Source of the DNA: Amphiscolops sp. MND2022
Taxonomy: Eukaryota
NCBI GenBank assembly: GCA_964187785.1
Contig: OZ076409.1
Location: forward strand, 23,622,001 to 23,686,000
Direction of reading: 5' to 3'
DNA length: 64,000 nt
Part shown: positions 1 to 64,000 of the stretch, piece after piece
How positions within the stretch are numbered: the stretch's first letter is position 1
Layout: each line of letters begins with the position of its first letter
Translations under genes and position numbers: made by a program
Notes under the pieces: model-generated
Told to the model about the DNA's origin: nothing
The model's input: the letters and a program-made list of their open reading frames with translations, nothing else
Databases searched by the model: none

Positions 1-310
1 GAAAGGACTGAGGTCGAACCTTTTGATCGAATTACAGGGATCGAATGGAATGCAATCGAATTTTATCGTATTTGTTGTATGGCTCGGTCGCTTCCCTCCC
101 TTCGCCAAGTAGCAACATTGAGGCATGGCCATATGGCACGTCGCTCCGCTTCGGTTCGCTCCTGCATTCAGGGCACTAGGGTCAAGTGAACATATCTGAC
201 TACGTTATAAAAAATTCGATCCGAGTTGTTTCGATCCCATTCAAAAATTTGGTATTGTCGACCTGAGGACTAACTCTGATTTTCGATCCCGTTCCTTCGA
301 CCTATTCCCG
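1..310. mobile_element. Foldback/MITE-like element (left end probably outside the window)
   Basis: GATCGAA repeats in 1-60 are mirrored by TTCGATCC repeats in 215-300. It contains an AGGGCACTAG...CTGACTACGTTATAA core (170-225) also found, inverted, at 520-612 and 19825-19876. Confidence 0.45.
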
Positions 311-358
311 CCCACCCCATGGCATCCACATTTCCAGAAACACAGAAGTAAGCTCGAA

Positions 359-912
359 GGTAAATGGTCACTTGGCTTAATGCCATTTGGCTTAAAGTCA
401 TTTGGCTTAATACAATTGTTAACTTGGCCTAATTTTTTAAAGCTAAGTGTCTCGGGTATTGGTCACTTGGCTTAAAGTCATTTGACTTAAAACCGCTTGG
501 TTGAAAACACGCGGCAGATTTTGTCGAATTTCTCTTTTTAACGTAGTCAGCGTACTATTATAACATGTCATATCCAGTACCCTCGGATATGTCCCCATTT
601 CCTCTAGTGCCCTGTGGCCCATTGGGGCCGCTTATATTCCCATCTTGCTAAGCGAGGTCGAACAGGAGCAAAGATCTAGCGGGAACGAAGATCGCGAAGC
701 AATCGTAGTGGGAGCTGGTCTTTGCGACGGTGAGGGCGAGCGTGCATACACCGCATATGCCCCACATTATGATATTTCCGGGAGTTGACATAGTTTATCC
801 TTGAGTTGGAATGGAGTTGGCTTAATTTTGTGGTCACGGCTTGAAATTTTACAGCCAAATGATTCGACGAAAAAATTAAGCCAATTGGTATTAAGCCAAG
901 TGACTGGTAACC
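359..912. mobile_element. MITE A: TIRs, TTGGCTTAA subterminal repeats, 8-bp TSD
   Basis: Ends GGTAAATGGTCACTTGGCTTAAT and ATTAAGCCAAGTGACTGGTAACC are inverted copies. Flanks are AGCTCGAA (351-358) and ACCTCGAA (913-920), a 7/8 match. Confidence 0.75.
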
Positions 913-1011
913 ACCTCGAAAATGCCCAGAGACGAGCGACAAGACTCATCCCTTCTCTCGCATCTCTCCCTTATGAACAAAGATTAATGAAACCAGACCT
1001 ACCCACCCTGG

Positions 1012-1519
1012 GAGTGTACGCCTTTGATCTAATTGCTTGGGTCTTATGGATGTAGATCTAACTTTCAGATCTAATTTACGTCTAACTTTAAGTCTAACTT
1101 TCAGATCTAATTTTATCTAAAATACTTAGTCTAACTCCTTTATGATCTAATATGTGTTCTGAAAGCGAAAATGTAATCTGGGGCATAAGCGATGAATGCA
1201 CGATCGCCCTCACCGTCACAAAGACCAGCTCTCACTACGATCGCTTCGCGATCTCCGTTCCCGCTAGGTCTTTGCTCCTGTTCGACCTCGCTTAGCAAGA
1301 TGGGAATATAAGGGGCACTTGAGGGAATGGGGACATATCCGAGGCACGTTTCATACTTTATATCACTTTTTAGTTTTAGATCCTCATTGACTTATTTTTT
1401 TTCCAATTAGATCAAATTAGAAGAGATTTTTAGACCTGATTATTTAGATCAATTTATTTATATCTCAGATTTGCCCCCTCTCTTGGATCTATTTCATTAG
1501 ACCTGATTCCACGCACCTC
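1012..1519. mobile_element. MITE B: Mutator-like foldback element, 9-bp TSD
   Basis: CCACCCTGG is duplicated exactly at 1003-1011 and 1520-1528. Termini are GAG...CTC. GATCTAA repeats lie in the left arm and TTAGATC/TTAGACC repeats in the right arm. Confidence 0.75.
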
Positions 1520-3034
1520 CCACCCTGGACTTCAGGAGGAAACGGGGTAGGATGATTGAAGTTTACAAGATACTCAATGGAGTATATGATAAGAGAGTCA
1601 CTGGAGGGATGCTGATGGAAAATGACAGAATCACAAGAGGAAATCAAAGAAATTTTGTGGTGCAGTCATCGAGAACATCAACAAGAGGAAATTTTTTCAC
1701 TGTAAGAGCAGCCAATGACTGGAATAGCCTGCCAGATGATGTCACTTCGTCATGAACCCTTGACGTTTTTAAAGCGAAATTGGACAACACCTGGAGAAAT
1801 TTGAAATACGAAATGAGGATGGAAGGGGAACAGCGATGAGCCAATCACCAAAGGCTTCGGCCTTAGATTGTGAAACATCTATTCTATTCCTAATGTGTAG
1901 AAGTACATCCACTTTTCACAGACAAGTCCTTGTTAACAAAATTTTGTGCTTGCTTCTAATCATTTCTTCTTTTCCTGTTTTTTTCCAGGTGCAATGGCAG
2001 AGGCTTCGTTACCTTCAGCATCAAGCTGCAACTACTCTCACTTCACAAGAGCAAGTATGTGTTGTGCATCTACTTTATGCAAATAACAGTGACATTTTCA
2101 AAACATTTTATACAACTTTTCGTGTTTTACCTTTCATTTGTACCGTACACTTCTATCGCGACTTGAAATAAAATTGATGAAATAAAATTGAGTATTTCAC
2201 TATTACTCTATTTAGGATGTTTTTTGATTTGCTTCAGTCTGAAATTTTTAACAATCGAGTTGGTTGCATGGGTCAAAATTTTTGATGAGCATCACGACTA
2301 GTACAAAATCGAATAAAAGATCACGAACAAAATACATGAAAGTTGAGCGTGTGTTCAAATTGTCAAAAAAATTAATTTTGAATTGAGTTCTGGGATTTAA
2401 TTTTTAAAAATAGTGAAACCTCGTTTGAAGCCACGTCAAAAATACTTCGAAAATGGCAATTGGGTATGCTTTCTTCCCAGTGATGGCCACCTTTTGATGG
2501 TTTTTGGAAATATATTCTGCAGTTGAAGTTTCTTCAACTCGCTTCTCCTCACACGAACAGGTATTCAATACGTACGATCCTAGGTTTTTGATTAGAGAAA
2601 AGGTACCAGAAGCTGAGAGTAGCTAAACATGAAGAAGGGGAGAAAGGGAAATGCGTCATTCGTTCTACTTTAAGTGATTTGCCATTTTAACTCCTATTAA
2701 CTCTTAATTATTACGAATAGAAAGGTATGAAAATGATTTTTAAATTCAATTTGAGTTTCGATATAGATGTATATCCCTGATAGCGTAATTATAACTTCGA
2801 ATTCAACCAGAAGCTTTTACGTTGGGTCGAATCTGAGATCAAAAATGAGTTGAAATCGGAGAGTTTTATTTTGACCAAATTCTTTCCATTTACCATGCTC
2901 CAATATTTTGATCAGTTTGAAACAATTCGTTCATGAAGCGGAAACCTTCACGTTTTATATCGAATCTTCGGATTATTTTTCGTCGCCTTTCTTCACCATA
3001 AAATTGTCTTTTGATTGTTGGAAGTTGCTTTCAG

Positions 3035-6000
3035 ATATAACATCAGAGAAGTTTACGTGGCAGAGATATTTCGAGAGAAAAACATTCAATAAATCTTGCC
3101 CCAAATTGGCTTGCTTTGGTCAGCATATTCCATTCTCTCATTTGTGGGCCGATCGCGTGAAGGGATTGTTTGTGGAATTTTCCGTCATGAGCAACAACAA
3201 ATTTTGGTACTACAAAATTGAAGAAACCTACGGATATTACTTGAAACTGTCTGCGTTGGGTAACCCATCTTGTGTTGTTTGGATTAACATTATTTGCCCT
3301 CATTACCGGGGTTTCTCTTATCTCGATCAACAGAAGAGGAGAAACAGTAAAATCCAGCCTCCATTTGCAGCAGATTCCGCCCAGGTGGAGCGCCTAATAA
3401 TGAGCATGCATGGTTTGTTCCATTCTAATTACTTATTAATTGTCATTACATACATAGAAATATTTTTTTGAAAGCTTGAATATTATCAATACACCGAAAG
3501 TTTCTTATAAGTCCCCAATGTTGCAGTCCTTCGCTGACTGGAATTAAAGGATCAATTTGAGGAAATTTCCCTCAAGCTGGAAAATTGGCATTAGTTTTCC
3601 AATTTTCAAGGACGAATATAGAACGGAAGTTCATATCAGTTTCGGTCGATCATGAAAACTTTCGTTAGGCTGATTAGCGACTACCAGTACGGGTTTCGAT
3701 CAAAAAAAACCAGTACTTGTCTAGCTGCTGCGCAGCCTAACTCATTTATTATTTCTGTCATAGCGGAAATAATATAGAAACTGGAAGGTGTTTTTTAGCC
3801 GATTTGTTTGTCAATGGAGCACCTTACTCAAGAAAAGATTCAAATAATTTGTTCTGCAATTAGTATAAGTGTGAGATTTAATTTTCTGAAGCTGCCGACG
3901 GCAGCTAATTTATTCAATTCTCGTGCGAAGAAACGAGTGAGTGTTAATTATTCGTTCCCCGAGAGCTTCACCTGCATTCAAATGCGAATGCGAAACTTCA
4001 TATATACAATAGTGTAAGAAATAAACAGAACCTTTATTTGTAAAAAAAGAATTGGACCAAAAAAATTAGCTCTGGTTTCTGCTCTCATCCAAGTTATTTG
4101 AAAAATCAAATAAACAAACATTCTAAAGTTTTATTGGGCACATGAAATGTAGGTTTGCAAATAATGAAGAAACTTCTCAATTTCATTTTTCATTGATTGT
4201 ATTTAATATGGCATATGAGCAGGGATGAAAACAGCCAAGCTGTATACAGCCGTAGGCTGTTTGCTGTACGTACAGCCAGTGGCTGTATATACAGTCAGTG
4301 ATCGCGTAACGGCGCATTAAATAAATTATTTCAATCATGGTTCAAGTTGAGTAATGTAATGTCGTAATCCTTGCAGTATTAAAAGCTGTTGAGGGCGGCT
4401 CTGGTCATAAAGCTTGCAAAGAATGCTCCATTAAAGTTCGATATACCAACCTAAAAACGCATGGAACGTCACTTATGGCGCATATTATGAACAAGCACCC
4501 ACATCTTGCCACAGATGAGCCTACGCCCAAAGCGCCTCAAATTACCAATTTTTACACGGAAAAGGCGATTGAATTACCTGTTTTACCCAAGCTGGATCGA
4601 GTGGCTATTGCTTTATGATGCTCAAATCATGTGTTACCATTTGATATCGTCGAGGACCCAATTTTTAAATGAGAGATTGACGTTTGCTGATTCGACAGAA
4701 AGCGAGTGGCAGACAGAATAACTTTTCTGGTAAAAGATTGGAGTGACAAAACAACAGGTATATTTAAAAACAAACCTGTTTCAATTATGCTCGATGTGTG
4801 GACGAATTCTATTACGAATCAACACCATATCTGCTTTATTTTAAATGTGCAATCACAGATATTTTATTGATGTAGCATTGTTGCAACTGAGAAAACAGCC
4901 GCCTTTATACCGAGAGAAACCCTGCGTGTTATTGAAGAAGTCTAATATCAGGCCAATATCAGAGATGCACTAAACGCGTTTTCCCGAGTACATGAAAATT
5001 GGAGAGAATGTTTCGATACTAAATAATGAGAAACGAGAGATACTTGAATGCTTCACGGAGAATGGGAGATGTTCGCAAATAATCGCCTTGGGTCCCTAGG
5101 ATTTTCCTCTCCGCATTCCTCGGGTTATCAGATGGAACGATGGAATATCGACTAAGGTGTACAGATCCGAAGACCCAGGCTGTTTTAACTGGGTTAAGGC
5201 CATGTTACCACTTGGCAAGATTTGAACAGCTTGAGGTGGAGCATCGCATTATTTTGAATAACGAAGTGCTCGGGCAGGCTATTCTGGTCAGTGATTTTCC
5301 AGTACATCAAACAATGGCAAACGTTCTCCTAAAAATGACCATATCCGAGGCATGTGAAGAGCGATCTTTCTCGTCAAAGGTTGGTCCACAGTCGACTTCG
5401 GGCAAATTTCAGTGCCGAATGATTGAACGATACCCTTTTTGTACGGTGCAATTTCGAAACTATCTTAAAAATTCCACAATCCGTGCAAGAAGTTAAAGCG
5501 GTGCAGGATGAAATTGAAAACTGGCGTGAGGTATACAGTGATATAGATGACTAGTTCTCATTATGTTGATGCTGTTTCATGGTCAAATTTACTCTTTACG
5601 CTTAATTTTCTCTGAGAGCTGTATACATCTAAAATATGGCTGTGCTGTATCATCAAAACCGGCTGTATACAGCAAATATCCCAATCTTTCATATGGGATA
5701 TCATTTTGGACAATTTTGTAACATTTGGCACCTAATTTAGAACTTTTGTTTATTTGGCAGGTACTTCTTCCTTTCCAGAAGACATTCAACTGTTTTACAT
5801 CAAGATAATTGGTCTTATATATTTTTTGAAAGGGGTTTTCTATTATTTCATTTCATTTACCATCTTAATACATGAGATATACCTATTCTTCGCAAAGATT
5901 TGGGATTATGTTTTAGGTCTTAGATATTTTACCGATAAAAATATCATGAGAATCTGCTAATTAAGCTTACACTATTGTACTTGGTAGATGAATTTCCTTT

Positions 6001-9000
6001 AATCCGAGAAGAATTAAAGGCGGTGTAAAGTGGTACAGTGGTTAATTGTGCGCTATATGATGATTCAACAGCAGTGTATAGTCATTCCAGATATGCTTAT
6101 TTCACCTTTTTCGTTTTAAATCTATCTTTCGTAAGTAAATCTATCACCTTTTTCGTTTTATTTGATTTCACAAAAGCGTTCGACAAAATAGAGTATCATC
6201 ACCTCCTTCAAAAGCTACTGGATCGATCTTGTCCAGGAGTGGAAGAAGTCGGAAAGTGAAAATTAACGATATGAAATGAAGTGCACTATCGATATTAGGA
6301 GTACCACAGGTTCTGCCCTAGGACCACTCTATTTTTTGGTTTATGTTAGCGATCTGCCGACTGATTGCGAACGTTTCATCGCGAACGTCTTGAAGATTAT
6401 CTTGGAAGAAAAAAATGAATAGCTTACTGAGTTTCAAGATAATTCAGTTAGCTTAATGTGCTGGAGTATTCAAAACCACCTCTTGTTTAATTACAAAAGT
6501 GCTTCGATAATAATAATTTAATTCATTTGGTCAATACATATTACAAATACAAGTAGTATACAATACAAAAATTTCTGACCAAATAAGACCTACCAAGGGC
6601 CAATGCCCGCTTGAATGAGGCCTTCCTTAGAGCAGGTTGCTAGCTCATCCTTCTCGCAATCAGAAATCAAATCACAAACAGAGTTCGGAGAAATGAAGCA
6701 TTTCAATACAGAGAACTGAAACCAGCTTTCCAAAAAAGCTTAAAGATTTTATGTTGAATTTTGTGGATAGCACTGTAGGCTTGATAGTGTTGCAAAGACT
6801 TGTTCCGCAGGTTGTAGTTGTCAACGGTTAGCCAATAGTTTAGGGAGCTGAAAACCATAAAAATGGCGATTTTCGACTGCAAACTCGTATCTCACACCCT
6901 TGTTGATATAGTTTCAATTTAGCGCTTCTGCACACCTGATGCCCGACCTTACTGGCCCAGGAGTCTTCAATGCTCCAGGGGAGCATAGATGTAGACTCCT
7001 AGGAACTCTAACGCGGGATTTTTTTGCGTCAGGTGGCAAAAGGTAATAAAGTATGATACATGCATGAACTATCATACTCCATATTCAAGAAAAAGTACCT
7101 GTAAAATCGTCACTATACATCTTTGAAATACAAAAATTTCGCAGCTCAAAGGTAACTTGTATGAGTTGGAGTAATGGCTAGCATTATGGTGAAAAGCTGG
7201 TTGTTTCAGTTCAAAATTTAAAATACAATTACGAATGAGCAAACAATTAGTATTAATTAAAGTTGGCAAGGGAACAAAATTTCAAGGTTGTATAAAACGA
7301 GAAAGTTGAGGTGGCGATAGAAACAGCTTTAATACACCTACTAAATGAATTTCGGTTCAGTATGAAACTCCTATTCTACGTGGTAAATTGAAAAAATATG
7401 ATTTTCACAACGGGTCCAGACCGTATACAGCACGGATCAACTGCTCATTTTCCTTTATGTAGCACTTGTTGAAGTCATGGCATAGAGCATCTCGCTTTTC
7501 CCCATCGAGCTTGGAAATAAACTGTAGATCAGGCAGTACGCTCCAGGAGAGCAGCAGATTGAACAAAGCCGGGATTCCTTTCGAGAGGCAGTGTTCAAAG
7601 CTCTCGTTGCGCGATACCGGCACAATAGCCTTCTGATTCGCATGACGGAAATGGTATCCTCGTTCGGGTACTTGCTTAATTATATCGTTCAGTGCTACAA
7701 CGGAGTGATCTTCTCGTAGGCAATCAGTTATAAACTTGAAAAGCTCATATATATGGAGCTCATATGTCGAAAATATTTCGTACTCAATCATTAAGTCTTT
7801 CACTGATGCAAACTTCGGAAGTCTGGAAATACTTCTGATGAGCCTCCTCTGTAGAATCATGATTGGTTGCTGCGCCGAATAGAAGGTACAGCCATATAGG
7901 AGGACCCAATATTGAATGATGGGTTTGGCATGAAGCTCATAGTATATTAGTAGTTGATCATTGGTCAGCAGGCGGCGTGTGCGCCAGACTGTAATTACAA
8001 AATAGCAGTTTTGATTTCACTTTCGAAATATGACCTTTGGAAGAAAGTTTCTCATCAATGATGACGCCCAAATACTTTAGTTTCTGTCTGATGTTCAATT
8101 CGAAACCTTCCATCTGATAATTTACCGCGTTTTTGCCGAAGCAGACAGCTGTTGATTTATCGAGGTTACATTTCAGTTTATAACTTCTCATCCAATCATC
8201 AACCTTGTATATCAGCCAACAATTGTAAACTGGTGTTCTCATTGTAAAATATATTCGTATCATCGGCAAAAAAAATACAAGCCTTGACATGTCGTGGGAG
8301 ATCGTTGATACATAACAAAAACAGTAAAGGTCCGAGTACAGACCCTTGAGGTACACCGCATTTCACTGATTGGCAAGATGATCTGTAGCTATCTAGTTGG
8401 AGAAATTGTTTCCTATTGTTCAGATACGATTTCAGCAACGTTAGCACTCTGCCGCGGAAACCGAAGGACTCTAATTTAGACAGCAAAATAACATGGTCTA
8501 ATGTATCGAAAGCTTTTTTGAGGTCAAGGAAAATGCAACAAGAGCTTTGTTTCTGATCCATAGCTTGTCTTATTTGCTGAATAACAAGCTAGAGCATCAA
8601 CCGTTTTATGTTTTTTGCGGAAGCCAAATTGGTTCTCATCCAAGAGACTAAACTTATCGATGTAAGAAAACGCGCGTATATAACACGTTCATAAACTGCC
8701 AAGAACCGGAAGAAGGGAAATTGGTCTATAATTAGAGAAATCTTCTCGATCACTCTCTTTATAGATTGTAATAACTTTTGCTACCTTGAGGGAATCAGGA
8801 AACAGCCCAGCTGCCATGGAACGATTTATGAGGATGGTTAGGGGATCAACCACGGATTCAGCACAGTATTTCAGGAGTTTCGGACTAATCCATCTATTCG
8901 AGAGGATGTTTTTTTCTTCATGGATTTCAATATATTCAATATTTCATGTTCATCAGTGGTTTTCAGATACATGGACTGTAGCTGGCTTGGATATTTTTCC

Positions 9001-12000
9001 GTGCAGTACCTGCGATTGATTTGTGTATATTCAATCCTATGTCAACAAAAAACAGATTAAAATCCTCTACGCTATGTTTGACACTGAAGCTAGGAAGCTC
9101 TAGTGATTTCTGTTTGCGTATCACCGAATTAAGGACACGGTGAAACCCTTTAGTATCATCTTTGCACATTCGAAATTTCTCTTGCATATAAGATTTACGA
9201 GCACAAACTGTCATTTGCTTGATGTTTTGCTGTTTTACGAATTCGCTGCGTTTTTCATCATTCTCGTGGTCATTGCGCCACATCATGAACGTATGATCTC
9301 TTTTGTTTGTTCCTTTTCAACTTGTTTGTCACCCAATTTTCCGTCTGATAAGTAGAGGCTTCTGGGGAACAAATTTGTCAGCAGAAATTGTGAGGCACTA
9401 AGTTGGTTTATTGAAGCCTTCGTCGACATCGATGTTAGCCCAATCAATTTTACTGCACTGGTGTCTTAGATGAAAATTGTATTTGATGAGTTTGTCGTTT
9501 CTCAGGAGATTCTTATAATCTCTGAACAGTGGACTCGATTTCTTTGCGTTGAATGTAGCTAACAATTCGGAGAAAACGAAAAAATGATCTGTGATACTAG
9601 TTTGGTACACTGTTTTAGTTGCCACCGGAACGTTAGAACAAATATGATCCAGACATGACCTACTTTCTTTGAATACCCTATTCGGTTCGAGCGGACTACC
9701 TAACTTGAGATTAACACTTTTCATGACATCGAGGAGTTCAACAGAATGCTTCGTTTCTTTTAAAAGGTCAATATTGAAATCACCTGCTATAATAAAATCT
9801 ATTTCAGGTTTATTCAGTGATCTCAGTTCTTCCAAAAGCCATTCGCAGTATGTGCCTTTCGAAAACTTTCGCTTGCACCTGTAACTTACGCCGACAAGAA
9901 AACTTTTCATTGTCATAATCTCCACCAGGAGCCATTCCCTTTCAGTGTCTTTTTTAAGCACACGAAACTGTAAACCCGATTTTATATATAACATTACTCC
10001 TCCTGTTGTTCCCCAGGATCGATTACAGGTTACCGGCTTGCAGTATCCTTCGTTCTCAAAGACGTTTTCATTGCTATCATTATCTTACCAGGTCTCAGTG
10101 AGGGCAAGGAGACTGGGTTTGAGGTCATTGTTTAACAAAAAAGCTTAGAGTTCCTCAAAATGAGCGTCGATTGATCGAATGTTGGCGTTCAATATATTAA
10201 TTTTAGAACCCTGATTCGCCACCTCATTGTTTTTATTTGAGTATCAGTAACAGAATATTCATGTTTCGAAGTAGCTCTCCTTCTTATCCCCCCGAAGATT
10301 CACCGCGAGTGGGCAGACTTGAATCTGGTTGTTCGCCGGCACCTTCCGGTGCTTTCAGGACTGCTTGCTGCTTGATGATCAGGTTGATTGTCGGTAAAAG
10401 CGCGTCAGCTAGCAGGCCGACAATGCCATTTTCGCTCATCTGTGAGGTCTCCAGGATTGGCGATAAATCGAGGGCTCTTTTCTTCGTTCTTTTATCGTCG
10501 AAGACAGGGGTAATGGGCTTACACTGCAGCGTCGGCATTCTCTGCGGAGCGGCAAAATCCACATTACTTTCGCTGCTGTTACCCAGAGTTACGTACTCCA
10601 TTTCAGAATTGGAGCAAGTGTCGGGATTTTTGTTGCGGATTTCGGTTGAAGGCTTGTCAAATTTGTTCTGTGTCAATGATTTGAGCTCGTTGATGTGGTT
10701 AACTTTATACGACGGTTGATTCCTCCCGTTCTGTTGAGAAACGAACACTTGCTGGTTTCGGGTGGTTGTGCGGAGATTCTCTTTTGGCTTCAGTTTGAAT
10801 CTCGCGATCGACAGGTGCGAGGCACTCTCTAATGAAAATGGGCCGCTGCTGGCTGTTGAGCCTAAATCTCAAGTTCGTTTGTCTGTCCCAAGCAAGGTCT
10901 CGGTGATAGTGATAAAGAAACTTGACTATAACAGGAACGCAACTGCCGTTTTCAAGAGGGTGGCAGGCTGCAATGTCTTGCGGTCGAATGTGCTCTTCCA
11001 GCACCGTTTGCATCACGCTGAGAACTGAGGATAGTCCACCATCATTCATGACATCCACACTGTCAAATATTAGGCAAAGTTTCCTCGAGTAGCGTTCCAG
11101 ATCAACTACTCTCTTTGACAGTGAATAAATTTCATTCTTGGACTCTTGGAAAAGTTTCGATCCCTTGAATTTGACCTGCCGGGTGGTCAATTATCATTTG
11201 CTGCTCTTTGACTACTTTCGATAACTCAATGATGGAAGCTTCCAGAAAAGTCAGAGATAGTTGTTCATCCTCAATGTCGTACAGCTTTGTCAGAAGAGTA
11301 TCAACATCAAACATGCCTCGTTGGCTCATCTCTGAAACTATTTAATAAGTTTATCACAACAATTAGGCTGAATTTTTTGTTGGCCACAGACAGTTTATAC
11401 CATGTAACAAATTTTATGCTCGGCTCGATAGAAAGAAAAAAACCTGTTAGAGACGTTGGGCCGATGATCAGCAATAACCTAAATTTGAGCGCCCATGTAT
11501 AGAGCCATAATCACTGAATCCTTTCATAAAAAATAATGAAATGCATCTGGGGAAACTTTGACTATAAAATGTTAATGACCAGGGTTGGCCAATATAAAAC
11601 ATGGGTGTTTTGAAACACCTTTTAAAACAGTTTTGAAACACTGTTTTAATTTGAATAAAATACTGTCCGATCCGAGGTTTTTTTATTTCGCGTACATGTA
11701 ATAGATGTAGACAGACAAGTAGGCCTCAAAATGAGTAATTTATAAAATGTCAAGTGAAAATGAAAACCTATCCTGAAGAATTGCTGAAATTGACACTCGC
11801 AATCGTATGCCTAGTCCATCCGTTCTGATGTTCGTAACATGCTTGGAGTTCAGAAAGTTGAAAAACTTACGTTTTGTGATTCGATATTTGAATGATATTG
11901 AATTAATTCATTCTTTCAAGCTTGTTTTTCTACCTTCGTTCGAGGGGTTTTTCAACATGTTTTAAAACGTTTAAAACGTTTGTTTTGTTGAAAATTAATT

Positions 12001-15000
12001 TAAAACTTAGAATGGCCAACCCTGTTGATGACCACATTTAACATCTTACCACCACCTCTCTATTTCAAAATCTTGAAAGACTTGGTAAATCCGATGTCGA
12101 CTTTTCCAAAGAAATCCAAGTTGTTGGTACCGGAAGAAGGCTCAGAATTGTACTCCCGGACACAAAGTATGGAGCACAGAGGTTAAACCTTTGGTATGAA
12201 ACGGGCCACAGAGTTTACGTCATGCAAAAAGTGATGGATTTTTATGATGACGAGAACTTGAAGAGGAAACTAGAATACATGTGGAGCTACTTTAAAACGA
12301 TTGAACATGACTCATGCACATGGACTTTAATTTGTATTTCTGAAAACTCGTGCTAATCGTAGAAAGTAAATACGGTGCCAACACTCCAGTGGCATATCCA
12401 CAAAATCATGATAATAACGCAAAAGGCCATCACCACTCACTAAGAGGCCATTTTTTAAAATTCAAAGCAGAGATTCATCATTATCTATTAAAATTATCAA
12501 GATTTGAATGCTTTGATTGAAAATTTCATCATTAGTTTTTATTGAAGAGGTAATGTTTTCAACTGCGTTTTTCTCCTAGAAAATTACGTATAAACAATGT
12601 TCTGTGATTCGGTGTTTTAAGCTATGGGTTAAATCTCCACTTGATCCTATTCAAATTCAATAAGATCGTTGCTGATGGTGGAAGGACGCTTTGCAGCTTT
12701 TTTCTCATCCACAAATAACTTTTTTCGCCACAAATTTCCTATTTTTGCCACATACTTGAAAATTTTCAACCTCTTCAAATTGCCCAATTATCTTTTAAAC
12801 TAGGGTCCAGACAGATTGATGACCTTTTCGTGCAAGATGTGAAGCGGTTGATGAGTGTGCACCAGAAATCAATTTGTGACTTCCAAGTTGGCAATTTGGT
12901 CGAAGTGATTGATAAGAACTACCTGGGGTCAATGCGACATGCATTTGTCAAGAGTGTTGCAGCCAGTGGGCATCTCGTCGAGTTGTTTTATAAGCCATTG
13001 ACTAAGAAGGAAATGCAAGGACAGACGTGCAAGCAACTAATGTACGAGTGTGACGATGCCGATTATGTTCTGGCAAATACATTTTGGGTCACCCCATGTT
13101 CCCGTCTCTTCCATCCAGTTGGCTGGGCCAAAGATGTTGGTCATACAATTGATCAGCCTTGGTTAGTTCTAGTGTTTTTGAACGTCGTCCATTTGAATTG
13201 AGTGTTTTCAGCCTGATGTTCTTGAATGTAGTTGGGTTAGACACAAAATTTGGGAAATCGAGTTTTGTAAGCAATGATTTTGTAAGCAATATAGGCGGCG
13301 CCATATATAAAATACAGGGCCGAATTTTGAAAAGGACTTTTGTAGAGTTTTTTCAATCCCTCTTAATACAAATAGTTCTACCAAAAGTTCGACATGGAAT
13401 ATGCAATATCGCAGGGGATTTAGCCTGGTGTTTAGAGCACCGGGACTATATGCAGGTTCGTTTCGAACCTGATCTAGAACAATTTTTTAGAGGCTGATGA
13501 ATGTATTGGTAAATGCGTGTGCTTGAGACATTCGATATCGATTCCAGACATGGAACATTTGTTTCGAACTTCAAACCCAGTTCCATACCCCACATGTTTT
13601 TCAGCCTCAAGAGGAGTGTCTATTTATGTTAATGCTATCGTGAAGTTTTAGAATAATTCAGCTGTCAATGTTTTCAAGGTGTCCTTTTTCACTGGCATTC
13701 TTGTTTTAGTGACTGCAGTTGCACTCCTAAACATCCAGTAGAACCAGGAAAATCCTTCAGAGTTTGCCAATTCCCCGAAGAACCTATTGAGAAGGTTACT
13801 GGAGGTCCAAAGTACAGATGGAAGAAGATGATGAAAATGGAAATGGTCGATCCATTGACTCTCAACTCGATCACAGTGGGAACTGTTGTGAAAGTTCTCA
13901 AAAATGAATACATTTTAGTTGCAGTCGATGGAAAGAATTTTGACCTTGGAACTGAAGCTGAACATTTCTGCATGCATACAAAATCGCCATATTTATTGCC
14001 TTTGGGCTTTTGCGACAAATACCGAACTCAGATCAAAGCGCCGCCACATTATCGTGGGAAGTTCTTGTGGCCAGACTATTTGGAAGCTTCTTGTTCTATT
14101 GGAGCCCCAGAGGAGCTTTTTGAGGACTATGTTTATTTGAACCAGGCAAGGCCGAAGTTAGTTGTCGGCAATAAGGTATGTTACAACTTGAAGAGTATTA
14201 GCTTTGGTTCTTCAAATCTGTTCTTCTAAAGTCCCAGTTGTCAGTTATTTACATCTGAAATAGTTGATGAAATAGCAGACATGCACTTTTCGTGGGTTTT
14301 GATAGAGAAATCAAAATGGCTCCGTATTCAGAAATTTTCCATTGAGTAGATGCTCAAAAATTGATAAACAGTTAGTTGTATGCGGGTATAAACGCTACAA
14401 TTTTTGCCGTTTGAAAAGTTTTTTTTTGGAAAAAAAAACGTCATTATAGGTCCTCAATTTGATCGTTATAAAAATGCAAAACTCATGTCAATACTCAAAA
14501 GTTTTCCTGAAGAGTTGTTTTGAAGTGGTGAGCACTAAACGGACATAGTAGGAGTAAAATTTTTTAATGAAGATTTTTCTTCTGATTTCCGGATTCGTAG
14601 CTCTCAATACCACAAACATTCCCATGTTGTTTTGAACATCTCATCCTAATAAGAGCATGTTATTATATCTTGCCGTATGCAAGAAAATTGTCTTGAGTTT
14701 TTGCTAATTTGCTAGAGATCAATTTTGTTGGTTATGAAAACAGGTAGTTATAATCGCCGTTGTTATAGGTGGAATTAGGATCTGACTGAACCGAAGTGCA
14801 TGTTGTTAGAAGTAGAAAAGGACTTTGTATTATTTTTTTGTTGCAGCTTGAGGCGATAGATCTATTGAACCCATCGTTGATCCTTCCTGCCACTGTGGTC
14901 GAAGTAGTGGGTCACTTGGTCAGAATCAACTTCGACTCGTGGCCCTCAAGCCAGGATCAATGGCGGTACATGTACGCTGAAGATATGTTCCCCATCGGTT

Positions 15001-15212
15001 TCTGCGAGGTTGTCCAATACTCACTCATGCCTCCTAAAAAGTACTTGGACGCAGAATCAGCTAAAAAATTTGGAATTGTCATGGAAGAAGTTGAGATCGA
15101 AGATAATGTGAAAGCTGAGAACGTTGCTGATATTTCATGTTTCTCAGTTCACGAAGACAAAGAGAACGAGGAATGCGTGGCTGCTGAGGTCGAGAATTCT
15201 GTGGTGCAGTGA
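3035..15212 (+). CDS. MBTD1: Four-MBT-repeat Polycomb-type methyl-lysine reader (MBTD1/L3MBTL2/dSfmbt-like); 5' end unresolved
   Basis: Exons: 3035-3384 (MBT1: FTWQRYF...CFGQHIPFSHLW...VEF...FWY...GYYLKL), about 12804/12815-13161 (MBT2: FQVGNLVEVIDK...FW...HPVGW...VGH), 13710-14175 (MBT3: KMEMVDPL...LPLGFC...PPHY...WPDYL) and 14847-15212 (MBT4: LEAIDL...INFDSW...DQW...FPIGFC). Junctions 2-3 and 3-4 are phase-consistent GT-AG. The 9.4-kb intron after MBT1 may hide a small exon. Confidence 0.85.
3900..4015 (+). repeat. Dispersed repeat family B (Helitron-like end?), copy 1
   Basis: GAGTGTTAATTATTCGTT..GAGAGCTTC.CCTGCATTCAAATGCGAATGCGAAACTTC recurs at about 17340-17420 and 22400-22460. Confidence 0.6.
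4220..5675 (+). mobile_element. Fossil hAT DNA transposon
   Basis: The left end is CAGGGATGAAA (4220-4230), with GCTGTATAC subterminal repeats at both ends. Broken frames give a BED finger (CKEC...HGTSLMAHIMNKH), LPFDIVEDPIF, catalytic-like VSIMLDVWTN and dimerisation-like FP...MANVLL...EERSFS. Many stops and frameshifts; right TIR eroded. Confidence 0.75.
6003..6095 (+). repeat. Dispersed repeat, also at 17439-17535
   Basis: TCCGAGAAGAATTAAAGGCGGTGTAAA...TTCCAGATATG is present at both sites. Confidence 0.65.
6140..6500 (+). pseudogene. Decayed LINE reverse-transcriptase fragment
   Basis: FDFTKAFDKI...LLQKL and a frameshifted GVPQGSALGPLLFLVYVSDLP motif. Confidence 0.7.
7405..10235 (-). pseudogene. 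LINE ORF2 (APE + RT), disrupted
   Basis: APE: NANIRSI, LTETW, IIAGDFNIDLL, SCLDHI, TDH. RT: FLDLKKAFDTLDH, GVPQGSVLGPLLFLLCINDLP, FADDT, KYLGVIID. Several stops and frameshifts. Confidence 0.9.
10284..11329 (-). pseudogene. LINE ORF1 (coiled coil + RRM-like), frameshifted
   Basis: DLERYSRKLCLIF...IAACHPL...PVIVKF...IFIRECL pattern, split over three frames upstream of the APE domain. Confidence 0.7.
11580..12024. mobile_element. hAT-type MITE with 8-bp TSD
   Basis: TIRs are CAGGGTTGGCCA and TGGCCAACCCTG. Flanks are TTAATGAC (11572-11579) and TTGATGAC (12025-12032). No coding capacity. Confidence 0.85.
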
Positions 15213-15846
15213 TTTCAACTTGTGTTCATTTTGGACTTGTGTTTAGTTAGCTTCCCGGATGGTTTGCTTGCTCTATTGAAAACATTTTCATTTCGTTTTG
15301 AGCAATTGTGTTCTGCCACGTGTTTAAACATTCTGCCTTGACTTTTGAATTTTGATTTGATTGATTTTGAACCATTTGTTTGTTAAATTGCATTTTGATG
15401 AATTTCAAGTTTGAGTTTCTGGATGTGTTTTCTATTTAAACAGTTTTTATAAGGTAAGCGCCAAAGGATTACATTACGTTTTGTTTAGTCCCGAAAGAAC
15501 GAACTCATCATATGGACTCCCCAAGTACCTGATCTCTCGAAGAAGCAATATTTGCGTGTTGAAAAGGAACCTTTGCCAAACGATGATCGACGGAATATTT
15601 TGTAATTCTCTTAGTCGGGAAGTTCTGTAAATTCCAAAAAAGCTGGATTTGAGTCAATTAATTTATTCTTCTTGATACTTTGCATTTGATTTTAACTTTC
15701 AGTTTTAAAAAAATGGATGAAACGTGTTTCAGAATTTTTTTTCGCATCTAAGAGTTCACCCCTTGAACAGACTTTCGTTAACTCGCAAAGATGTTCCGTA
15801 GGGGCCTATTTTCAGAGAGCGTTGAAATTGATGATCGTCCGAGGCG

Positions 15847-18800
15847 ATGAACATTACACGGCCTCAAAAACTTATACCAGAAATTGATGGATTTGAAATT
15901 CCTGGCTGGGCCGGAAAGCCTTCACCCGGATTGCATCTGGATGTTCTGAAAGAGAAAGATGGCGAGATCAAAATGATTCAAAAGATGATGGTTGACGAGA
16001 AAAAAGCGTACTTCTTCGGGCGCAATCCTCTGTACTGTGACTTCACCATAGATCACGCTTCCTGTTCTCGAGTTCACGCAACTCTTCTCTTCCATAAAAA
16101 TTTGAACAAGTCTTTTCTGGTGGACCTCAACAGCGCGCATGGCACTTTTATTGGAAAAGTCCGATTGGAATCTTTTACACCCACACAAGTCCATTTAGGT
16201 GAGTTTTCTTGAGCGCTTCTTTCAATTCGATATTCAACACAATAGTGAAAAACGAAGTCAATTGAAGCTTCTTAAGAATTATGAATTTGAAATTTAAAGT
16301 ATGAATGAAAGAGTTTACCATTTTAATTGCGACATTTTTGGACTTTCTATAAACAGCAAAGTTTTCTTTTTTGAAACCTCCGAAGTGTGCATTGTGTACG
16401 ATGTTCGAAATCGAAAATTTCGTTATACCAATTCGATGCCAACAATATACGAGTTATACGAAGGATCGGTTTTCAGGCTTTTCCGTGTCTGTTTAGTCGA
16501 CGCTTTTCGTTTCCGGCACTATGCGACTTACTGATGATTTTTTTTTTGAAAATTTCTTTCCACTCAGTTTTTTTTGGTTTTGAGGTTTTCGGTTAAGGAA
16601 AACCGTTTTCCGAGTCTTGAGGGTGACCTCTTAGATTATTTTTGCTCCTGTGGGACTAATGAGAGTTTTCTTACTAATCGAAATGGAAAAGACACGGCTT
16701 TTTCGGCACTATGCGACTTTCGAAACAATTTTCCTTCGGTAAAAAATTTCTTCACTTTCGAAAAAGATTCGTGTCGGAAAGAGCGTTTTGAGAACTTGAA
16801 GGTTTCTTTTTGGGATTTTTTTGACTGTTTTCCTTTTGGGACTACGAGTCTTTTCCGAAATGAAATTTCCGTTTTTCTTCGAGTTAGCGAAAGCGATTTT
16901 CGAGTTATATAGGCCTCTCTTCGGATATTTTTCGGCACTGTAAATTTGATACAATAATGTACCTTTATATTTAAAAAACTTTGCTCCTTTTGAACCTTGA
17001 GTGATACTTGTTTCCAGATTAAACAACAAAATTGAAGGGAATTTTGGAATCGTTGTTTTTTTCATTAAAACCGAATCTTAAGTTTTTAATATTTCTGCTT
17101 TAGCAGGAATATTATTGAAATCTGGAAACGTGTACTTTTTTTCAGAACAATTTTTCGGACGATCTGAATAATTCAGATATTTTGTTCGGCAGTGAGTGTA
17201 AGCGAGAGAGCTGCCGAAGACAATTCAATTCTAGTGCGATGGAACGAGCGAGTGGTAATTATCCATTCGTATGTTGACGTCATTGAGATGAAGCGAGCGA
17301 ATGTTCGTAATTGTGCTTTCGTTGCCCCGAGTTATTGAGATGAAGCGAATGAGTGTTAATTATTCGTTCGTTGAGAGCTTCGCCTGCATTCAAATGCGAA
17401 TGCGAAACTTCGTCTACGCTTAGTAATATTTTCTTTAGTCCGAGAAGAATTAAAGGCGGTGTAAACTTGTACAGTGATTAATTGTGCTCTAAGTAATGAT
17501 TAAACAGGAGTGTATTGGTATTCCAGATATGATTCTTTTATTAATGATTTTTTTGTTTCAAAAAAAAATAAAGATTAAAGCAGAAATAGTACTGAGCCCC
17601 GGAGGGGCCTATTTTGAAAATAGATATCGGTTCTTCAATTCAATTTATGCTGAGATGGAAAGAGGCGTTGAAAAAATCGGTTGAAGCAAACATTCAATTC
17701 GAAGCATAATTGACCATGAACAACTCTTTTGTACCCAAGTGTTCATCGCGTAGCTTGTTCTGTTATTTTCTAGTCAAAATATCGAATTGTTTCTAATGAA
17801 TGCGACTAAACAGACAAGCCGATAAAATTTTCTAAAGATGTTTTGATTGATTGTTCTTTGGCTTGCAAAGATCCTGTGAAGTCGCCGAGCTCTATCAAAG
17901 AGCATATTCTCAAACTGTTTTGAGATCATTTTGATTGCTGATATAAAAGCTTGTGAAGTTCTAACGTGAAGACTGTTTGTTTCAAATTTAGATTCAGTAA
18001 TAACTTTCGGAGCTTCTACACGGCAGTACATTCTACGTGAAAAGCCTCAGCCAACTTCAGCTGATGACCACAGACCCGAAGACGTTGCCAAGTTGTCGGG
18101 TCTAGCCAAATTCGGGCTGCCCCAAGAAGAGGCTGCTCTGGACAATCTGACAGAGTTCAACACAGCTCATAACAAGAGAGTCGCAATGTTAACCAGCGGA
18201 GAAGAAAACGGGGCATCCGAAATGGTACCTGCCAAGCGAAGACGTCTGACTGGAGTTAGGTTCAGGTAAATTTTGTCAGAAGTTTGACGTAAAAATTTGA
18301 TGTCACTGTCTTCATTTTAAATCACGGAACGAACATTTGGACGCACATATGAAGACGTGCCAAATCCGATGCGCTCGCTTAAGGCTATAGTAACTCAAGG
18401 TATTAAGATGAAGCAATAGTGGTATATTTGATTTTTTTAAATAGATTCACAGTGTGAAAAAATCCCAATGGGGCCGTAAGTTTGGAAACTTTGATGCAGG
18501 AAAAAGTTTGAGAGAAACGTTCAAAGAATTAGATGGTTGATCCTTTAGACTTATCTAATTCCCTAATTCATCTGAATCTATAGAGTAACCAACGTGTACC
18601 TTTTGCACCAGTTGAAGGTTTCATTCGGAAAAATTGAAATTTTAGTAAGGCCTGGTCTGCAGAATTCTAGTCATTTTGAGTGTCGGGAATTTTTTTATTT
18701 ATACACCGGCTGAAATTGTCGCGTCTTACCAGTTTTGTCGATATAGTTTTCGGCATCCTTTAACAATCTCTGGAGTTTGATTAGCAATTGCAGAAATGTG

Positions 18801-19293
18801 TTTATAAATATTTTTAATAGTCGAACGTTTTTGTACTTTTTTTGACAGAGAAGAGGAAGACGTTATTAACCCTGAAGACATAGACCCTACAGTTGGCAAA
18901 TTCCGCAATGTGATCCAGACTGCAATAATTCCGAAATCGAGCAATCCTAAAAGCAACAACTCTTCTGGCAACCCTTTAATTCCTAATGCAGCTCTCAGCT
19001 CGCCACACGCAGATAACAGTGCCAACCACCAACAACATATCCTTCGTCCAATCAAAGACGATTCCTTCAACCTCTACGCGGGGATGTTGGACAACCCTGT
19101 CGCTTCCATTCGTATAAACTCCGCACCCGATGTAGATTTGTCTCATCCGCCTGAAGACTTATCAGCGAAAGCTAGTGCAGCTGTTACAACCGAAGTGTCA
19201 GTCGATGTCGGAGGGGATAACATGCCCAAAAAGAAGTATTTCCCCAAGGAAGCTTGGCCTGGTCGCAAACCCACTGGAGGAATGGCGATTTAG
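15847..19293 (+). CDS. PPP1R8: Nuclear inhibitor of protein phosphatase 1 (NIPP1), FHA domain
   Basis: Exons 15847-16198, 17992-18265 and 18849-19293, all phase-consistent. Motifs: WAGKPSPGLHLDV, FGRN..CDFTIDHASCSRVH, DLNSAHGTF, ITFGASTR, LDNLTEFNTAHNKR, INPEDIDPTVGKFRN, and the C-terminal KKKYFPKEAWPGRKP. Confidence 0.95.
16490..16940 (+). repeat. Partial copy of repeat family A in NIPP1 intron 1
   Basis: Repeated TTTTCGGCACTATGCGACT motif shared with 20750-20770 and 43447-43462. Confidence 0.5.
17195..17425 (+). repeat. Dispersed repeat family B, copy 2
   Basis: GAAGCGAGCG-rich segment ending in the block shared with 3900-4015 and 22400-22460. Confidence 0.55.
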
Positions 19294-19794
19294 TGTCTCA
19301 GAAGTTGAAGGTCCAAGATTACGTCACGTTGGTACTAGTCTGAATGAAGTCAGAATCAGGTTCGCCGAGAAGCAGACACTCAAAGAGCAGTTCCGTTTTC
19401 AGACGTGAGCTGGAGAGAAAATGAGTGACTTGAAAACTGTAAATTGGAAACTTCCAGTTCCATTCAATGCATTGATAATTGTTATTCAATTCTTTTCATG
19501 GTTTTAATCCTTGTTATATTACATTTTTCAAAATTTTTCGTTTTGAACAGATGGCGAGGAAAACCTTAATCTGAGTGACCGATTCAAAGATCTGTAAATC
19601 TCGTGGAAAACGAGGTTATTCAGTTCTGAGTACTCAGTAATGCTGAATTACCAGGGTGAGAGGTTGAAACTTTTCGAGCTCATTAATAGGGTAGTTAAAT
19701 GGGGAACGTCATACAGACAAAATGTAATACAAATCTAATTTTTCAACCTGCAGAATATTTGTTTGATTGGCTGAAATTTGAAATCGAATTGAAT

Positions 19795-19876
19795 TCACTA
19801 AGCTGAAAACACGTGTCTGATTTTGTCGGAATTATTATAACATAGTCAGCTATGTTCACATACCCCTAGTGCCCTA
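19795..19876. repeat. Isolated copy of the MITE core module
   Basis: GCTGAAAACACGTG..GATTTTGTCGGAATT...AGTCAGCTATGTTCACAT.CCCCTAGTGCCCT matches 501-612 directly and 170-225 inverted. Confidence 0.6.
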
Positions 19877-20585
19877 TATACTGGAGCGAAGCTATATACA
19901 GCACTAACAGCTAGTATTTTGAATTCTGCTGTTTGGGACCTATTTTGTAAGCGGTTGTATGAATAGTCACCAGAAATTAGATGTGTATTACATTATGTCT
20001 TTAGTAGTTGACCCGTTTAAATTAGGAGGCGGTCCAAAATGACTGAACTTGTAATGTTATTTCAGCCGTGGTCTAATGAGAAAATCATTGGAAAATTTTA
20101 AACAGACAAAAAATTAAGTTTTTTATGTTTTGTCATGTTGATATCTTAATTTCTTGATCTCACCGTTTTTTTGCTCTTGTTCAGAGTTTGGCCTCTTGGA
20201 TAATTGTCATGTTCATAAAAAGGTTTTATTATTAGAGTGGGTTCTCTTTTTTGGGCCCAGACAGCAACAGAGACCCCGTTAAATACGCATTACAACAGAC
20301 TATCAAGTTTCCAAGCCCTGTTGAATGTCCGATCAAACGCATAGTTTAGTTGAATGTTCAGAGATCAGATCAAAGTGTTGTAAAAAAAGGCTAAAATTTT
20401 TGATATCGCTGAAATTGTTTATAATGTTCCGTTGAACAACTTGATGTAGAACTAATTTTCACAGGATTCATTTTTAGTCGGTGCATTTTAGTAGAAAATG
20501 AGTAGTAGTGAAATTTAGTAGTGAAATGAGTAGTAGTGAATTTAGTAGAGAAAAATAGTTGACTCTTACAGTGGGTAGTTTTTTT

Positions 20586-21065
20586 TCATTTTTTTAGACG
20601 CGTAAGTTCCACTTTTTTGTTCATTTGTTCAACAACGTCAAACCTCAACAACTCGAACCTCAAAAGCGCGTCCAAAACAATAAGAAGAAACAAAACAGAC
20701 GTCCAGAACCTCGAAATCACACTACGGATCCCCCCATAGTCCCACTTTTTTTCGGCACTATGCGACTTTTTTTGAAACTTTTTGGATTGCACCAAAGGGT
20801 CCCCCTCCTTTTTTTTAACATTTTGCAACACAATGAATGTCAAAAAATTCCGAAGGGTCCCCTTTTTACATTTTTCGGCACTGTGACACTGTTCAAAAAT
20901 CTCATTAAAAAAAATTTTTGGGAAATTTTTTCATGTCCCCAAAGGGTCCCCCTTCATTTTTTTTTATTTTTTGCAACCAGCTGGAGTTTCACAAAGCCCG
21001 AAGGGTCCTCTTTTTCAATTTTGAGTCTTAGATATGGCGCCGACTTTGGCCGTTCTCGGCTTGTT
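20586..21065 (+). mobile_element. Non-autonomous repeat family A (Helitron/Helentron-like), copy 1
   Basis: Internal GGGTCCCC repeats. The 3' end is CTTAGATATGGCGCCGACTT.GGCCGTTC.CGGCTTGTT (GCCG/CGGC hairpin, then CTTGTT). No TSD found. Confidence 0.6.
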
Positions 21066-21277
21066 TGCTGTTTCACTGAAAAATGTTTTTTTTTTTAATT
21101 GACTGTGGAAGGTATCAGGTTCATCTTAGAGAGTGCTTCTCGTATCCATTGCTTCAATCTTGATCAATCGGTTTGTCTTTTCCAATTGGACGTTTTCTGT
21201 GTAGTTTCAGTGAATATAAAAAATACCATAAATGATCTTGGTATCTAAAACTTTTGCTATCAGTTTTAGATTGTAGT

Positions 21278-24200
21278 ATGAATCCTTATCAAAGACAGCC
21301 ACCATACTATGGCCACATTCAGCAACAGAACTATTCTTCAAACTATCGAGAAAATACAAATAATTGGCAACAGAGCGCGCCTTCGACAGAAAGGTCAGAA
21401 AATTGGTCCAGTTCCGGGCACTACGGAGATCAAATGCATGGCGGGAGACCAGAACCACGCTACTCAAGTAGCCACATGAATGGCCCACCACAGAATCATT
21501 ATGCCAGCTATCAAGGAGGACCAATGCTTGAGAATGAACCCAGGAGTGCACTTCCTTCTGCACACGAATGGGACAGACAATCGTTGTCCAGTAATTCCAG
21601 CTTCAACTTCTCAGAACGCCCCCCTTTCGACAGAAGCCGTAGCAACAGTGTGCAAAGCAATAGAACAGAGCCTTCCTACCGGGCTTCAGCTTCCTCCATG
21701 CCAGGTGTCCAACATAGCACTCCCATCAGGGGTCAAAACCCCAGTCAAAATCAATCTTGGCTCACACCTCGCGGAAGTGTCTCATCGATGTCTTCAGATG
21801 TATTCAGAGATGACAACAGTTATCATGGCTCTGATGCTTTGAAGCCACCAATGTTCAATAGCTCCACTGAGCAGCTGAATCGCTCTTCTTTGAATGACTC
21901 TGGGTACAATTCCACTTTCAGATCCAGAGATACAAGTAGCAATACACCCAGACAATCGTGAGTCGTCATCTTCAGCTTTCAAAATTTCTAGGTGTTCCCT
22001 TTCGTATTGAACGTGGCTTTATTTACTTGTGAAATACGTCCGGCGTTTGTCGTTGGTCTATATCTAATTTATGATATCACTAATTTTCGTCGTGATTGTA
22101 AAAGACATTTCACTTCACCATATGCTATGGTGAAATTCTTGCCGATTTTCTCCGTTCTTTAAGGTTGAAATTAATGGAAATTTTAGCAGACGAAAATTAA
22201 AACATTGGCGAAGCCTTTTTACTATTACGAATATAATTGACGTTGACTATAAATACGTTGCAGATTTGAAAGTAGCTCAATATAATTATATCAATATTTC
22301 TGCCCAAGCTACTTTTTTTTCCAACCAGATCATCTTCATTTGTTCTCCCCATGCAGCCATTGTAACACTTAGCAGCTAGTGTAAATGTATTTATTGACGC
22401 GAAGTGAACGAGTGTTAAATAATTGACCGTTAGCTGAGAGCTTCGCATGCATTCAAACAATAAGGCAAAGATAATTACCACTTACTAATAGTATTTTTCT
22501 TGTAATCTGGAAAAAAACGTGCAGTCTAAGATTTGGACGTTTTCAGTCAAAGTTACAAGTTTTTACAATGATTTCCGATGAGAAGTTTTTACGGAGTTTT
22601 AACCGATAAATTGAATACGTTTTGACCGATTTTTAAACGGAAAACTGAATAAACCGATTTTTCAACAAACTTTGTTTATACTATGTTTCTGAAAACCCCC
22701 ACCGAAAATCATCTTGAAATTCGAGAATATGAAGAATATTCAATACAAGCGATGTTATAACGGAAATGTTGAAACTTGAAAATTTAGTAACAATTTTACC
22801 ATATACAGCTGCTGAGTGTTCCCGAGTGAAAGTTTTCCATTTTTGTTCTCGGGTTTTAGTTCCTATCCACAGCATTGATTAATCGATCAAATCAAGTCCA
22901 ATTTAAACGGATAGGTCTAACCGATCGGTCAATGATCTAAGGCATTTAGCAACCTTTCATTCAACAAACCTTGACCAGCCCAAGTCGGCGCCATATCTAA
23001 GGCTCAAAAATAGCAAAATGACTTCAAAGTGTCAAAGTATTCTCTTCTACAGTACCTGAAAAAGCCAAAAAGTTGAACCCAATTGGCGCGCCGGGGGACC
23101 CTTTGTTATTTTTTTTCGAAAACGTCTCACAATGCCGAAAAAAACTGAAAGGGGGGACCCTTTGGGATTTTTCAACATCCATTCTGTCGCAAAACTCCAA
23201 AAAAATTGAAGGGGGACCCTTTGGTGGAAAAAAATCGAAAAAAGTCCCACAATGTCGAACAAAAATGAAAGGGGACCCTTTGGTATCTTCCGGTATTGTG
23301 TTACGCGGTAAAAGGGAAAAACTTTTTGGTTCAGTTCGCTAGGCCAAATGATTCAATTTGGGACCATACAATTTCGTAGAACATTTAAGAACTATTTTGG
23401 TCAGTTCGTGTGGATTGAAAAAAAGTCACTATAATAGTCGCGCTTCACTTCATGAAGCGCCGACTAAAAACCGCATTGTTTATCCAATTGTTAAACTGGA
23501 CATACTTGATGACAATGAAAATTGTAAAAAAAAAGATTCATTCAACTTTCTTCGTATTAAAAGTTCTGGAAATGTTAATGTTTTATTCCGAGGATTCAAT
23601 GGAAGAAATGGTCTACTTTTTGGTGATTATGTAAATGCCAAATTGCACAACTGAGAGCGCCCCCGCTCAAGGCTCAAAAAGAGCAAAGTCTTCTAAATAT
23701 GCAAAAGGAAAACTACCCGAAGGCGAGGCACCCTTTAGACTCGAAAACAGTTTTTTTCTCTAATTGAAGAAATAGAAAAATTCCAATTTGCGAGAAACGT
23801 CGCACAGTGCCCAAAAACCTAAACGGAAACCCTTTATGCTCGCTAAACGCTCTTTCCAAATCAAAAACATCCAAAAAAGGAACCTATAGTCTGCGTCTAA
23901 GAAAATGCCGACTAACAGAAACATTTGAATGAATAGATTATCATTAATGAAATGAGGCGACTACAATTGAATTTTTAATGTGCTTATGAGTCAACTTATT
24001 GGACTGGTGTGAACTCGTCAAAAAAATTGTAAAACTACGATGAAGACAAGATATCTGGGCTTAGTAAATGGCAAAAGTAAACGTGAAAAGTCCCATTGTG
24101 GTTACTTAACATGAAATGAATATCTTCTGGAGAGTAGTTTACATTGGTCTCATCTAGTTTTCGTTTCAAGAGTCGGCGACAGATTGGGTCCTTCCAGGGA

Positions 24201-27200
24201 ATTGAGCAGCAACGTTTCTGAGACATTGGGTACTATCAATGAGGTAGACAGCGTGTCCATACAAGGCCCAGTGTATTTGGATAACTTCAATTGCGACTTA
24301 TTTGTCACTGTTTCGCACGATGGATACACGGCTTACGATTTGGGAGAACAAGGATTTCAGCACCTATGGGGAGGGATCCGTGCCACCCATGGAGTGAAAT
24401 ACGGGAAGGTACGGTTTTAAGATTTTCAACTAGCGTGATCTCTTGAAGGTTTTAGCTTTTTCATACGTGAACAAGTGACAGTGTAATCTCAATATTCTAT
24501 TTCCTGTTTTCAGACTGGCTTATATTTCGATTTTCAGACAACAATCTCCAACATGTGTAATTACTGATTGGCCCAAAATCGAGGTCAAAAATCGTTTTGA
24601 ATGAGGAAAGTGATTATTTTTGGTTTTCTGCAGATAATATCCCAACAGTATTTTATATATTTAATTTTGGAGTGATTTACCTTAAACAACCTACTTTAAA
24701 GCAGCCTACCTTTTTACAAATTGTGATTCGTTTTGCCAGTAGCCCATAATATTTAGCACAGTTTTCATTTCACAATTTGTTAGTACCGTGTTTGCTTTGG
24801 TCTTTTTTGCGATTTTTTTCCAAAATTCCCTTTTTGGCAAAACCCAGTTGGCAAAACCAAGTCCTTGACCCATAAATACAGGCAACTTCATACCCTTCAA
24901 CAACAAGACCTTGTGCAACAAAACCAAATAATATGCTATTGTTACTATTAGGGTTAAAATTGTTAGGGTTGAAATTTCATTTTTACACTTGCGATAAGCA
25001 AGTGTTATGGGAAAGTGCGGGTGCTTTTTTTTCCGCGCGACAACTCTCGTTTCAGACCGCAAGTCGCATAGTCTGAATTTGTGGCCGTGCAAGTCGCAAC
25101 TTCTGGCACTTGGCATAGAGGTTAATTAGGATTTTTTAACTAGGACGTGGGTTCGAGTCTCGCTCTTGACCAAAATTTTTTGTGCATGTTATTTCTGCTT
25201 TGTGAGACTTTTTTTCGCAAATTCTTTCAATGTCCCCAAAGGGTCCCCCTTCATTTTTTCTATTTTGCAAAAGAATTTGCCGGAGACCTTCATCAAAAAT
25301 TTTCGAAAATTTTTTTCCTCAATTTTTTGTTTTTTAGGTTTACGGTTGAGAAAGATGGGTTTTTTGTTGTTTCCAGTTGGAGAAGAATTGTTTTCGAAAT
25401 GTATGGGTATCCCTTCGGGATTTTTTGGCGTGATGAAATTTTAACAATAATGTCCTTTTAGCCTTGGCTCTCCGTATGATATTGCTTATTTGGGTTTCTT
25501 CAAAAGTTCGCAACTTTCTTCGCAAGTGTTTGCGAAGCACGGCTTCGCCTCTGTGTAATTTTTAGGTAGCATTTGAGGTAAAGTTGGAGCAAAATCTGCC
25601 GGTTGAGTTTGAAGAGTCAGAAAAGAACCAAGGAGGAGCGCCCCACGTGACGAGAGTGGGTTGGTCGGAAGATTTCACGGATTTGCAGTTAGGCGAAGTT
25701 GCCAACAGCTATGGCTATGGTGGAACTGCCAAGAAGAGCCATCGCAGACAATTCCATGACTACGGAATCAAGTTTGGCGTCGGCGATGTCGTCACTTGCT
25801 ACTTGGGTAAGGGTAAACTTTTAGAAAGTATCCAAATATTAATGTTAATTGAAGCCTATCATCTATATGACGTCAATTTGCCGCATTTTCAAGCTTGTAT
25901 TTCTACATTCTCATCTTGGAAACTATGTTTTGTTTCAATTCTTAAATTTGCAGACAAGCGAGACGATGGGAGCGCTGAGATTAGTTATGCAGTGAATGGA
26001 AGATTTCTTGGATATGCTTTCCAGATTTGTGCATCAAACAAACCGCTCTTTCCTCACGTCAGCATGAAAAACATGAAATTCACGGTTGGTTCAGTCAAAA
26101 AGTTTTCAATTAGAGCATTTCATATGTATCAGCAGCTGTTTAATCACTTTGTCTCGTAGGTCAACTTTGGAGCATACGAAAATTACTTCCCTTTGGAGAA
26201 TGGGTTTGAGATGGTCGATTACTGTCAGCATTTGGCTCCCGGGTTCAAATCGGGGGATTTCGCCGAGGATTACGAGTGGATAATGCTGGTTGGGTTGCCT
26301 GCGGCAGGTAAGTCTAAATGCAACGGGTCACAGTCAGTGTTTTAAACTCTCGAAACTCTGCCACTTATCGCTCAACTTTATGCAGCTTATCGGTTAAGCG
26401 GTGTCTGTCGCTCACGAAAAAGCTGAATATCGGAAAAATCAACTTTTTAACAAAAATTGAACGGGACCATGTTTCCCTAATTCAGCTAAGGTGCACCTTG
26501 CAACGTATTTACCACCACCTCCCCAAACACGAAAACTACATTCCTGAAAAAATTCTGGCACGAATAACGATATCTTTGTTTAAAAATTTTAAGAATAGCA
26601 GTTTGACTACAGAATAGCTGTCCTGAATAGCAGTTTCACGCCTGAAACAAGCCAAAATTATCAAAAAAGGCCTCTATTTTAACGCATGTTAAAATAAAAT
26701 GAGCACCTGTTAACTGTGAATCAATGTAAAATATAGGATTGAATATAGAAAACAACTCGTCAAAAATTCTCCGCCGGAAAACAGTAAGTACTTTAGAAAA
26801 TTATATCAGCCAAATATAGTTCCAATTTTGTGATAGTATTGTTATTAAGTTCTAAATTACCATAGGTAATCTTTACTCTGGAATTATTCGGCGAGTTTAC
26901 ACTCTATTATTCGACGAGTTAATCTTCAACCGGTTTTCCGCCCTTCAATTTCGACGAGTTGCATTCGGCAAGTTGTTTTCGACTAGTTTTCCGCATACCT
27001 ATAGGATTATGCGGCCTCAATTATTTTATCGTATCGAATTTTCATCCCAAATGATGTCGACATAATGGTATTTGAACCTCGATTCTTATTTAATGCAACG
27101 GGGGAGGTGTTTAAGAAAAGATGGTCAATTGAACAATGCCGTTAAAATTACTTTTACTTTGAATGCTGCGGTAAAATTTAAATTCGCTGAAGTTTGCTGA

Positions 27201-29749
27201 GTTTTTGTTTGAAAGGTATCTCCTCACGCTTATTTTCGCGTTTGCGCTATAAGGGTGTAAATCACTGATCACCGTATACTTTGCTGACATGTACAAAAAT
27301 ACTTATCAGTGGCATGATAAAGTTCGGTGTCATTGAAACTTTTCCTTTGAGTCCTTACGTTTCAGGTAAAACTACTTACATCGAAGATTTCGTGAAGAAG
27401 CATCCTGAGAAGAAATACGTGGTGCTAGGAACCAATTCCATAATGGAGAAAATGAGAGTGTGCAATCTTTTCCGCAAATTCAATTATCACGAGCGGTTTG
27501 AGAAGCTCTTCCAACTCGCAAACGAAATTTTGAAATTGGTAAGTGACATATATCTGTGCTTTCTGAACTGTTAATCTTATTCGTTTTTAGTTAACTCTAT
27601 GATTTTCAGTTGATGAAGTTCTCAGAACGAAAGCTCAGAAACTACATTTTGGATCAAACCAATGTGTTTCAATCTGCCAGGATTCGAAAGAAGAAATTTT
27701 ATGAAGGGTAAGATGTTCATCTGTAATTGCCCATGTATCTAGATATATCAGAAATTCGACATGCGGATTTTGAAATTTTATAGTATAACCAATTTGTTAT
27801 TTCAATATTTTTACCATCAATTATCGCTTCATATTTCGCCGTATGTTGAGATTTAATATGACCAGTTCTCAATGGTTTGTAAGCTAAAATATTGCCTTTA
27901 TTTAACATTGCATGGCGTTGCTGCTGTTTTCTGTTGTAATTGAACTTTTCTATGTGCCTGTTACAGATACCAATGTCACTGCTACGTATTTGTGTGCAAC
28001 GCAGAAGAGCTAGAAAGAAGAACCGTGAAAACTGGCCGTGAGTCGGGCAAATGGGTGCCTGTCAATGCTGTGATGAATATGAAGAAAAATTTCAAACTGC
28101 CTGATGAAAGTGAGAGGTGGCGATCTATCAGCTACGTCGAAGAAAACGAAGAATCGTCTCGGGTAAATAATCGTCTCTAAAAATAACTAAGACAGTAGAG
28201 GTTGAATAATCTGGACGAAAAAAAACATCACTGAACGTTGCTAAAAGGGTAAATCAGTTATGATTCTGAATATTAAAAACTTTAGCATGTCGTGTTTTTG
28301 AGGGAGATTTCAGTTTTTCATCATCGATTTTCATTCATTATCTTTTTTTTTCGTTTTTCGGTTGATCCACGCGATTTTTTAGTGGACAATTTTCTTGAAA
28401 AGAGCCGACTATAGTCATGGCTTTTCGTCAGTGTTTTTTTTCGATACACCTGAAGTGACCAAAAAATAGTTCTACCAAAAGTTATACAAAATTTTAAATT
28501 TCACCTGTTGTCCCAGGGAACTGAACCAAAAAGATTTTTCCTTTTTTCCGCGTACCACATTACCTGGCGAGACTAAAGGGTCCCCCTTTCATTTTTGTTC
28601 GGCATTGTGGGACTTTTTTCGATTTTTTCCACCAAAGGGTCCCCCTTCAATTTTTTTGGAGTTTTGCGACAGAATGAATGTTGAAAATCCTAAAGGGACC
28701 TCCCTTTTTTTGGCAGTGAGACTTTTAAAATTTTTTTCATAAAAGGATCTGCAATTCACCAATACTTTGACATTTTGAAGTCCTTTTGCTATTTTTGTGC
28801 CTTAGATATGGCGCCGACTTGGGCCGGTCCCGGCTTGTTTATTGATGACATTGGTTTAATGCCATTATGAAGCTCTTTGTTTTAGATCATCGTGGCTGCG
28901 TTCAACAAAGAAGCCAATCTATTCTACAGAAATGGAGAAAACAATTTGGCGGAGAATAACGAAGTTCCTCATCCGAAGTATAAAAAAATGATTGAAGATG
29001 ATCCCCGTGGTGTGAACGACGGACCGCCACTTAGTCGCAAAACACCTTCCGCAATGTTGAGAGAAACCTCTAATGACTTCAGTATACAGTCCAAACGACC
29101 ACGCTTCGAGTCAAATTCGTCATTTGCCGGTTCCATGGGAAGAGAATCAGGCTCCACTGCTGATAATAACTCAGAATATCTCATGACGTCTCGATTTTCA
29201 GCATCTATGTCTAAGCCTCAAGCACCTCCCAGTCAAAGTTCTACTCAAAATCGAACTGTGATTATGGGGCTTGAAGTGAAGCAAGAGCCTCGAGACTTCT
29301 CCAATAGTTCGTACCCCAAGATGAGCAATGAGTATCCGGCACGACCCGGACTCGGACCAGATATGTCCAAGTTTGAGTCTGGTTTCATACCTGAAGTAAA
29401 GAAAGAAGCTCCTCCATTTGCCAGCCGGAAACCACCGTTCCCATTGGCCAGAGGTATGCGTTTGGATTCCCTGTCTACCATCGGCGAAGAGCATTTTCCA
29501 GAAAATAGAGATCAACCGCCATATGGGCAACAGCCGTATTACGGGGAACAGACTGGTTTTAAAAGGGAAGCCCCTGCTTATGGTAGTAAATATCAACGCT
29601 TTCCTGGTGAATATCAGAACGTCTCTGATCGCAATAACTTCCCCGAATTGCCCTTCGATGGTGGCTTGAAACAGGAGCCACCGTTTCCATATTCACAACC
29701 TACTCATTCGCCTTATTATAGAGGTGGCAACAATCGCTATGGGTACTGA
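21278..29749 (+). CDS. HNRNPUL1: hnRNP U-like protein (SPRY/B30.2 + P-loop, low-complexity termini)
   Basis: Nine exons, all junctions phase-consistent: 21278-21957, 24198-24408, 25566-25806, 25954-26084, 26160-26307, 27366-27538, 27610-27707, 27967-28162 and 28886-29749. SPRY motifs: LDNFNCDL, LWGGIRATHGV, RVGWS, LGE..SYGY, PLFPHV..KN..VNFG. P-loop motifs: MLVGLPAAGKTT, LGTNSIMEKM, RNYILDQTNV, VMNMKKNFKLP. The paralogue call (HNRNPU, UL1 or UL2) is uncertain. Confidence 0.92.
22963..23470 (-). mobile_element. Repeat family A, copy 2 (inverted)
   Basis: CCCAAGTCGGCGCCATATCTAAGGCTCAAAA followed by GGGGACCC repeats; colinear reverse complement of 28400-28839. Confidence 0.65.
25104..25172 (+). 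repeat. tRNA-derived SINE-head-like remnant
   Basis: A-box-like TGGCATAGAGG (25111) and B-box GGGTTCGAGTCTC, with a T-arm that can pair. Acceptor and anticodon stems do not pair. Confidence 0.3.
28400..28839 (+). mobile_element. Repeat family A, copy 3
   Basis: GGGTCCCC repeats; 3' end CTTAGATATGGCGCCGACTTGGGCCGGTCCCGGCTTGTT. Confidence 0.65.
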
Positions 29750-30464
29750 GATATCTAGACATCGGTTCTCTTTCTGAAAAGGCTAAAAATTCGAATGCTT
29801 ATTCAAAGGTTTTGCTCGTCAAGTTTGCTTATTTGATATAATCAGTATTAAAAGTTTGAAAATATATTGAAAGCTTTTCTTTCAAATTTTGGCACGTCTC
29901 TAGTTGTGTTTCCTGCAATATGATGAAATTTGTACTTTCATGTAGATTAATGATACTCTGAAAATATGATGAATTGAAATGCTGAAAGCCAACACTCCGT
30001 TTTACATGTTATAAGTAGAAATTTTGTTGACTTTGATATTCAAATATGATTTTTTCGAGAAATTGTTTGCCTAATGATAATGCTGCTGTTTTGATCTAGA
30101 AGAAAAACGAGCTCAATCTTTTTTCACTATTTCGATTAGTTTCCATTGACATGTGCACTAGTGTAATGAGATACCTTAGTATTTCATAAGGGATGTGCAA
30201 AAACAATTTCACTGCCCCTCGAAGAGTTCTCTTATTCTCTGGAAGGTGGTACATTGCTAATCACAAGATAACATACCTTGCATTTGGGTCTTTCAAGCAT
30301 TGAATACTCTGGTATCTTTTTCGATTAAAAAATCTTTCTGGCTACTTCGATCAGTTTCCATTGGCAAGTGCACTCGTTTTTCATCTCAAACTTTCGTTAA
30401 TGTGTTTTTCTTGATTGCTTGTCCCATTCTCTTCTCCCATTGTTTCTTTTGTAAATAAAAATTA

Positions 30465-33400
30465 GTGATGATCTTGACACCTCTTGTCTGATTACATTTG
30501 ATGCTTTTTTGCTTTTTTGGAAACTGATGTACCGAAAGGCGTTTTCATAGTAATACAACGCTCCTCGGAAATTAGATCTTCAAATTTTTGGATTTCTGTT
30601 TTCTTGCAACAAAGAGGAATTTTGACCGAAATGGATTCGACTTGTATTCGTTCTTTTGCTATCAAAATTTCGTTAGTGGGTTCCTTATTTTTGATTGCTT
30701 GTCGCACTCTCTTCTTGCCATGGTTTCTTTTGTATATCAAAATCTGATATTTTTGAAAACACGAAGGTCTTCCAGTTAATCATGACGAATTATCGTTTTC
30801 TGATATCTTTCATCTGGTGAAGAAGCTTCTGTTCTACGCTCGTGAGAAACAGTCAAGATTTCCATGGTGATCTTGGCACCTCTTGTCTGATAACATTTGA
30901 TGCTGTTTTGAAAACTGAGGTACTGAAAGGCATTTCTATAGTAAAACAACGCTCCTCAGAAATTTGATCTCGATGTCTTCGGTTTTCTGTTTTGCTTGCA
31001 ACACTACATTTAACAGTTTTTGAAAAGGATATTTGACCGACATGGCTTCGAATAGTATTCGTTGTTTTTGATACCAAATTTTCGTTAGTGGGTTACTTGT
31101 TTTTGATTGCTTGTCACACGCTCTTGCCATGGCTTCTTTTGTATATCCAAATCTGGTATGATGAAAACACGACGGTCTTCCAATTTACCATGACGAAATA
31201 TAGAGTTTTCTGATAACTTTCACTTGGTGAAGAAGCTTCTGTTCCACTTGATAAACAGTCAAAAATTCATGATGATCTTTACACCTCTTGTCTGATTACA
31301 CTTGATGCTGTTTTTGAAACTGATCTACTGAGAGGCGTTACCATTGTAAAACGCTCCTCAGCTAGTTGATATCGATGTTTCTGGTTTTCTGTTTTGTTTG
31401 CAACACTACCTCTTCACAGTTTTGAAAAGAGGACTGTTTGACCGACATGGCTTCGAATAGTATTCGTTGTTTTTGATACCAAACTTTCGTTAGTGGGTTA
31501 CTTGTTTCGATTGCTTGTCGCACTCTCTTCTTGCCATGGTTTCTTTTGTATATCAAAATCTGATATGTTGAAAACACGACGGTCTTCCAATTAAACATGA
31601 CGAATTATCGTTTTCTGATATCTTTCATCTGGTGAAGAAGCTTCTGTTCTACGCTCGTGAGAAACAGTCAAGATTTCCATGGTGATCTTGGCACCTCTTG
31701 TCTGATTACACTTGATGCTGTTTTTGAAACTGATCTAATGAAAGGCGTTTCTAGAGTAAAACAACGCTCCTCGGAAATTAGATCTTCAAATTTTGAGATT
31801 TCTGTTTTCTTACAACAAAGAGGAATTTTGACCGATATGGATTGGAACTGTAGTCGTTGTTTTGCTATCAAATTTTCGTTAGTGGGTTCGCTTATTTTTG
31901 ATTGCTTGTCGCACTCTCTTCTTGCCATGGTTTCTTTTGTATATCAAAATCTGATATGATGAAAACACGACGGTCTTCCAATTAACCATGACGAATTCTC
32001 GTTTTCTGATATCTTTCATTGGGTGAAGAAGCTTCTGTTCCACGCTCTTGCGAGACAGTCAAAAATTCCATGATGATCTTGACACCTCTTGTCTGACTAC
32101 ATTTGATGCTGTTTTTGAAACTGATCTACTGAAAGGCGTTTCTAGAGTAAAACAACGCTCCTCGGAAATTAGATCTTCAAATTTTGAGATTTCTGTTTTC
32201 TTGCAACAAAGAGGAATTTTGACCGATATGGATTGGAACTGTAGTCGTTGTTTTGCTATCAAATTTTCGTTAGTGGGTTCCTTATTTTTGATTGCTTGTC
32301 GCACTCTCTTCTTGCCATGGTTTCTTTTGTTTATCAAAATCTGATATGATGAAAACACGACGGTCTTCCAATTAACCATGACGAATTCTCGTTTTCTGAT
32401 ATCTTTCATTGGGTGAAGAAGCTTCTGTTCCACGCTCTTGCGAGACAGTCAAAAATTCCATGATGATCTTGACACCTCTTGTCTGACTACATTTGATGCT
32501 GTTTTTGAAACTGATCTACTGAAAGGCGTTTCTAGAGTAAAACAACGCTCCTCGGAAATTAGATCTTCAAATTTTGAGATTTCTGTTTTCTTGCAACAAA
32601 GAGGAATTTTGACCGATATGGATTGGAACTGTAGTCGTTGTTTTGCTATCAAATTTTCGTTAGTGGGTTCCTTATTTTTGATTGCTTGTCGCACTCTCTG
32701 CTTGCCATGGTTTCTTTTGTATATCAAAATCTGATATGATGAAAACACGACGGTCTTCCAATTAACCATGACGAATTCTCGTTTTCTGATATCTTTCATT
32801 GGGTGAAGAAGCTTCTGTTCCACGCTCTTGCGAGACAGTCAAAAATTCCATGATGATCTTGACACCTCTTGTCTGACTACATTTGATGCTGTTTTTGAAA
32901 CTGATCTACTGAAAGGCGTTTCTAGAGTAAAACAACGCTCCTCGGAAATTAGATCTTCAAATTTTGAGATTTCTGTTTTCTTGCAACAAAGAGGAATTTT
33001 GACCGATATGGATTGGAACTGTAGTCGTTGTTTTGCTATCAAATTTTCGTTAGTGGGTTCCTTATTTTTGATTGCTTGTCGCACTCTCTTCTTGCCATGG
33101 TTTCTTTTGTATATCAAAATCTGATATGATGAAAACACGACGGTCTTCCAATTAACCATGACGAATTCTCGTTTTCTGATATCTTTCATTGGGTGAAGAA
33201 GCTTCTGTTCTACGCTCTTGAGAAACAGTCAAAAATTCCATGATGATCTTGACACCTCTTGTCTGATAACATTTGATGCTGTTTTGAAAACTGAGGTACT
33301 GAAAGGCATTTCTATAGTAAAACAACGCTCCTCAGAAATTTGATCTCGATGTCTTCGGTTTTCTGTTTTGCTTGCAACACTACATTTAACAGATTTGGAA

Positions 33401-36400
33401 AGGAATTTTGACCGACATGGCTTCGAATAGTATTCGTTGTTTTTGATACCAAATTTTCGTTAGTGGAATACTTGTTTCGATTGCTTGTCGCACTCTCTTC
33501 TTGCCATGGTTTCTTTTGTATATCAAAATCTGATATGATGAAAACACGACGGTCTTCCAATTAACCATGACGAATTCTCGTTTTCTGATATCTTTCATTG
33601 GGTGAAGAAGCTTCTGTTCTACGCTCTTGAGAAACAGTCAAAATTTCCATGATGATCTTGACACCTCTTGTCTGATAACATTTGATGCTGTTTTGAAAAC
33701 TGAGGTACTGAAAGGCATTTCTATAGTAAAACAACGCTCCTCAGAAATTTGATCTCGATGTCTTCGGTTTTCTGTTTTGCTTGCAACACTACATTTAACA
33801 GATTTGGAAAGGAATTTTGACCGACATGGCTTCGAATAGTATTCGTTGTTTTTGATACCAAATTTTCGTTAGTGGGTTACTCGTTGGTGATTGCTTGTCA
33901 CACTCTCTTGCCATGGCTTCTTTTGTATATCTTAATCTGGTATGATGAAAACACGACGGTCTTCCAATTTACCATGACGAAATATAGAGTTTTCTGATAA
34001 CTTTCACTTGGTGAAGAAGCTTCTGTTCCACTTGATAAACAGTCAAAAATGCCATGATGATCTTGACACCTCTTGTCTGATTACATTTGATGCTGTTTTC
34101 AGAACTGACATTTTGAAAGGCGTTTCCATAGTAATACAACGCTTTCTCGGAATTTAGATTTTCAAATTTTGGATTTCTGTTGTGCTTGCAACATTACATT
34201 TCACTGTTTCTTAGAAGAGATGTTTCCACCGACATGGATTCGAATTGTATTCGTTGTTTTGCTATCAAATTTTCGTTGGTTCCTTATTTTGATTGCTTGT
34301 CACTCTTTCTTCTTGCCATGGTTTCCTTTGTATATATAAATCTGATATGATCAAAACACGACGGTCTTCCAATTAACCATGACGAAATCTCGTTTTCTGG
34401 TAATTTTCACTCGGCGAAAAATGCTGTTCCCCTCTCGTGAGAAACACTCAAGAATTCCATGGTGATCTTGAGACCTCTTGTCTAAATACATTTGATGCTG
34501 TTTTGAAAACTGATGTACTGAAAGGCGTTTCCATAATAATAATAAAACAAACGCTCCTCAGTATTTTGATCTCGATGTTTTCGGTTTTGTGTTTTGCTTG
34601 CAACACTACATTTAACAGTTTTTGAAAAGGATATTTGACCGACATGGCTTCGAATAGTATTCGTTGTTTTTGATACCAAATTTTCGTTAGTGGGTTACGT
34701 GTTTCGATTGCTTGTCGCACTCTCTTCTTGCCATGGTTTCTTTTGTATATCAAAATCTGATATTTTTGAAAACACGAAGGTCTTCCAGTTAATCATGACG
34801 AATTATCGTTTTCTGATATCTTTCATTTGGTGAAGAAGCTTCTGTTCTACGCTCGTGAGAAACAGTCAAGAATTCCATGGTGATCTTGACACCTCTTGTC
34901 TGATAACATTTGATGCTGTTTTGAAAACTGATTTACTGAAATGCATTTCTATAGTAAAACAACGCTCCTCAGCAATTTGATCTCGATGTTTTCGGTTTTC
35001 TGTTTTGCTTGCAACACTACATTTAACAGTTTTTGGGAAGGAATTTTGACCGACATGGCTTCGAATAGTATTCGTTGTTTTTGGTACCAAATTTTCGTTA
35101 GTGGGTTACTCGTTTGTGATTGCTTGTCACACTCTCTTGCCATGACTTCTTTTGTATATCTTAATCTGATATGATGAAAACACGACGGTCTTCCAATTTA
35201 CCATGTCGAAATATAGAGATTTCTGATAACTTTCACTTGGCGAAGAAGCTTCTGTTCCACTTGATAAACAGTCAAAAATGCCATGATGATCTTGACACCT
35301 CTTGTCTGATTACATTTGATGCTGTTTTGAAAACTGATGACCTGAAAGGCGTTTCCATAGCAATACAAAGCTCTTCCGAAATTCGATCTCAATTGTTTTT
35401 GGTTTCTTCTGTTTTGTTTGCACCACTACATGTTCACAGTTTTGGAAAGGAATGTTTTGACCGACATGACTTCGAAATGTTTCCTTTGTTTTTGATCTCA
35501 AGCTTTCGTTAGTAGGTTTTGCTTTTGATTGCTTGTCGCACTCTCTTCTTGCCATGGTTTCTTTTGTATATCAAAATCTGATATGTTGAAAACACGACGG
35601 TCTTCCAATTAACCATGACGAATTATCGTTTTCTGATATCTTTCATTTGGTGAAGCAGCTTCTGTTCTACGCTCGTGAGAAACAGTCAAGATTTCCATTG
35701 TGATCTTGACACCTCTTGTTTGATTACATTTGATGCTGTTTTGAAAACTGATTTACTGAAAGGCATTTCTATAGTAAAGCAACGCTCCTCAGCAATTTGA
35801 TCTCGATGTTTTCGGTTCTCTGTTTTGCTTGCAACACTACATTTAACAGTTTTTGGAAAGGAATTATGACAGACATGGCTTCGAATAGTATTCGTTGTTT
35901 TTGATACCAAATTTTCGTTAGTGGGTTACTCGTTGGTGATTGCTTGTCACACTCTCTTGCCATGGCTTCTTTTGTATATCTTAATCTGGTATGATGAAAA
36001 CACGACGGTCTTCCAATTTACCATGACGAAATATAGAGTTTTCTGATAACTTTCACTTGGCGAAGAAGCTTCTGTTCCACTTGATAAACAGTCAAAAATT
36101 CCATGATGATCTTGACACCTCTTGTCTGACTACATTTGATGCTGTTTTTGAAACTGATCTACTGAAAGGCGTTTCTAGAGTAAAACAACGCTCCTCGGAA
36201 ATTAGATCTTCAAATTTTGAGATTTCTGTTTTCTTGCAACAAAGAGGAATTTTGACCGATATGGATTGGAACTGTAGTCGTTGTTTTGCTATCAAATTTT
36301 CGTTAGTGGGTTCCTTATTTTTGATTGCTTGTCGCACTCTCTTCTTGCCATGGTTTCTTTTGTATATCAAAATCTGATATGATGAAAACACGACGGTCTT

Positions 36401-39400
36401 CCAATTAACCATGACGAATTCTCGTTTTCTGATATCTTTCATTGGGTGAAGAAGCTTCTGTTCCACGCTCTTGCGAGACAGTCAAAAATTCCATGATGAT
36501 CTTGACACCTCTTGTCTGACTACATTTGATGCTGTTTTTGAAACTGATCTACTGAAAGGCGTTTCTAGAGTAAAACAACGCTCCTCGGAAATTAGATCTT
36601 CAAATTTTGAGATTTCTGTTTTCTTGCAACAAAGAGGAATTTTGACCGATATGGATTGGAACTGTAGTCGTTGTTTTGCTATCAAATTTTCGTTAGTGGG
36701 TTCCTTATTTTTGATTGCTTGTCGCACTCTCTGCTTGCCATGGTTTCTTTTGTATATCAAAATCTGATATGATGAAAACACGACGGTCTTCCAATTAACC
36801 ATGACGAATTCTCGTTTTCTGATATCTTTCATTGGGTGAAGAAGCTTCTGTTCCACGCTCTTGCGAGACAGTCAAAAACTCCATGATGATCTTGACACCT
36901 CTTGTCTGACTACATTTGATGCTGTTTTTGAAACTGATCTACTGAAAGGCGTTTCTAGAGTAAAACAACGCTCCTCGGAAATTAGATCTTCAAATTTTGA
37001 GATTTCTGTTTTCTTGCAACAAAGAGGAATTTTGACCGATATGGATTGGAACTGTAGTCGTTGTTTTGCTATCAAATTTTCGTTAGTGGGTTCCTTATTT
37101 TTGATTGCTTGTCGCACTCTCTTCTTGCCATGGTTTCTTTTGTATATCAAAATCTGATATGATGAAAACACGACGGTCTTCCAATTAACCATGACGAATT
37201 CTCGTTTTCTGATATCTTTCATTGGGTGAAGAAGCTTCTGTTCTACGCTCTTGAGAAACAGTCAAAAATTCCATGATGATCTTGACACCTCTTGTCTGAT
37301 AACATTTGATGCTGTTTTGAAAACTGAGGTACTGAAAGGCATTTCTATAGTAAAACAACGCTCCTCAGAAATTTGATCTCGATGTCTTCGGTTTTCTGTT
37401 TTGCTTGCAACACTACATTTAACAGATTTGGAAAGGAATTTTGACCGACATGGCTTCGAATAGTATTCGTTGTTTTTGATACCAAATTTTCGTTAGTGGA
37501 ATACTTGTTTCGATTGCTTGTCGCACTCTCTTCTTGCCATGGTTTCTTTTGTATATCAAAATCTGATATGTTGAAAACACGACGGTCTTCCAATTAAACA
37601 TGACGAATTATCGTTTTCTGATATCTTTCATTTGGTGAAGAAGCTTCTGTTCTACGCTCGTGAGAAACAGTCAAGATTTCCATGGTGATCTTGGCACCTC
37701 TTGTCTGATTACATTTGGTGCTGTTTTGGAAACTGATTTACTGAAAGGCATTTCTATAGTAAAACAACGCTCCTCAGCAATTTGATCTCGATGTTTTCGG
37801 TTCTCTGTTTTGCTTGCAACACTACATTTAACAGTTTTTGGAAAGGAATTATGACCGACATGGCTTCGAATAGTATTCGTTGTTTTTGATACCAAATTTT
37901 CGTTAGTGGGTTCCTTATTTTTGATTGCTTGTCGCACTCTCTTCTTGCCATGGTTTCTTTTGTATATCAAAATCTGATATGATGAAAACACGACGGTCTT
38001 CCAATTAACCATGACGAATTCTCGTTTTCTGATATCTTTCATTGGGTGAAGAAGCTTCTGTTCTACGCTCTTGAGAAACAGTCAAAATTTCCATGATGAT
38101 CTTGACACCTCTTGTCTGATAACATTTGATGCTGTTTTGAAAACTGAGGTACTGAAAGGCATTTCTATAGTAAAACAACGCTCCTCAGAAATTTGATCTC
38201 GATGTCTTCGGTTTTCTGTTTTGCTTGCAACACTACATTTAACAGATTTGGAAAGGAATTTTGACCGACATGGCTTCGAATAGTATTCGTTGTTTTTGAT
38301 ACCAAATTTTCGTTAGTGGGTTACTCGTTGGTGATTGCTTGTCACACTCTCTTGCCATGGCTTCTTTTGTATATCTTAATCTGGTATGATGAAAACACGA
38401 CGGTCTTCCAATTTACCATGACGAAATATAGAGTTTTCTGATAACTTTCACTTGGTGAAGAAGCTTCTGTTCCACTTGATAAACAGTCAAAAATGCCATG
38501 ATGATCTTGACACCTCTTGTCTGATTACATTTGATGCTGTTTTCAGAACTGACATTTTGAAAGGCGTTTCCATAGTAATACAACGCTTTCTCGGAATTTA
38601 GATTTTCAAATTTTGGATTTCTGTTGTGCTTGCAACATTACATTTCACTGTTTCTTAGAAGAGATGTTTCCACCGACATGGATTCGAATTGTATTCGTTG
38701 TTTTGCTATCAAATTTTCGTTGGTTCCTTATTTTGATTGCTTGTCACTCTTTCTTCTTGCCATGGTTTCCTTTGTATATATAAATCTGATATGATCAAAA
38801 CACGACGGTCTTCCAATTAACCATGACGAAATCTCGTTTTCTGGTAATTTTCACTCGGCGAAAAATGCTGTTCCCCTCTCGTGAGAAACACTCAAGAATT
38901 CCATGGTGATCTTGAGACCTCTTGTCTAAATACATTTGATGCTGTTTTGAAAACTGATGTACTGAAAGGCGTTTCCATAATAATAATAAAACAAACGCTC
39001 CTCAGTATTTTGATCTCGATGTTTTCGGTTTTGTGTTTTGCTTGCAACACTACATTTAACAGTTTTTGAAAAGGATATTTGACCGACATGGCTTCGAATA
39101 GTATTCGTTGTTTTTGATACCAAATTTTCGTTAGTGGGTTACGTGTTTCGATTGCTTGTCGCACTCTCTTCTTGCCATGGTTTCTTTTGTATATCAAAAT
39201 CTGATATGTTGAAAACACGACGGTCTTCCAATTAACCATGACGAATTATCGTTTTCTGATATCTTTCATTTGGTGAAAAAGCTTCTGTTCTACGCTCGTG
39301 AGAAACAGTCAAGATTTCCATGGTGATCTTGACACCTCTTGTCTGATTACATTTGATGCTGTTTTGAAAACTGATTTACTGAAATGCATTTCTATAGTAG

Positions 39401-42400
39401 AACAACGCTCCTCAGCAATTTGATCTCAATGTTTTCGGTTTTCTGTTTTGCTTGCAACACTACATTTAACAGTTTTTGGGAAGGAATTTTGACCGACATG
39501 GCTTCGAATAGTATTCGTTGTTTTTGGTACCAAATTTTCGTTAGTGGGTTACTCGTTTGTGATTGCTTGTCACACTCTCTTGCCATGACTTCTTTTGTAT
39601 ATCTTAATCTGATATGATGAAAACACGACGGTCTTCCAATTTACCATGTCGAAATATAGAGATTTCTGATAACTTTCACTTGGCGAAGAAGCTTCTGTTC
39701 CACTTGATAAACAGTCAAAAATGCCATGATGATCTTGACACCTCTTGTCTGATTACATTTGATGCTGTTTTGAGAACTGACATTTTGAAAGGCGTTTCCA
39801 TAGTAATACAACGCTTTCTCGGAATTTAGATTTTCAAATTTTTGGATTTCTCTTGTGCTTGCAACATTACATTTCACTGTTTCTTAGAAGAGATATTTTC
39901 ACCGACATGGATTCGAATTGTATTCGTTGTTTTGCTATCAAATTTTCGTTGGTTCCTTATTTTGATTGCTTGTCGCACTCTCTTCTTGCCATGGTTTCTT
40001 TTGTATATCAAAATCTGATATTTTTGAAAACACGAAGGTCTTCCAGTTAATCATGACGAATTATCGTTTTCTGATATCTTTCATTTGGTGAAGAAGCTTC
40101 TGTTCTACGCTCGTGAGAAACAGTCAAGAATTCCATGGTGATCTTGACACCTCTTGTCTGATAACATTTGATGCTGTTTTGAAAACTGATTTACTGAAAT
40201 GCATTTCTATAGTAAAACAACGCTCCTCAGCAATTTGATCTCGATGTTTTCGGTTTTCTGTTTTGCTTGCAACACTACATTTAACAGTTTTTGGGAAGGA
40301 ATTTTGACCGACATGGCTTCGAATAGTATTCGTTGTTTTTGGTACCAAATTTTCGTTAGTGGGTTACTCGTTTGTGATTGCTTGTCACACTCTCTTGCCA
40401 TGACTTCTTTTGTATATCTTAAACTGATATGATGAAAACACGACGGTCTTCCAATTTACCATGTCGAAATATAGAGATTTCTGATAACTTTCACTTGGCG
40501 AAGAAGCTTCTGTTCCACTTGATAAACAGTCAAAAATGCCATGATGATCTTGACACCTCTTGTCTGATTACATTTGATGCTGTTTTGAGAACTGACATTT
40601 TGAAAGGCGTTTCCATAGTAATACAACGCTTTCTCGGAATTTAGATTTTCAAATTTTTGGATTTCTCTTGTGCTTGCAACATTACATTTCACTGTTTCTT
40701 AGAAGAGATATTTTCACCGACATGGATTCGAATTGTATTCGTTGTTTTACTATCAAATTTTCGTTGGTTCCTTATTTTGATTGCTTGTCACTCTTTCTTC
40801 TTGCCATGGTTTCTTTTGTATATATAAATCTGATATGATGAAAACACGACGGTCTTCCAATTAACCATGACGAATTATCGTTTTCTGATAACTTTCATTT
40901 GGCGAAAAAACATTTCATGCTCCTGAGAAACAGTCAAAAATTCCATGATGATCTTGACACCTCTTGTCTGATTACATTTGATGCTGTTTTGAAAACTGAT
41001 GACCTGAAAGGCGTTTCCATAGCAATACAAAGCTCTTCCGAAATTCGATCTCAATTGTTTTTGGTTTCTTCTGTTTTGTTTGCACCACTACATGTTCACA
41101 GTTTTGGAAAGGAATGTTTTGACCGACATGACTTCGAAATGTTTCCTTTGTTTTTGATCTCAAGCTTTCGTTAGTAGGTTTTGCTTTTGATTGCTTGTCG
41201 CACTCTCTTCTTGCCATGGTTTCTTTTGTATATCAAAATCTGATATGTTGAAAACACGACGGTCTTCCAATTAACCATGACGAATTATCGTTTTCTGATA
41301 TCTTTCATTTGGTGAAGAAGCTTCTGTTCTACGCTCGTGAGAAACAGTCAAGATTTCCATTGTGATCTTGACACCTCTTGTTTGATTACATTTGATGCTG
41401 TTTTGAAAACTGATTTACTGAAAGGCATTTCTATAGTAAAGCAACGCTCCTCAGCAATTTGATCTCGATGTTTTCGGTTCTCTGTTTTGCTTGCAACACT
41501 ACATTTAACAGTTTTTGGAAAGGAATTATGACCGACATGGCTTCGAATAGTATTCGTTGTTTTTGATACCAAATTTTCGTTAGTGGGTTACTCGTTGGTG
41601 ATTGCTTGTCACACTCTCTTGCCATGGCTTCTTTTGTATATCTTAATCTGGTATGATGAAAACACGACGGTCTTCCAATTTACCATGACGAAATATAGAG
41701 TTTTCTGATAACTTTCACTTGGTGAAGAAGCTTCTGTTCCACTTGATGAACAGTCAAAAATGCCATGATGATCTTGACACCTCTTGTCTGATTACATTTG
41801 ATGCTGTTTTGAGAACTGACATTTTGAAAGGCGTTTCCATAGTAATACAACGCTTTCTCGGAATTTAGATTTTCAAATTTTTGGATTTCTCTTGTGCTTG
41901 CAACATTACATTTCACTGTTTCTTAGAAGAGATATTTTCACCGACATGGATTCGAATTGTATTCGTTGTTTTGCTATCAAATTTTCGTTGATTCCTTATT
42001 TTGATTGCTTGTCACTCTTTCTTCTTGCCATGGTTTCTTTTGTAAATATAAATCTGATATGATGAAAACACGACGGTCTTCCAATTAACCATGACGAATT
42101 ATCGTTTTCTGATAACTTTCATTTGGCGAAAAAACATTTCATGCTCCTGAGAAACAGTCAAAAATTCCATGATGATCTTGACACCTCTTGTCTGATTACA
42201 TTTGATGCTGTTTTGAAAACTGATGACCTGAAAGGCGTTTCCATAGCAATAAAAAGCTCTTCCGAAATTCGATCTCAAATTTTTTTGGTTTTCTCTGTTT
42301 TGTTTGCACCACTACATGTTCACAGTTTTTGGAAAGGAATTTTTTGACCGACATGACTTCGAAATGTTTCCTTTGTTTTTGATCTCAAAGTTTCGTTAGT

Positions 42401-42625
42401 AGGTTTTGCTTTTGATTGCTTGCCCCACTCTCTTCTGCCATTGTTTCTTTTGTATATTTAAATCTGATATGATGAAAACACGACGGTCTTCCAATTAACC
42501 ATGACACTGTTGTTTTCTGATGTTTTTACATGTGAAGTAGCCTCTGTCTTACGAACTCGAACGGTCCACATTTTTTCGTGATGCTCTTGGCACTTGTCTG
42601 ATTACATTTGATGCTGCTTCTTTCA
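30465..42625. repeat. Satellite array, about 30 monomers of 390-420 bp with higher-order organisation
   Basis: The block GATGATCTTGACACCTCTTGTCTGA.TACATTTGATGCTG recurs throughout. The period is exactly 390 bp at 32072, 32462 and 32852. Distinct monomer variants recur in the same order; both edges are degenerate. Confidence 0.97.
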
Positions 42626-43284
42626 GAAAAATGCGTTCTTCCAGCCGAAAATGTTCCCGCCCGGCTATTTCGACACTGCGACTTTCAAGATTTTGAAAAA
42701 TCCACTATGGTTTTTCAGGCAGTGATTCAGAGAAATGCGCTGAGGAAGTCCATTTTTTGAGTTATCCTAAGTTATAAAGTGCATCCAGCGTCGCCAAAGG
42801 TATCCGTTTGGTTCGGTTGTTTTTTTTCAATTTTGAATGAGACCGAAAGGTCCTTTCCCTTCGGTTTTTCCGACATTCTACGCCTTTTTTGTTTCTGGGA
42901 TTTAGTCCTTCATATTGTGGGAGTTCGTTTCTATTCAGTGTCAAAGTTCTGTATCTTTTGAAATGGATTTTAATCAGTTCTGCTTCTTGATATCAAGCCA
43001 TTTCTGATTGAACAAAAGCTTTGAGCATTTTGATGATGTTATATCCATTTAATCAATCCAACTTCAATGCGAGTTTCGTCAAGCGAAGCCACAAAGAGCG
43101 TGGGGCTCGACTCAGACCGTTTTCGAAACATGGATTTTTTTGTGTAAAAATTCATAGAATAAATACTGTTCTGTTAACGTATAAACGATTAACGATGCGA
43201 TATTTCTGTATTCCTGACGTCATATTCGTCTTTTTAGTCGGCGTTTTCGAAGAAAATGCACGACTCTTACAGTGGCTAGCTTTT

Positions 43285-43683
43285 TTCGTCAGTTCAACGC
43301 GATCGGTCCACTTTTTGTTCATTTGTTAACTTCTTGGCCGACTAATTTTCTGGTGTCTGAGAAGCAGGAGAGCTTGGGTTCGTTCTCGCACTAAGCCACA
43401 AATTTTTTATGCTTCCAAAAGTATAGAAGAGACCAATGGGGTTTTTTTCGGCACTATGCGACATTTTTCCAAAAATTTTTGAATTCTATACCCCCTGGAA
43501 CTTTTCGGTTTGTAAAAAACGTTTAATGAGCCTAAAGGGTCTCTTTTTGGGTTTTTCTGCAATATGCGACTTTTTTACGAAGTACGTTTTTTTGAAATAA
43601 AATTCCAAATGTTTCCAATAATTGTTTTTTGAATATTTTTGAGCCTTAGATATGACGCCGACTTGGGCCGTTCCCGGCTTGTT
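43285..43683 (+). mobile_element. Repeat family A, copy 4
   Basis: Shares CCACTTTTTGTTCATTTGTT with 20610-20630 and has the 3' end CTTAGATATGACGCCGACTTGGGCCGTTCCCGGCTTGTT. Confidence 0.6.
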
Positions 43684-44299
43684 ACGTTTTGCCGGGATAA
43701 GTTTGAGACATGACTTGATCAGGGTGGAACTTTAAATTAATATTACCGGGGCTTGCGAAGAAGAATGCAAGACAAATACTCTTCCGAAGTGAAGAGCATG
43801 ATCTAGTTTTCAGGTTGAAATTTTTGTACTTTTTTGTCAAGCAATTGATTTCGGAAATTGTCTTCTCATTCTGAATCCGTGTTATCTGGGCATAAAACTA
43901 TCGCTGTGCCGCTGCGACTCTTGTTTCATGATATAGTTTCAGCATGAAGTTTCTTATCCACTCTAGTCTAATAGCTATATCTATATGATGAGCTTGGCAC
44001 TGGATCACATACAATGCTTTTGAACAATGTAGCTAAGTATCAATTCCTATTCTACGAGTCCTAGTCTCAAAGGTATATTTCTGGATGAAATTGCCGATCA
44101 TTGTTCCCTTTTCGATAGCAATTTATGAAACAATGCGCTGCCACGCATCTGACATTCACAAGGGTCGAACCAGTGTTTTCGCCAATATTCTGCTGTCACT
44201 TTCATGGGATTGACACCTCCAGGTTTTCCAATATGCTCTCCCAACATTGACAATAAATATCCTTCAGTTAACTTCAGAGAAGTGCCTTATTGAATTGTT

Positions 44300-44710
44300 C
44301 CGATTTTGTCACACTGGATCTACAAGAATAACTTCTTTACTCTGTCTTCGTAACTGACATGAAGAAATCACAATCGTTCACAATACTTGCTGTGAACAAA
44401 ATCAATACTGTCTACGAGCTTTTTTGAACGAAGTGGTTTCTGAAGTTTTCAAAGAAATGAGATCTGATTCTCTATTGAAATTTCTAGACTTTGAAAAACT
44501 GCCCAAGTCCAACACGACAACAAGATGGAGCTCAAAAGGAGTTTTTGCTCCAATTGTGTCTCGAACTGTAGTCAAGAAAAAATGCTTAACAAATTCATTA
44601 ATGAAAGCTTATAATTGGTTGACTGAATTGAACCTAATACCCCCTAACTTGCTAAATTTGAGCCAAGAGCAATTGAAAAAACATCTAAAACTTGTTAACG
44701 ACCTATAAAT
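44300..44710 (+). pseudogene. Possible hAT transposase remnant
   Basis: The frame reads IVHNTCCEQNQYCLRAF...KLPKSNTTTRWSSK, resembling the CxxH-like and TRWSS hAT motifs. Short and degenerate. Confidence 0.35.
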
Positions 44711-44846
44711 CACTGACAATAAAGAACTTTTTGTCTTTATTTTTGTGCCTAAAACATTTAATCGAACAAGATAGCATGCAAATTGGTGCTTCTATTATAT
44801 GCAAAAAGGGCACTAGCTCGAAGAGCAATTATGCTCATCTGGTGTC

Positions 44847-45476
44847 CTAACTGGATAATTTGAATGATAGATAATTATTTGTATTATTTTGTCTCATGCT
44901 GTGATAATCCTCTAAAGACTCTGCGTCTGATTCTTCATCTGAATGTATAGTTACGTCTACATCGGACTCGCTCCGAAACAGAGGCTTCGCGGGGTGTTTT
45001 AACTCCGTCATTTTAGACGCTCTAATAGGATTATCCTCATCTTCAGGTTCAGAATTTTCTATGTTGGATGCATGAACTCCTATAGGCTCTTTACTCCTGG
45101 ATCCTGACGGTCGCATATCTTCAGCTCCGTTAACTTGTGACCTGGGGTTTGTTACTGTAGAGTGGCTCCTGTTTGACTTTATCTGTTTTAGAATAGTATC
45201 TAGTTTATTCTCCATTTCTTCTCTCATTTTTTCTATCCTATCATTGTTTTTTTGTTCGAAAATCTCAGTCCAAGCTTGTATTTCAGAACTAGTTTGGCTT
45301 GGTTCAACAAGTTGATTTCCCAGGTTAAGTCCACCTAAATTCTCATCAACATTTGAATTAGAATTAGTTAAAGTCATATTACCTGTCTCAGGAGAATCAA
45401 CTCGAGTCCTATTCCCTTCTCTTTCAGGAGACGGGGTTTCTAGAATTCTTGATCTTCTATTTCTCTTGTTTCCCAT
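44847..45476 (-). other. ORF starting inside the LTR; probable N-terminus of Gag, truncated at the LTR edge
   Basis: Clean 209-codon frame with ATG, a coiled coil (DRIEKMREEMENKLDTILKQIK) and an acidic tail. Composition changes abruptly after EDYH at 44900. Confidence 0.5.
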
Positions 45477-45872
45477 CTTTGCTCAATCAAAAACGATCAG
45501 GTTTATTGGGGAAGAATTTGAATTAGAATCCAAATTGGAAAATAATCCAAAGTCGGAAAAACAAATCAGAAAGTGTTTAAAGGGTTCAGTGAATTGGATC
45601 AACTGCACTTTGAGAGGGTTATTTTTTCAATTTAGTTTCTATTACAACCCTTTCCTTCAATCAAAATAAAAGAATGACAAGCACTTTTTCTAAACATCAT
45701 TGGGTCCTGGAATCATAAAAATAGAATGACATCAACATTACTTCATCCTATATATAGTTTTCCAATAATCACGGAATTATGACTACAAAGCTTAAAGACC
45801 CTAGGAAAAATGCTGCAAAATGATATATTAAGTGCTACAAACACTGTTCAAATGATGCATAGATGCGTGACA
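44900..45872 (-). repeat. Putative 3' LTR (973 bp) of the Gypsy element
   Basis: The minus strand starts TGTCAC and ends ATCACA (TGT...ACA). It has a TATATATA box (45749-45756) and then AATAAA (45502-45507). The internal ORF runs into AT-rich flank right after the ACA. The PPT is weak (AAAATGGGAAC). Confidence 0.6.
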
Positions 45873-45899
45873 CTCAAAAGTTCCCATTTTGGACGAAAA

Positions 45900-46145
45900 C
45901 CGTATAATGCCGCATATACACATCACCTAATACCGTATGGTAACGTATAATCAAGCCTATTCAAAATGCATGATGATGAGTAGTGATAATAGTAAAAACG
46001 TATGTTACCGCATGAATGACAAATCTAAAACCGCATGTTGCCGTATATGCTGAATACCTTTTTACGCATAATGCCGCATGATGTACATTGTAAAAATGCT
46101 TCTTACCGCATATTAGATGTTCAAAATACCGTATCATGATGTATG
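45900..46145. repeat. 33-bp phased array 1 (8 units, variable spacers)
   Basis: Motif nCG(C/T)ATnnTnnCG(C/T)AT starts at 45900, 45933, 45966, 45998, 46031, 46064, 46096 and 46129. Confidence 0.8.
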
Positions 46146-46384
46146 ATAATTTGGATGATGGTAGACTTAATCAATCTTATGCAACAATTCAGCACGTGCC
46201 TTATTATTAAATGGGTTTAATGCAATCAAAGAAGCACCTTAAGGACTACAATCGAACCCTTAAATAAATTTAAGAGACAAGGTAAACAAATAAATTACAT
46301 GACTTCATCAAAAGAGATTGTTTAGAAATGAGTCTTTTAGAGTTTTGAAATGTTTGTACAAAGGGTCTCATCACTCGTTCCTCT

Positions 46385-47407
46385 TTACTGCTGCACCACG
46401 GAACCATCACATCTAGCTGGATGTGACAGTCCCGCGTTTTTGAAGAGGAACAAGGAGGCCTCAAAACCATGAATAAAAGCTCTTGATCGAATTGCCCGTT
46501 CTTTAACTGTTTCATTCTCGTACTCGGTCGCAACCAAGTACTCACCGAGCGTCTCCAATGCTATCTGGTTGTAGCATTTTCCACAAATGTCACAATACCC
46601 AGCAACGTTGGGCATGACTGTTGGCAAGAGCCTGATGCTCTGTCTTTCTTGGGCAGGGATTAGGATAAGGTTTGTGCTATGGGTCGCACTAAATGGAAAA
46701 CCTATCTGCGTCAGGGGCTGTACAGGAGCTAGAAAAGTATCTGCTACTGTCCCTCTCAAAGGAACAGGGAAAAGCATCGGCGACAAGTTGAATCCCTGGA
46801 CAGCATTATGATTCCCGCCATTTGGTTGCATATTGTTATCGTGCCTATTTTGTTCCACAGGTTCCCTGATCTGGGTTTGCTGAAAAGCTGTAGACTCGGG
46901 ACTATGGTTGAGTGGATAATTGGGTATCGGTCGTGGCAATATCCCTCTTGCTTCACGGTCCGCTCTCACATTTGGAGGGATGGTGGCAATCGGTCGACCA
47001 AAGCTGTTTACGCTCGTATTCTGGGTGTTACTCACAGTCCAGGGGAACAGATTCTCCTCTTCGAACTCGCTGGCCACAAACGACCCTGGTGAATCCATTT
47101 GAGCTTCTGGTGGGTCCGCTATGAGTTCGGCCAGGTCTTTTTCAAGTTCTGTCCCCGTGGTTGTCATCTCTTCTCCTTGATCTGCTGTCGTTGTTGCGTC
47201 AGGGTATAATGAAGCTATTGTTGAGCCCGAGAAAGCTGACATCAAATTGCTTCCGACTGGGTTTATTCGAAACCTTTCTTCGAGCTGGCCGACATCCCCA
47301 GGAGTGACGGCAAAGGCATTGTCTGAATCGCTGGATATGTCAATGACATCTGGCGATATCGGCGAGTACAAAGAATCTTCATCAAAATTGAATTGTAGAC
47401 CGTTCAT
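46385..47407 (-). CDS. Orphan 340-aa ORF in the Gypsy 3' region (acidic/Pro-rich N-terminus, CDICGKC motif)
   Basis: Uninterrupted ATG-initiated ORF with a TATA-like CCCTTATAAGGG about 170 bp upstream. No family recognised. Confidence 0.65.
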   Translation of the reverse strand: MNGLQFNFDEDSLYSPISPDVIDISSDSDNAFAVTPGDVGQLEERFRINPVGSNLMSAFSGSTIASLYPDATTTADQGEEMTTTGTELEKDLAELIADPPEAQMDSPGSFVASEFEEENLFPWTVSNTQNTSVNSFGRPIATIPPNVRADREARGILPRPIPNYPLNHSPESTAFQQTQIREPVEQNRHDNNMQPNGGNHNAVQGFNLSPMLFPVPLRGTVADTFLAPVQPLTQIGFPFSATHSTNLILIPAQERQSIRLLPTVMPNVAGYCDICGKCYNQIALETLGEYLVATEYENETVKERAIRSRAFIHGFEASLFLFKNAGLSHPARCDGSVVQQ

Positions 47408-47449
47408 CTTGATTCAAAGAATGAGTTTTTAGAATGAGCTTTAAGTTTT

Positions 47450-48810
47450 AGTAAGATCTGGGCGACTGGTTTTCAAACTTATCAGTATCACACTGTGATT
47501 CTCCTCTTCAAGCTTTCTCTGATTTCCCAATTCCCGCGGAAAAATCGAGTGTCATTGATGCGTGGGTTTACCGAACCCCTTATAAGGGCTAGGTGTCTCC
47601 CTTCTGATATTCAGGCGGCAACACCTTTGGATTTCCACTCGTAAAAGCAAATAAACAAAATGATTTGGGGATATTCATCACCTCCATCAGTCGACAATTT
47701 CCTTTTAATCTTCTTAATCTTACTTCAACGTTTTTTAAATCGACGTAAACAAATCCGTCCTAATTCAGATTCATTCAAAATATGAATGGATCATCAATTG
47801 CATGTAACTTTATTTATGAAAACATGAATGGGAGATCTTTATAAATATATTTTACATGACTAAATCAACTAATCTCTAAAAAAACACACAGCTTGCAATC
47901 AGACTATTGTTTTTCAAAGAATCATCTTGTGAAGAAATACACATATCATCAGATAATGCATGTTTGTACATTGTTGTATCTGTGTGTCAGAGATTCTCAA
48001 GGGAACATGTAACCTCATTGTGATGTGTCTCTCTATTTTGATGCAAAGTGCTATATAGCCTACTTCTTGTATAGTTGTTGGCTGTAGCATCCTTGCACAC
48101 ATACGCAGCTAGTATAATACTGTGTGTTCGTATTCAGTAAGCCTGTCCATCGCTGCACATATGCTGTGTTACAATCCGCATGTATCCGAACGCTCGTTTT
48201 CTCTCAATGCGTATGATGACGCATATTCTTTTCATTGAATTCCGCATGATGCCGCATATTCTTTTCAACGAATTCCGCATGATGCCGCATATTCGTAATC
48301 GCTCGATGCGTACCATGCCGCATATCCTCTTCAACAATTTCCGTATGATGCCGCATACTCGCTATCCCTTTATACGCATGTTACCGTATATTGTGCATAC
48401 GTGATTCAGAAATGAGTATGCTTTGTACTATAGCGTGCTGAATAAGTTTGAAAGTTGTCAATCAACCAGTCAATCACTCTGGCAGAAGTAAACTGAATGA
48501 TTAATTGACCAATCAGCGTTCAGCTCAAATGTGTACATTTTTGCCAAATTAAAGTTCATTTGCTTTTTGCCTTTTCTTTGATACGCCACGTCTTTACTCC
48601 ATTGATATTGCTAAATCTTTTGTCATATCGTACATTGTCTATTCCGCAGTTTTAGTCTGTTATAAGTCTAGTTATTCAACCTCTTTTCCAGTACTTAGTC
48701 AGTCTTTTATCACCTGTTGGATCCTTATTTAAACACATTCTCCATTAGTCCTTGGGACTTTACTTCTTCTTCGCCAGCTATTCCTTGCGGTGACATCTAT
48801 CTGACTCCCC
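47450..48810. promoter_or_regulatory. Candidate bidirectional promoter between divergent cargo genes
   Basis: Lies between the ATGs at 47407 (-) and 48814 (+). Contains a palindromic TATA-like CCCTTATAAGGG (about 47577-47588), CCAAT (48509-48513) and array 2. Confidence 0.4.
48176..48390. repeat. 33-bp phased array 2 (7 units, mostly different spacers)
   Basis: Motif starts at 48176, 48209, 48242, 48275, 48308, 48341 and 48374; consensus CCGCATGATGCCGCAT plus a 17-bp spacer. Confidence 0.85.
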
Positions 48811-48813
48811 CCA

Positions 48814-51800
48814 ATGGATTCACAGAGATCACGGAAATCCAGAAAAGATCAGATATCCCGGAAACAGCAATCGGCTTGGGGCTACAAATCTCTTACTTCT
48901 GTGTCGCCACGTAAGTTCAAATTTTTAGTTTCTTCTGAGATTCATTGTTGCTGATTTGTTTTCCGATCGGTAAAATTTTAATCATCAGCTGGCCGGGCTG
49001 ATATTTTGAATAAGCTACTCTTGCATAGTATGCTTTTGATTCAGATTTTCTTACGGAAGTCAGCAACTTCCGTCAAATTAGTTCAGCTACTTCCGCCCAA
49101 TTTATGTTTTCTAAAACCGCGTCCGTAATTAGAAAATTCTTGAAGAGTAGAGAGCTGAGTTCAGTTTTGTTTTCTTCCTTAATGAGATTTGTCAAATTTA
49201 TTTGTTTTAGTTGAACTTGTGGCTACAGAAAAATCACCAGGTCGTTCCCCTACCAAGATTTATACTCCCTTGGAGGTCATTCCACCAGGACAGTCTACTG
49301 TTCCAAGCCCCATTGCGAATCCAGAGCATATTTCTGTTATCACCATTGGCAGTTCCACTATTGCATCGGACAACGCGGCAGTTGAATTAGAAGAACCCCA
49401 AGGTAAAACTGTTGTTGATACAGCTGAGGATATAGTTGACCTAGATGGTATCGTCCATAGTCCGGCTCAAGTTAACGTTGATTTATTGGATTCTACCATT
49501 AATTCTGAAGAGTTAGAAACTTCTAAAGAAGAGGATATTCCACATTTAGCCTCCATCCACGAAAATCTGGTAGCACCACTTGTATCGGGAGTTAATGCTA
49601 TGACCATGGATACTTCTCCTGAAGTTATTACTGATCCCAATGTAGGGGCTAGTGTTCCTTTACCCAAACAGCACGCTAGTACATCTCTGTTCACTCATTT
49701 CTTGTTACCTTCTCCAACTGCCCAGGTTGAACAACTTGATCTAGATCCAGCAAAACATAATGCCTCCCTTAACAAAAGTAACAACAAAGCTGATGAGGTA
49801 CCCACTGATTCCGAAACCACGGAAGTTCACAGGTCTAACGTTCAGGGTGTCAACATTACACGAAATGAGCTAGTGGCCATAACAAACGTTATCGAAAAAC
49901 TCCCACAGTCTTACATCGGTGGGACTGAAACTGAAAACAATCAGGGGATAGCTTTCTCGGTCGTTGAAGACACACTCCAAGAGCCCCCCAGAGGTAATCC
50001 AGAGGAAGATCAGCATGCAACTACTAGTGGGCCTAACATATCCCATTCAGCACAAGAACTCGATGAAGCACCGGTTATCTGCAACAAACGACCGAGGCCT
50101 CGCTATTCTCTTGAAGGGTCCATGCTTCGCAAGCACCCTGTCCTGAAACTTTCCGCTACAGGACCAGTCAATCGAGGCAAAACACCTTACAAATGGACTT
50201 TCCGAGTGTGCCGAATTGAACTATCCCTTATGAGCCGAGGAGTGTTGGAGTTAATGGCGCATTATAAAACCGAATCACACCTGGTTAGGGAACATCGAAT
50301 TAGGATGGAAACTCCGGGCATGGCACTATACGATAAGGACGAGTGTGAACTACAGGGTCTAGCTCTAGCAGGAGCGAAGAAAATCGCTAGGGATACATAT
50401 CCCATCGCCCCCCAATTGGCCTGTTATCGCCTGTTGGTAGGACAAGACTCAATGCCACATTTCGGAACAGACAAGAGTCACACTGAAACGGTTTCCTCAC
50501 AAATCTGTATCATAGAGATTGGGTTGCGCAGAGGAGGCGACATTTCCTGCGTGACTGACATTTATGACGAAATCAACCGATTTTCAAGCGGGGAAGGACA
50601 AGCAATCACCTTCAATTGGAGTCCTTACCGCATATTTGTAAGTGATCTCAATTTTCATCAATCCTATAATACTACTTCAGGTATTTGAAATTCGTGTGAC
50701 CAGAAGTTTTTGAGTAATCATGATGTCGTATTCAATCGTTACCAAGTCCGACCGTAGTTTTCTTTTCAGGAAATCATCACTCACATGTTCAGGGAATTGC
50801 TCAACTATTGTGTGACCAACGTAAATGCTAGTGGGGTTTATTCTCTGTCCCTGATGAGCCATCCCACCGAGAAAACCTTATATCTCAGCTTCTGGTCAGG
50901 AAATGTCCTGCATCAGGTATGCATTGGAACTGGACCAAGAGGAAACCTGATTCCTCGCAAAATCTTATCTCTTGTTGCTTCATTCATTAGTTTATTTGAG
51001 ACGACGCCCCCATGTATCAGCCTCATTGGGTTAGGAGAGCGGCTCAGCCATTGTCTCAACGACTTTACCTGGTCATCCTCGGCCGATAATCATCAACAAC
51101 TTTGGCGAAAACGAATTCGAGAGGTGTCTCGCATTACCAACTGCCAAAATTATCGAGAGACACGATTTCAGAAGTATCCTCGATTAACTCCTGCTGAGAT
51201 TGCGGACCAGCCCTGGATAAAGACTGGTTGCAATCACTAGCCCAGTTGCATAAGGCATTATATCGTTAATTTCGTTTTTCTTAATGTTTTCGTTTCTTTG
51301 AGTTTACTTCAGTTTGTTTCCAGTGTGTGATCAACTTGCAGTACTCCCTCGAAGAAGCTTCTACCCTGATTGAGACTCTCTCACAGAATTGGGATCGCGT
51401 CCGAGACCACCTTGAGCAGGTTGCCAGACTCCCATCATATCGCTCTCACATGAGAGAGGTATATGTTTTTTGAAAATGTTTCATATGGCTATACATTTTG
51501 CTCATCTCGAAAAAACCTTTTTCTTTCAGCCTTATAGGTTATGTACCGAAAAGATATTTGTAATCATCATTCTTGTTAATTAATGTAGAGAACTTTAAAA
51601 AAATTGGGCAACTGAATGCTAGTAATGGAAATCAACAATATGGAGGTAAATCAACTTTAAGTTTGTATCAAACCTTGATCGCACCGAATATATAATTAAT
51701 GGAAACATTGGGAAGTCAATGAAACGAATAATCTAATGTAAGAAATGAATGGATGTTGAAACTCCCCCTTTTTCGGAGCTATATCAAGGGCACAGCAAAA

Positions 51801-54800
51801 TTTTAGTGGAAAGTTCTGTTTTTATTTTACCTAAAGGGTTTGTTAGCAGATCTGACGGTAAAAATTCCAGTAAAATTTCGCCTTTTTCCGTTTTTTCCTG
51901 AAGGAAGCAAGTTTTTATGGCAAAATGTTTTGTCTTGTTATGATGGATTGAGTGTTTGCTTAGAGCTATGCATGCTTGATTGTCAACAAACACGCTCACA
52001 GGTTTCACCACAACAACTTCAAGCTCACTCAATACACCACAGACATACGACAACTCTTGTACAGCAACAGTGCAAGCATTGACTTCAGCTTCGGCTGTTG
52101 ACAGAGCAACACTAGCTTGCAACTTACTGGTCCAACACACACAACCACTCACACTGTTCAATTTCACACACACGCCACTTGTACTCTTTCTCGATGTCAA
52201 CTCACCGGCCCAATCTGCGTCAGAGAAAGCACTAACAGACACGCCACCTTCACACATTCTAAACACGGGTTCATGTTGCTTGGTTCCTTTCAAATACCTC
52301 AAAATTCGTTTTCCGGCCATCCAATGTTCTTTTGATGGATGCTCTAGGAAACTACTTAAGACGTGAGAGGCATGAGCATTGTCAGGACGACTGCTAAGTG
52401 CTAAGTAGTTCAAACTACCAACTAATCCTCTATAGTCTCGTCGTTCCATTATGCTTTGTTCGTCATAATCTTTTTCTTTGTTACTTTCTCGTTCGAACTT
52501 GGTATTTTCTGGTAACGGATTTTGTACTGGTTTACACTCTTCCATGTTGTAGCGTCTCAAAAGATCGTCAATATACTTCTCCTGACTTACTGCGATTTCG
52601 CTCTCTGTAACGTCTATCTTCATCCCGAGGAACCAATGTAATGAACTACAGTCACTCACTTCAAACTGTTCTTTCACTTTCTTCTCGAACCATCCAACAA
52701 AAGCATCCTGTCGTCCCCAATAAAGCATATCATCCACCCACACACACACAACACACACCTCATCACCAGTACCTCTCACAAACAAGCATTTGTCGTTTAT
52801 ACATGCTCGGAATCCGACTCTTTCTAGGAACATCTTTAGTGTTAAATACCAGTTGCGCCCAGACTGTTTAAGTCCGTATAAACTCTTTCGCAACTTACAG
52901 TACACGTGGTTACCTTCGTTATTTTTGACTTCAAAGCCTTCCGGTTGTTCCATGTAGATGTTCTCTTCTATGTCTGCATTCAAATATGCTGTTTTGATGT
53001 CCATCTGTCTTGGTTTTACTTGATACTGCGCTGCTAGGTTCAACAGAATCCGTATTGTAGACATTCTCGCAGTTGGTGAATAGGTTTCGAAGAAATCGCG
53101 ACCCTCAACTTGTGCAAAACCTTTCGCAACAAATCTGGCTTTGCACTTCTTGAAACTTCCGTCTTCGTTGTGTTTCATCGCAAAATGCCATTTTCCTCTC
53201 AATGGCTTAGTTTCTTTCGGTAGTTCCTCCAATGTCCAAACTTGGTTACTACACAAGGAATCGAATTCAGTTTTCATTGCTTCCTTCCACTGAGGATCAC
53301 TCAAGGCTTCTTGAACGGAACATGGTAGCTTAATCTGACTTGGTTCCTTCTTTGCATTGAATGACACTTCATCGCCCGCAACCTCTGTGCCATGAAGTTG
53401 ATTGGATGGGATGTTGTTCACACTTGGTTGACCTTCCTTGGTTCCAAAGTAAAACTCATCCTCATTAAACCTCACACTTCTTGTTTTGATCTTCTTGGTT
53501 GCGCCGTTTTCCTCTAATCCAACTATGTACGTTTTGCTGTTCTCTGCAAAACTTAGAAAGACTCCCACTTTTGCTCTCTCGTCGAATTTTTCTCTGAATT
53601 GCTTCTCCACAAAACTGTAAACTTTGCAGCCAAACACTTTTATAAAGCTTAAATTTGGCCTTTCAGCGTACATCCTCGCATATGGAGTTTGCTTGGTTGC
53701 TGAGTGTAGGAGCAAGTTTTTGATGTAAAATGCATAGTTCAGTGCGTATTTCCAATATTCTTTGTCCATGTTGGCCCGATGGATCATACACCTGGCCATT
53801 CCGCAAATTGTTCCCCACACTCTCTCAATTTTCCTATTTTCCTCCGGTGTATACGGTGCAGATGTTTCCTGTCTGATGCCTTTGTTCCTACAAAATGTCT
53901 TCATGTCACCGCCAACGAACTCTTTTGCACAATCGGTTACAAGAACTCTTGGTTTCCCTATATCTGCACTGTACTGCTAAAATTTCGCTGCTACTTCGTC
54001 ACGGCTTTTCATGAAATAAACCTTACCATAGCGACTGTAACTATCTTGGAATCCTATGGCGTACTTATGACCATCCACCGAAACTGGTGACACTGGGCCT
54101 AGGACGTCACAATGTACGTAGTCCAATGGCTCTTTGGCCCGTGTAATGCAGTCTTTGGGTACAGGTCTTCTTTTGGCTTTGTTAACCTCACACACTTCAC
54201 ACACGAACACGTCATTTTCACACACATCCATTCCAACAACATGTTCCTTTAACTTTTTCAAATCCTCCCAGTTATTATGACCCAGTCGGTCATGCCACTT
54301 ACTTAGTTTACTGGAGAGGCATGTCTCATGCTTGGTTACTCTCAAATCAGGGACTATTCTCCAAACGAACAAATTATTTCCTTGTTCTATGTGAAACTTG
54401 GTTCCATCAGACGTCGTTAAGGAGTTTTCCTCTCCGAAACGAATCTCCACCCCGACTTTCTTCAGTCGCGCTACGGACACTAGGTTTCTGTCGTACGCCG
54501 GCACGTACAACGCATCCCGCAACTCCACTCTTCTCGCGTTACCTTCGCTATCCTTTACACAGAAGACAGCACGGCCTTTTCCGCACAGTTTCGACTCCGT
54601 CTTGTTGGCACATCCAACTACTCCTTCTATCTCCTCATTCAGTTCGGCAAACAGTTTCCTGTCTTTTATCATGTGGTTCGTGCAACCACTATCTACCACC
54701 AGGTCATTACTACTCACCGCAATATCTTCATTTGCAAAGAATGAAAATTGGACCTCCTCATTTTTGCCTGAGTCATCCTGTTGCACGGCTAATCTTGCCT

Positions 54801-57800
54801 CATCGGTTCCTTGGTTGCTTTGGTTTCCTCTCAATTTGAAACAGGTACTTAAGGTGTGTCCTTTTTTCTTGCAGTGGTTACAAAATCTTTCCGGCATTCG
54901 ATGATTACTATCGCGGGAAGTCACTTGAGACGGGCAAAACTTCGCTATATGTCCTGGTTTACTGCATTTGAAACAGACGCGAGGTTGTCCAAAACTCTTA
55001 GTTTGCTTGGTCTTTGTACGTGCTTTTTGTGTACACTCAAATGATTTGTGACCTGGTCCTCCACAGAGATGACATTTAACTTCGTTACGACTGAGGAACG
55101 TGGTTTCTTCTGCTCTTGGTTTCCTTCGGTCGGTGTCGAAATTTATCAGATCCCTCTTTACCTCGTCCAAATTTTTTTGTTTCCTTGGTAAACTTTACGA
55201 GGGCACAAAATGTCTCGAAATTCTTGGGAAGACCTTTGAACAATATTGATATAAACATTTGCTCGCTTAGCGCTTCGTCCACCTGACTTAGGTTGTATTG
55301 TAGGTCTTCAGTTCTGGTAATGTAATCAACACTTGTTTCATTTTGATCTTTTCTAAGTGAGGTCAGTTTCTCAATCAGCTGCTGCAACCGAGGACGCTCA
55401 AAACTCTTAAAACGGTCGCACAAGGCTTTCCACGCAGCTGGACCTCCACCTCTGTAACTTCTTACGAACAACAGAGACTTTTTATCCAAGCATTGTACCA
55501 ATTCGCACCAGATCTTATATTTTTGTCAGCAAAAATTTCCGCCGCCTTTTCATCAGCTACCTGCCTTTCTTCTCTCGATGAACCACTTCTTGCTTTCGGT
55601 CTACAAGACTCAACACCCTCACTTCCATTCAGCACACCAAACAGTCTCAACAAATACATTCTAGCTTCAAACTGTTCACAAAACATAACAAAGTCATCCT
55701 CGCTCCCTGAAAATTTGAGACTTTCCAACTTCGTTTGGACACTCACAGCCATGACAATCAAGCATGGAACACTCACTACAAACACTCAGATAATAAATAT
55801 TATTGATTTCAAAATTCAAATAATAAAAAATTAGGCAACCATTTTTTTTATTTCGAATTGATGACAAGCTATTTACTCTACGGCAAATCTGCTAACAAAA
55901 CAAAAGTGAACTTTTTTACTATTTAGTCATTCAGAGTCTGAAACTCTAATTTTTATTTGATTTCATCATCCTGAATTGAAATGCATTTTGTTATTAAAAA
56001 AAAATCTTTTTTTAAATTCAAAGGGGAATTTCTTATATGGGAAGGGATCTAGCACTAATTAAAGAGAAAGTTCAAAGTTTTCCGTAATACTTTAAAGAGT
56101 TTTTCTGGGTTCAAAAAGTTTTAGTAAAGTTGTGAAATCCAATTGTAGAACTTTCTCTTCAACTGTCCGCAGACTCTTTTTTTCAAATTCCAACTTTTTC
56201 TTTGAAATTGTCAACTTTTCTCGCAGAAAATGTTGCTCCTCTAATGTCCCATTCAATCACTTGGGATCACAGACTCCAGTGGAATCGTTCTGGGCCACAT
56301 AACCTTATAGGTTATGTACCGAAAAGATATTTGTAATCATCATTCTTGTTAATTAATGTAAAGAACTTTAAAGAAATTTGGGCAACTGAATGCTAGTAAT
56401 GGAAATCAACAAAATGGAGGTAAATCAACTTTAAGTTTGTATCAAACCTTGATCGCACCGAAAATATAATTAATGGAAACATTAGGAAGTCAATGAAACG
56501 AATAATCTAATGCAAGAAATGAATGGATGAATCATATGTTGAAACAGCCAAATACGTTGGATGAGTGTTTTCGGCTGGACACGGCCTATCTGGCCCGATT
56601 GTTCATCATACGTTGTGTCATCGACCATTGTTAGTATTTTTCACGTATACTTGTGTCAGAATAATATTTCTGAGTCAAAAAAATCCCGTAACGAAAGTTT
56701 TAGTCGTTCTTGAATTTATTCCTTCACTTGTAATTTCCGCGAAGTCAATAGTATTACCTTTTGTAGATAGTATCGTCCTTAAGTACATCTTTATTATTGA
56801 TGGAATATACAACGTTTTACTCGTTTCACTCTTTCACCAATAGGATGAGCGGCTTCCAAAATATCAATTTCCGCATTTTCACGTATGGCTATAGCTTGTA
56901 ATTCAGTATAGTAACGCATAGTGACTGTTTGTAATTCCGCATAGTTACGCATGGTGACCGTTTGCAATTTCGCATAGTGACGCATGGTGACTGTTTGCAA
57001 TTCCGCATAGTGACGCATGGTGACTGTTTGCAATTCCGCATAGTGACGCATGGTGACTGTTTGCAATTCCGCATAGTGACGCATGGTGACTGTTTGCAAT
57101 TCCGCATAGTGACGCATGGTGACTGTTTGCAATTCCGCATAGTGACGCATGGTGACTGTTTGCAATTCCGCATAGTGACGCATGGTCTCCATTTATATTT
57201 CCGCATGATGACGCATATGCGGCATACGGAAAAACGTATGATAACGTAGGTTCTCGGTTACTCTTCAGAAATAATCTTCTTTTGTATTTGATCTCAATCT
57301 TGTTGATTTATTTTAGACAATTCCGCATTCTCTGAAGTGCACAATCAGGTCGACAACGGGTTCCGACTTTACAACCAATTCTCAGTCTTTGTATACTGCC
57401 AATTACAGAATCTGTTTCCTGACAGTTTCCTTGGCGACATAACAGACTGGGATAATTATCTAAAAATTGATCTCTCTACTGCTAATTTGCCTTTCAAAAC
57501 CCCTGCGGAATTTGTCCTAGGAGCTGATTACCAGGCTCTCATTATTACCAGCCGATTACCACGACCTAGTAAATTTGTAGAGCAGACGATGTCCTTCTGC
57601 AAAGCTTTCTGTGTTGTACTGCTCAATCACGAAGTAATTAAGTCTGATCTCCTGCGAGGACTCTCATCATTCGATCATGCTGTTCTACTTGATGGACCAG
57701 AGGAGAACTATGTCTCTGCTGTCGAAAGTCTAACAAGTTATTTTGTTTCTTGTGGATGGATGACCGCTAGCAATAAGGTTAAAGCTGTGAGCCAATACCG

Positions 57801-58425
57801 ATCATTCGCTATAAAACTTCGTGCTGAAAGTGGAATTATCAGATCTGATTGGGTTCAATTCCTCATTTCTCATTATGAAATGCAAAGTCGTCCTGAGTTG
57901 CCTCAATTATTTAGAAATGCTTGTCTATGCCTGCCGCCTGTTGTCATCGGACCTCCTAAGTTTCACGTCTCGATTCCTGGCTTGGAATCAGATGAGCATT
58001 CTTTCCGTTCCGTAGTAAGGAGTCTGCAATTGTCTTATGTCACAGTTCCCAATGTTTCCAGCTTATACAAGAGTCCGAAAACTATCAGTCGCGTGTTCCG
58101 ATTACTTGGACGAGGACCTAGCTTAATTCGCGATAAGAAATTTTCCGTGAGGAATTTCCTCAAGGGAAGTGAAGTTCGTCGCAATGCTGTATTCGGAAAA
58201 TTGGAGATATCCTACAAGAAGTCCGTGCTCCGAGGGGAAGGTTTGCCTTTATTTCTGGACATGACGTCGCCTAGTGAGAGTAGAACTCCCAGTTCCAGTA
58301 GTTCCCCCGTAACAGGGCCTTCTTTGGGGCGTGTTTCTGTTACCGTTTCCCGCTGTTCGGAAGAAGGAGTAGGAAGAAGTGCTGCTAAGAGCAAATCTAA
58401 GGCGTCCAAGGAAAAGAAGAACTAA
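48814..58425 (+). CDS. Spliced antisense cargo gene, about 1,105 aa, zinc-finger + degenerate hAT/ZNF862-like transposase; interrupted by Copia
   Basis: Exons 48814-48910, 49211-50637, 50770-51226, 51313-51458, 56548-56629 and 57317-58425 total 3318 nt with no stop once Copia is removed. All introns are GT-AG and phase-consistent; the 51226 donor is weak. Motifs: RVC...SRGVLELMAHYKTESH finger, TLSQNWDRV, LQNLFP, LSSFDHAVL, RPELPQLF..ACLCLPP. Confidence 0.7.
51532..51761 (-). repeat. Copia 3' LTR (230 bp)
   Basis: Matches 56305-56544 with about 6 substitutions and 2 indels; preceded on the minus strand by the PPT AAAAAGGGGGAG (51762-51773). Confidence 0.93.
51784..55752 (-). pseudogene. Copia gag-pol polyprotein with frameshifts and one premature stop
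   Basis: Three CX2CX4HX4C knuckles; protease VVDSGCTNHM; WHDRLGH...CEVC; integrase HCDVLG, TDCAKEF, PEEN; RT KARFVAKG, MDIKTAYL, LYGLKQS, VWVDD; RNase H FSDADWAG, VDNQAC. Breaks near 55500 and 55100-55170, and a TAG at 53977. Confidence 0.95.
56290..56304 (-). promoter_or_regulatory. Copia primer-binding site (internal tRNA-iMet type)
   Basis: The minus strand reads GGTTATGTGGCCCAG, i.e. the copia-type GGTTATGGGCCCAG with one extra base, directly next to the 5' LTR. Confidence 0.85.
56305..56544 (-). repeat. Copia 5' LTR (240 bp)
   Basis: About 97% identical to the 3' LTR; minus-strand termini TTTCAACA...CCTATAA. Confidence 0.93.
56871..57250. repeat. 33-bp phased array 3 (12 units, central 7-8 homogenised)
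   Basis: Motif starts every 33 bp from 56871 to 57234; central units are CCGCATAGTGACGCATGGTGACTGTTTGCAATT. Lies in the last intron of the cargo gene. Confidence 0.95.
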
Positions 58426-58606
58426 TTTTTTAACATAGTTTGTTATTTAATTGTACGTTTCATGTATTCTTGTTGCATACTTTGTGTTTTGTTTATTTAT
58501 ACAATTGTTGGTTCAACTGTATTAAAGGAGCAGTATTTATTTGATGAAGCTAAGACATCAAGGCTCCAGAAAAGAGATTGAACAAAAGTCTGATTGTCAG
58601 TGGTTT

Positions 58607-61600
58607 TTAGTATCTATATGAGTCTGAGTAATTGGGGTTAGGATTTGGGCGTAAGTTGTATTTTTCGCCACGAGTATTTATGGGTTCTTCTTGCAATGGG
58701 GTATTTTGTGAATTTTCTGGGGATTTTTGTGTGTTTTTTGGAACATTTTGGGTATTTTCTGGGGTTTTTATTCCAGTTGTATTGTTTTTATTTTCATGGG
58801 TTTCTTCTATAATTGGAGTATCATCAGGAATTTCTTGTGGGGTTATATTTCTATTCTCCACTTCTGGAGCAGTGGTTTGTTCCACTGGGCTCCCCCCGCT
58901 GTTTTTTGAAGAATTCGGGGAGTGAGGGCGGTTTTGCTCAGGTATTTCGATTGGAACGTATTCTATATTTTCTGTATTGAGTGTAGATTCATAAGGGCTT
59001 TCCTCAAATGGATTGGGGCCAAAGGTCGTATTCCACGATTGGGCATATAGATCGTCATGTGACACTATCATCTGGTCATCTTTTTGCCAGTCCGTTTCAC
59101 GAACGAAGATATCTGCTAGGGGTGCTTGCGGCGTAAGTTTTCGTAGGCGAATTCTGTGTAATAACTGAGTTTTATTGGTACCGAGTTTTCTGACTATATA
59201 ATTGTTGTTAGGGAGAACTTTTTCGACTTTATAAGGACCGCACCATCTGAATTCACGGAACGGAATCTTAGTCGTTTGGGTGTCTGCTTTTGGGTTTAGA
59301 ATGTAGCAGTAATCCGTAGTCTCCAGCGGGGCTGCTTTTGCTTTTCTATCGTAGTGGGCTTTGTATCTAAGATAGCACTGCATGATATTTTTCTTAGTTT
59401 GGTCTAGGAGAATCTGCATTCAGCGTTGTACTTCTTCAGCGATATCAGTTTGCGGTTGATATCGAGGATTTGCGTTGTAACTAAGTTTATAATCAAGAAT
59501 ATTATGAGGTATACGTCCGTGAAACACTCTTGAAGGTTCACAACCAAGTGATGCATGGTATGTTGTGTTGTGATTAAGGACTGCCAATGGAAGGTATTTA
59601 TGCCAGTTATTCCTAAACTCGCCTGTGGCGGCTTTTAGGTGTGTTTTGACTGAGGCATGAGTTCGTTCCAGGAGACCTATTGTTTGTGCATGCTTCATGG
59701 TAGCGTGTTTTAATTCAATTCCGAGCACACCAGCGATTTTATGTTACATGAGCATTGAATTGGGTTCCTAAGTCTGTTATGATGGTTGTTGGGAGGTAGG
59801 TGTGTTTACATAGAATGTCCATTATGACCTTTGAGACCGCTGTTGCATTAATACGGGTTGCTGGATATGCAAATAGGTATCTCGAGAAGACATCTATTGC
59901 TGTTATAATATGGTCATAGCCACCACTTGTAGGAAGGTTCGGTAGGATGTCCATTTGCAGAATGTCCTCTGGCCCTAAATCCCATTCTGGGCAATTTAGG
60001 AGTTCGGATCGGAGAAGGTCATTGTTAATGCGCTTATTTTGGATGCATGTTTGGCAGTTTGTTACCCATTTTTCATTGTATTTGGCTATACAGGGGTAAT
60101 AATATTTTTGTCTAGATTCCTGAATCATTTTTGTGATTCCTGGATGGTTAGAATTGTGACCATGTAGGGCGTGGAGGAATTCTTCCAGGAGCTGTTTCGG
60201 GAGTAGAATTTGGTAGTGTGATATTATTCCTGTGTCCGTATAGTATCTACGGGTAAGGACTTCTTGTTTTATCTCGATTCTGGTGATATTCTGGAGGTAA
60301 TGTTGGTATCGGTGGTCCGATGCTAATTCGTTTTCGTCGAAGGGGTTTCCTTCGAGTTTAGCTCGCAGGTTTCTGAATACAACATCATTATTTTGCTCAA
60401 GTCCAATTCGAGCGTTGTCTTTAAAGTGTCCTGATGAACAGGAGATTAGGCCGGAAATGGGTTTGTGGAATTGTTGAAGTTCATTAACGTCATTTTCGGG
60501 TTCATTATGTGTTTCATTTTGTGCTTTTTCGCGTACGTTGTGTTTCTCTTGCCATATTTGATTTTCGGCAACCTCATCATCTGGAAGTATGTAGATTTGT
60601 TCTTCCTCTACGATACCTGAGGATTGAATGTTGACTTCTATGGCTTTTGTGTGGATATCATTGCGAAGAGTCATCTCGAGCTTCTCTGTGGGATTGACTT
60701 CGGTTCTTGAGAGGAAATCAGCCGCAGTATTCATTGATCCAGCGACATGGGCAATAACAAAATTGTATTGTAGCACGTAATCACAAGCGTTCCAGAGGGC
60801 TGGAGGAATTAATTTTGCTTGAAAAAATCGGGTTACCGATCTGTTGTCAGTGAAGACGATGACTGGGAAAGTAGATCCCCACATCAAGTGTCCAAATTCA
60901 ACGAACGCAAAATATATTGAAAGGAATTCTTTTGCGTAAATTGACATCTTGGTTTGTGTCGGGTTGAAGGTTTTTGACCCGAAGGCTATTGGTGCATATG
61001 TTTTACGTTTTGATTGTAGTTTCTGGATTGAGTCATCTATCATGATTGCATATCCGGCTGCTGTAAAGCTTGCATCAGACATAACAATTAATTGTTTGTC
61101 TTTGAGTGGCTGTTTTAACGCTAATCGGCAAGAATTTTCCAAGAGTTTATTGAGGTTGGTGAAATCTTCTACCAGATTTGTTGGTACGTAGAATTTAGAT
61201 GTTTCTTTGAGAAGTTTGAAGAACGGAGCAAGCCGTTCCGACAGGCGGGGTATATAGTTCCTGTGATAGTTTAAGAATCCAATATACCATTGTAGCGCCT
61301 TTTTAGATTTAGGGAATCGGAGTTTTGAAATGAAATCTTTCACTTTGTTGGCTTGCGGGGAAACTCCTTCGGGTGTGATTGTTCGTCCCAGAAAGTCGAA
61401 TTGTTTAACTCCGAAATGGCATTTGGACATGGAGAGTTTCAGACCGGCGTTTCGGATGCATTCAAAGACAGTTTTGATATTGGTGCACAGTTGTTTTGTG
61501 TCATTTGCTGCTATGCCAATGTCGTCGACGTATTGGGCACATTGATCTGCTTTGATTGCTCTGTCCAGATATTCTCTCATGAAGCTGGAGAATGCAGAGA

Positions 61601-63420
61601 GAGATCTGCTGAGCCCTTGGGCCAGACGGCGATAAGCAAATGTTCTGCTAGCAAAATTAAAGGCAAGCATTTGGATTGATTGGTAGTCTGCCATTTGGAG
61701 GCAGTGGTAAGCCTGGGAGCAATCCAATTTGCAGAAAAGTTTTTTCCCTGCCATGTGTTGGGCTGCATCTGATAAGGTGCTTACCGGTTGGTTATTATTT
61801 GCATAATCTTCAGTGATGAGATTATTGATTTTTCTGAGGTCCACGAGGAGTCGGAGGCGCCCATTGGGTTTGCGTTGTGCAAAAATTGGGCTGGCGTATT
61901 TGGAAAATGGTAAAGTTGTAATTATACCATATTTGTGGAGAAGTGCAAGTTCTACTGTGATATCATCTTTCAAGTTGATTGGAGTTGGCAGACTTTGGCT
62001 GTATGCTGGTCTGTCATCATTTGGTGTTAGTTTTACCTTGAACTCACGATTTATACCTATATCAAAACGGTGTCTGGCAAAAATATCGTGAAATTCAACG
62101 AGAATCCCTTCAGTTTCCTGACGTTCGACTGGGCTGAGTGTGGTGTCGGACCAGTCGAAGTTTGAGAGGAATGCTTTCCTGGATGATTCGTTATCGTGTG
62201 GGTTCAGTTTTTAAAATTCTTTTAATTCAAGAAGTTCATTGTAGATACGTTGTTGTATGGGGGTATAAGATGCAGGATCGCCTGGATCTTCCGGAGTAGG
62301 AAACCAGTACGATTCTTGTTCAGGGTTTGGTTGTGGTACTTTTAGAAGTTCATTTATCTATACATCCGTGGTTTCCTCATGTTGTATCATGAAGGATAGC
62401 ATCGCGGGGTCAACAGGCTGTATGTGTTTGATTTGTTCGGAAGTGAGGATTTTGAAATCAGCTAAATGGGTATCGATAGTTATCGTGTAGGGTAATTCGG
62501 AAAAGTTGATAGTTTGGTACCCAATAGCGTTATTGTTGACTGTGCTAAGTGACGCTGTGATGAAAATGCTATCATGGTTTTCAAATTGAGGTGATGGTGT
62601 GACGATTCCTGTTGCGTCATGGTCCATCATTTGTGGCATTTTGCTTGCTATGGCGAGTGTTTCGCCTGGTTGTAGAGTGTAGTTATTTTCAGCAAACAAT
62701 GGTGTTGCTTGCCGGATGGACGTTTGGGTGTCAGGTTTGAGTTGCATTGAGAGATAGGGGAAGGTTAGGATGCCTTGTGTGACACCAAAAATTGCGTTGT
62801 TTCTGCGAAGGAAACACAGTCCGATTAGCGGGTTTGGCAGGTTTTTCATGATTATGAAATTTTCTTTTAACATGAAATCAGCCACTTCAATTTCTAAGAG
62901 AACGTACCAATGGGGACTTTTGATTGGCCGTTTGCCACCATGATTTGGAAGTTTGGTGGAGGACCGGTTTCTTTGATTGCTTCGCTAGCGAGCAGTTTAA
63001 TTTTGTTGAGGTCTTGTTCAGATATGGCACTTGTGAGAGCTCCGGTATCAATAAGACCATCAAGTGTGAGTTTTTCGAAATCCATCGGTTTGTAGTACAT
63101 GTGGCGTTTTCTTTTCAGTGTTAAAGAGGTGGAAATTGGTAAATACGACAGGTTGCGTTCTTTGTCAAACTGTAGATGTTCGGTGAGGTCTTCATCCAGT
63201 AAGGGTTGTTTTTGGTCATCGCAAGAAGTTTTTATGGTGACATGATTTTTAATGGGTGAATCATGGTGAGTTTCGGGGTTTGGGTCGTTTTCAGTGTGTG
63301 TTGGTTGTTTAATAAAGTAGTTGTCTGGTGCATCACGGAGAAGTTCGTATGTGTCTTCAGGTTGAGTTTCTTGTGTTGAGTGTTGAAAGTTTTGTGTTGT
63401 TTGGTGAGATTCAGGTGTTA
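58607..63420 (-). pseudogene. Gypsy pol (protease, dUTPase-like, RT, RNase H, integrase), disrupted
   Basis: LIDTGA protease; RLLVDLRKIN, LDCSQAY, LAQGL, YVDD, FLG RT motifs; SDAS, FGSK, FTDN RNase H; HALHGH..HPG...C..C zinc domain, DIL, IDVFSR, TDLG, LERTH integrase. Breaks near 63420, 62890, 62358, 59735 and 59420. Confidence 0.95.
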
Positions 63421-63509
63421 TGTTTTTGTAGGTTTTGGGTTCGGCTGATGCCGCCAGTCATCAGCAGAGTTGATTTTTTGTGGTGATTTTATGTAAAGGC
63501 GTGGCGTTT

Positions 63510-64000
63510 CTAGTTTAAATCCTCTGACGAAGATTGTTGGTGTTTTTCTGATTTAGGTCTGATTGGTTTTTTAGCTTGTTTGTATGCTTCTATGATTTTC
63601 TTTTGTGCGTCAGTGAGGGTCCATTTTGGTGGACGGTTTTCCATATTGGCACCAAAATAACAGCTTTCTTCGTCATGTCCTAGTGTTTTGCAATTATGAC
63701 ATTTTTCAGCATCTGGATCTTCCTCAAGTTTACGCCGTTTGGCTAGTTTGGGACAGTCATTCATCATGTGACCTGTCTCTTTACAGTAACGGCATTGATC
63801 ATTCTTGAGGGTTTTATCGGGTACTGTTTTTGCTGTTTGTTTTTTAGCTTTTTCATTTTGTTTTTTGTTGGTTTTCTCATTGTTTTCTTCCTTTTTGGTA
63901 GCGGTCATTTGGGTTTTGACGAGGGGTTCGTCTGCCTCTAGACCGTTAAGTTCCATTTCTCGTTCTAGATGTTTAACTATTTGATCATAAGTACCATTTT
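63510..64000 (-). CDS. Gypsy gag C-terminus with two CCHC zinc knuckles (5' part outside the window)
   Basis: YDQIVKHLEREMELNGL, CRYCKETGHMMNDC and CHNCKTLGHDEESC. Ends GAT TTA AAC TAG. Confidence 0.9.
   Translation of the reverse strand, partial: NGTYDQIVKHLEREMELNGLEADEPLVKTQMTATKKEENNEKTNKKQNEKAKKQTAKTVPDKTLKNDQCRYCKETGHMMNDCPKLAKRRKLEEDPDAEKCHNCKTLGHDEESCYFGANMENRPPKWTLTDAQKKIIEAYKQAKKPIRPKSEKHQQSSSEDLN

Follow-up and report, generated by a model that had tools for sequence, protein, structure and literature searches.

Three tandem arrays of a bipartite motif in an animal Gypsy LTR retrotransposon are probably binding platforms for a regulator that the element itself encodes and that appears to derive from a transposase, much as with VANC in VANDAL elements or TnpA in Spm. 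This reading comes from the sequence of a 64,000-nucleotide stretch of the Amphiscolops sp. MND2022 genome (contig OZ076409.1, positions 23,622,001 to 23,686,000; hereafter the window) and of related loci. It is carried by the anatomy of the element, by selection on both the motif and an antisense gene beside it, and by a clade-wide switch in how the motif is laid out.

The arrays belong to a Gypsy element on the minus strand, which has two TG...CA LTRs, a target duplication and a pol gene in the order protease, RT, RNase H and integrase (Table 1). The 5′ LTR falls just outside the window, and the paired LTRs of this copy differ at 17 of 1,509 sites. When we searched the genome with 45450-48600 and scored 40 of the 1,202 candidates, at least 13 matches were near-complete: the window's own and 12 others at 94-97%. 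Array 1 lies, in element sense, about 145-390 bp upstream of a TATA-like stretch that may be the LTR core promoter. The start of gag (44850-45476 in the window, 4405-5205 in locus L067) has an N-terminal part that diverges with the cargo gene, at 37% identity where POL is at 81%. ORF B, a sense cargo frame, has a conserved C-terminal part containing a CxxC (32-51% identity where relatives matched); it uses a common promoter region with the antisense finger gene and may be a partner of it.

Table 1. Features of the Gypsy element and of its arrays, in window coordinates.
Feature	Position	Strand	Remarks
gag frame start, within LTR	44850..45476	-	at the 5′ LTR reads on through the primer-binding site
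3′ LTR	44900..46428	-	1,529 bp; TG...CA ends; 5-bp target duplication
TATA-like stretch	45749..45756	-	read by eye; candidate LTR core promoter
Array 1	45900..46145		8 slots; U3-side upstream part of LTR
Sense cargo ORF B	46385..47413	-	342 aa; without Pfam family
Array 2	48176..48390		7 slots; upstream of antisense finger gene, between divergent cargo genes
Main exon, cargo gene	49186..50637	+	ends at conserved splice donor
Next cargo exon	50758..51240	+	beta-rich; frame broken in window copy
Nested Copia element	~51531..56545	-	interrupts cargo gene; 0 exact motif sites
Array 3	56871..57250		12 units; last intron of cargo gene
Last cargo exon	57307..58425	+	helical throughout; fold weakly similar to Hermes transposase (C-terminal part)
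Gypsy pol (protease, RT, RNase H, integrase)	58607..63457	-	frames broken

The nested Copia element (about 5 kb) is missing from the other copies aligned and is no part of the array and cargo system; by eye, its LTRs of about 230 bp lack the usual TG...CA ends, and it has a 5-bp target duplication. Other features lie apart from the cargo region. The interval 30466-42505 is satellite DNA, about 30 units of 390-410 bp arranged in a higher-order structure, and frames at 9398-10084, 13657-14229 and 25566-26159, all outside the element, have endonuclease (LINE-like), MBT-repeat and SPRY matches in Pfam. At locus L039 (4283-10000), tandem units consist of an LTR end plus part of gag.

All three arrays were found where the first-pass annotation had placed them, on one strand, with array 2 between the divergent cargo genes and array 3 in a cargo intron. 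Array 1, which it had put next to the LTR, is really inside it, and is therefore present at both ends of each element. The window contains 20 exact bipartite sites on the plus strand and none on the minus strand, and all 20 are within the arrays; sequences simulated under an order-1 Markov model (30 of them) had 0.2 on average and never more than 2. Five of the eight slots are exact in array 1 (two are degenerate), five of seven in array 2 (the first slot is degenerate in the window copy) and 10 of 12 in array 3. The 33-bp period claimed for all of them holds at every step of array 3, but two steps of array 1 are 32 bp. Half-sites are 0.82-0.91 identical within and between arrays. Spacers had been described as mostly differing, which is true of array 1 (mean identity 0.32); those of array 2 (0.46) are visibly related rather than unique, and the value for array 3 (0.59) reflects its collapsed core. 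That core, already noted as homogenised, is identical across units (TRF 96% matches), and the unit number varies from 5 to 12 scored units among close copies.

The motif-versus-spacer comparison across copies, to which the first-pass annotation had pointed, gave different answers at different depths. We assembled a clade of relatives, clade 1, from 20 of 150 finger matches, chosen by hand to span scores and frame lengths (fingers 58-77% identical). These 20 loci contain 429 direct-pair sites, 424 of them within the three array zones, compared to about 21 in shuffles. The promoter and intron zones each hold at least three such sites in 20 of 20 loci, and the LTR zone does so in 17. Periods are 33, 32, or 32 and 33 in alternation, and in some families two kinds of spacer take turns, giving a 65-bp dimer. 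When the offset test was anchored on one half-site alone, a partner stood at exactly 10 bp for 255 of 440 in-register half-sites, with three or fewer at each of nine other offsets. Between 13 families, each a locus picked as family representative, the second half-site is 0.73 identical and the spacers 0.32. Selection on motif and phase, as first proposed, is thus borne out at depth; both are kept past the saturation of synonymous sites in the cargo gene. At short range it is not seen. Comparison of subfamilies A and B at their orthologous LTR array gives identities of 81-83% for half-sites (50 of 56, or 89%, without the C/T position), 79-85% for spacers and 78-79% for the remaining LTR part (4 LTRs in one comparison, 2 in another). 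Among close subfamilies, then, the motif has hardly any advantage over the spacers, and its excess conservation shows up only at depth.

Such near-equal divergence of motif and spacers at short range is what neutral minisatellites would give, if they arose by slippage in a variable 3′ region and were homogenised by conversion; the identical core and variable unit number of array 3 also suit that origin. We consider it very improbable, since half-sites are common to three separate arrays (0.84-0.87) whereas spacers are not (0.30-0.35 from array to array), and since motif and phase outlast synonymous saturation. The repeat-plus-spacer look of arrays 1 and 2 also recalls CRISPR, and the first-pass annotation was right both about this look and about the lack of a Cas gene. 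The likeness is superficial: none of 20 ORFs scanned belongs to a Cas family, and 44500-58600 has no Rfam match (a tRNA scan was likewise empty). Spacers are orthologous between copies and drift slowly; they are inherited, at 79-85% identity between subfamilies, and some families alternate two types. A memory array of acquired spacers is therefore refuted and keeps next to no probability.

The cargo gene is spliced and antisense to the element, with array 2 upstream of it and array 3 in its last intron. We infer that its introns can persist because it is antisense to the genomic RNA. The main exon encodes a long variable N-terminal part, a basic patch, a C2H2 finger (C339, C342, H359 and H365) and a helical region, in this order. 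The C and H ligands are invariant in aligned relatives, and the finger exon ends at a GT donor in all 31 loci whose match extended to that end. Purifying selection on the gene is strong: in 11 pairs picked by hand, pN is 0.04-0.24 and pS 0.39-0.96, with synonymous sites saturated in nine of the 11 (pS 0.78-0.96). A first look at the genome gave 5,810 candidates for the finger, a figure that is not a copy number. Eight distant relatives on short contigs (P0091, P0101, P0102, P0103, P0107, P0131, P0147 and P0169), at 23-27% identity, have the same finger and apparently the same exon end; their genomic setting could include the donor transposon.

The cargo protein is likely of hAT origin, since its finger bears a weak likeness to BED domains and its last exon a weak one to Hermes. 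Pfam zf-BED matches four of 41 aligned relatives (best E 1.6e-4), while the window's own finger is without a Pfam match, and Foldseek with the modeled finger exon (pLDDT 84.7) ranks the BED domain of ZBED1 second, at E 2.5. For the last exon, Hermes residues 382-570 rank first of 48,161 chains (Z 4.8, rmsd 4.3, 133 aligned), a Z that is tied with unrelated helical proteins and comes from a mediocre model (pLDDT 65.5). Just past the aligned part, at the place expected from Hermes numbering for the third catalytic acid, the family has an invariant proline and no acidic residue. Foldseek gave no match at E 0.001 for either cargo model, and a second VIA comparison, confined to Foldseek's candidates, did not list Hermes. 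Pfam gave nothing useful on the cargo exons, including no hAT match, sequence searches of solved structures with them gave chance matches only, and a full-length hAT relative of the last exon was not found among longer proteins, which is a weak negative. Read by eye, the exon at 50758..51240 is possibly the start of a degenerate RNase H-like core, a reading without database support from Pfam or from sequence searches of solved structures. Separately, viral polymerase clusters suggested by atlas features (0.89-0.91) were rejected as noise with low shared counts.

A sister clade of elements carries a similar half-site in another layout. Clade 2 (20 of the 104 matches of a distant relative, with fingers 42-54% identical to the window's) has the same gene layout as clade 1. 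Its direct-pair sites number 29, against 18 in shuffles, whereas an inverted pairing of similar half-sites at an offset of 21 bp, flanked on the inside by T- and A-rich sequence, occurs 201 times against 9. Clade 1 has 18 inverted-pair sites at offset 21, against 11 in shuffles. At least three inverted-pair sites occur in the LTR zone of 15 and the intron zone of 12 of the 20 clade-2 loci, and the promoter zone holds only 0-2 per locus. The LTR units repeat with a period of 50 or 68, and those of the intron with one of 39/40. In six of the remaining loci, the intron units carry a version of the inverted pair that lacks CpG. At L140 (5800-6110), the 66-bp unit of the intron array is made of two parts, and each pair has one degenerate half-site.

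A tree built from 38 finger regions places the change of layout label at a single point, with support of 100/98. Eight of 40 loci were left out of the finger tree as near-copies, partial or frameshifted, and the labels of L139 and L140 were assigned by eye, that of L139 being weak. A single change is one event, and since the LTR, the arrays and the cargo gene are physically linked, part of the match is owed to common descent. The switch of layout along with the cargo clade nevertheless lends support to the idea that the arrays would be bound by the element's own protein. In the one clade-2 element followed into pol (L127/L138), POL is 81% identical to the window's and the finger plus last exon 45%; in subfamily C, POL is at 89% and the cargo exons at 55%, in two different copies. 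Because POL stays similar while the cargo diverges, the LTR, arrays and cargo gene may evolve fast, or they may be swapped as a block. L059-L062 and L127/L138 (POL 81-89%, cargo exons 45-55%) are possible cases of LTR-plus-cargo block swaps between lineages.

The same switch bears on whether the arrays could be enhancers for a host transcription factor, with the cargo protein doing another job. Array 1 occupies the usual position of an LTR enhancer, and the similar half-site of both clades is what a single factor would require. However, along with the cargo clade, the LTR and intron arrays exchange a direct pair at 10 bp for an inverted one at 21 bp, all in one genome. Since the geometry of a host factor is fixed and the layouts are two, two host factors or two binding modes would be needed, and we consider this explanation unlikely.

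One turn of B-DNA is 10.5 bp, so the offsets of 10 and 21 bp correspond to one and two turns, which argues for a two-headed protein on double-stranded DNA. They also speak against the arrays being export or packaging signals on the genomic RNA, read by a matrin-like finger. That possibility draws on the common orientation of the arrays (892 forward and 226 reverse half-sites in clade 1) and on the finger's best VIA matches, which are fingers of RNA-acting proteins, TUT4 first (Z 4.5), with TUT1 and spliceosome chains also near the top. Additionally, clade-2 intron units could form hairpins (inner pairs 0.65-0.81 Watson-Crick). Yet the window arrays fold no better than shuffles (z -1.45 to +0.88), leaving the RNA option of the first-pass annotation unsupported there as far as structure goes. 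In clade-2 LTR and promoter units the inner positions are mostly unpaired (0.09-0.55) and one central mismatch is kept, and among the commonest pair types of clade 2 there are zero compensatory changes. We give an RNA signal little credence.

We propose instead that the arrays are double-stranded DNA platforms that would be bound by the antisense-encoded cargo protein. This protein is probably an oligomer that derives from a hAT transposase, has lost catalysis and contributes one BED-like finger from each chain. A pair of fingers would read both half-sites from the same side of the helix, with a spacing of 10 bp in clade 1 and 21 bp in clade 2, and the fixed period would let several units load jointly. 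With one array at the promoter of the LTR, another at that of the divergent cargo genes and a third in the intron, binding would close a feedback loop; we lean slightly toward a loop that activates the element or shields it from silencing over one that represses it.

The protein might instead act on arrays of the new DNA copy or of chromatin, aiding integration or target choice rather than transcription. Both LTRs contain array 1, at 285-530 bp from one of their ends, much like hAT subterminal repeats, and purifying selection has kept a long transposase-like body. But two of the three arrays are internal, at a promoter and in an intron, where VANC binds, and the integrase has its own separate coding sequence, which makes a role in integration improbable. 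Within a regulatory role, demethylation of the kind known for VANC is doubtful. CpG differences between paired LTRs affect 7 of 312 site-pairs in the motif compared to 35 of 611 elsewhere (p 0.018, 13 pairs, the site-pairs being non-independent). However, CpG is little depleted (o/e 0.73-0.94, with 0.94 in window 1-30000), transitions at CpG exceed those at other C/G sites by a factor of only about 1.6, and CpG is absent from some of the clade-2 intron units.

A fuller history can be offered tentatively, as possible but a good deal less secure than the reading of the arrays as binding platforms. A Gypsy lineage may have captured a hAT transposase gene together with its introns, the protein may have lost catalysis, and it may now serve as a private trans-activator or anti-silencer. 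Within one genome, sub-lineages would then have varied the orientation, spacing and period of a nearly constant half-site, arriving at protein-array pairs that do not cross-react. Self-recognition would rest on a geometry code, one that bridges the divide between class I and class II elements.

Plant DNA transposons are known to encode sequence-specific regulators of themselves that act on tandem targets. For LTR elements, the available portions of PMC11963269 and PMC7264820 name the combination of antisense ORFs and tandem arrays as an open question. The family described here offers a candidate protein and a defined site, together with arrays at three fixed positions and in two natural layouts. 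If our reading is right, it would show by what means an LTR element becomes widespread in an animal genome, and would provide natural pairs in which the effect of spacing alone on DNA-binding specificity could be studied. Searches of literature mostly outside subscription journals found no account of a comparable system in an animal LTR element; supplementary repeat libraries may contain these families already.

Retroviral trans-activators offer a functional likeness. Foamy virus Tas and HTLV-1 Tax are products of accessory 3′ genes that act on LTR repeats, and foamy viruses also have an internal promoter. Their genes are sense, spliced viral genes, which are not known to descend from transposases, and Tax acts via host factors. 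The Gypsy element likewise has an accessory 3′ gene and repeated LTR sites, but its gene is antisense and has a candidate transposase ancestry.

Plant Retand elements are similar in anatomy. In the parts of PMC11963269 and PMC7264820 at hand, these have antisense ORFs and tandem arrays of unknown function. The Retand/Tat elements there share with ours a Gypsy backbone, a long region from pol to the 3′ LTR, an antisense ORF whose product is predicted to bind DNA, and tandem arrays particular to each family; the arrays and the antisense ORF were both found here. In those same parts, no shared motif is tied to LTR, promoter and intron, unlike here, and arrays occur in only about half of the Retand clusters. 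Their TRP28 domain (PF04195) is reported there from flowering plants only, and it was not found in Pfam scans of the window ORFs, cargo exons and relatives.

In the proposed mode of DNA recognition there is a likeness to hAT transposases. In Hermes, BED domains act cooperatively on paired subterminal repeats whose spacing must be exact, and activity suffers when the pair is shifted by one base (PMC10368747, as excerpted). Hermes and Ac share with the system described here paired short sites, strict spacing and a finger followed by a helical, transposase-like body, as far as those excerpts go. Here, however, the arrays are in an LTR, a promoter and an intron rather than in terminal inverted repeats, and homology is weak.

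VANC provides a further comparison. In Arabidopsis VANDAL elements it binds motifs that tandem repetition has multiplied in introns and upstream regions, and it diverges faster than the transposase VANA, according to the passages of PMC5735166 consulted. Both systems have an accessory protein that is encoded apart from the transposition enzyme and kept by selection, with short motifs in tandem arrays in upstream, intergenic and intron positions. In both, going by those passages for VANC, the accessory protein and its targets diverge faster than the transposition enzyme. Here the targets differ with the protein between lineages, by one switch on the tree and in linked sequences. The hosts are unlike: VANDAL is Mutator-like, whereas ours is an animal Gypsy LTR element with a C2H2 finger protein, and neither DUF1985 nor DUF287 was found in Pfam scans of the window ORFs, cargo exons and relatives. 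Unlike VANC targets, the site is bipartite and helically phased, and its layout changes while the half-site changes little; signs of CpG methylation are weak, and binding to the arrays is predicted from sequence. In its proposed working the system is like VANC or TnpA, but without DUF1985, DUF287 or TRP28 it belongs to neither the VANC nor the Retand family.

TnpA of Spm/CACTA leads to the remaining parallel. Dead transposases have been argued to be regulators, and the searched text of that preprint (bioRxiv 10.64898/2026.08.24.746577) has no mention of LTR, gypsy or retrotransposon. Like TnpA and the dead-transposase regulators in that text, the cargo protein would be a transposase-derived, sequence-specific regulator of its own element that has lost its catalytic residues. 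In the cases covered there, the regulator stays in a DNA transposon or passes to the host; here, it would be carried by a retrotransposon.

Follow-up and report, generated by a model that had tools for sequence, protein, structure and literature searches.

Amphiscolops sp. MND2022 harbours a clade of Gypsy LTR retrotransposons whose members carry, behind pol and in the opposite orientation, a large intron-containing gene, and comparison of its copies indicates that this antisense gene is a fixed, selected third module inside the LTRs. We describe it from a window of 64,000 nucleotides (assembly GCA_964187785.1, contig OZ076409.1, positions 23,622,001 to 23,686,000 of the forward strand), the whole stretch of DNA that was analysed, and from related copies elsewhere in the genome. 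The arrangement is unusual, its structure and the selection acting on it are demonstrated, and the origin of the gene from a transposase is probable.

Antisense genes of LTR elements have been described from plants and a fungus, their origin and function being open (PMC7264820, PMC11963269). The plant Tat/Retand, Grande and RIRE2 elements are Gypsy elements with antisense ORFs (TRP28, gene23), for which no source is known outside the elements; TRP28 is seemingly restricted to flowering plants, and introns are nowhere mentioned in that account (PMC11963269). The available text of a further study gives other origins for plant accessory proteins (PMC13547354). Compared with Tat/Retand, the present gene is distinguished by introns that are conserved and by a product of approximately 1,100 aa with a zinc finger and an RNase H fold, the latter predicted, and the element has a sense ORF besides; the TRP28 profile (PF04195) did not match at E≤1 or 5. 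Among invertebrates, the bdelloid LTR elements with an ORF3 (GDSL, DEDDy) and Burro are likewise Gypsy elements with captured non-env genes, although their additional genes are, as far as the accessible portions of these papers go, sense or in-frame ORFs without a transposase-like gene, and Burro exceeds 30 kb (PMC5408684, PMC6431247). Within the literature covered, Repbase and most subscription journals lying outside it, we found no LTR element with an antisense gene that is rich in introns and resembles a transposase.

The window element (Table 1) is bounded by LTRs that are 97.6% identical, both of them visible once an adjoining 10 kb of the genome is included, and spans 21,232 bp, or 16.2 kb without a nested Copia element. 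Four relatives of approximately 95% identity measure 16.1–16.2 kb and the family ranges from 14.9 to 16.9 kb, such that an earlier sequence-only reading was right to propose more than 14 kb, if generous in calling the element giant. It had also placed the gene correctly between pol and the element's 3' LTR. Read 5' to 3', the order is LTR, primer binding site (PBS), gag, pol, antisense gene, motif cluster, a sense ORF of 342 codons and LTR. Pfam recognised a Gypsy gag followed by PR-RT-RNase H-IN on the minus strand (58607-64000), and unbroken copies encode gag and pol as two ORFs. A PBS-like TGG motif is present in all lineages of the clade, and the purine tract before the 3' LTR is short and imperfect. 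At the end of gag (window 63500, and relatives), a conserved GGATTTAAAC in lineage A or a run of A in lineage B overlaps pol, and this is likely to be a frameshift site. The gag frame itself opens inside the LTR (window 44900-45476 in the 3' LTR; 64622-65198 in the 5' LTR) and passes through the PBS. In most copies of lineage A the distance from its first methionine to the end of the LTR is 174–193 codons, and in lineage B it is 126–133 codons; hence every 3' or solo LTR holds a fragment of the Gag N-terminus, an arrangement for which we found nothing close in the literature covered.

Table 1. Features of the Gypsy unit, in window positions
Feature	Position	Strand	Remarks
Gypsy 3' LTR	44900..46428	-	1,529 bp; TG...CA ends; 5-bp TSD CATGC
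CGYAT cluster 1, in LTR	45901..46134	+	12 motifs, spacing mostly 10/23
Sense ORF, 342 codons, env position	46385..47413	-	stop inside 3' LTR
CGYAT cluster 2, 33-bp array, between two divergent genes	48129..48389	+	5' of exon 1
Conserved non-coding boxes CCAAT, ATTTGC, CGCCACG	48505..48592	+	5' of exon 1; 20-copy alignment
Exon 1	48814..48910	+	97 nt, basic
Exon 2	49211..50637	+	one half variable and of low complexity; C2H2 finger and helical segment after it
Exon 3	50770..51254	+	RNase H fold predicted, catalytic acids absent; frameshift in window copy
Exon 4	51324..51458	+	135 nt
Nested Ty1/Copia	51532..56544	-	5,013 bp; LTRs 96.9% identical; TSD CAGCC
Exon 5	56548..56629	+	82 nt; most conserved exon, median 93% aa identity
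CGYAT cluster 3, 33-bp array, intron 5	56872..57239	+	8.8 copies
Exon 6	57317..58425	+	1,109 nt; all-helical domain, basic C-terminal tail
Gypsy pol (PR-RT-RNase H-IN)	58607..63457	-	window copy broken by stops and frameshifts
gag 3' end with zinc knuckle	63510..64000	-	frame starts ~190 codons inside 5' LTR, past the window
Gypsy 5' LTR	64622-66131		past window end (L031); partner of 44900-46428

The sense ORF in the env position is present in 23 of 23 lineage-A regions and shows a pN of 0.30 against a pS of 0.80. It contains no transmembrane segment (top 19-aa hydropathy 1.08) and matches no Pfam family; it is conserved in lineage A, and its C-terminal part contains a CxxC. Lineages B and C have acidic ORFs of unrelated appearance at the same position, for which no family was found. 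Elsewhere, the window contains a decayed LINE-like element on the minus strand (endonuclease and RT fragments, 7405-11190), host genes with MBT, FHA and SPRY domains and inverted-repeat elements between them (12000-30000), and a 12-kb tandem array of a 390–410-bp unit with higher-order structure (30466-42505).

The nested Ty1/Copia element, its gag-pol located by Pfam at 51784-55525, is inserted two bases into exon 5 of the antisense gene. It is not mentioned in the sequence-only reading, of whose interval (48814..58425) it makes up half. The four close Gypsy relatives align on either side of a gap at 51540-56545 and do not contain it, so that it is a later insertion, foreign to the Gypsy family. 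As defined by the TSD its ends are a non-canonical TT...AA on its own strand, and the right copy of the TSD restores the AG of the exon 5 acceptor.

The antisense gene is not single-copy and, at the loci compared, not independent of the Gypsy. The PBS-LTR junction occurs 7,449 times in the genome (control, 1). A genome search with the last exon returned 6,799 candidates, of which 110 were scored, genome searches scoring the best 100–150 candidates; the pol C-terminus converges on the last exon at each of the 30 best-scoring loci and at all 36 loci found with three distant relatives, giving 66 of 66. LTR pairs were present in 22/23 and 8/8 regions of at least 20 kb, some of them 99.7–100% identical, and a perfect 5-bp TSD flanks all 24 copies for which it could be called (7 of 31 could not). 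The gene, in other words, travels with the LTR unit, and none of the outcomes that the sequence-only reading had named as refuting was obtained. Sampling by the PBS alone, with 36 junctions picked by step and not by content from the first 100 listed, all on one arm of C1, recovered the gene in 28 copies distributed over five lineages; 25 were found by profile search and three after DNA was added (finger E values of 1e-8 to 4e-13, reversed controls E>2). Of the eight copies without the gene, six align to reference elements but show internal gaps and one had no match; the last, L186, has RT and integrase and no detectable antisense gene. L186 is a Gypsy with the same PBS and a different plus-strand coding stretch behind pol (L186:1031-2347), which matches no Pfam family. 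If approximately three-quarters of the 7,449 junctions carry the gene and most copies are near full length, the clade would comprise about a tenth of the genome. Three proteins of other assemblies, P0245, P0225 and P0150, are at best only 29%, 28% and 35% identical to anything found here, and the family is therefore probably present in other organisms. Two metagenome scans for DNA around the relatives from other assemblies found nothing.

When 20 natural copies are aligned, the GT and AG sites prove conserved and the exons show a codon pattern, but the introns cannot be aligned. Exons were measured in 22 copies having the upstream box, after two others in which the anchor could not be located had been set aside: exons 3–6 are mostly 486, 135, 82 and 1,109–1,115 nt long, and seven of the 22 copies are open in all six exons, encoding 1,078–1,111 aa, the first donor being uncertain in one. 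The six plus-strand exons of the sequence-only reading stand, whereas its open model of about 1,105 aa does not: exon 3 of the window copy has 485 nt in place of 486, carries one indel close to 51054 and another close to 51207, is interrupted by a stop at 51238 and has a donor that is non-canonical, and with the splice sites conserved in the family the copy is not open. Exactly 1,105 aa result only if the donor is placed after 51226 and the acceptor before 51313, sites that are used by none of the aligned relatives. The stop lies 181 bp from the convergent pol stop (the earlier figure was 182), and no conserved poly(A) signal was found between the two. The conserved boxes upstream of exon 1 would be the promoter of the gene. 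Intron 1 (window 48985-49130) has further boxes conserved across subfamilies, namely GCTGGCCAG, ACTTCCG (twice) and CGCGTCCG, which may serve the sense ORF, encoded on the opposite strand, as a promoter.

A quick tree of RT (52 rows; 14 omitted for want of an unbroken piece) resolves lineages A, B, C, D and E, and a FastTree of the core exon groups copies as RT does (37 rows; rho 0.70). Between lineages RT is 62–82% identical as against 11–20% for the core, such that the antisense protein diverges far faster. Within lineage A, RT and core distances are uncorrelated (rho -0.06), which may reflect an exchange of modules, or a signal that is too weak. In all five lineages a phase-0 intron separates the finger exon from the core exon at a homologous position; the intron between exons 3 and 4 is common to A, C, D and E and missing in B. 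In the conserved exons of the seven open lineage-A copies pS is 0.82–0.88 and pN 0.07–0.28, and dN/dS is 0.04–0.16, values taken from 0–5 pairs per exon since most pairs are saturated at synonymous sites. By this comparison of copies, which the sequence-only reading had proposed, the gene is under purifying selection. That it might be a passenger, a dead DNA transposon without function or one relevant only as antisense RNA, is very improbable and largely refuted: frames remain open, exon lengths keep the frame and splice sites are retained despite saturated synonymous divergence. Deletion derivatives without the gene do exist, and two share one junction, but these are also without pol, as in non-autonomous elements. 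The two in question (L189 and L219) have identical internal deletions that remove the pol core and the antisense coding part and leave the promoter and the sense ORF; they probably represent a non-autonomous family.

The ligands of the zinc finger, C-x2-C...H-x5-H (C2H2), are invariant in all lineages, and the finger segment noted previously is thus a property of the family, although the window copy has lost one ligand. The zf-BED profile gave candidate matches in 2 of 26 sequences, the best at an E of 0.0025, which may fall short of the cut-off. An RNase H fold is predicted for the exon 3 core, followed by a long helical part. Finger, helical segment, RNase H core and long helical part succeed one another as in hAT proteins (Hermes; Tip/THAP0/ZMYM type), and Hermes was the sole full-length match of both modelled halves in structure searches, below significance. 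We consider descent from a DDE transposase probable and descent from a hAT transposase in particular somewhat more probable than otherwise, the hAT assignment being no more than suggestive. No sequence or profile test for hAT was significant, PF05699 and PF14291 do not match the protein (nor PF14291 anything genome-wide), PDB sequence searches with A1, A3 and A6 gave no meaningful match, and Foldseek on PDB and BFVD yielded nothing at E≤0.001. In ESM Atlas the last exon scored 0.88 to DUF8422 clusters, a lead only, and the core had no usable match. As stated before, the catalytic acids appear lost, since none of the positions predicted for strand 1, strand 4 and the last helix has an acid that is conserved (52 core and 34 last-exon rows), nor is there a TIR-like inverted pair around the gene in the window. 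In contrast to hAT elements, there is no DDE, TIR, 8-bp TSD or match to PF05699 or PF14291. Domesticated hAT derivatives include ZNF862 and KIAA1586; unlike such derivatives, the present gene is kept by another mobile element and not by the host.

A functional gene that never was a transposase, namely a host or viral gene with an RNase H-like fold (a dead nuclease or nucleic-acid binder) that was captured, would explain the lack of a significant hAT match and the host-like introns, and the RNase H matches include pelota, actin-like lobes, YqgF and integrases with Z scores equal to or higher than those of any transposase. We nevertheless judge capture quite improbable, given that finger, helical segment, RNase H core and a helical continuation of 300 aa follow the hAT order and that Hermes alone aligns over the length of both halves.

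The 33-bp arrays reported earlier are present, and consist of pairs of CGYAT 10 bp apart, repeated every 32–33 bp on one strand (10/22–23-bp spacing). Motif and spacing are retained across lineage-A subfamilies despite differing flanking bases, and the arrays look like binding sites. In lineage B, three of four B1 copies have four related pairs with 11-bp spacing 5' of the gene; no pairs of this type were found in the remainder of B, nor in C, D or E. A generic motif scan gave false positives on 3 of 20 shuffled sequences. Only one lineage of the five has the arrays, and action through them cannot therefore be the clade-wide mechanism that had been suggested. The CGYAT binder may be a host factor. 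The protein could be an anti-silencing or arms-race factor operating through contacts with host machinery, the arrays being unrelated sites of host transcription factors. That reading would account for a gene in five lineages with arrays in one, for CRE-like boxes that recur in several lineages and for very fast protein divergence, which fits conflict; we regard it as unlikely, if worth serious attention, for the finger ligands are invariant in all lineages, the pairs, on one strand and in helical spacing, recur in three separate regions, and a related pair is found at the corresponding position in part of lineage B. Homodimer prediction of the finger segment (score 0.00) is evidence neither way.

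The location of one cluster within the LTR also evokes an integration cofactor, which would bind that cluster on the cDNA and tether or import the pre-integration complex, or choose targets. The basic termini could be nuclear signals, and the transposase scaffold, in the available text on Hermes, bridges DNA ends (PMC10368747). Yet two of the three clusters are internal, the TSDs are ordinary 5-bp ones with no evident common sequence in 24 copies, and the integrase is complete and conserved; an integration role is improbable.

Parallels also exist with TnpA (Spm) and VANC (VANDAL), accessory proteins that also diverge fast between families. As far as the accessible texts go, VANC acts on clusters in its own element, whose non-coding parts contain short motifs amplified into tandem repeats (PMC5735166), BED fingers recognise motifs that are short and repeated, that of Hermes binding subterminal repeats (PMC10368747), and TnpA derives from a transposase, cutting having been lost and DNA recognition kept, as also in domesticated transposases (bioRxiv 10.64898/2026.08.24.746577). 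TnpA and VANC serve plant DNA transposons, whereas here, by analogy, a class II scaffold would serve a class I element; the available text of the preprint mentions neither 'retrotransposon' nor 'LTR'.

Introns antisense to the genomic RNA of a retroelement are not spliced from it and survive reverse transcription. The genomic RNA of this Gypsy reads the gene backwards, and its introns are hence not spliced and are copied. Our preferred mechanism would begin with a DNA transposon that inserted backwards behind pol and then lost its ends. The gene would be transcribed from its own internal promoter 5' of exon 1 and spliced, and its product, like TnpA and domesticated transposases, would have relinquished cutting and kept DNA recognition. 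In lineage A the targets of the finger would be the phased CGYAT pairs of the LTR, of the internal promoter and of intron 5, and in other lineages other, changed sites; the protein would activate the element or counter its silencing, much as TnpA or VANC does. The chances seem to us about even that a hAT-like, dead descendant of a DDE transposase binds the non-coding DNA of its own element and keeps or turns that element on. More doubtful, and put forward tentatively, is the fuller account, in which an RNA-based element domesticated a cut-and-paste transposase, introns included, as a sequence-specific anti-silencing transcription factor, protein and motif co-evolved by lineage, and the module helped the clade to reach thousands of copies.

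Because the architecture is recognisably enzyme-like, the introns are conserved, and five natural variants and a candidate target motif are available, both origin and function are directly testable. The gene shows how a retroelement can keep an intron-rich gene in the long term; ORF-based annotation of transposable elements would overlook a spliced gene of this kind or miscall it as thousands of host genes. If that fuller account is true, an LTR retrotransposon outside plants would possess a VANC/TnpA-like system, and a gene would have passed from a class II to a class I element.
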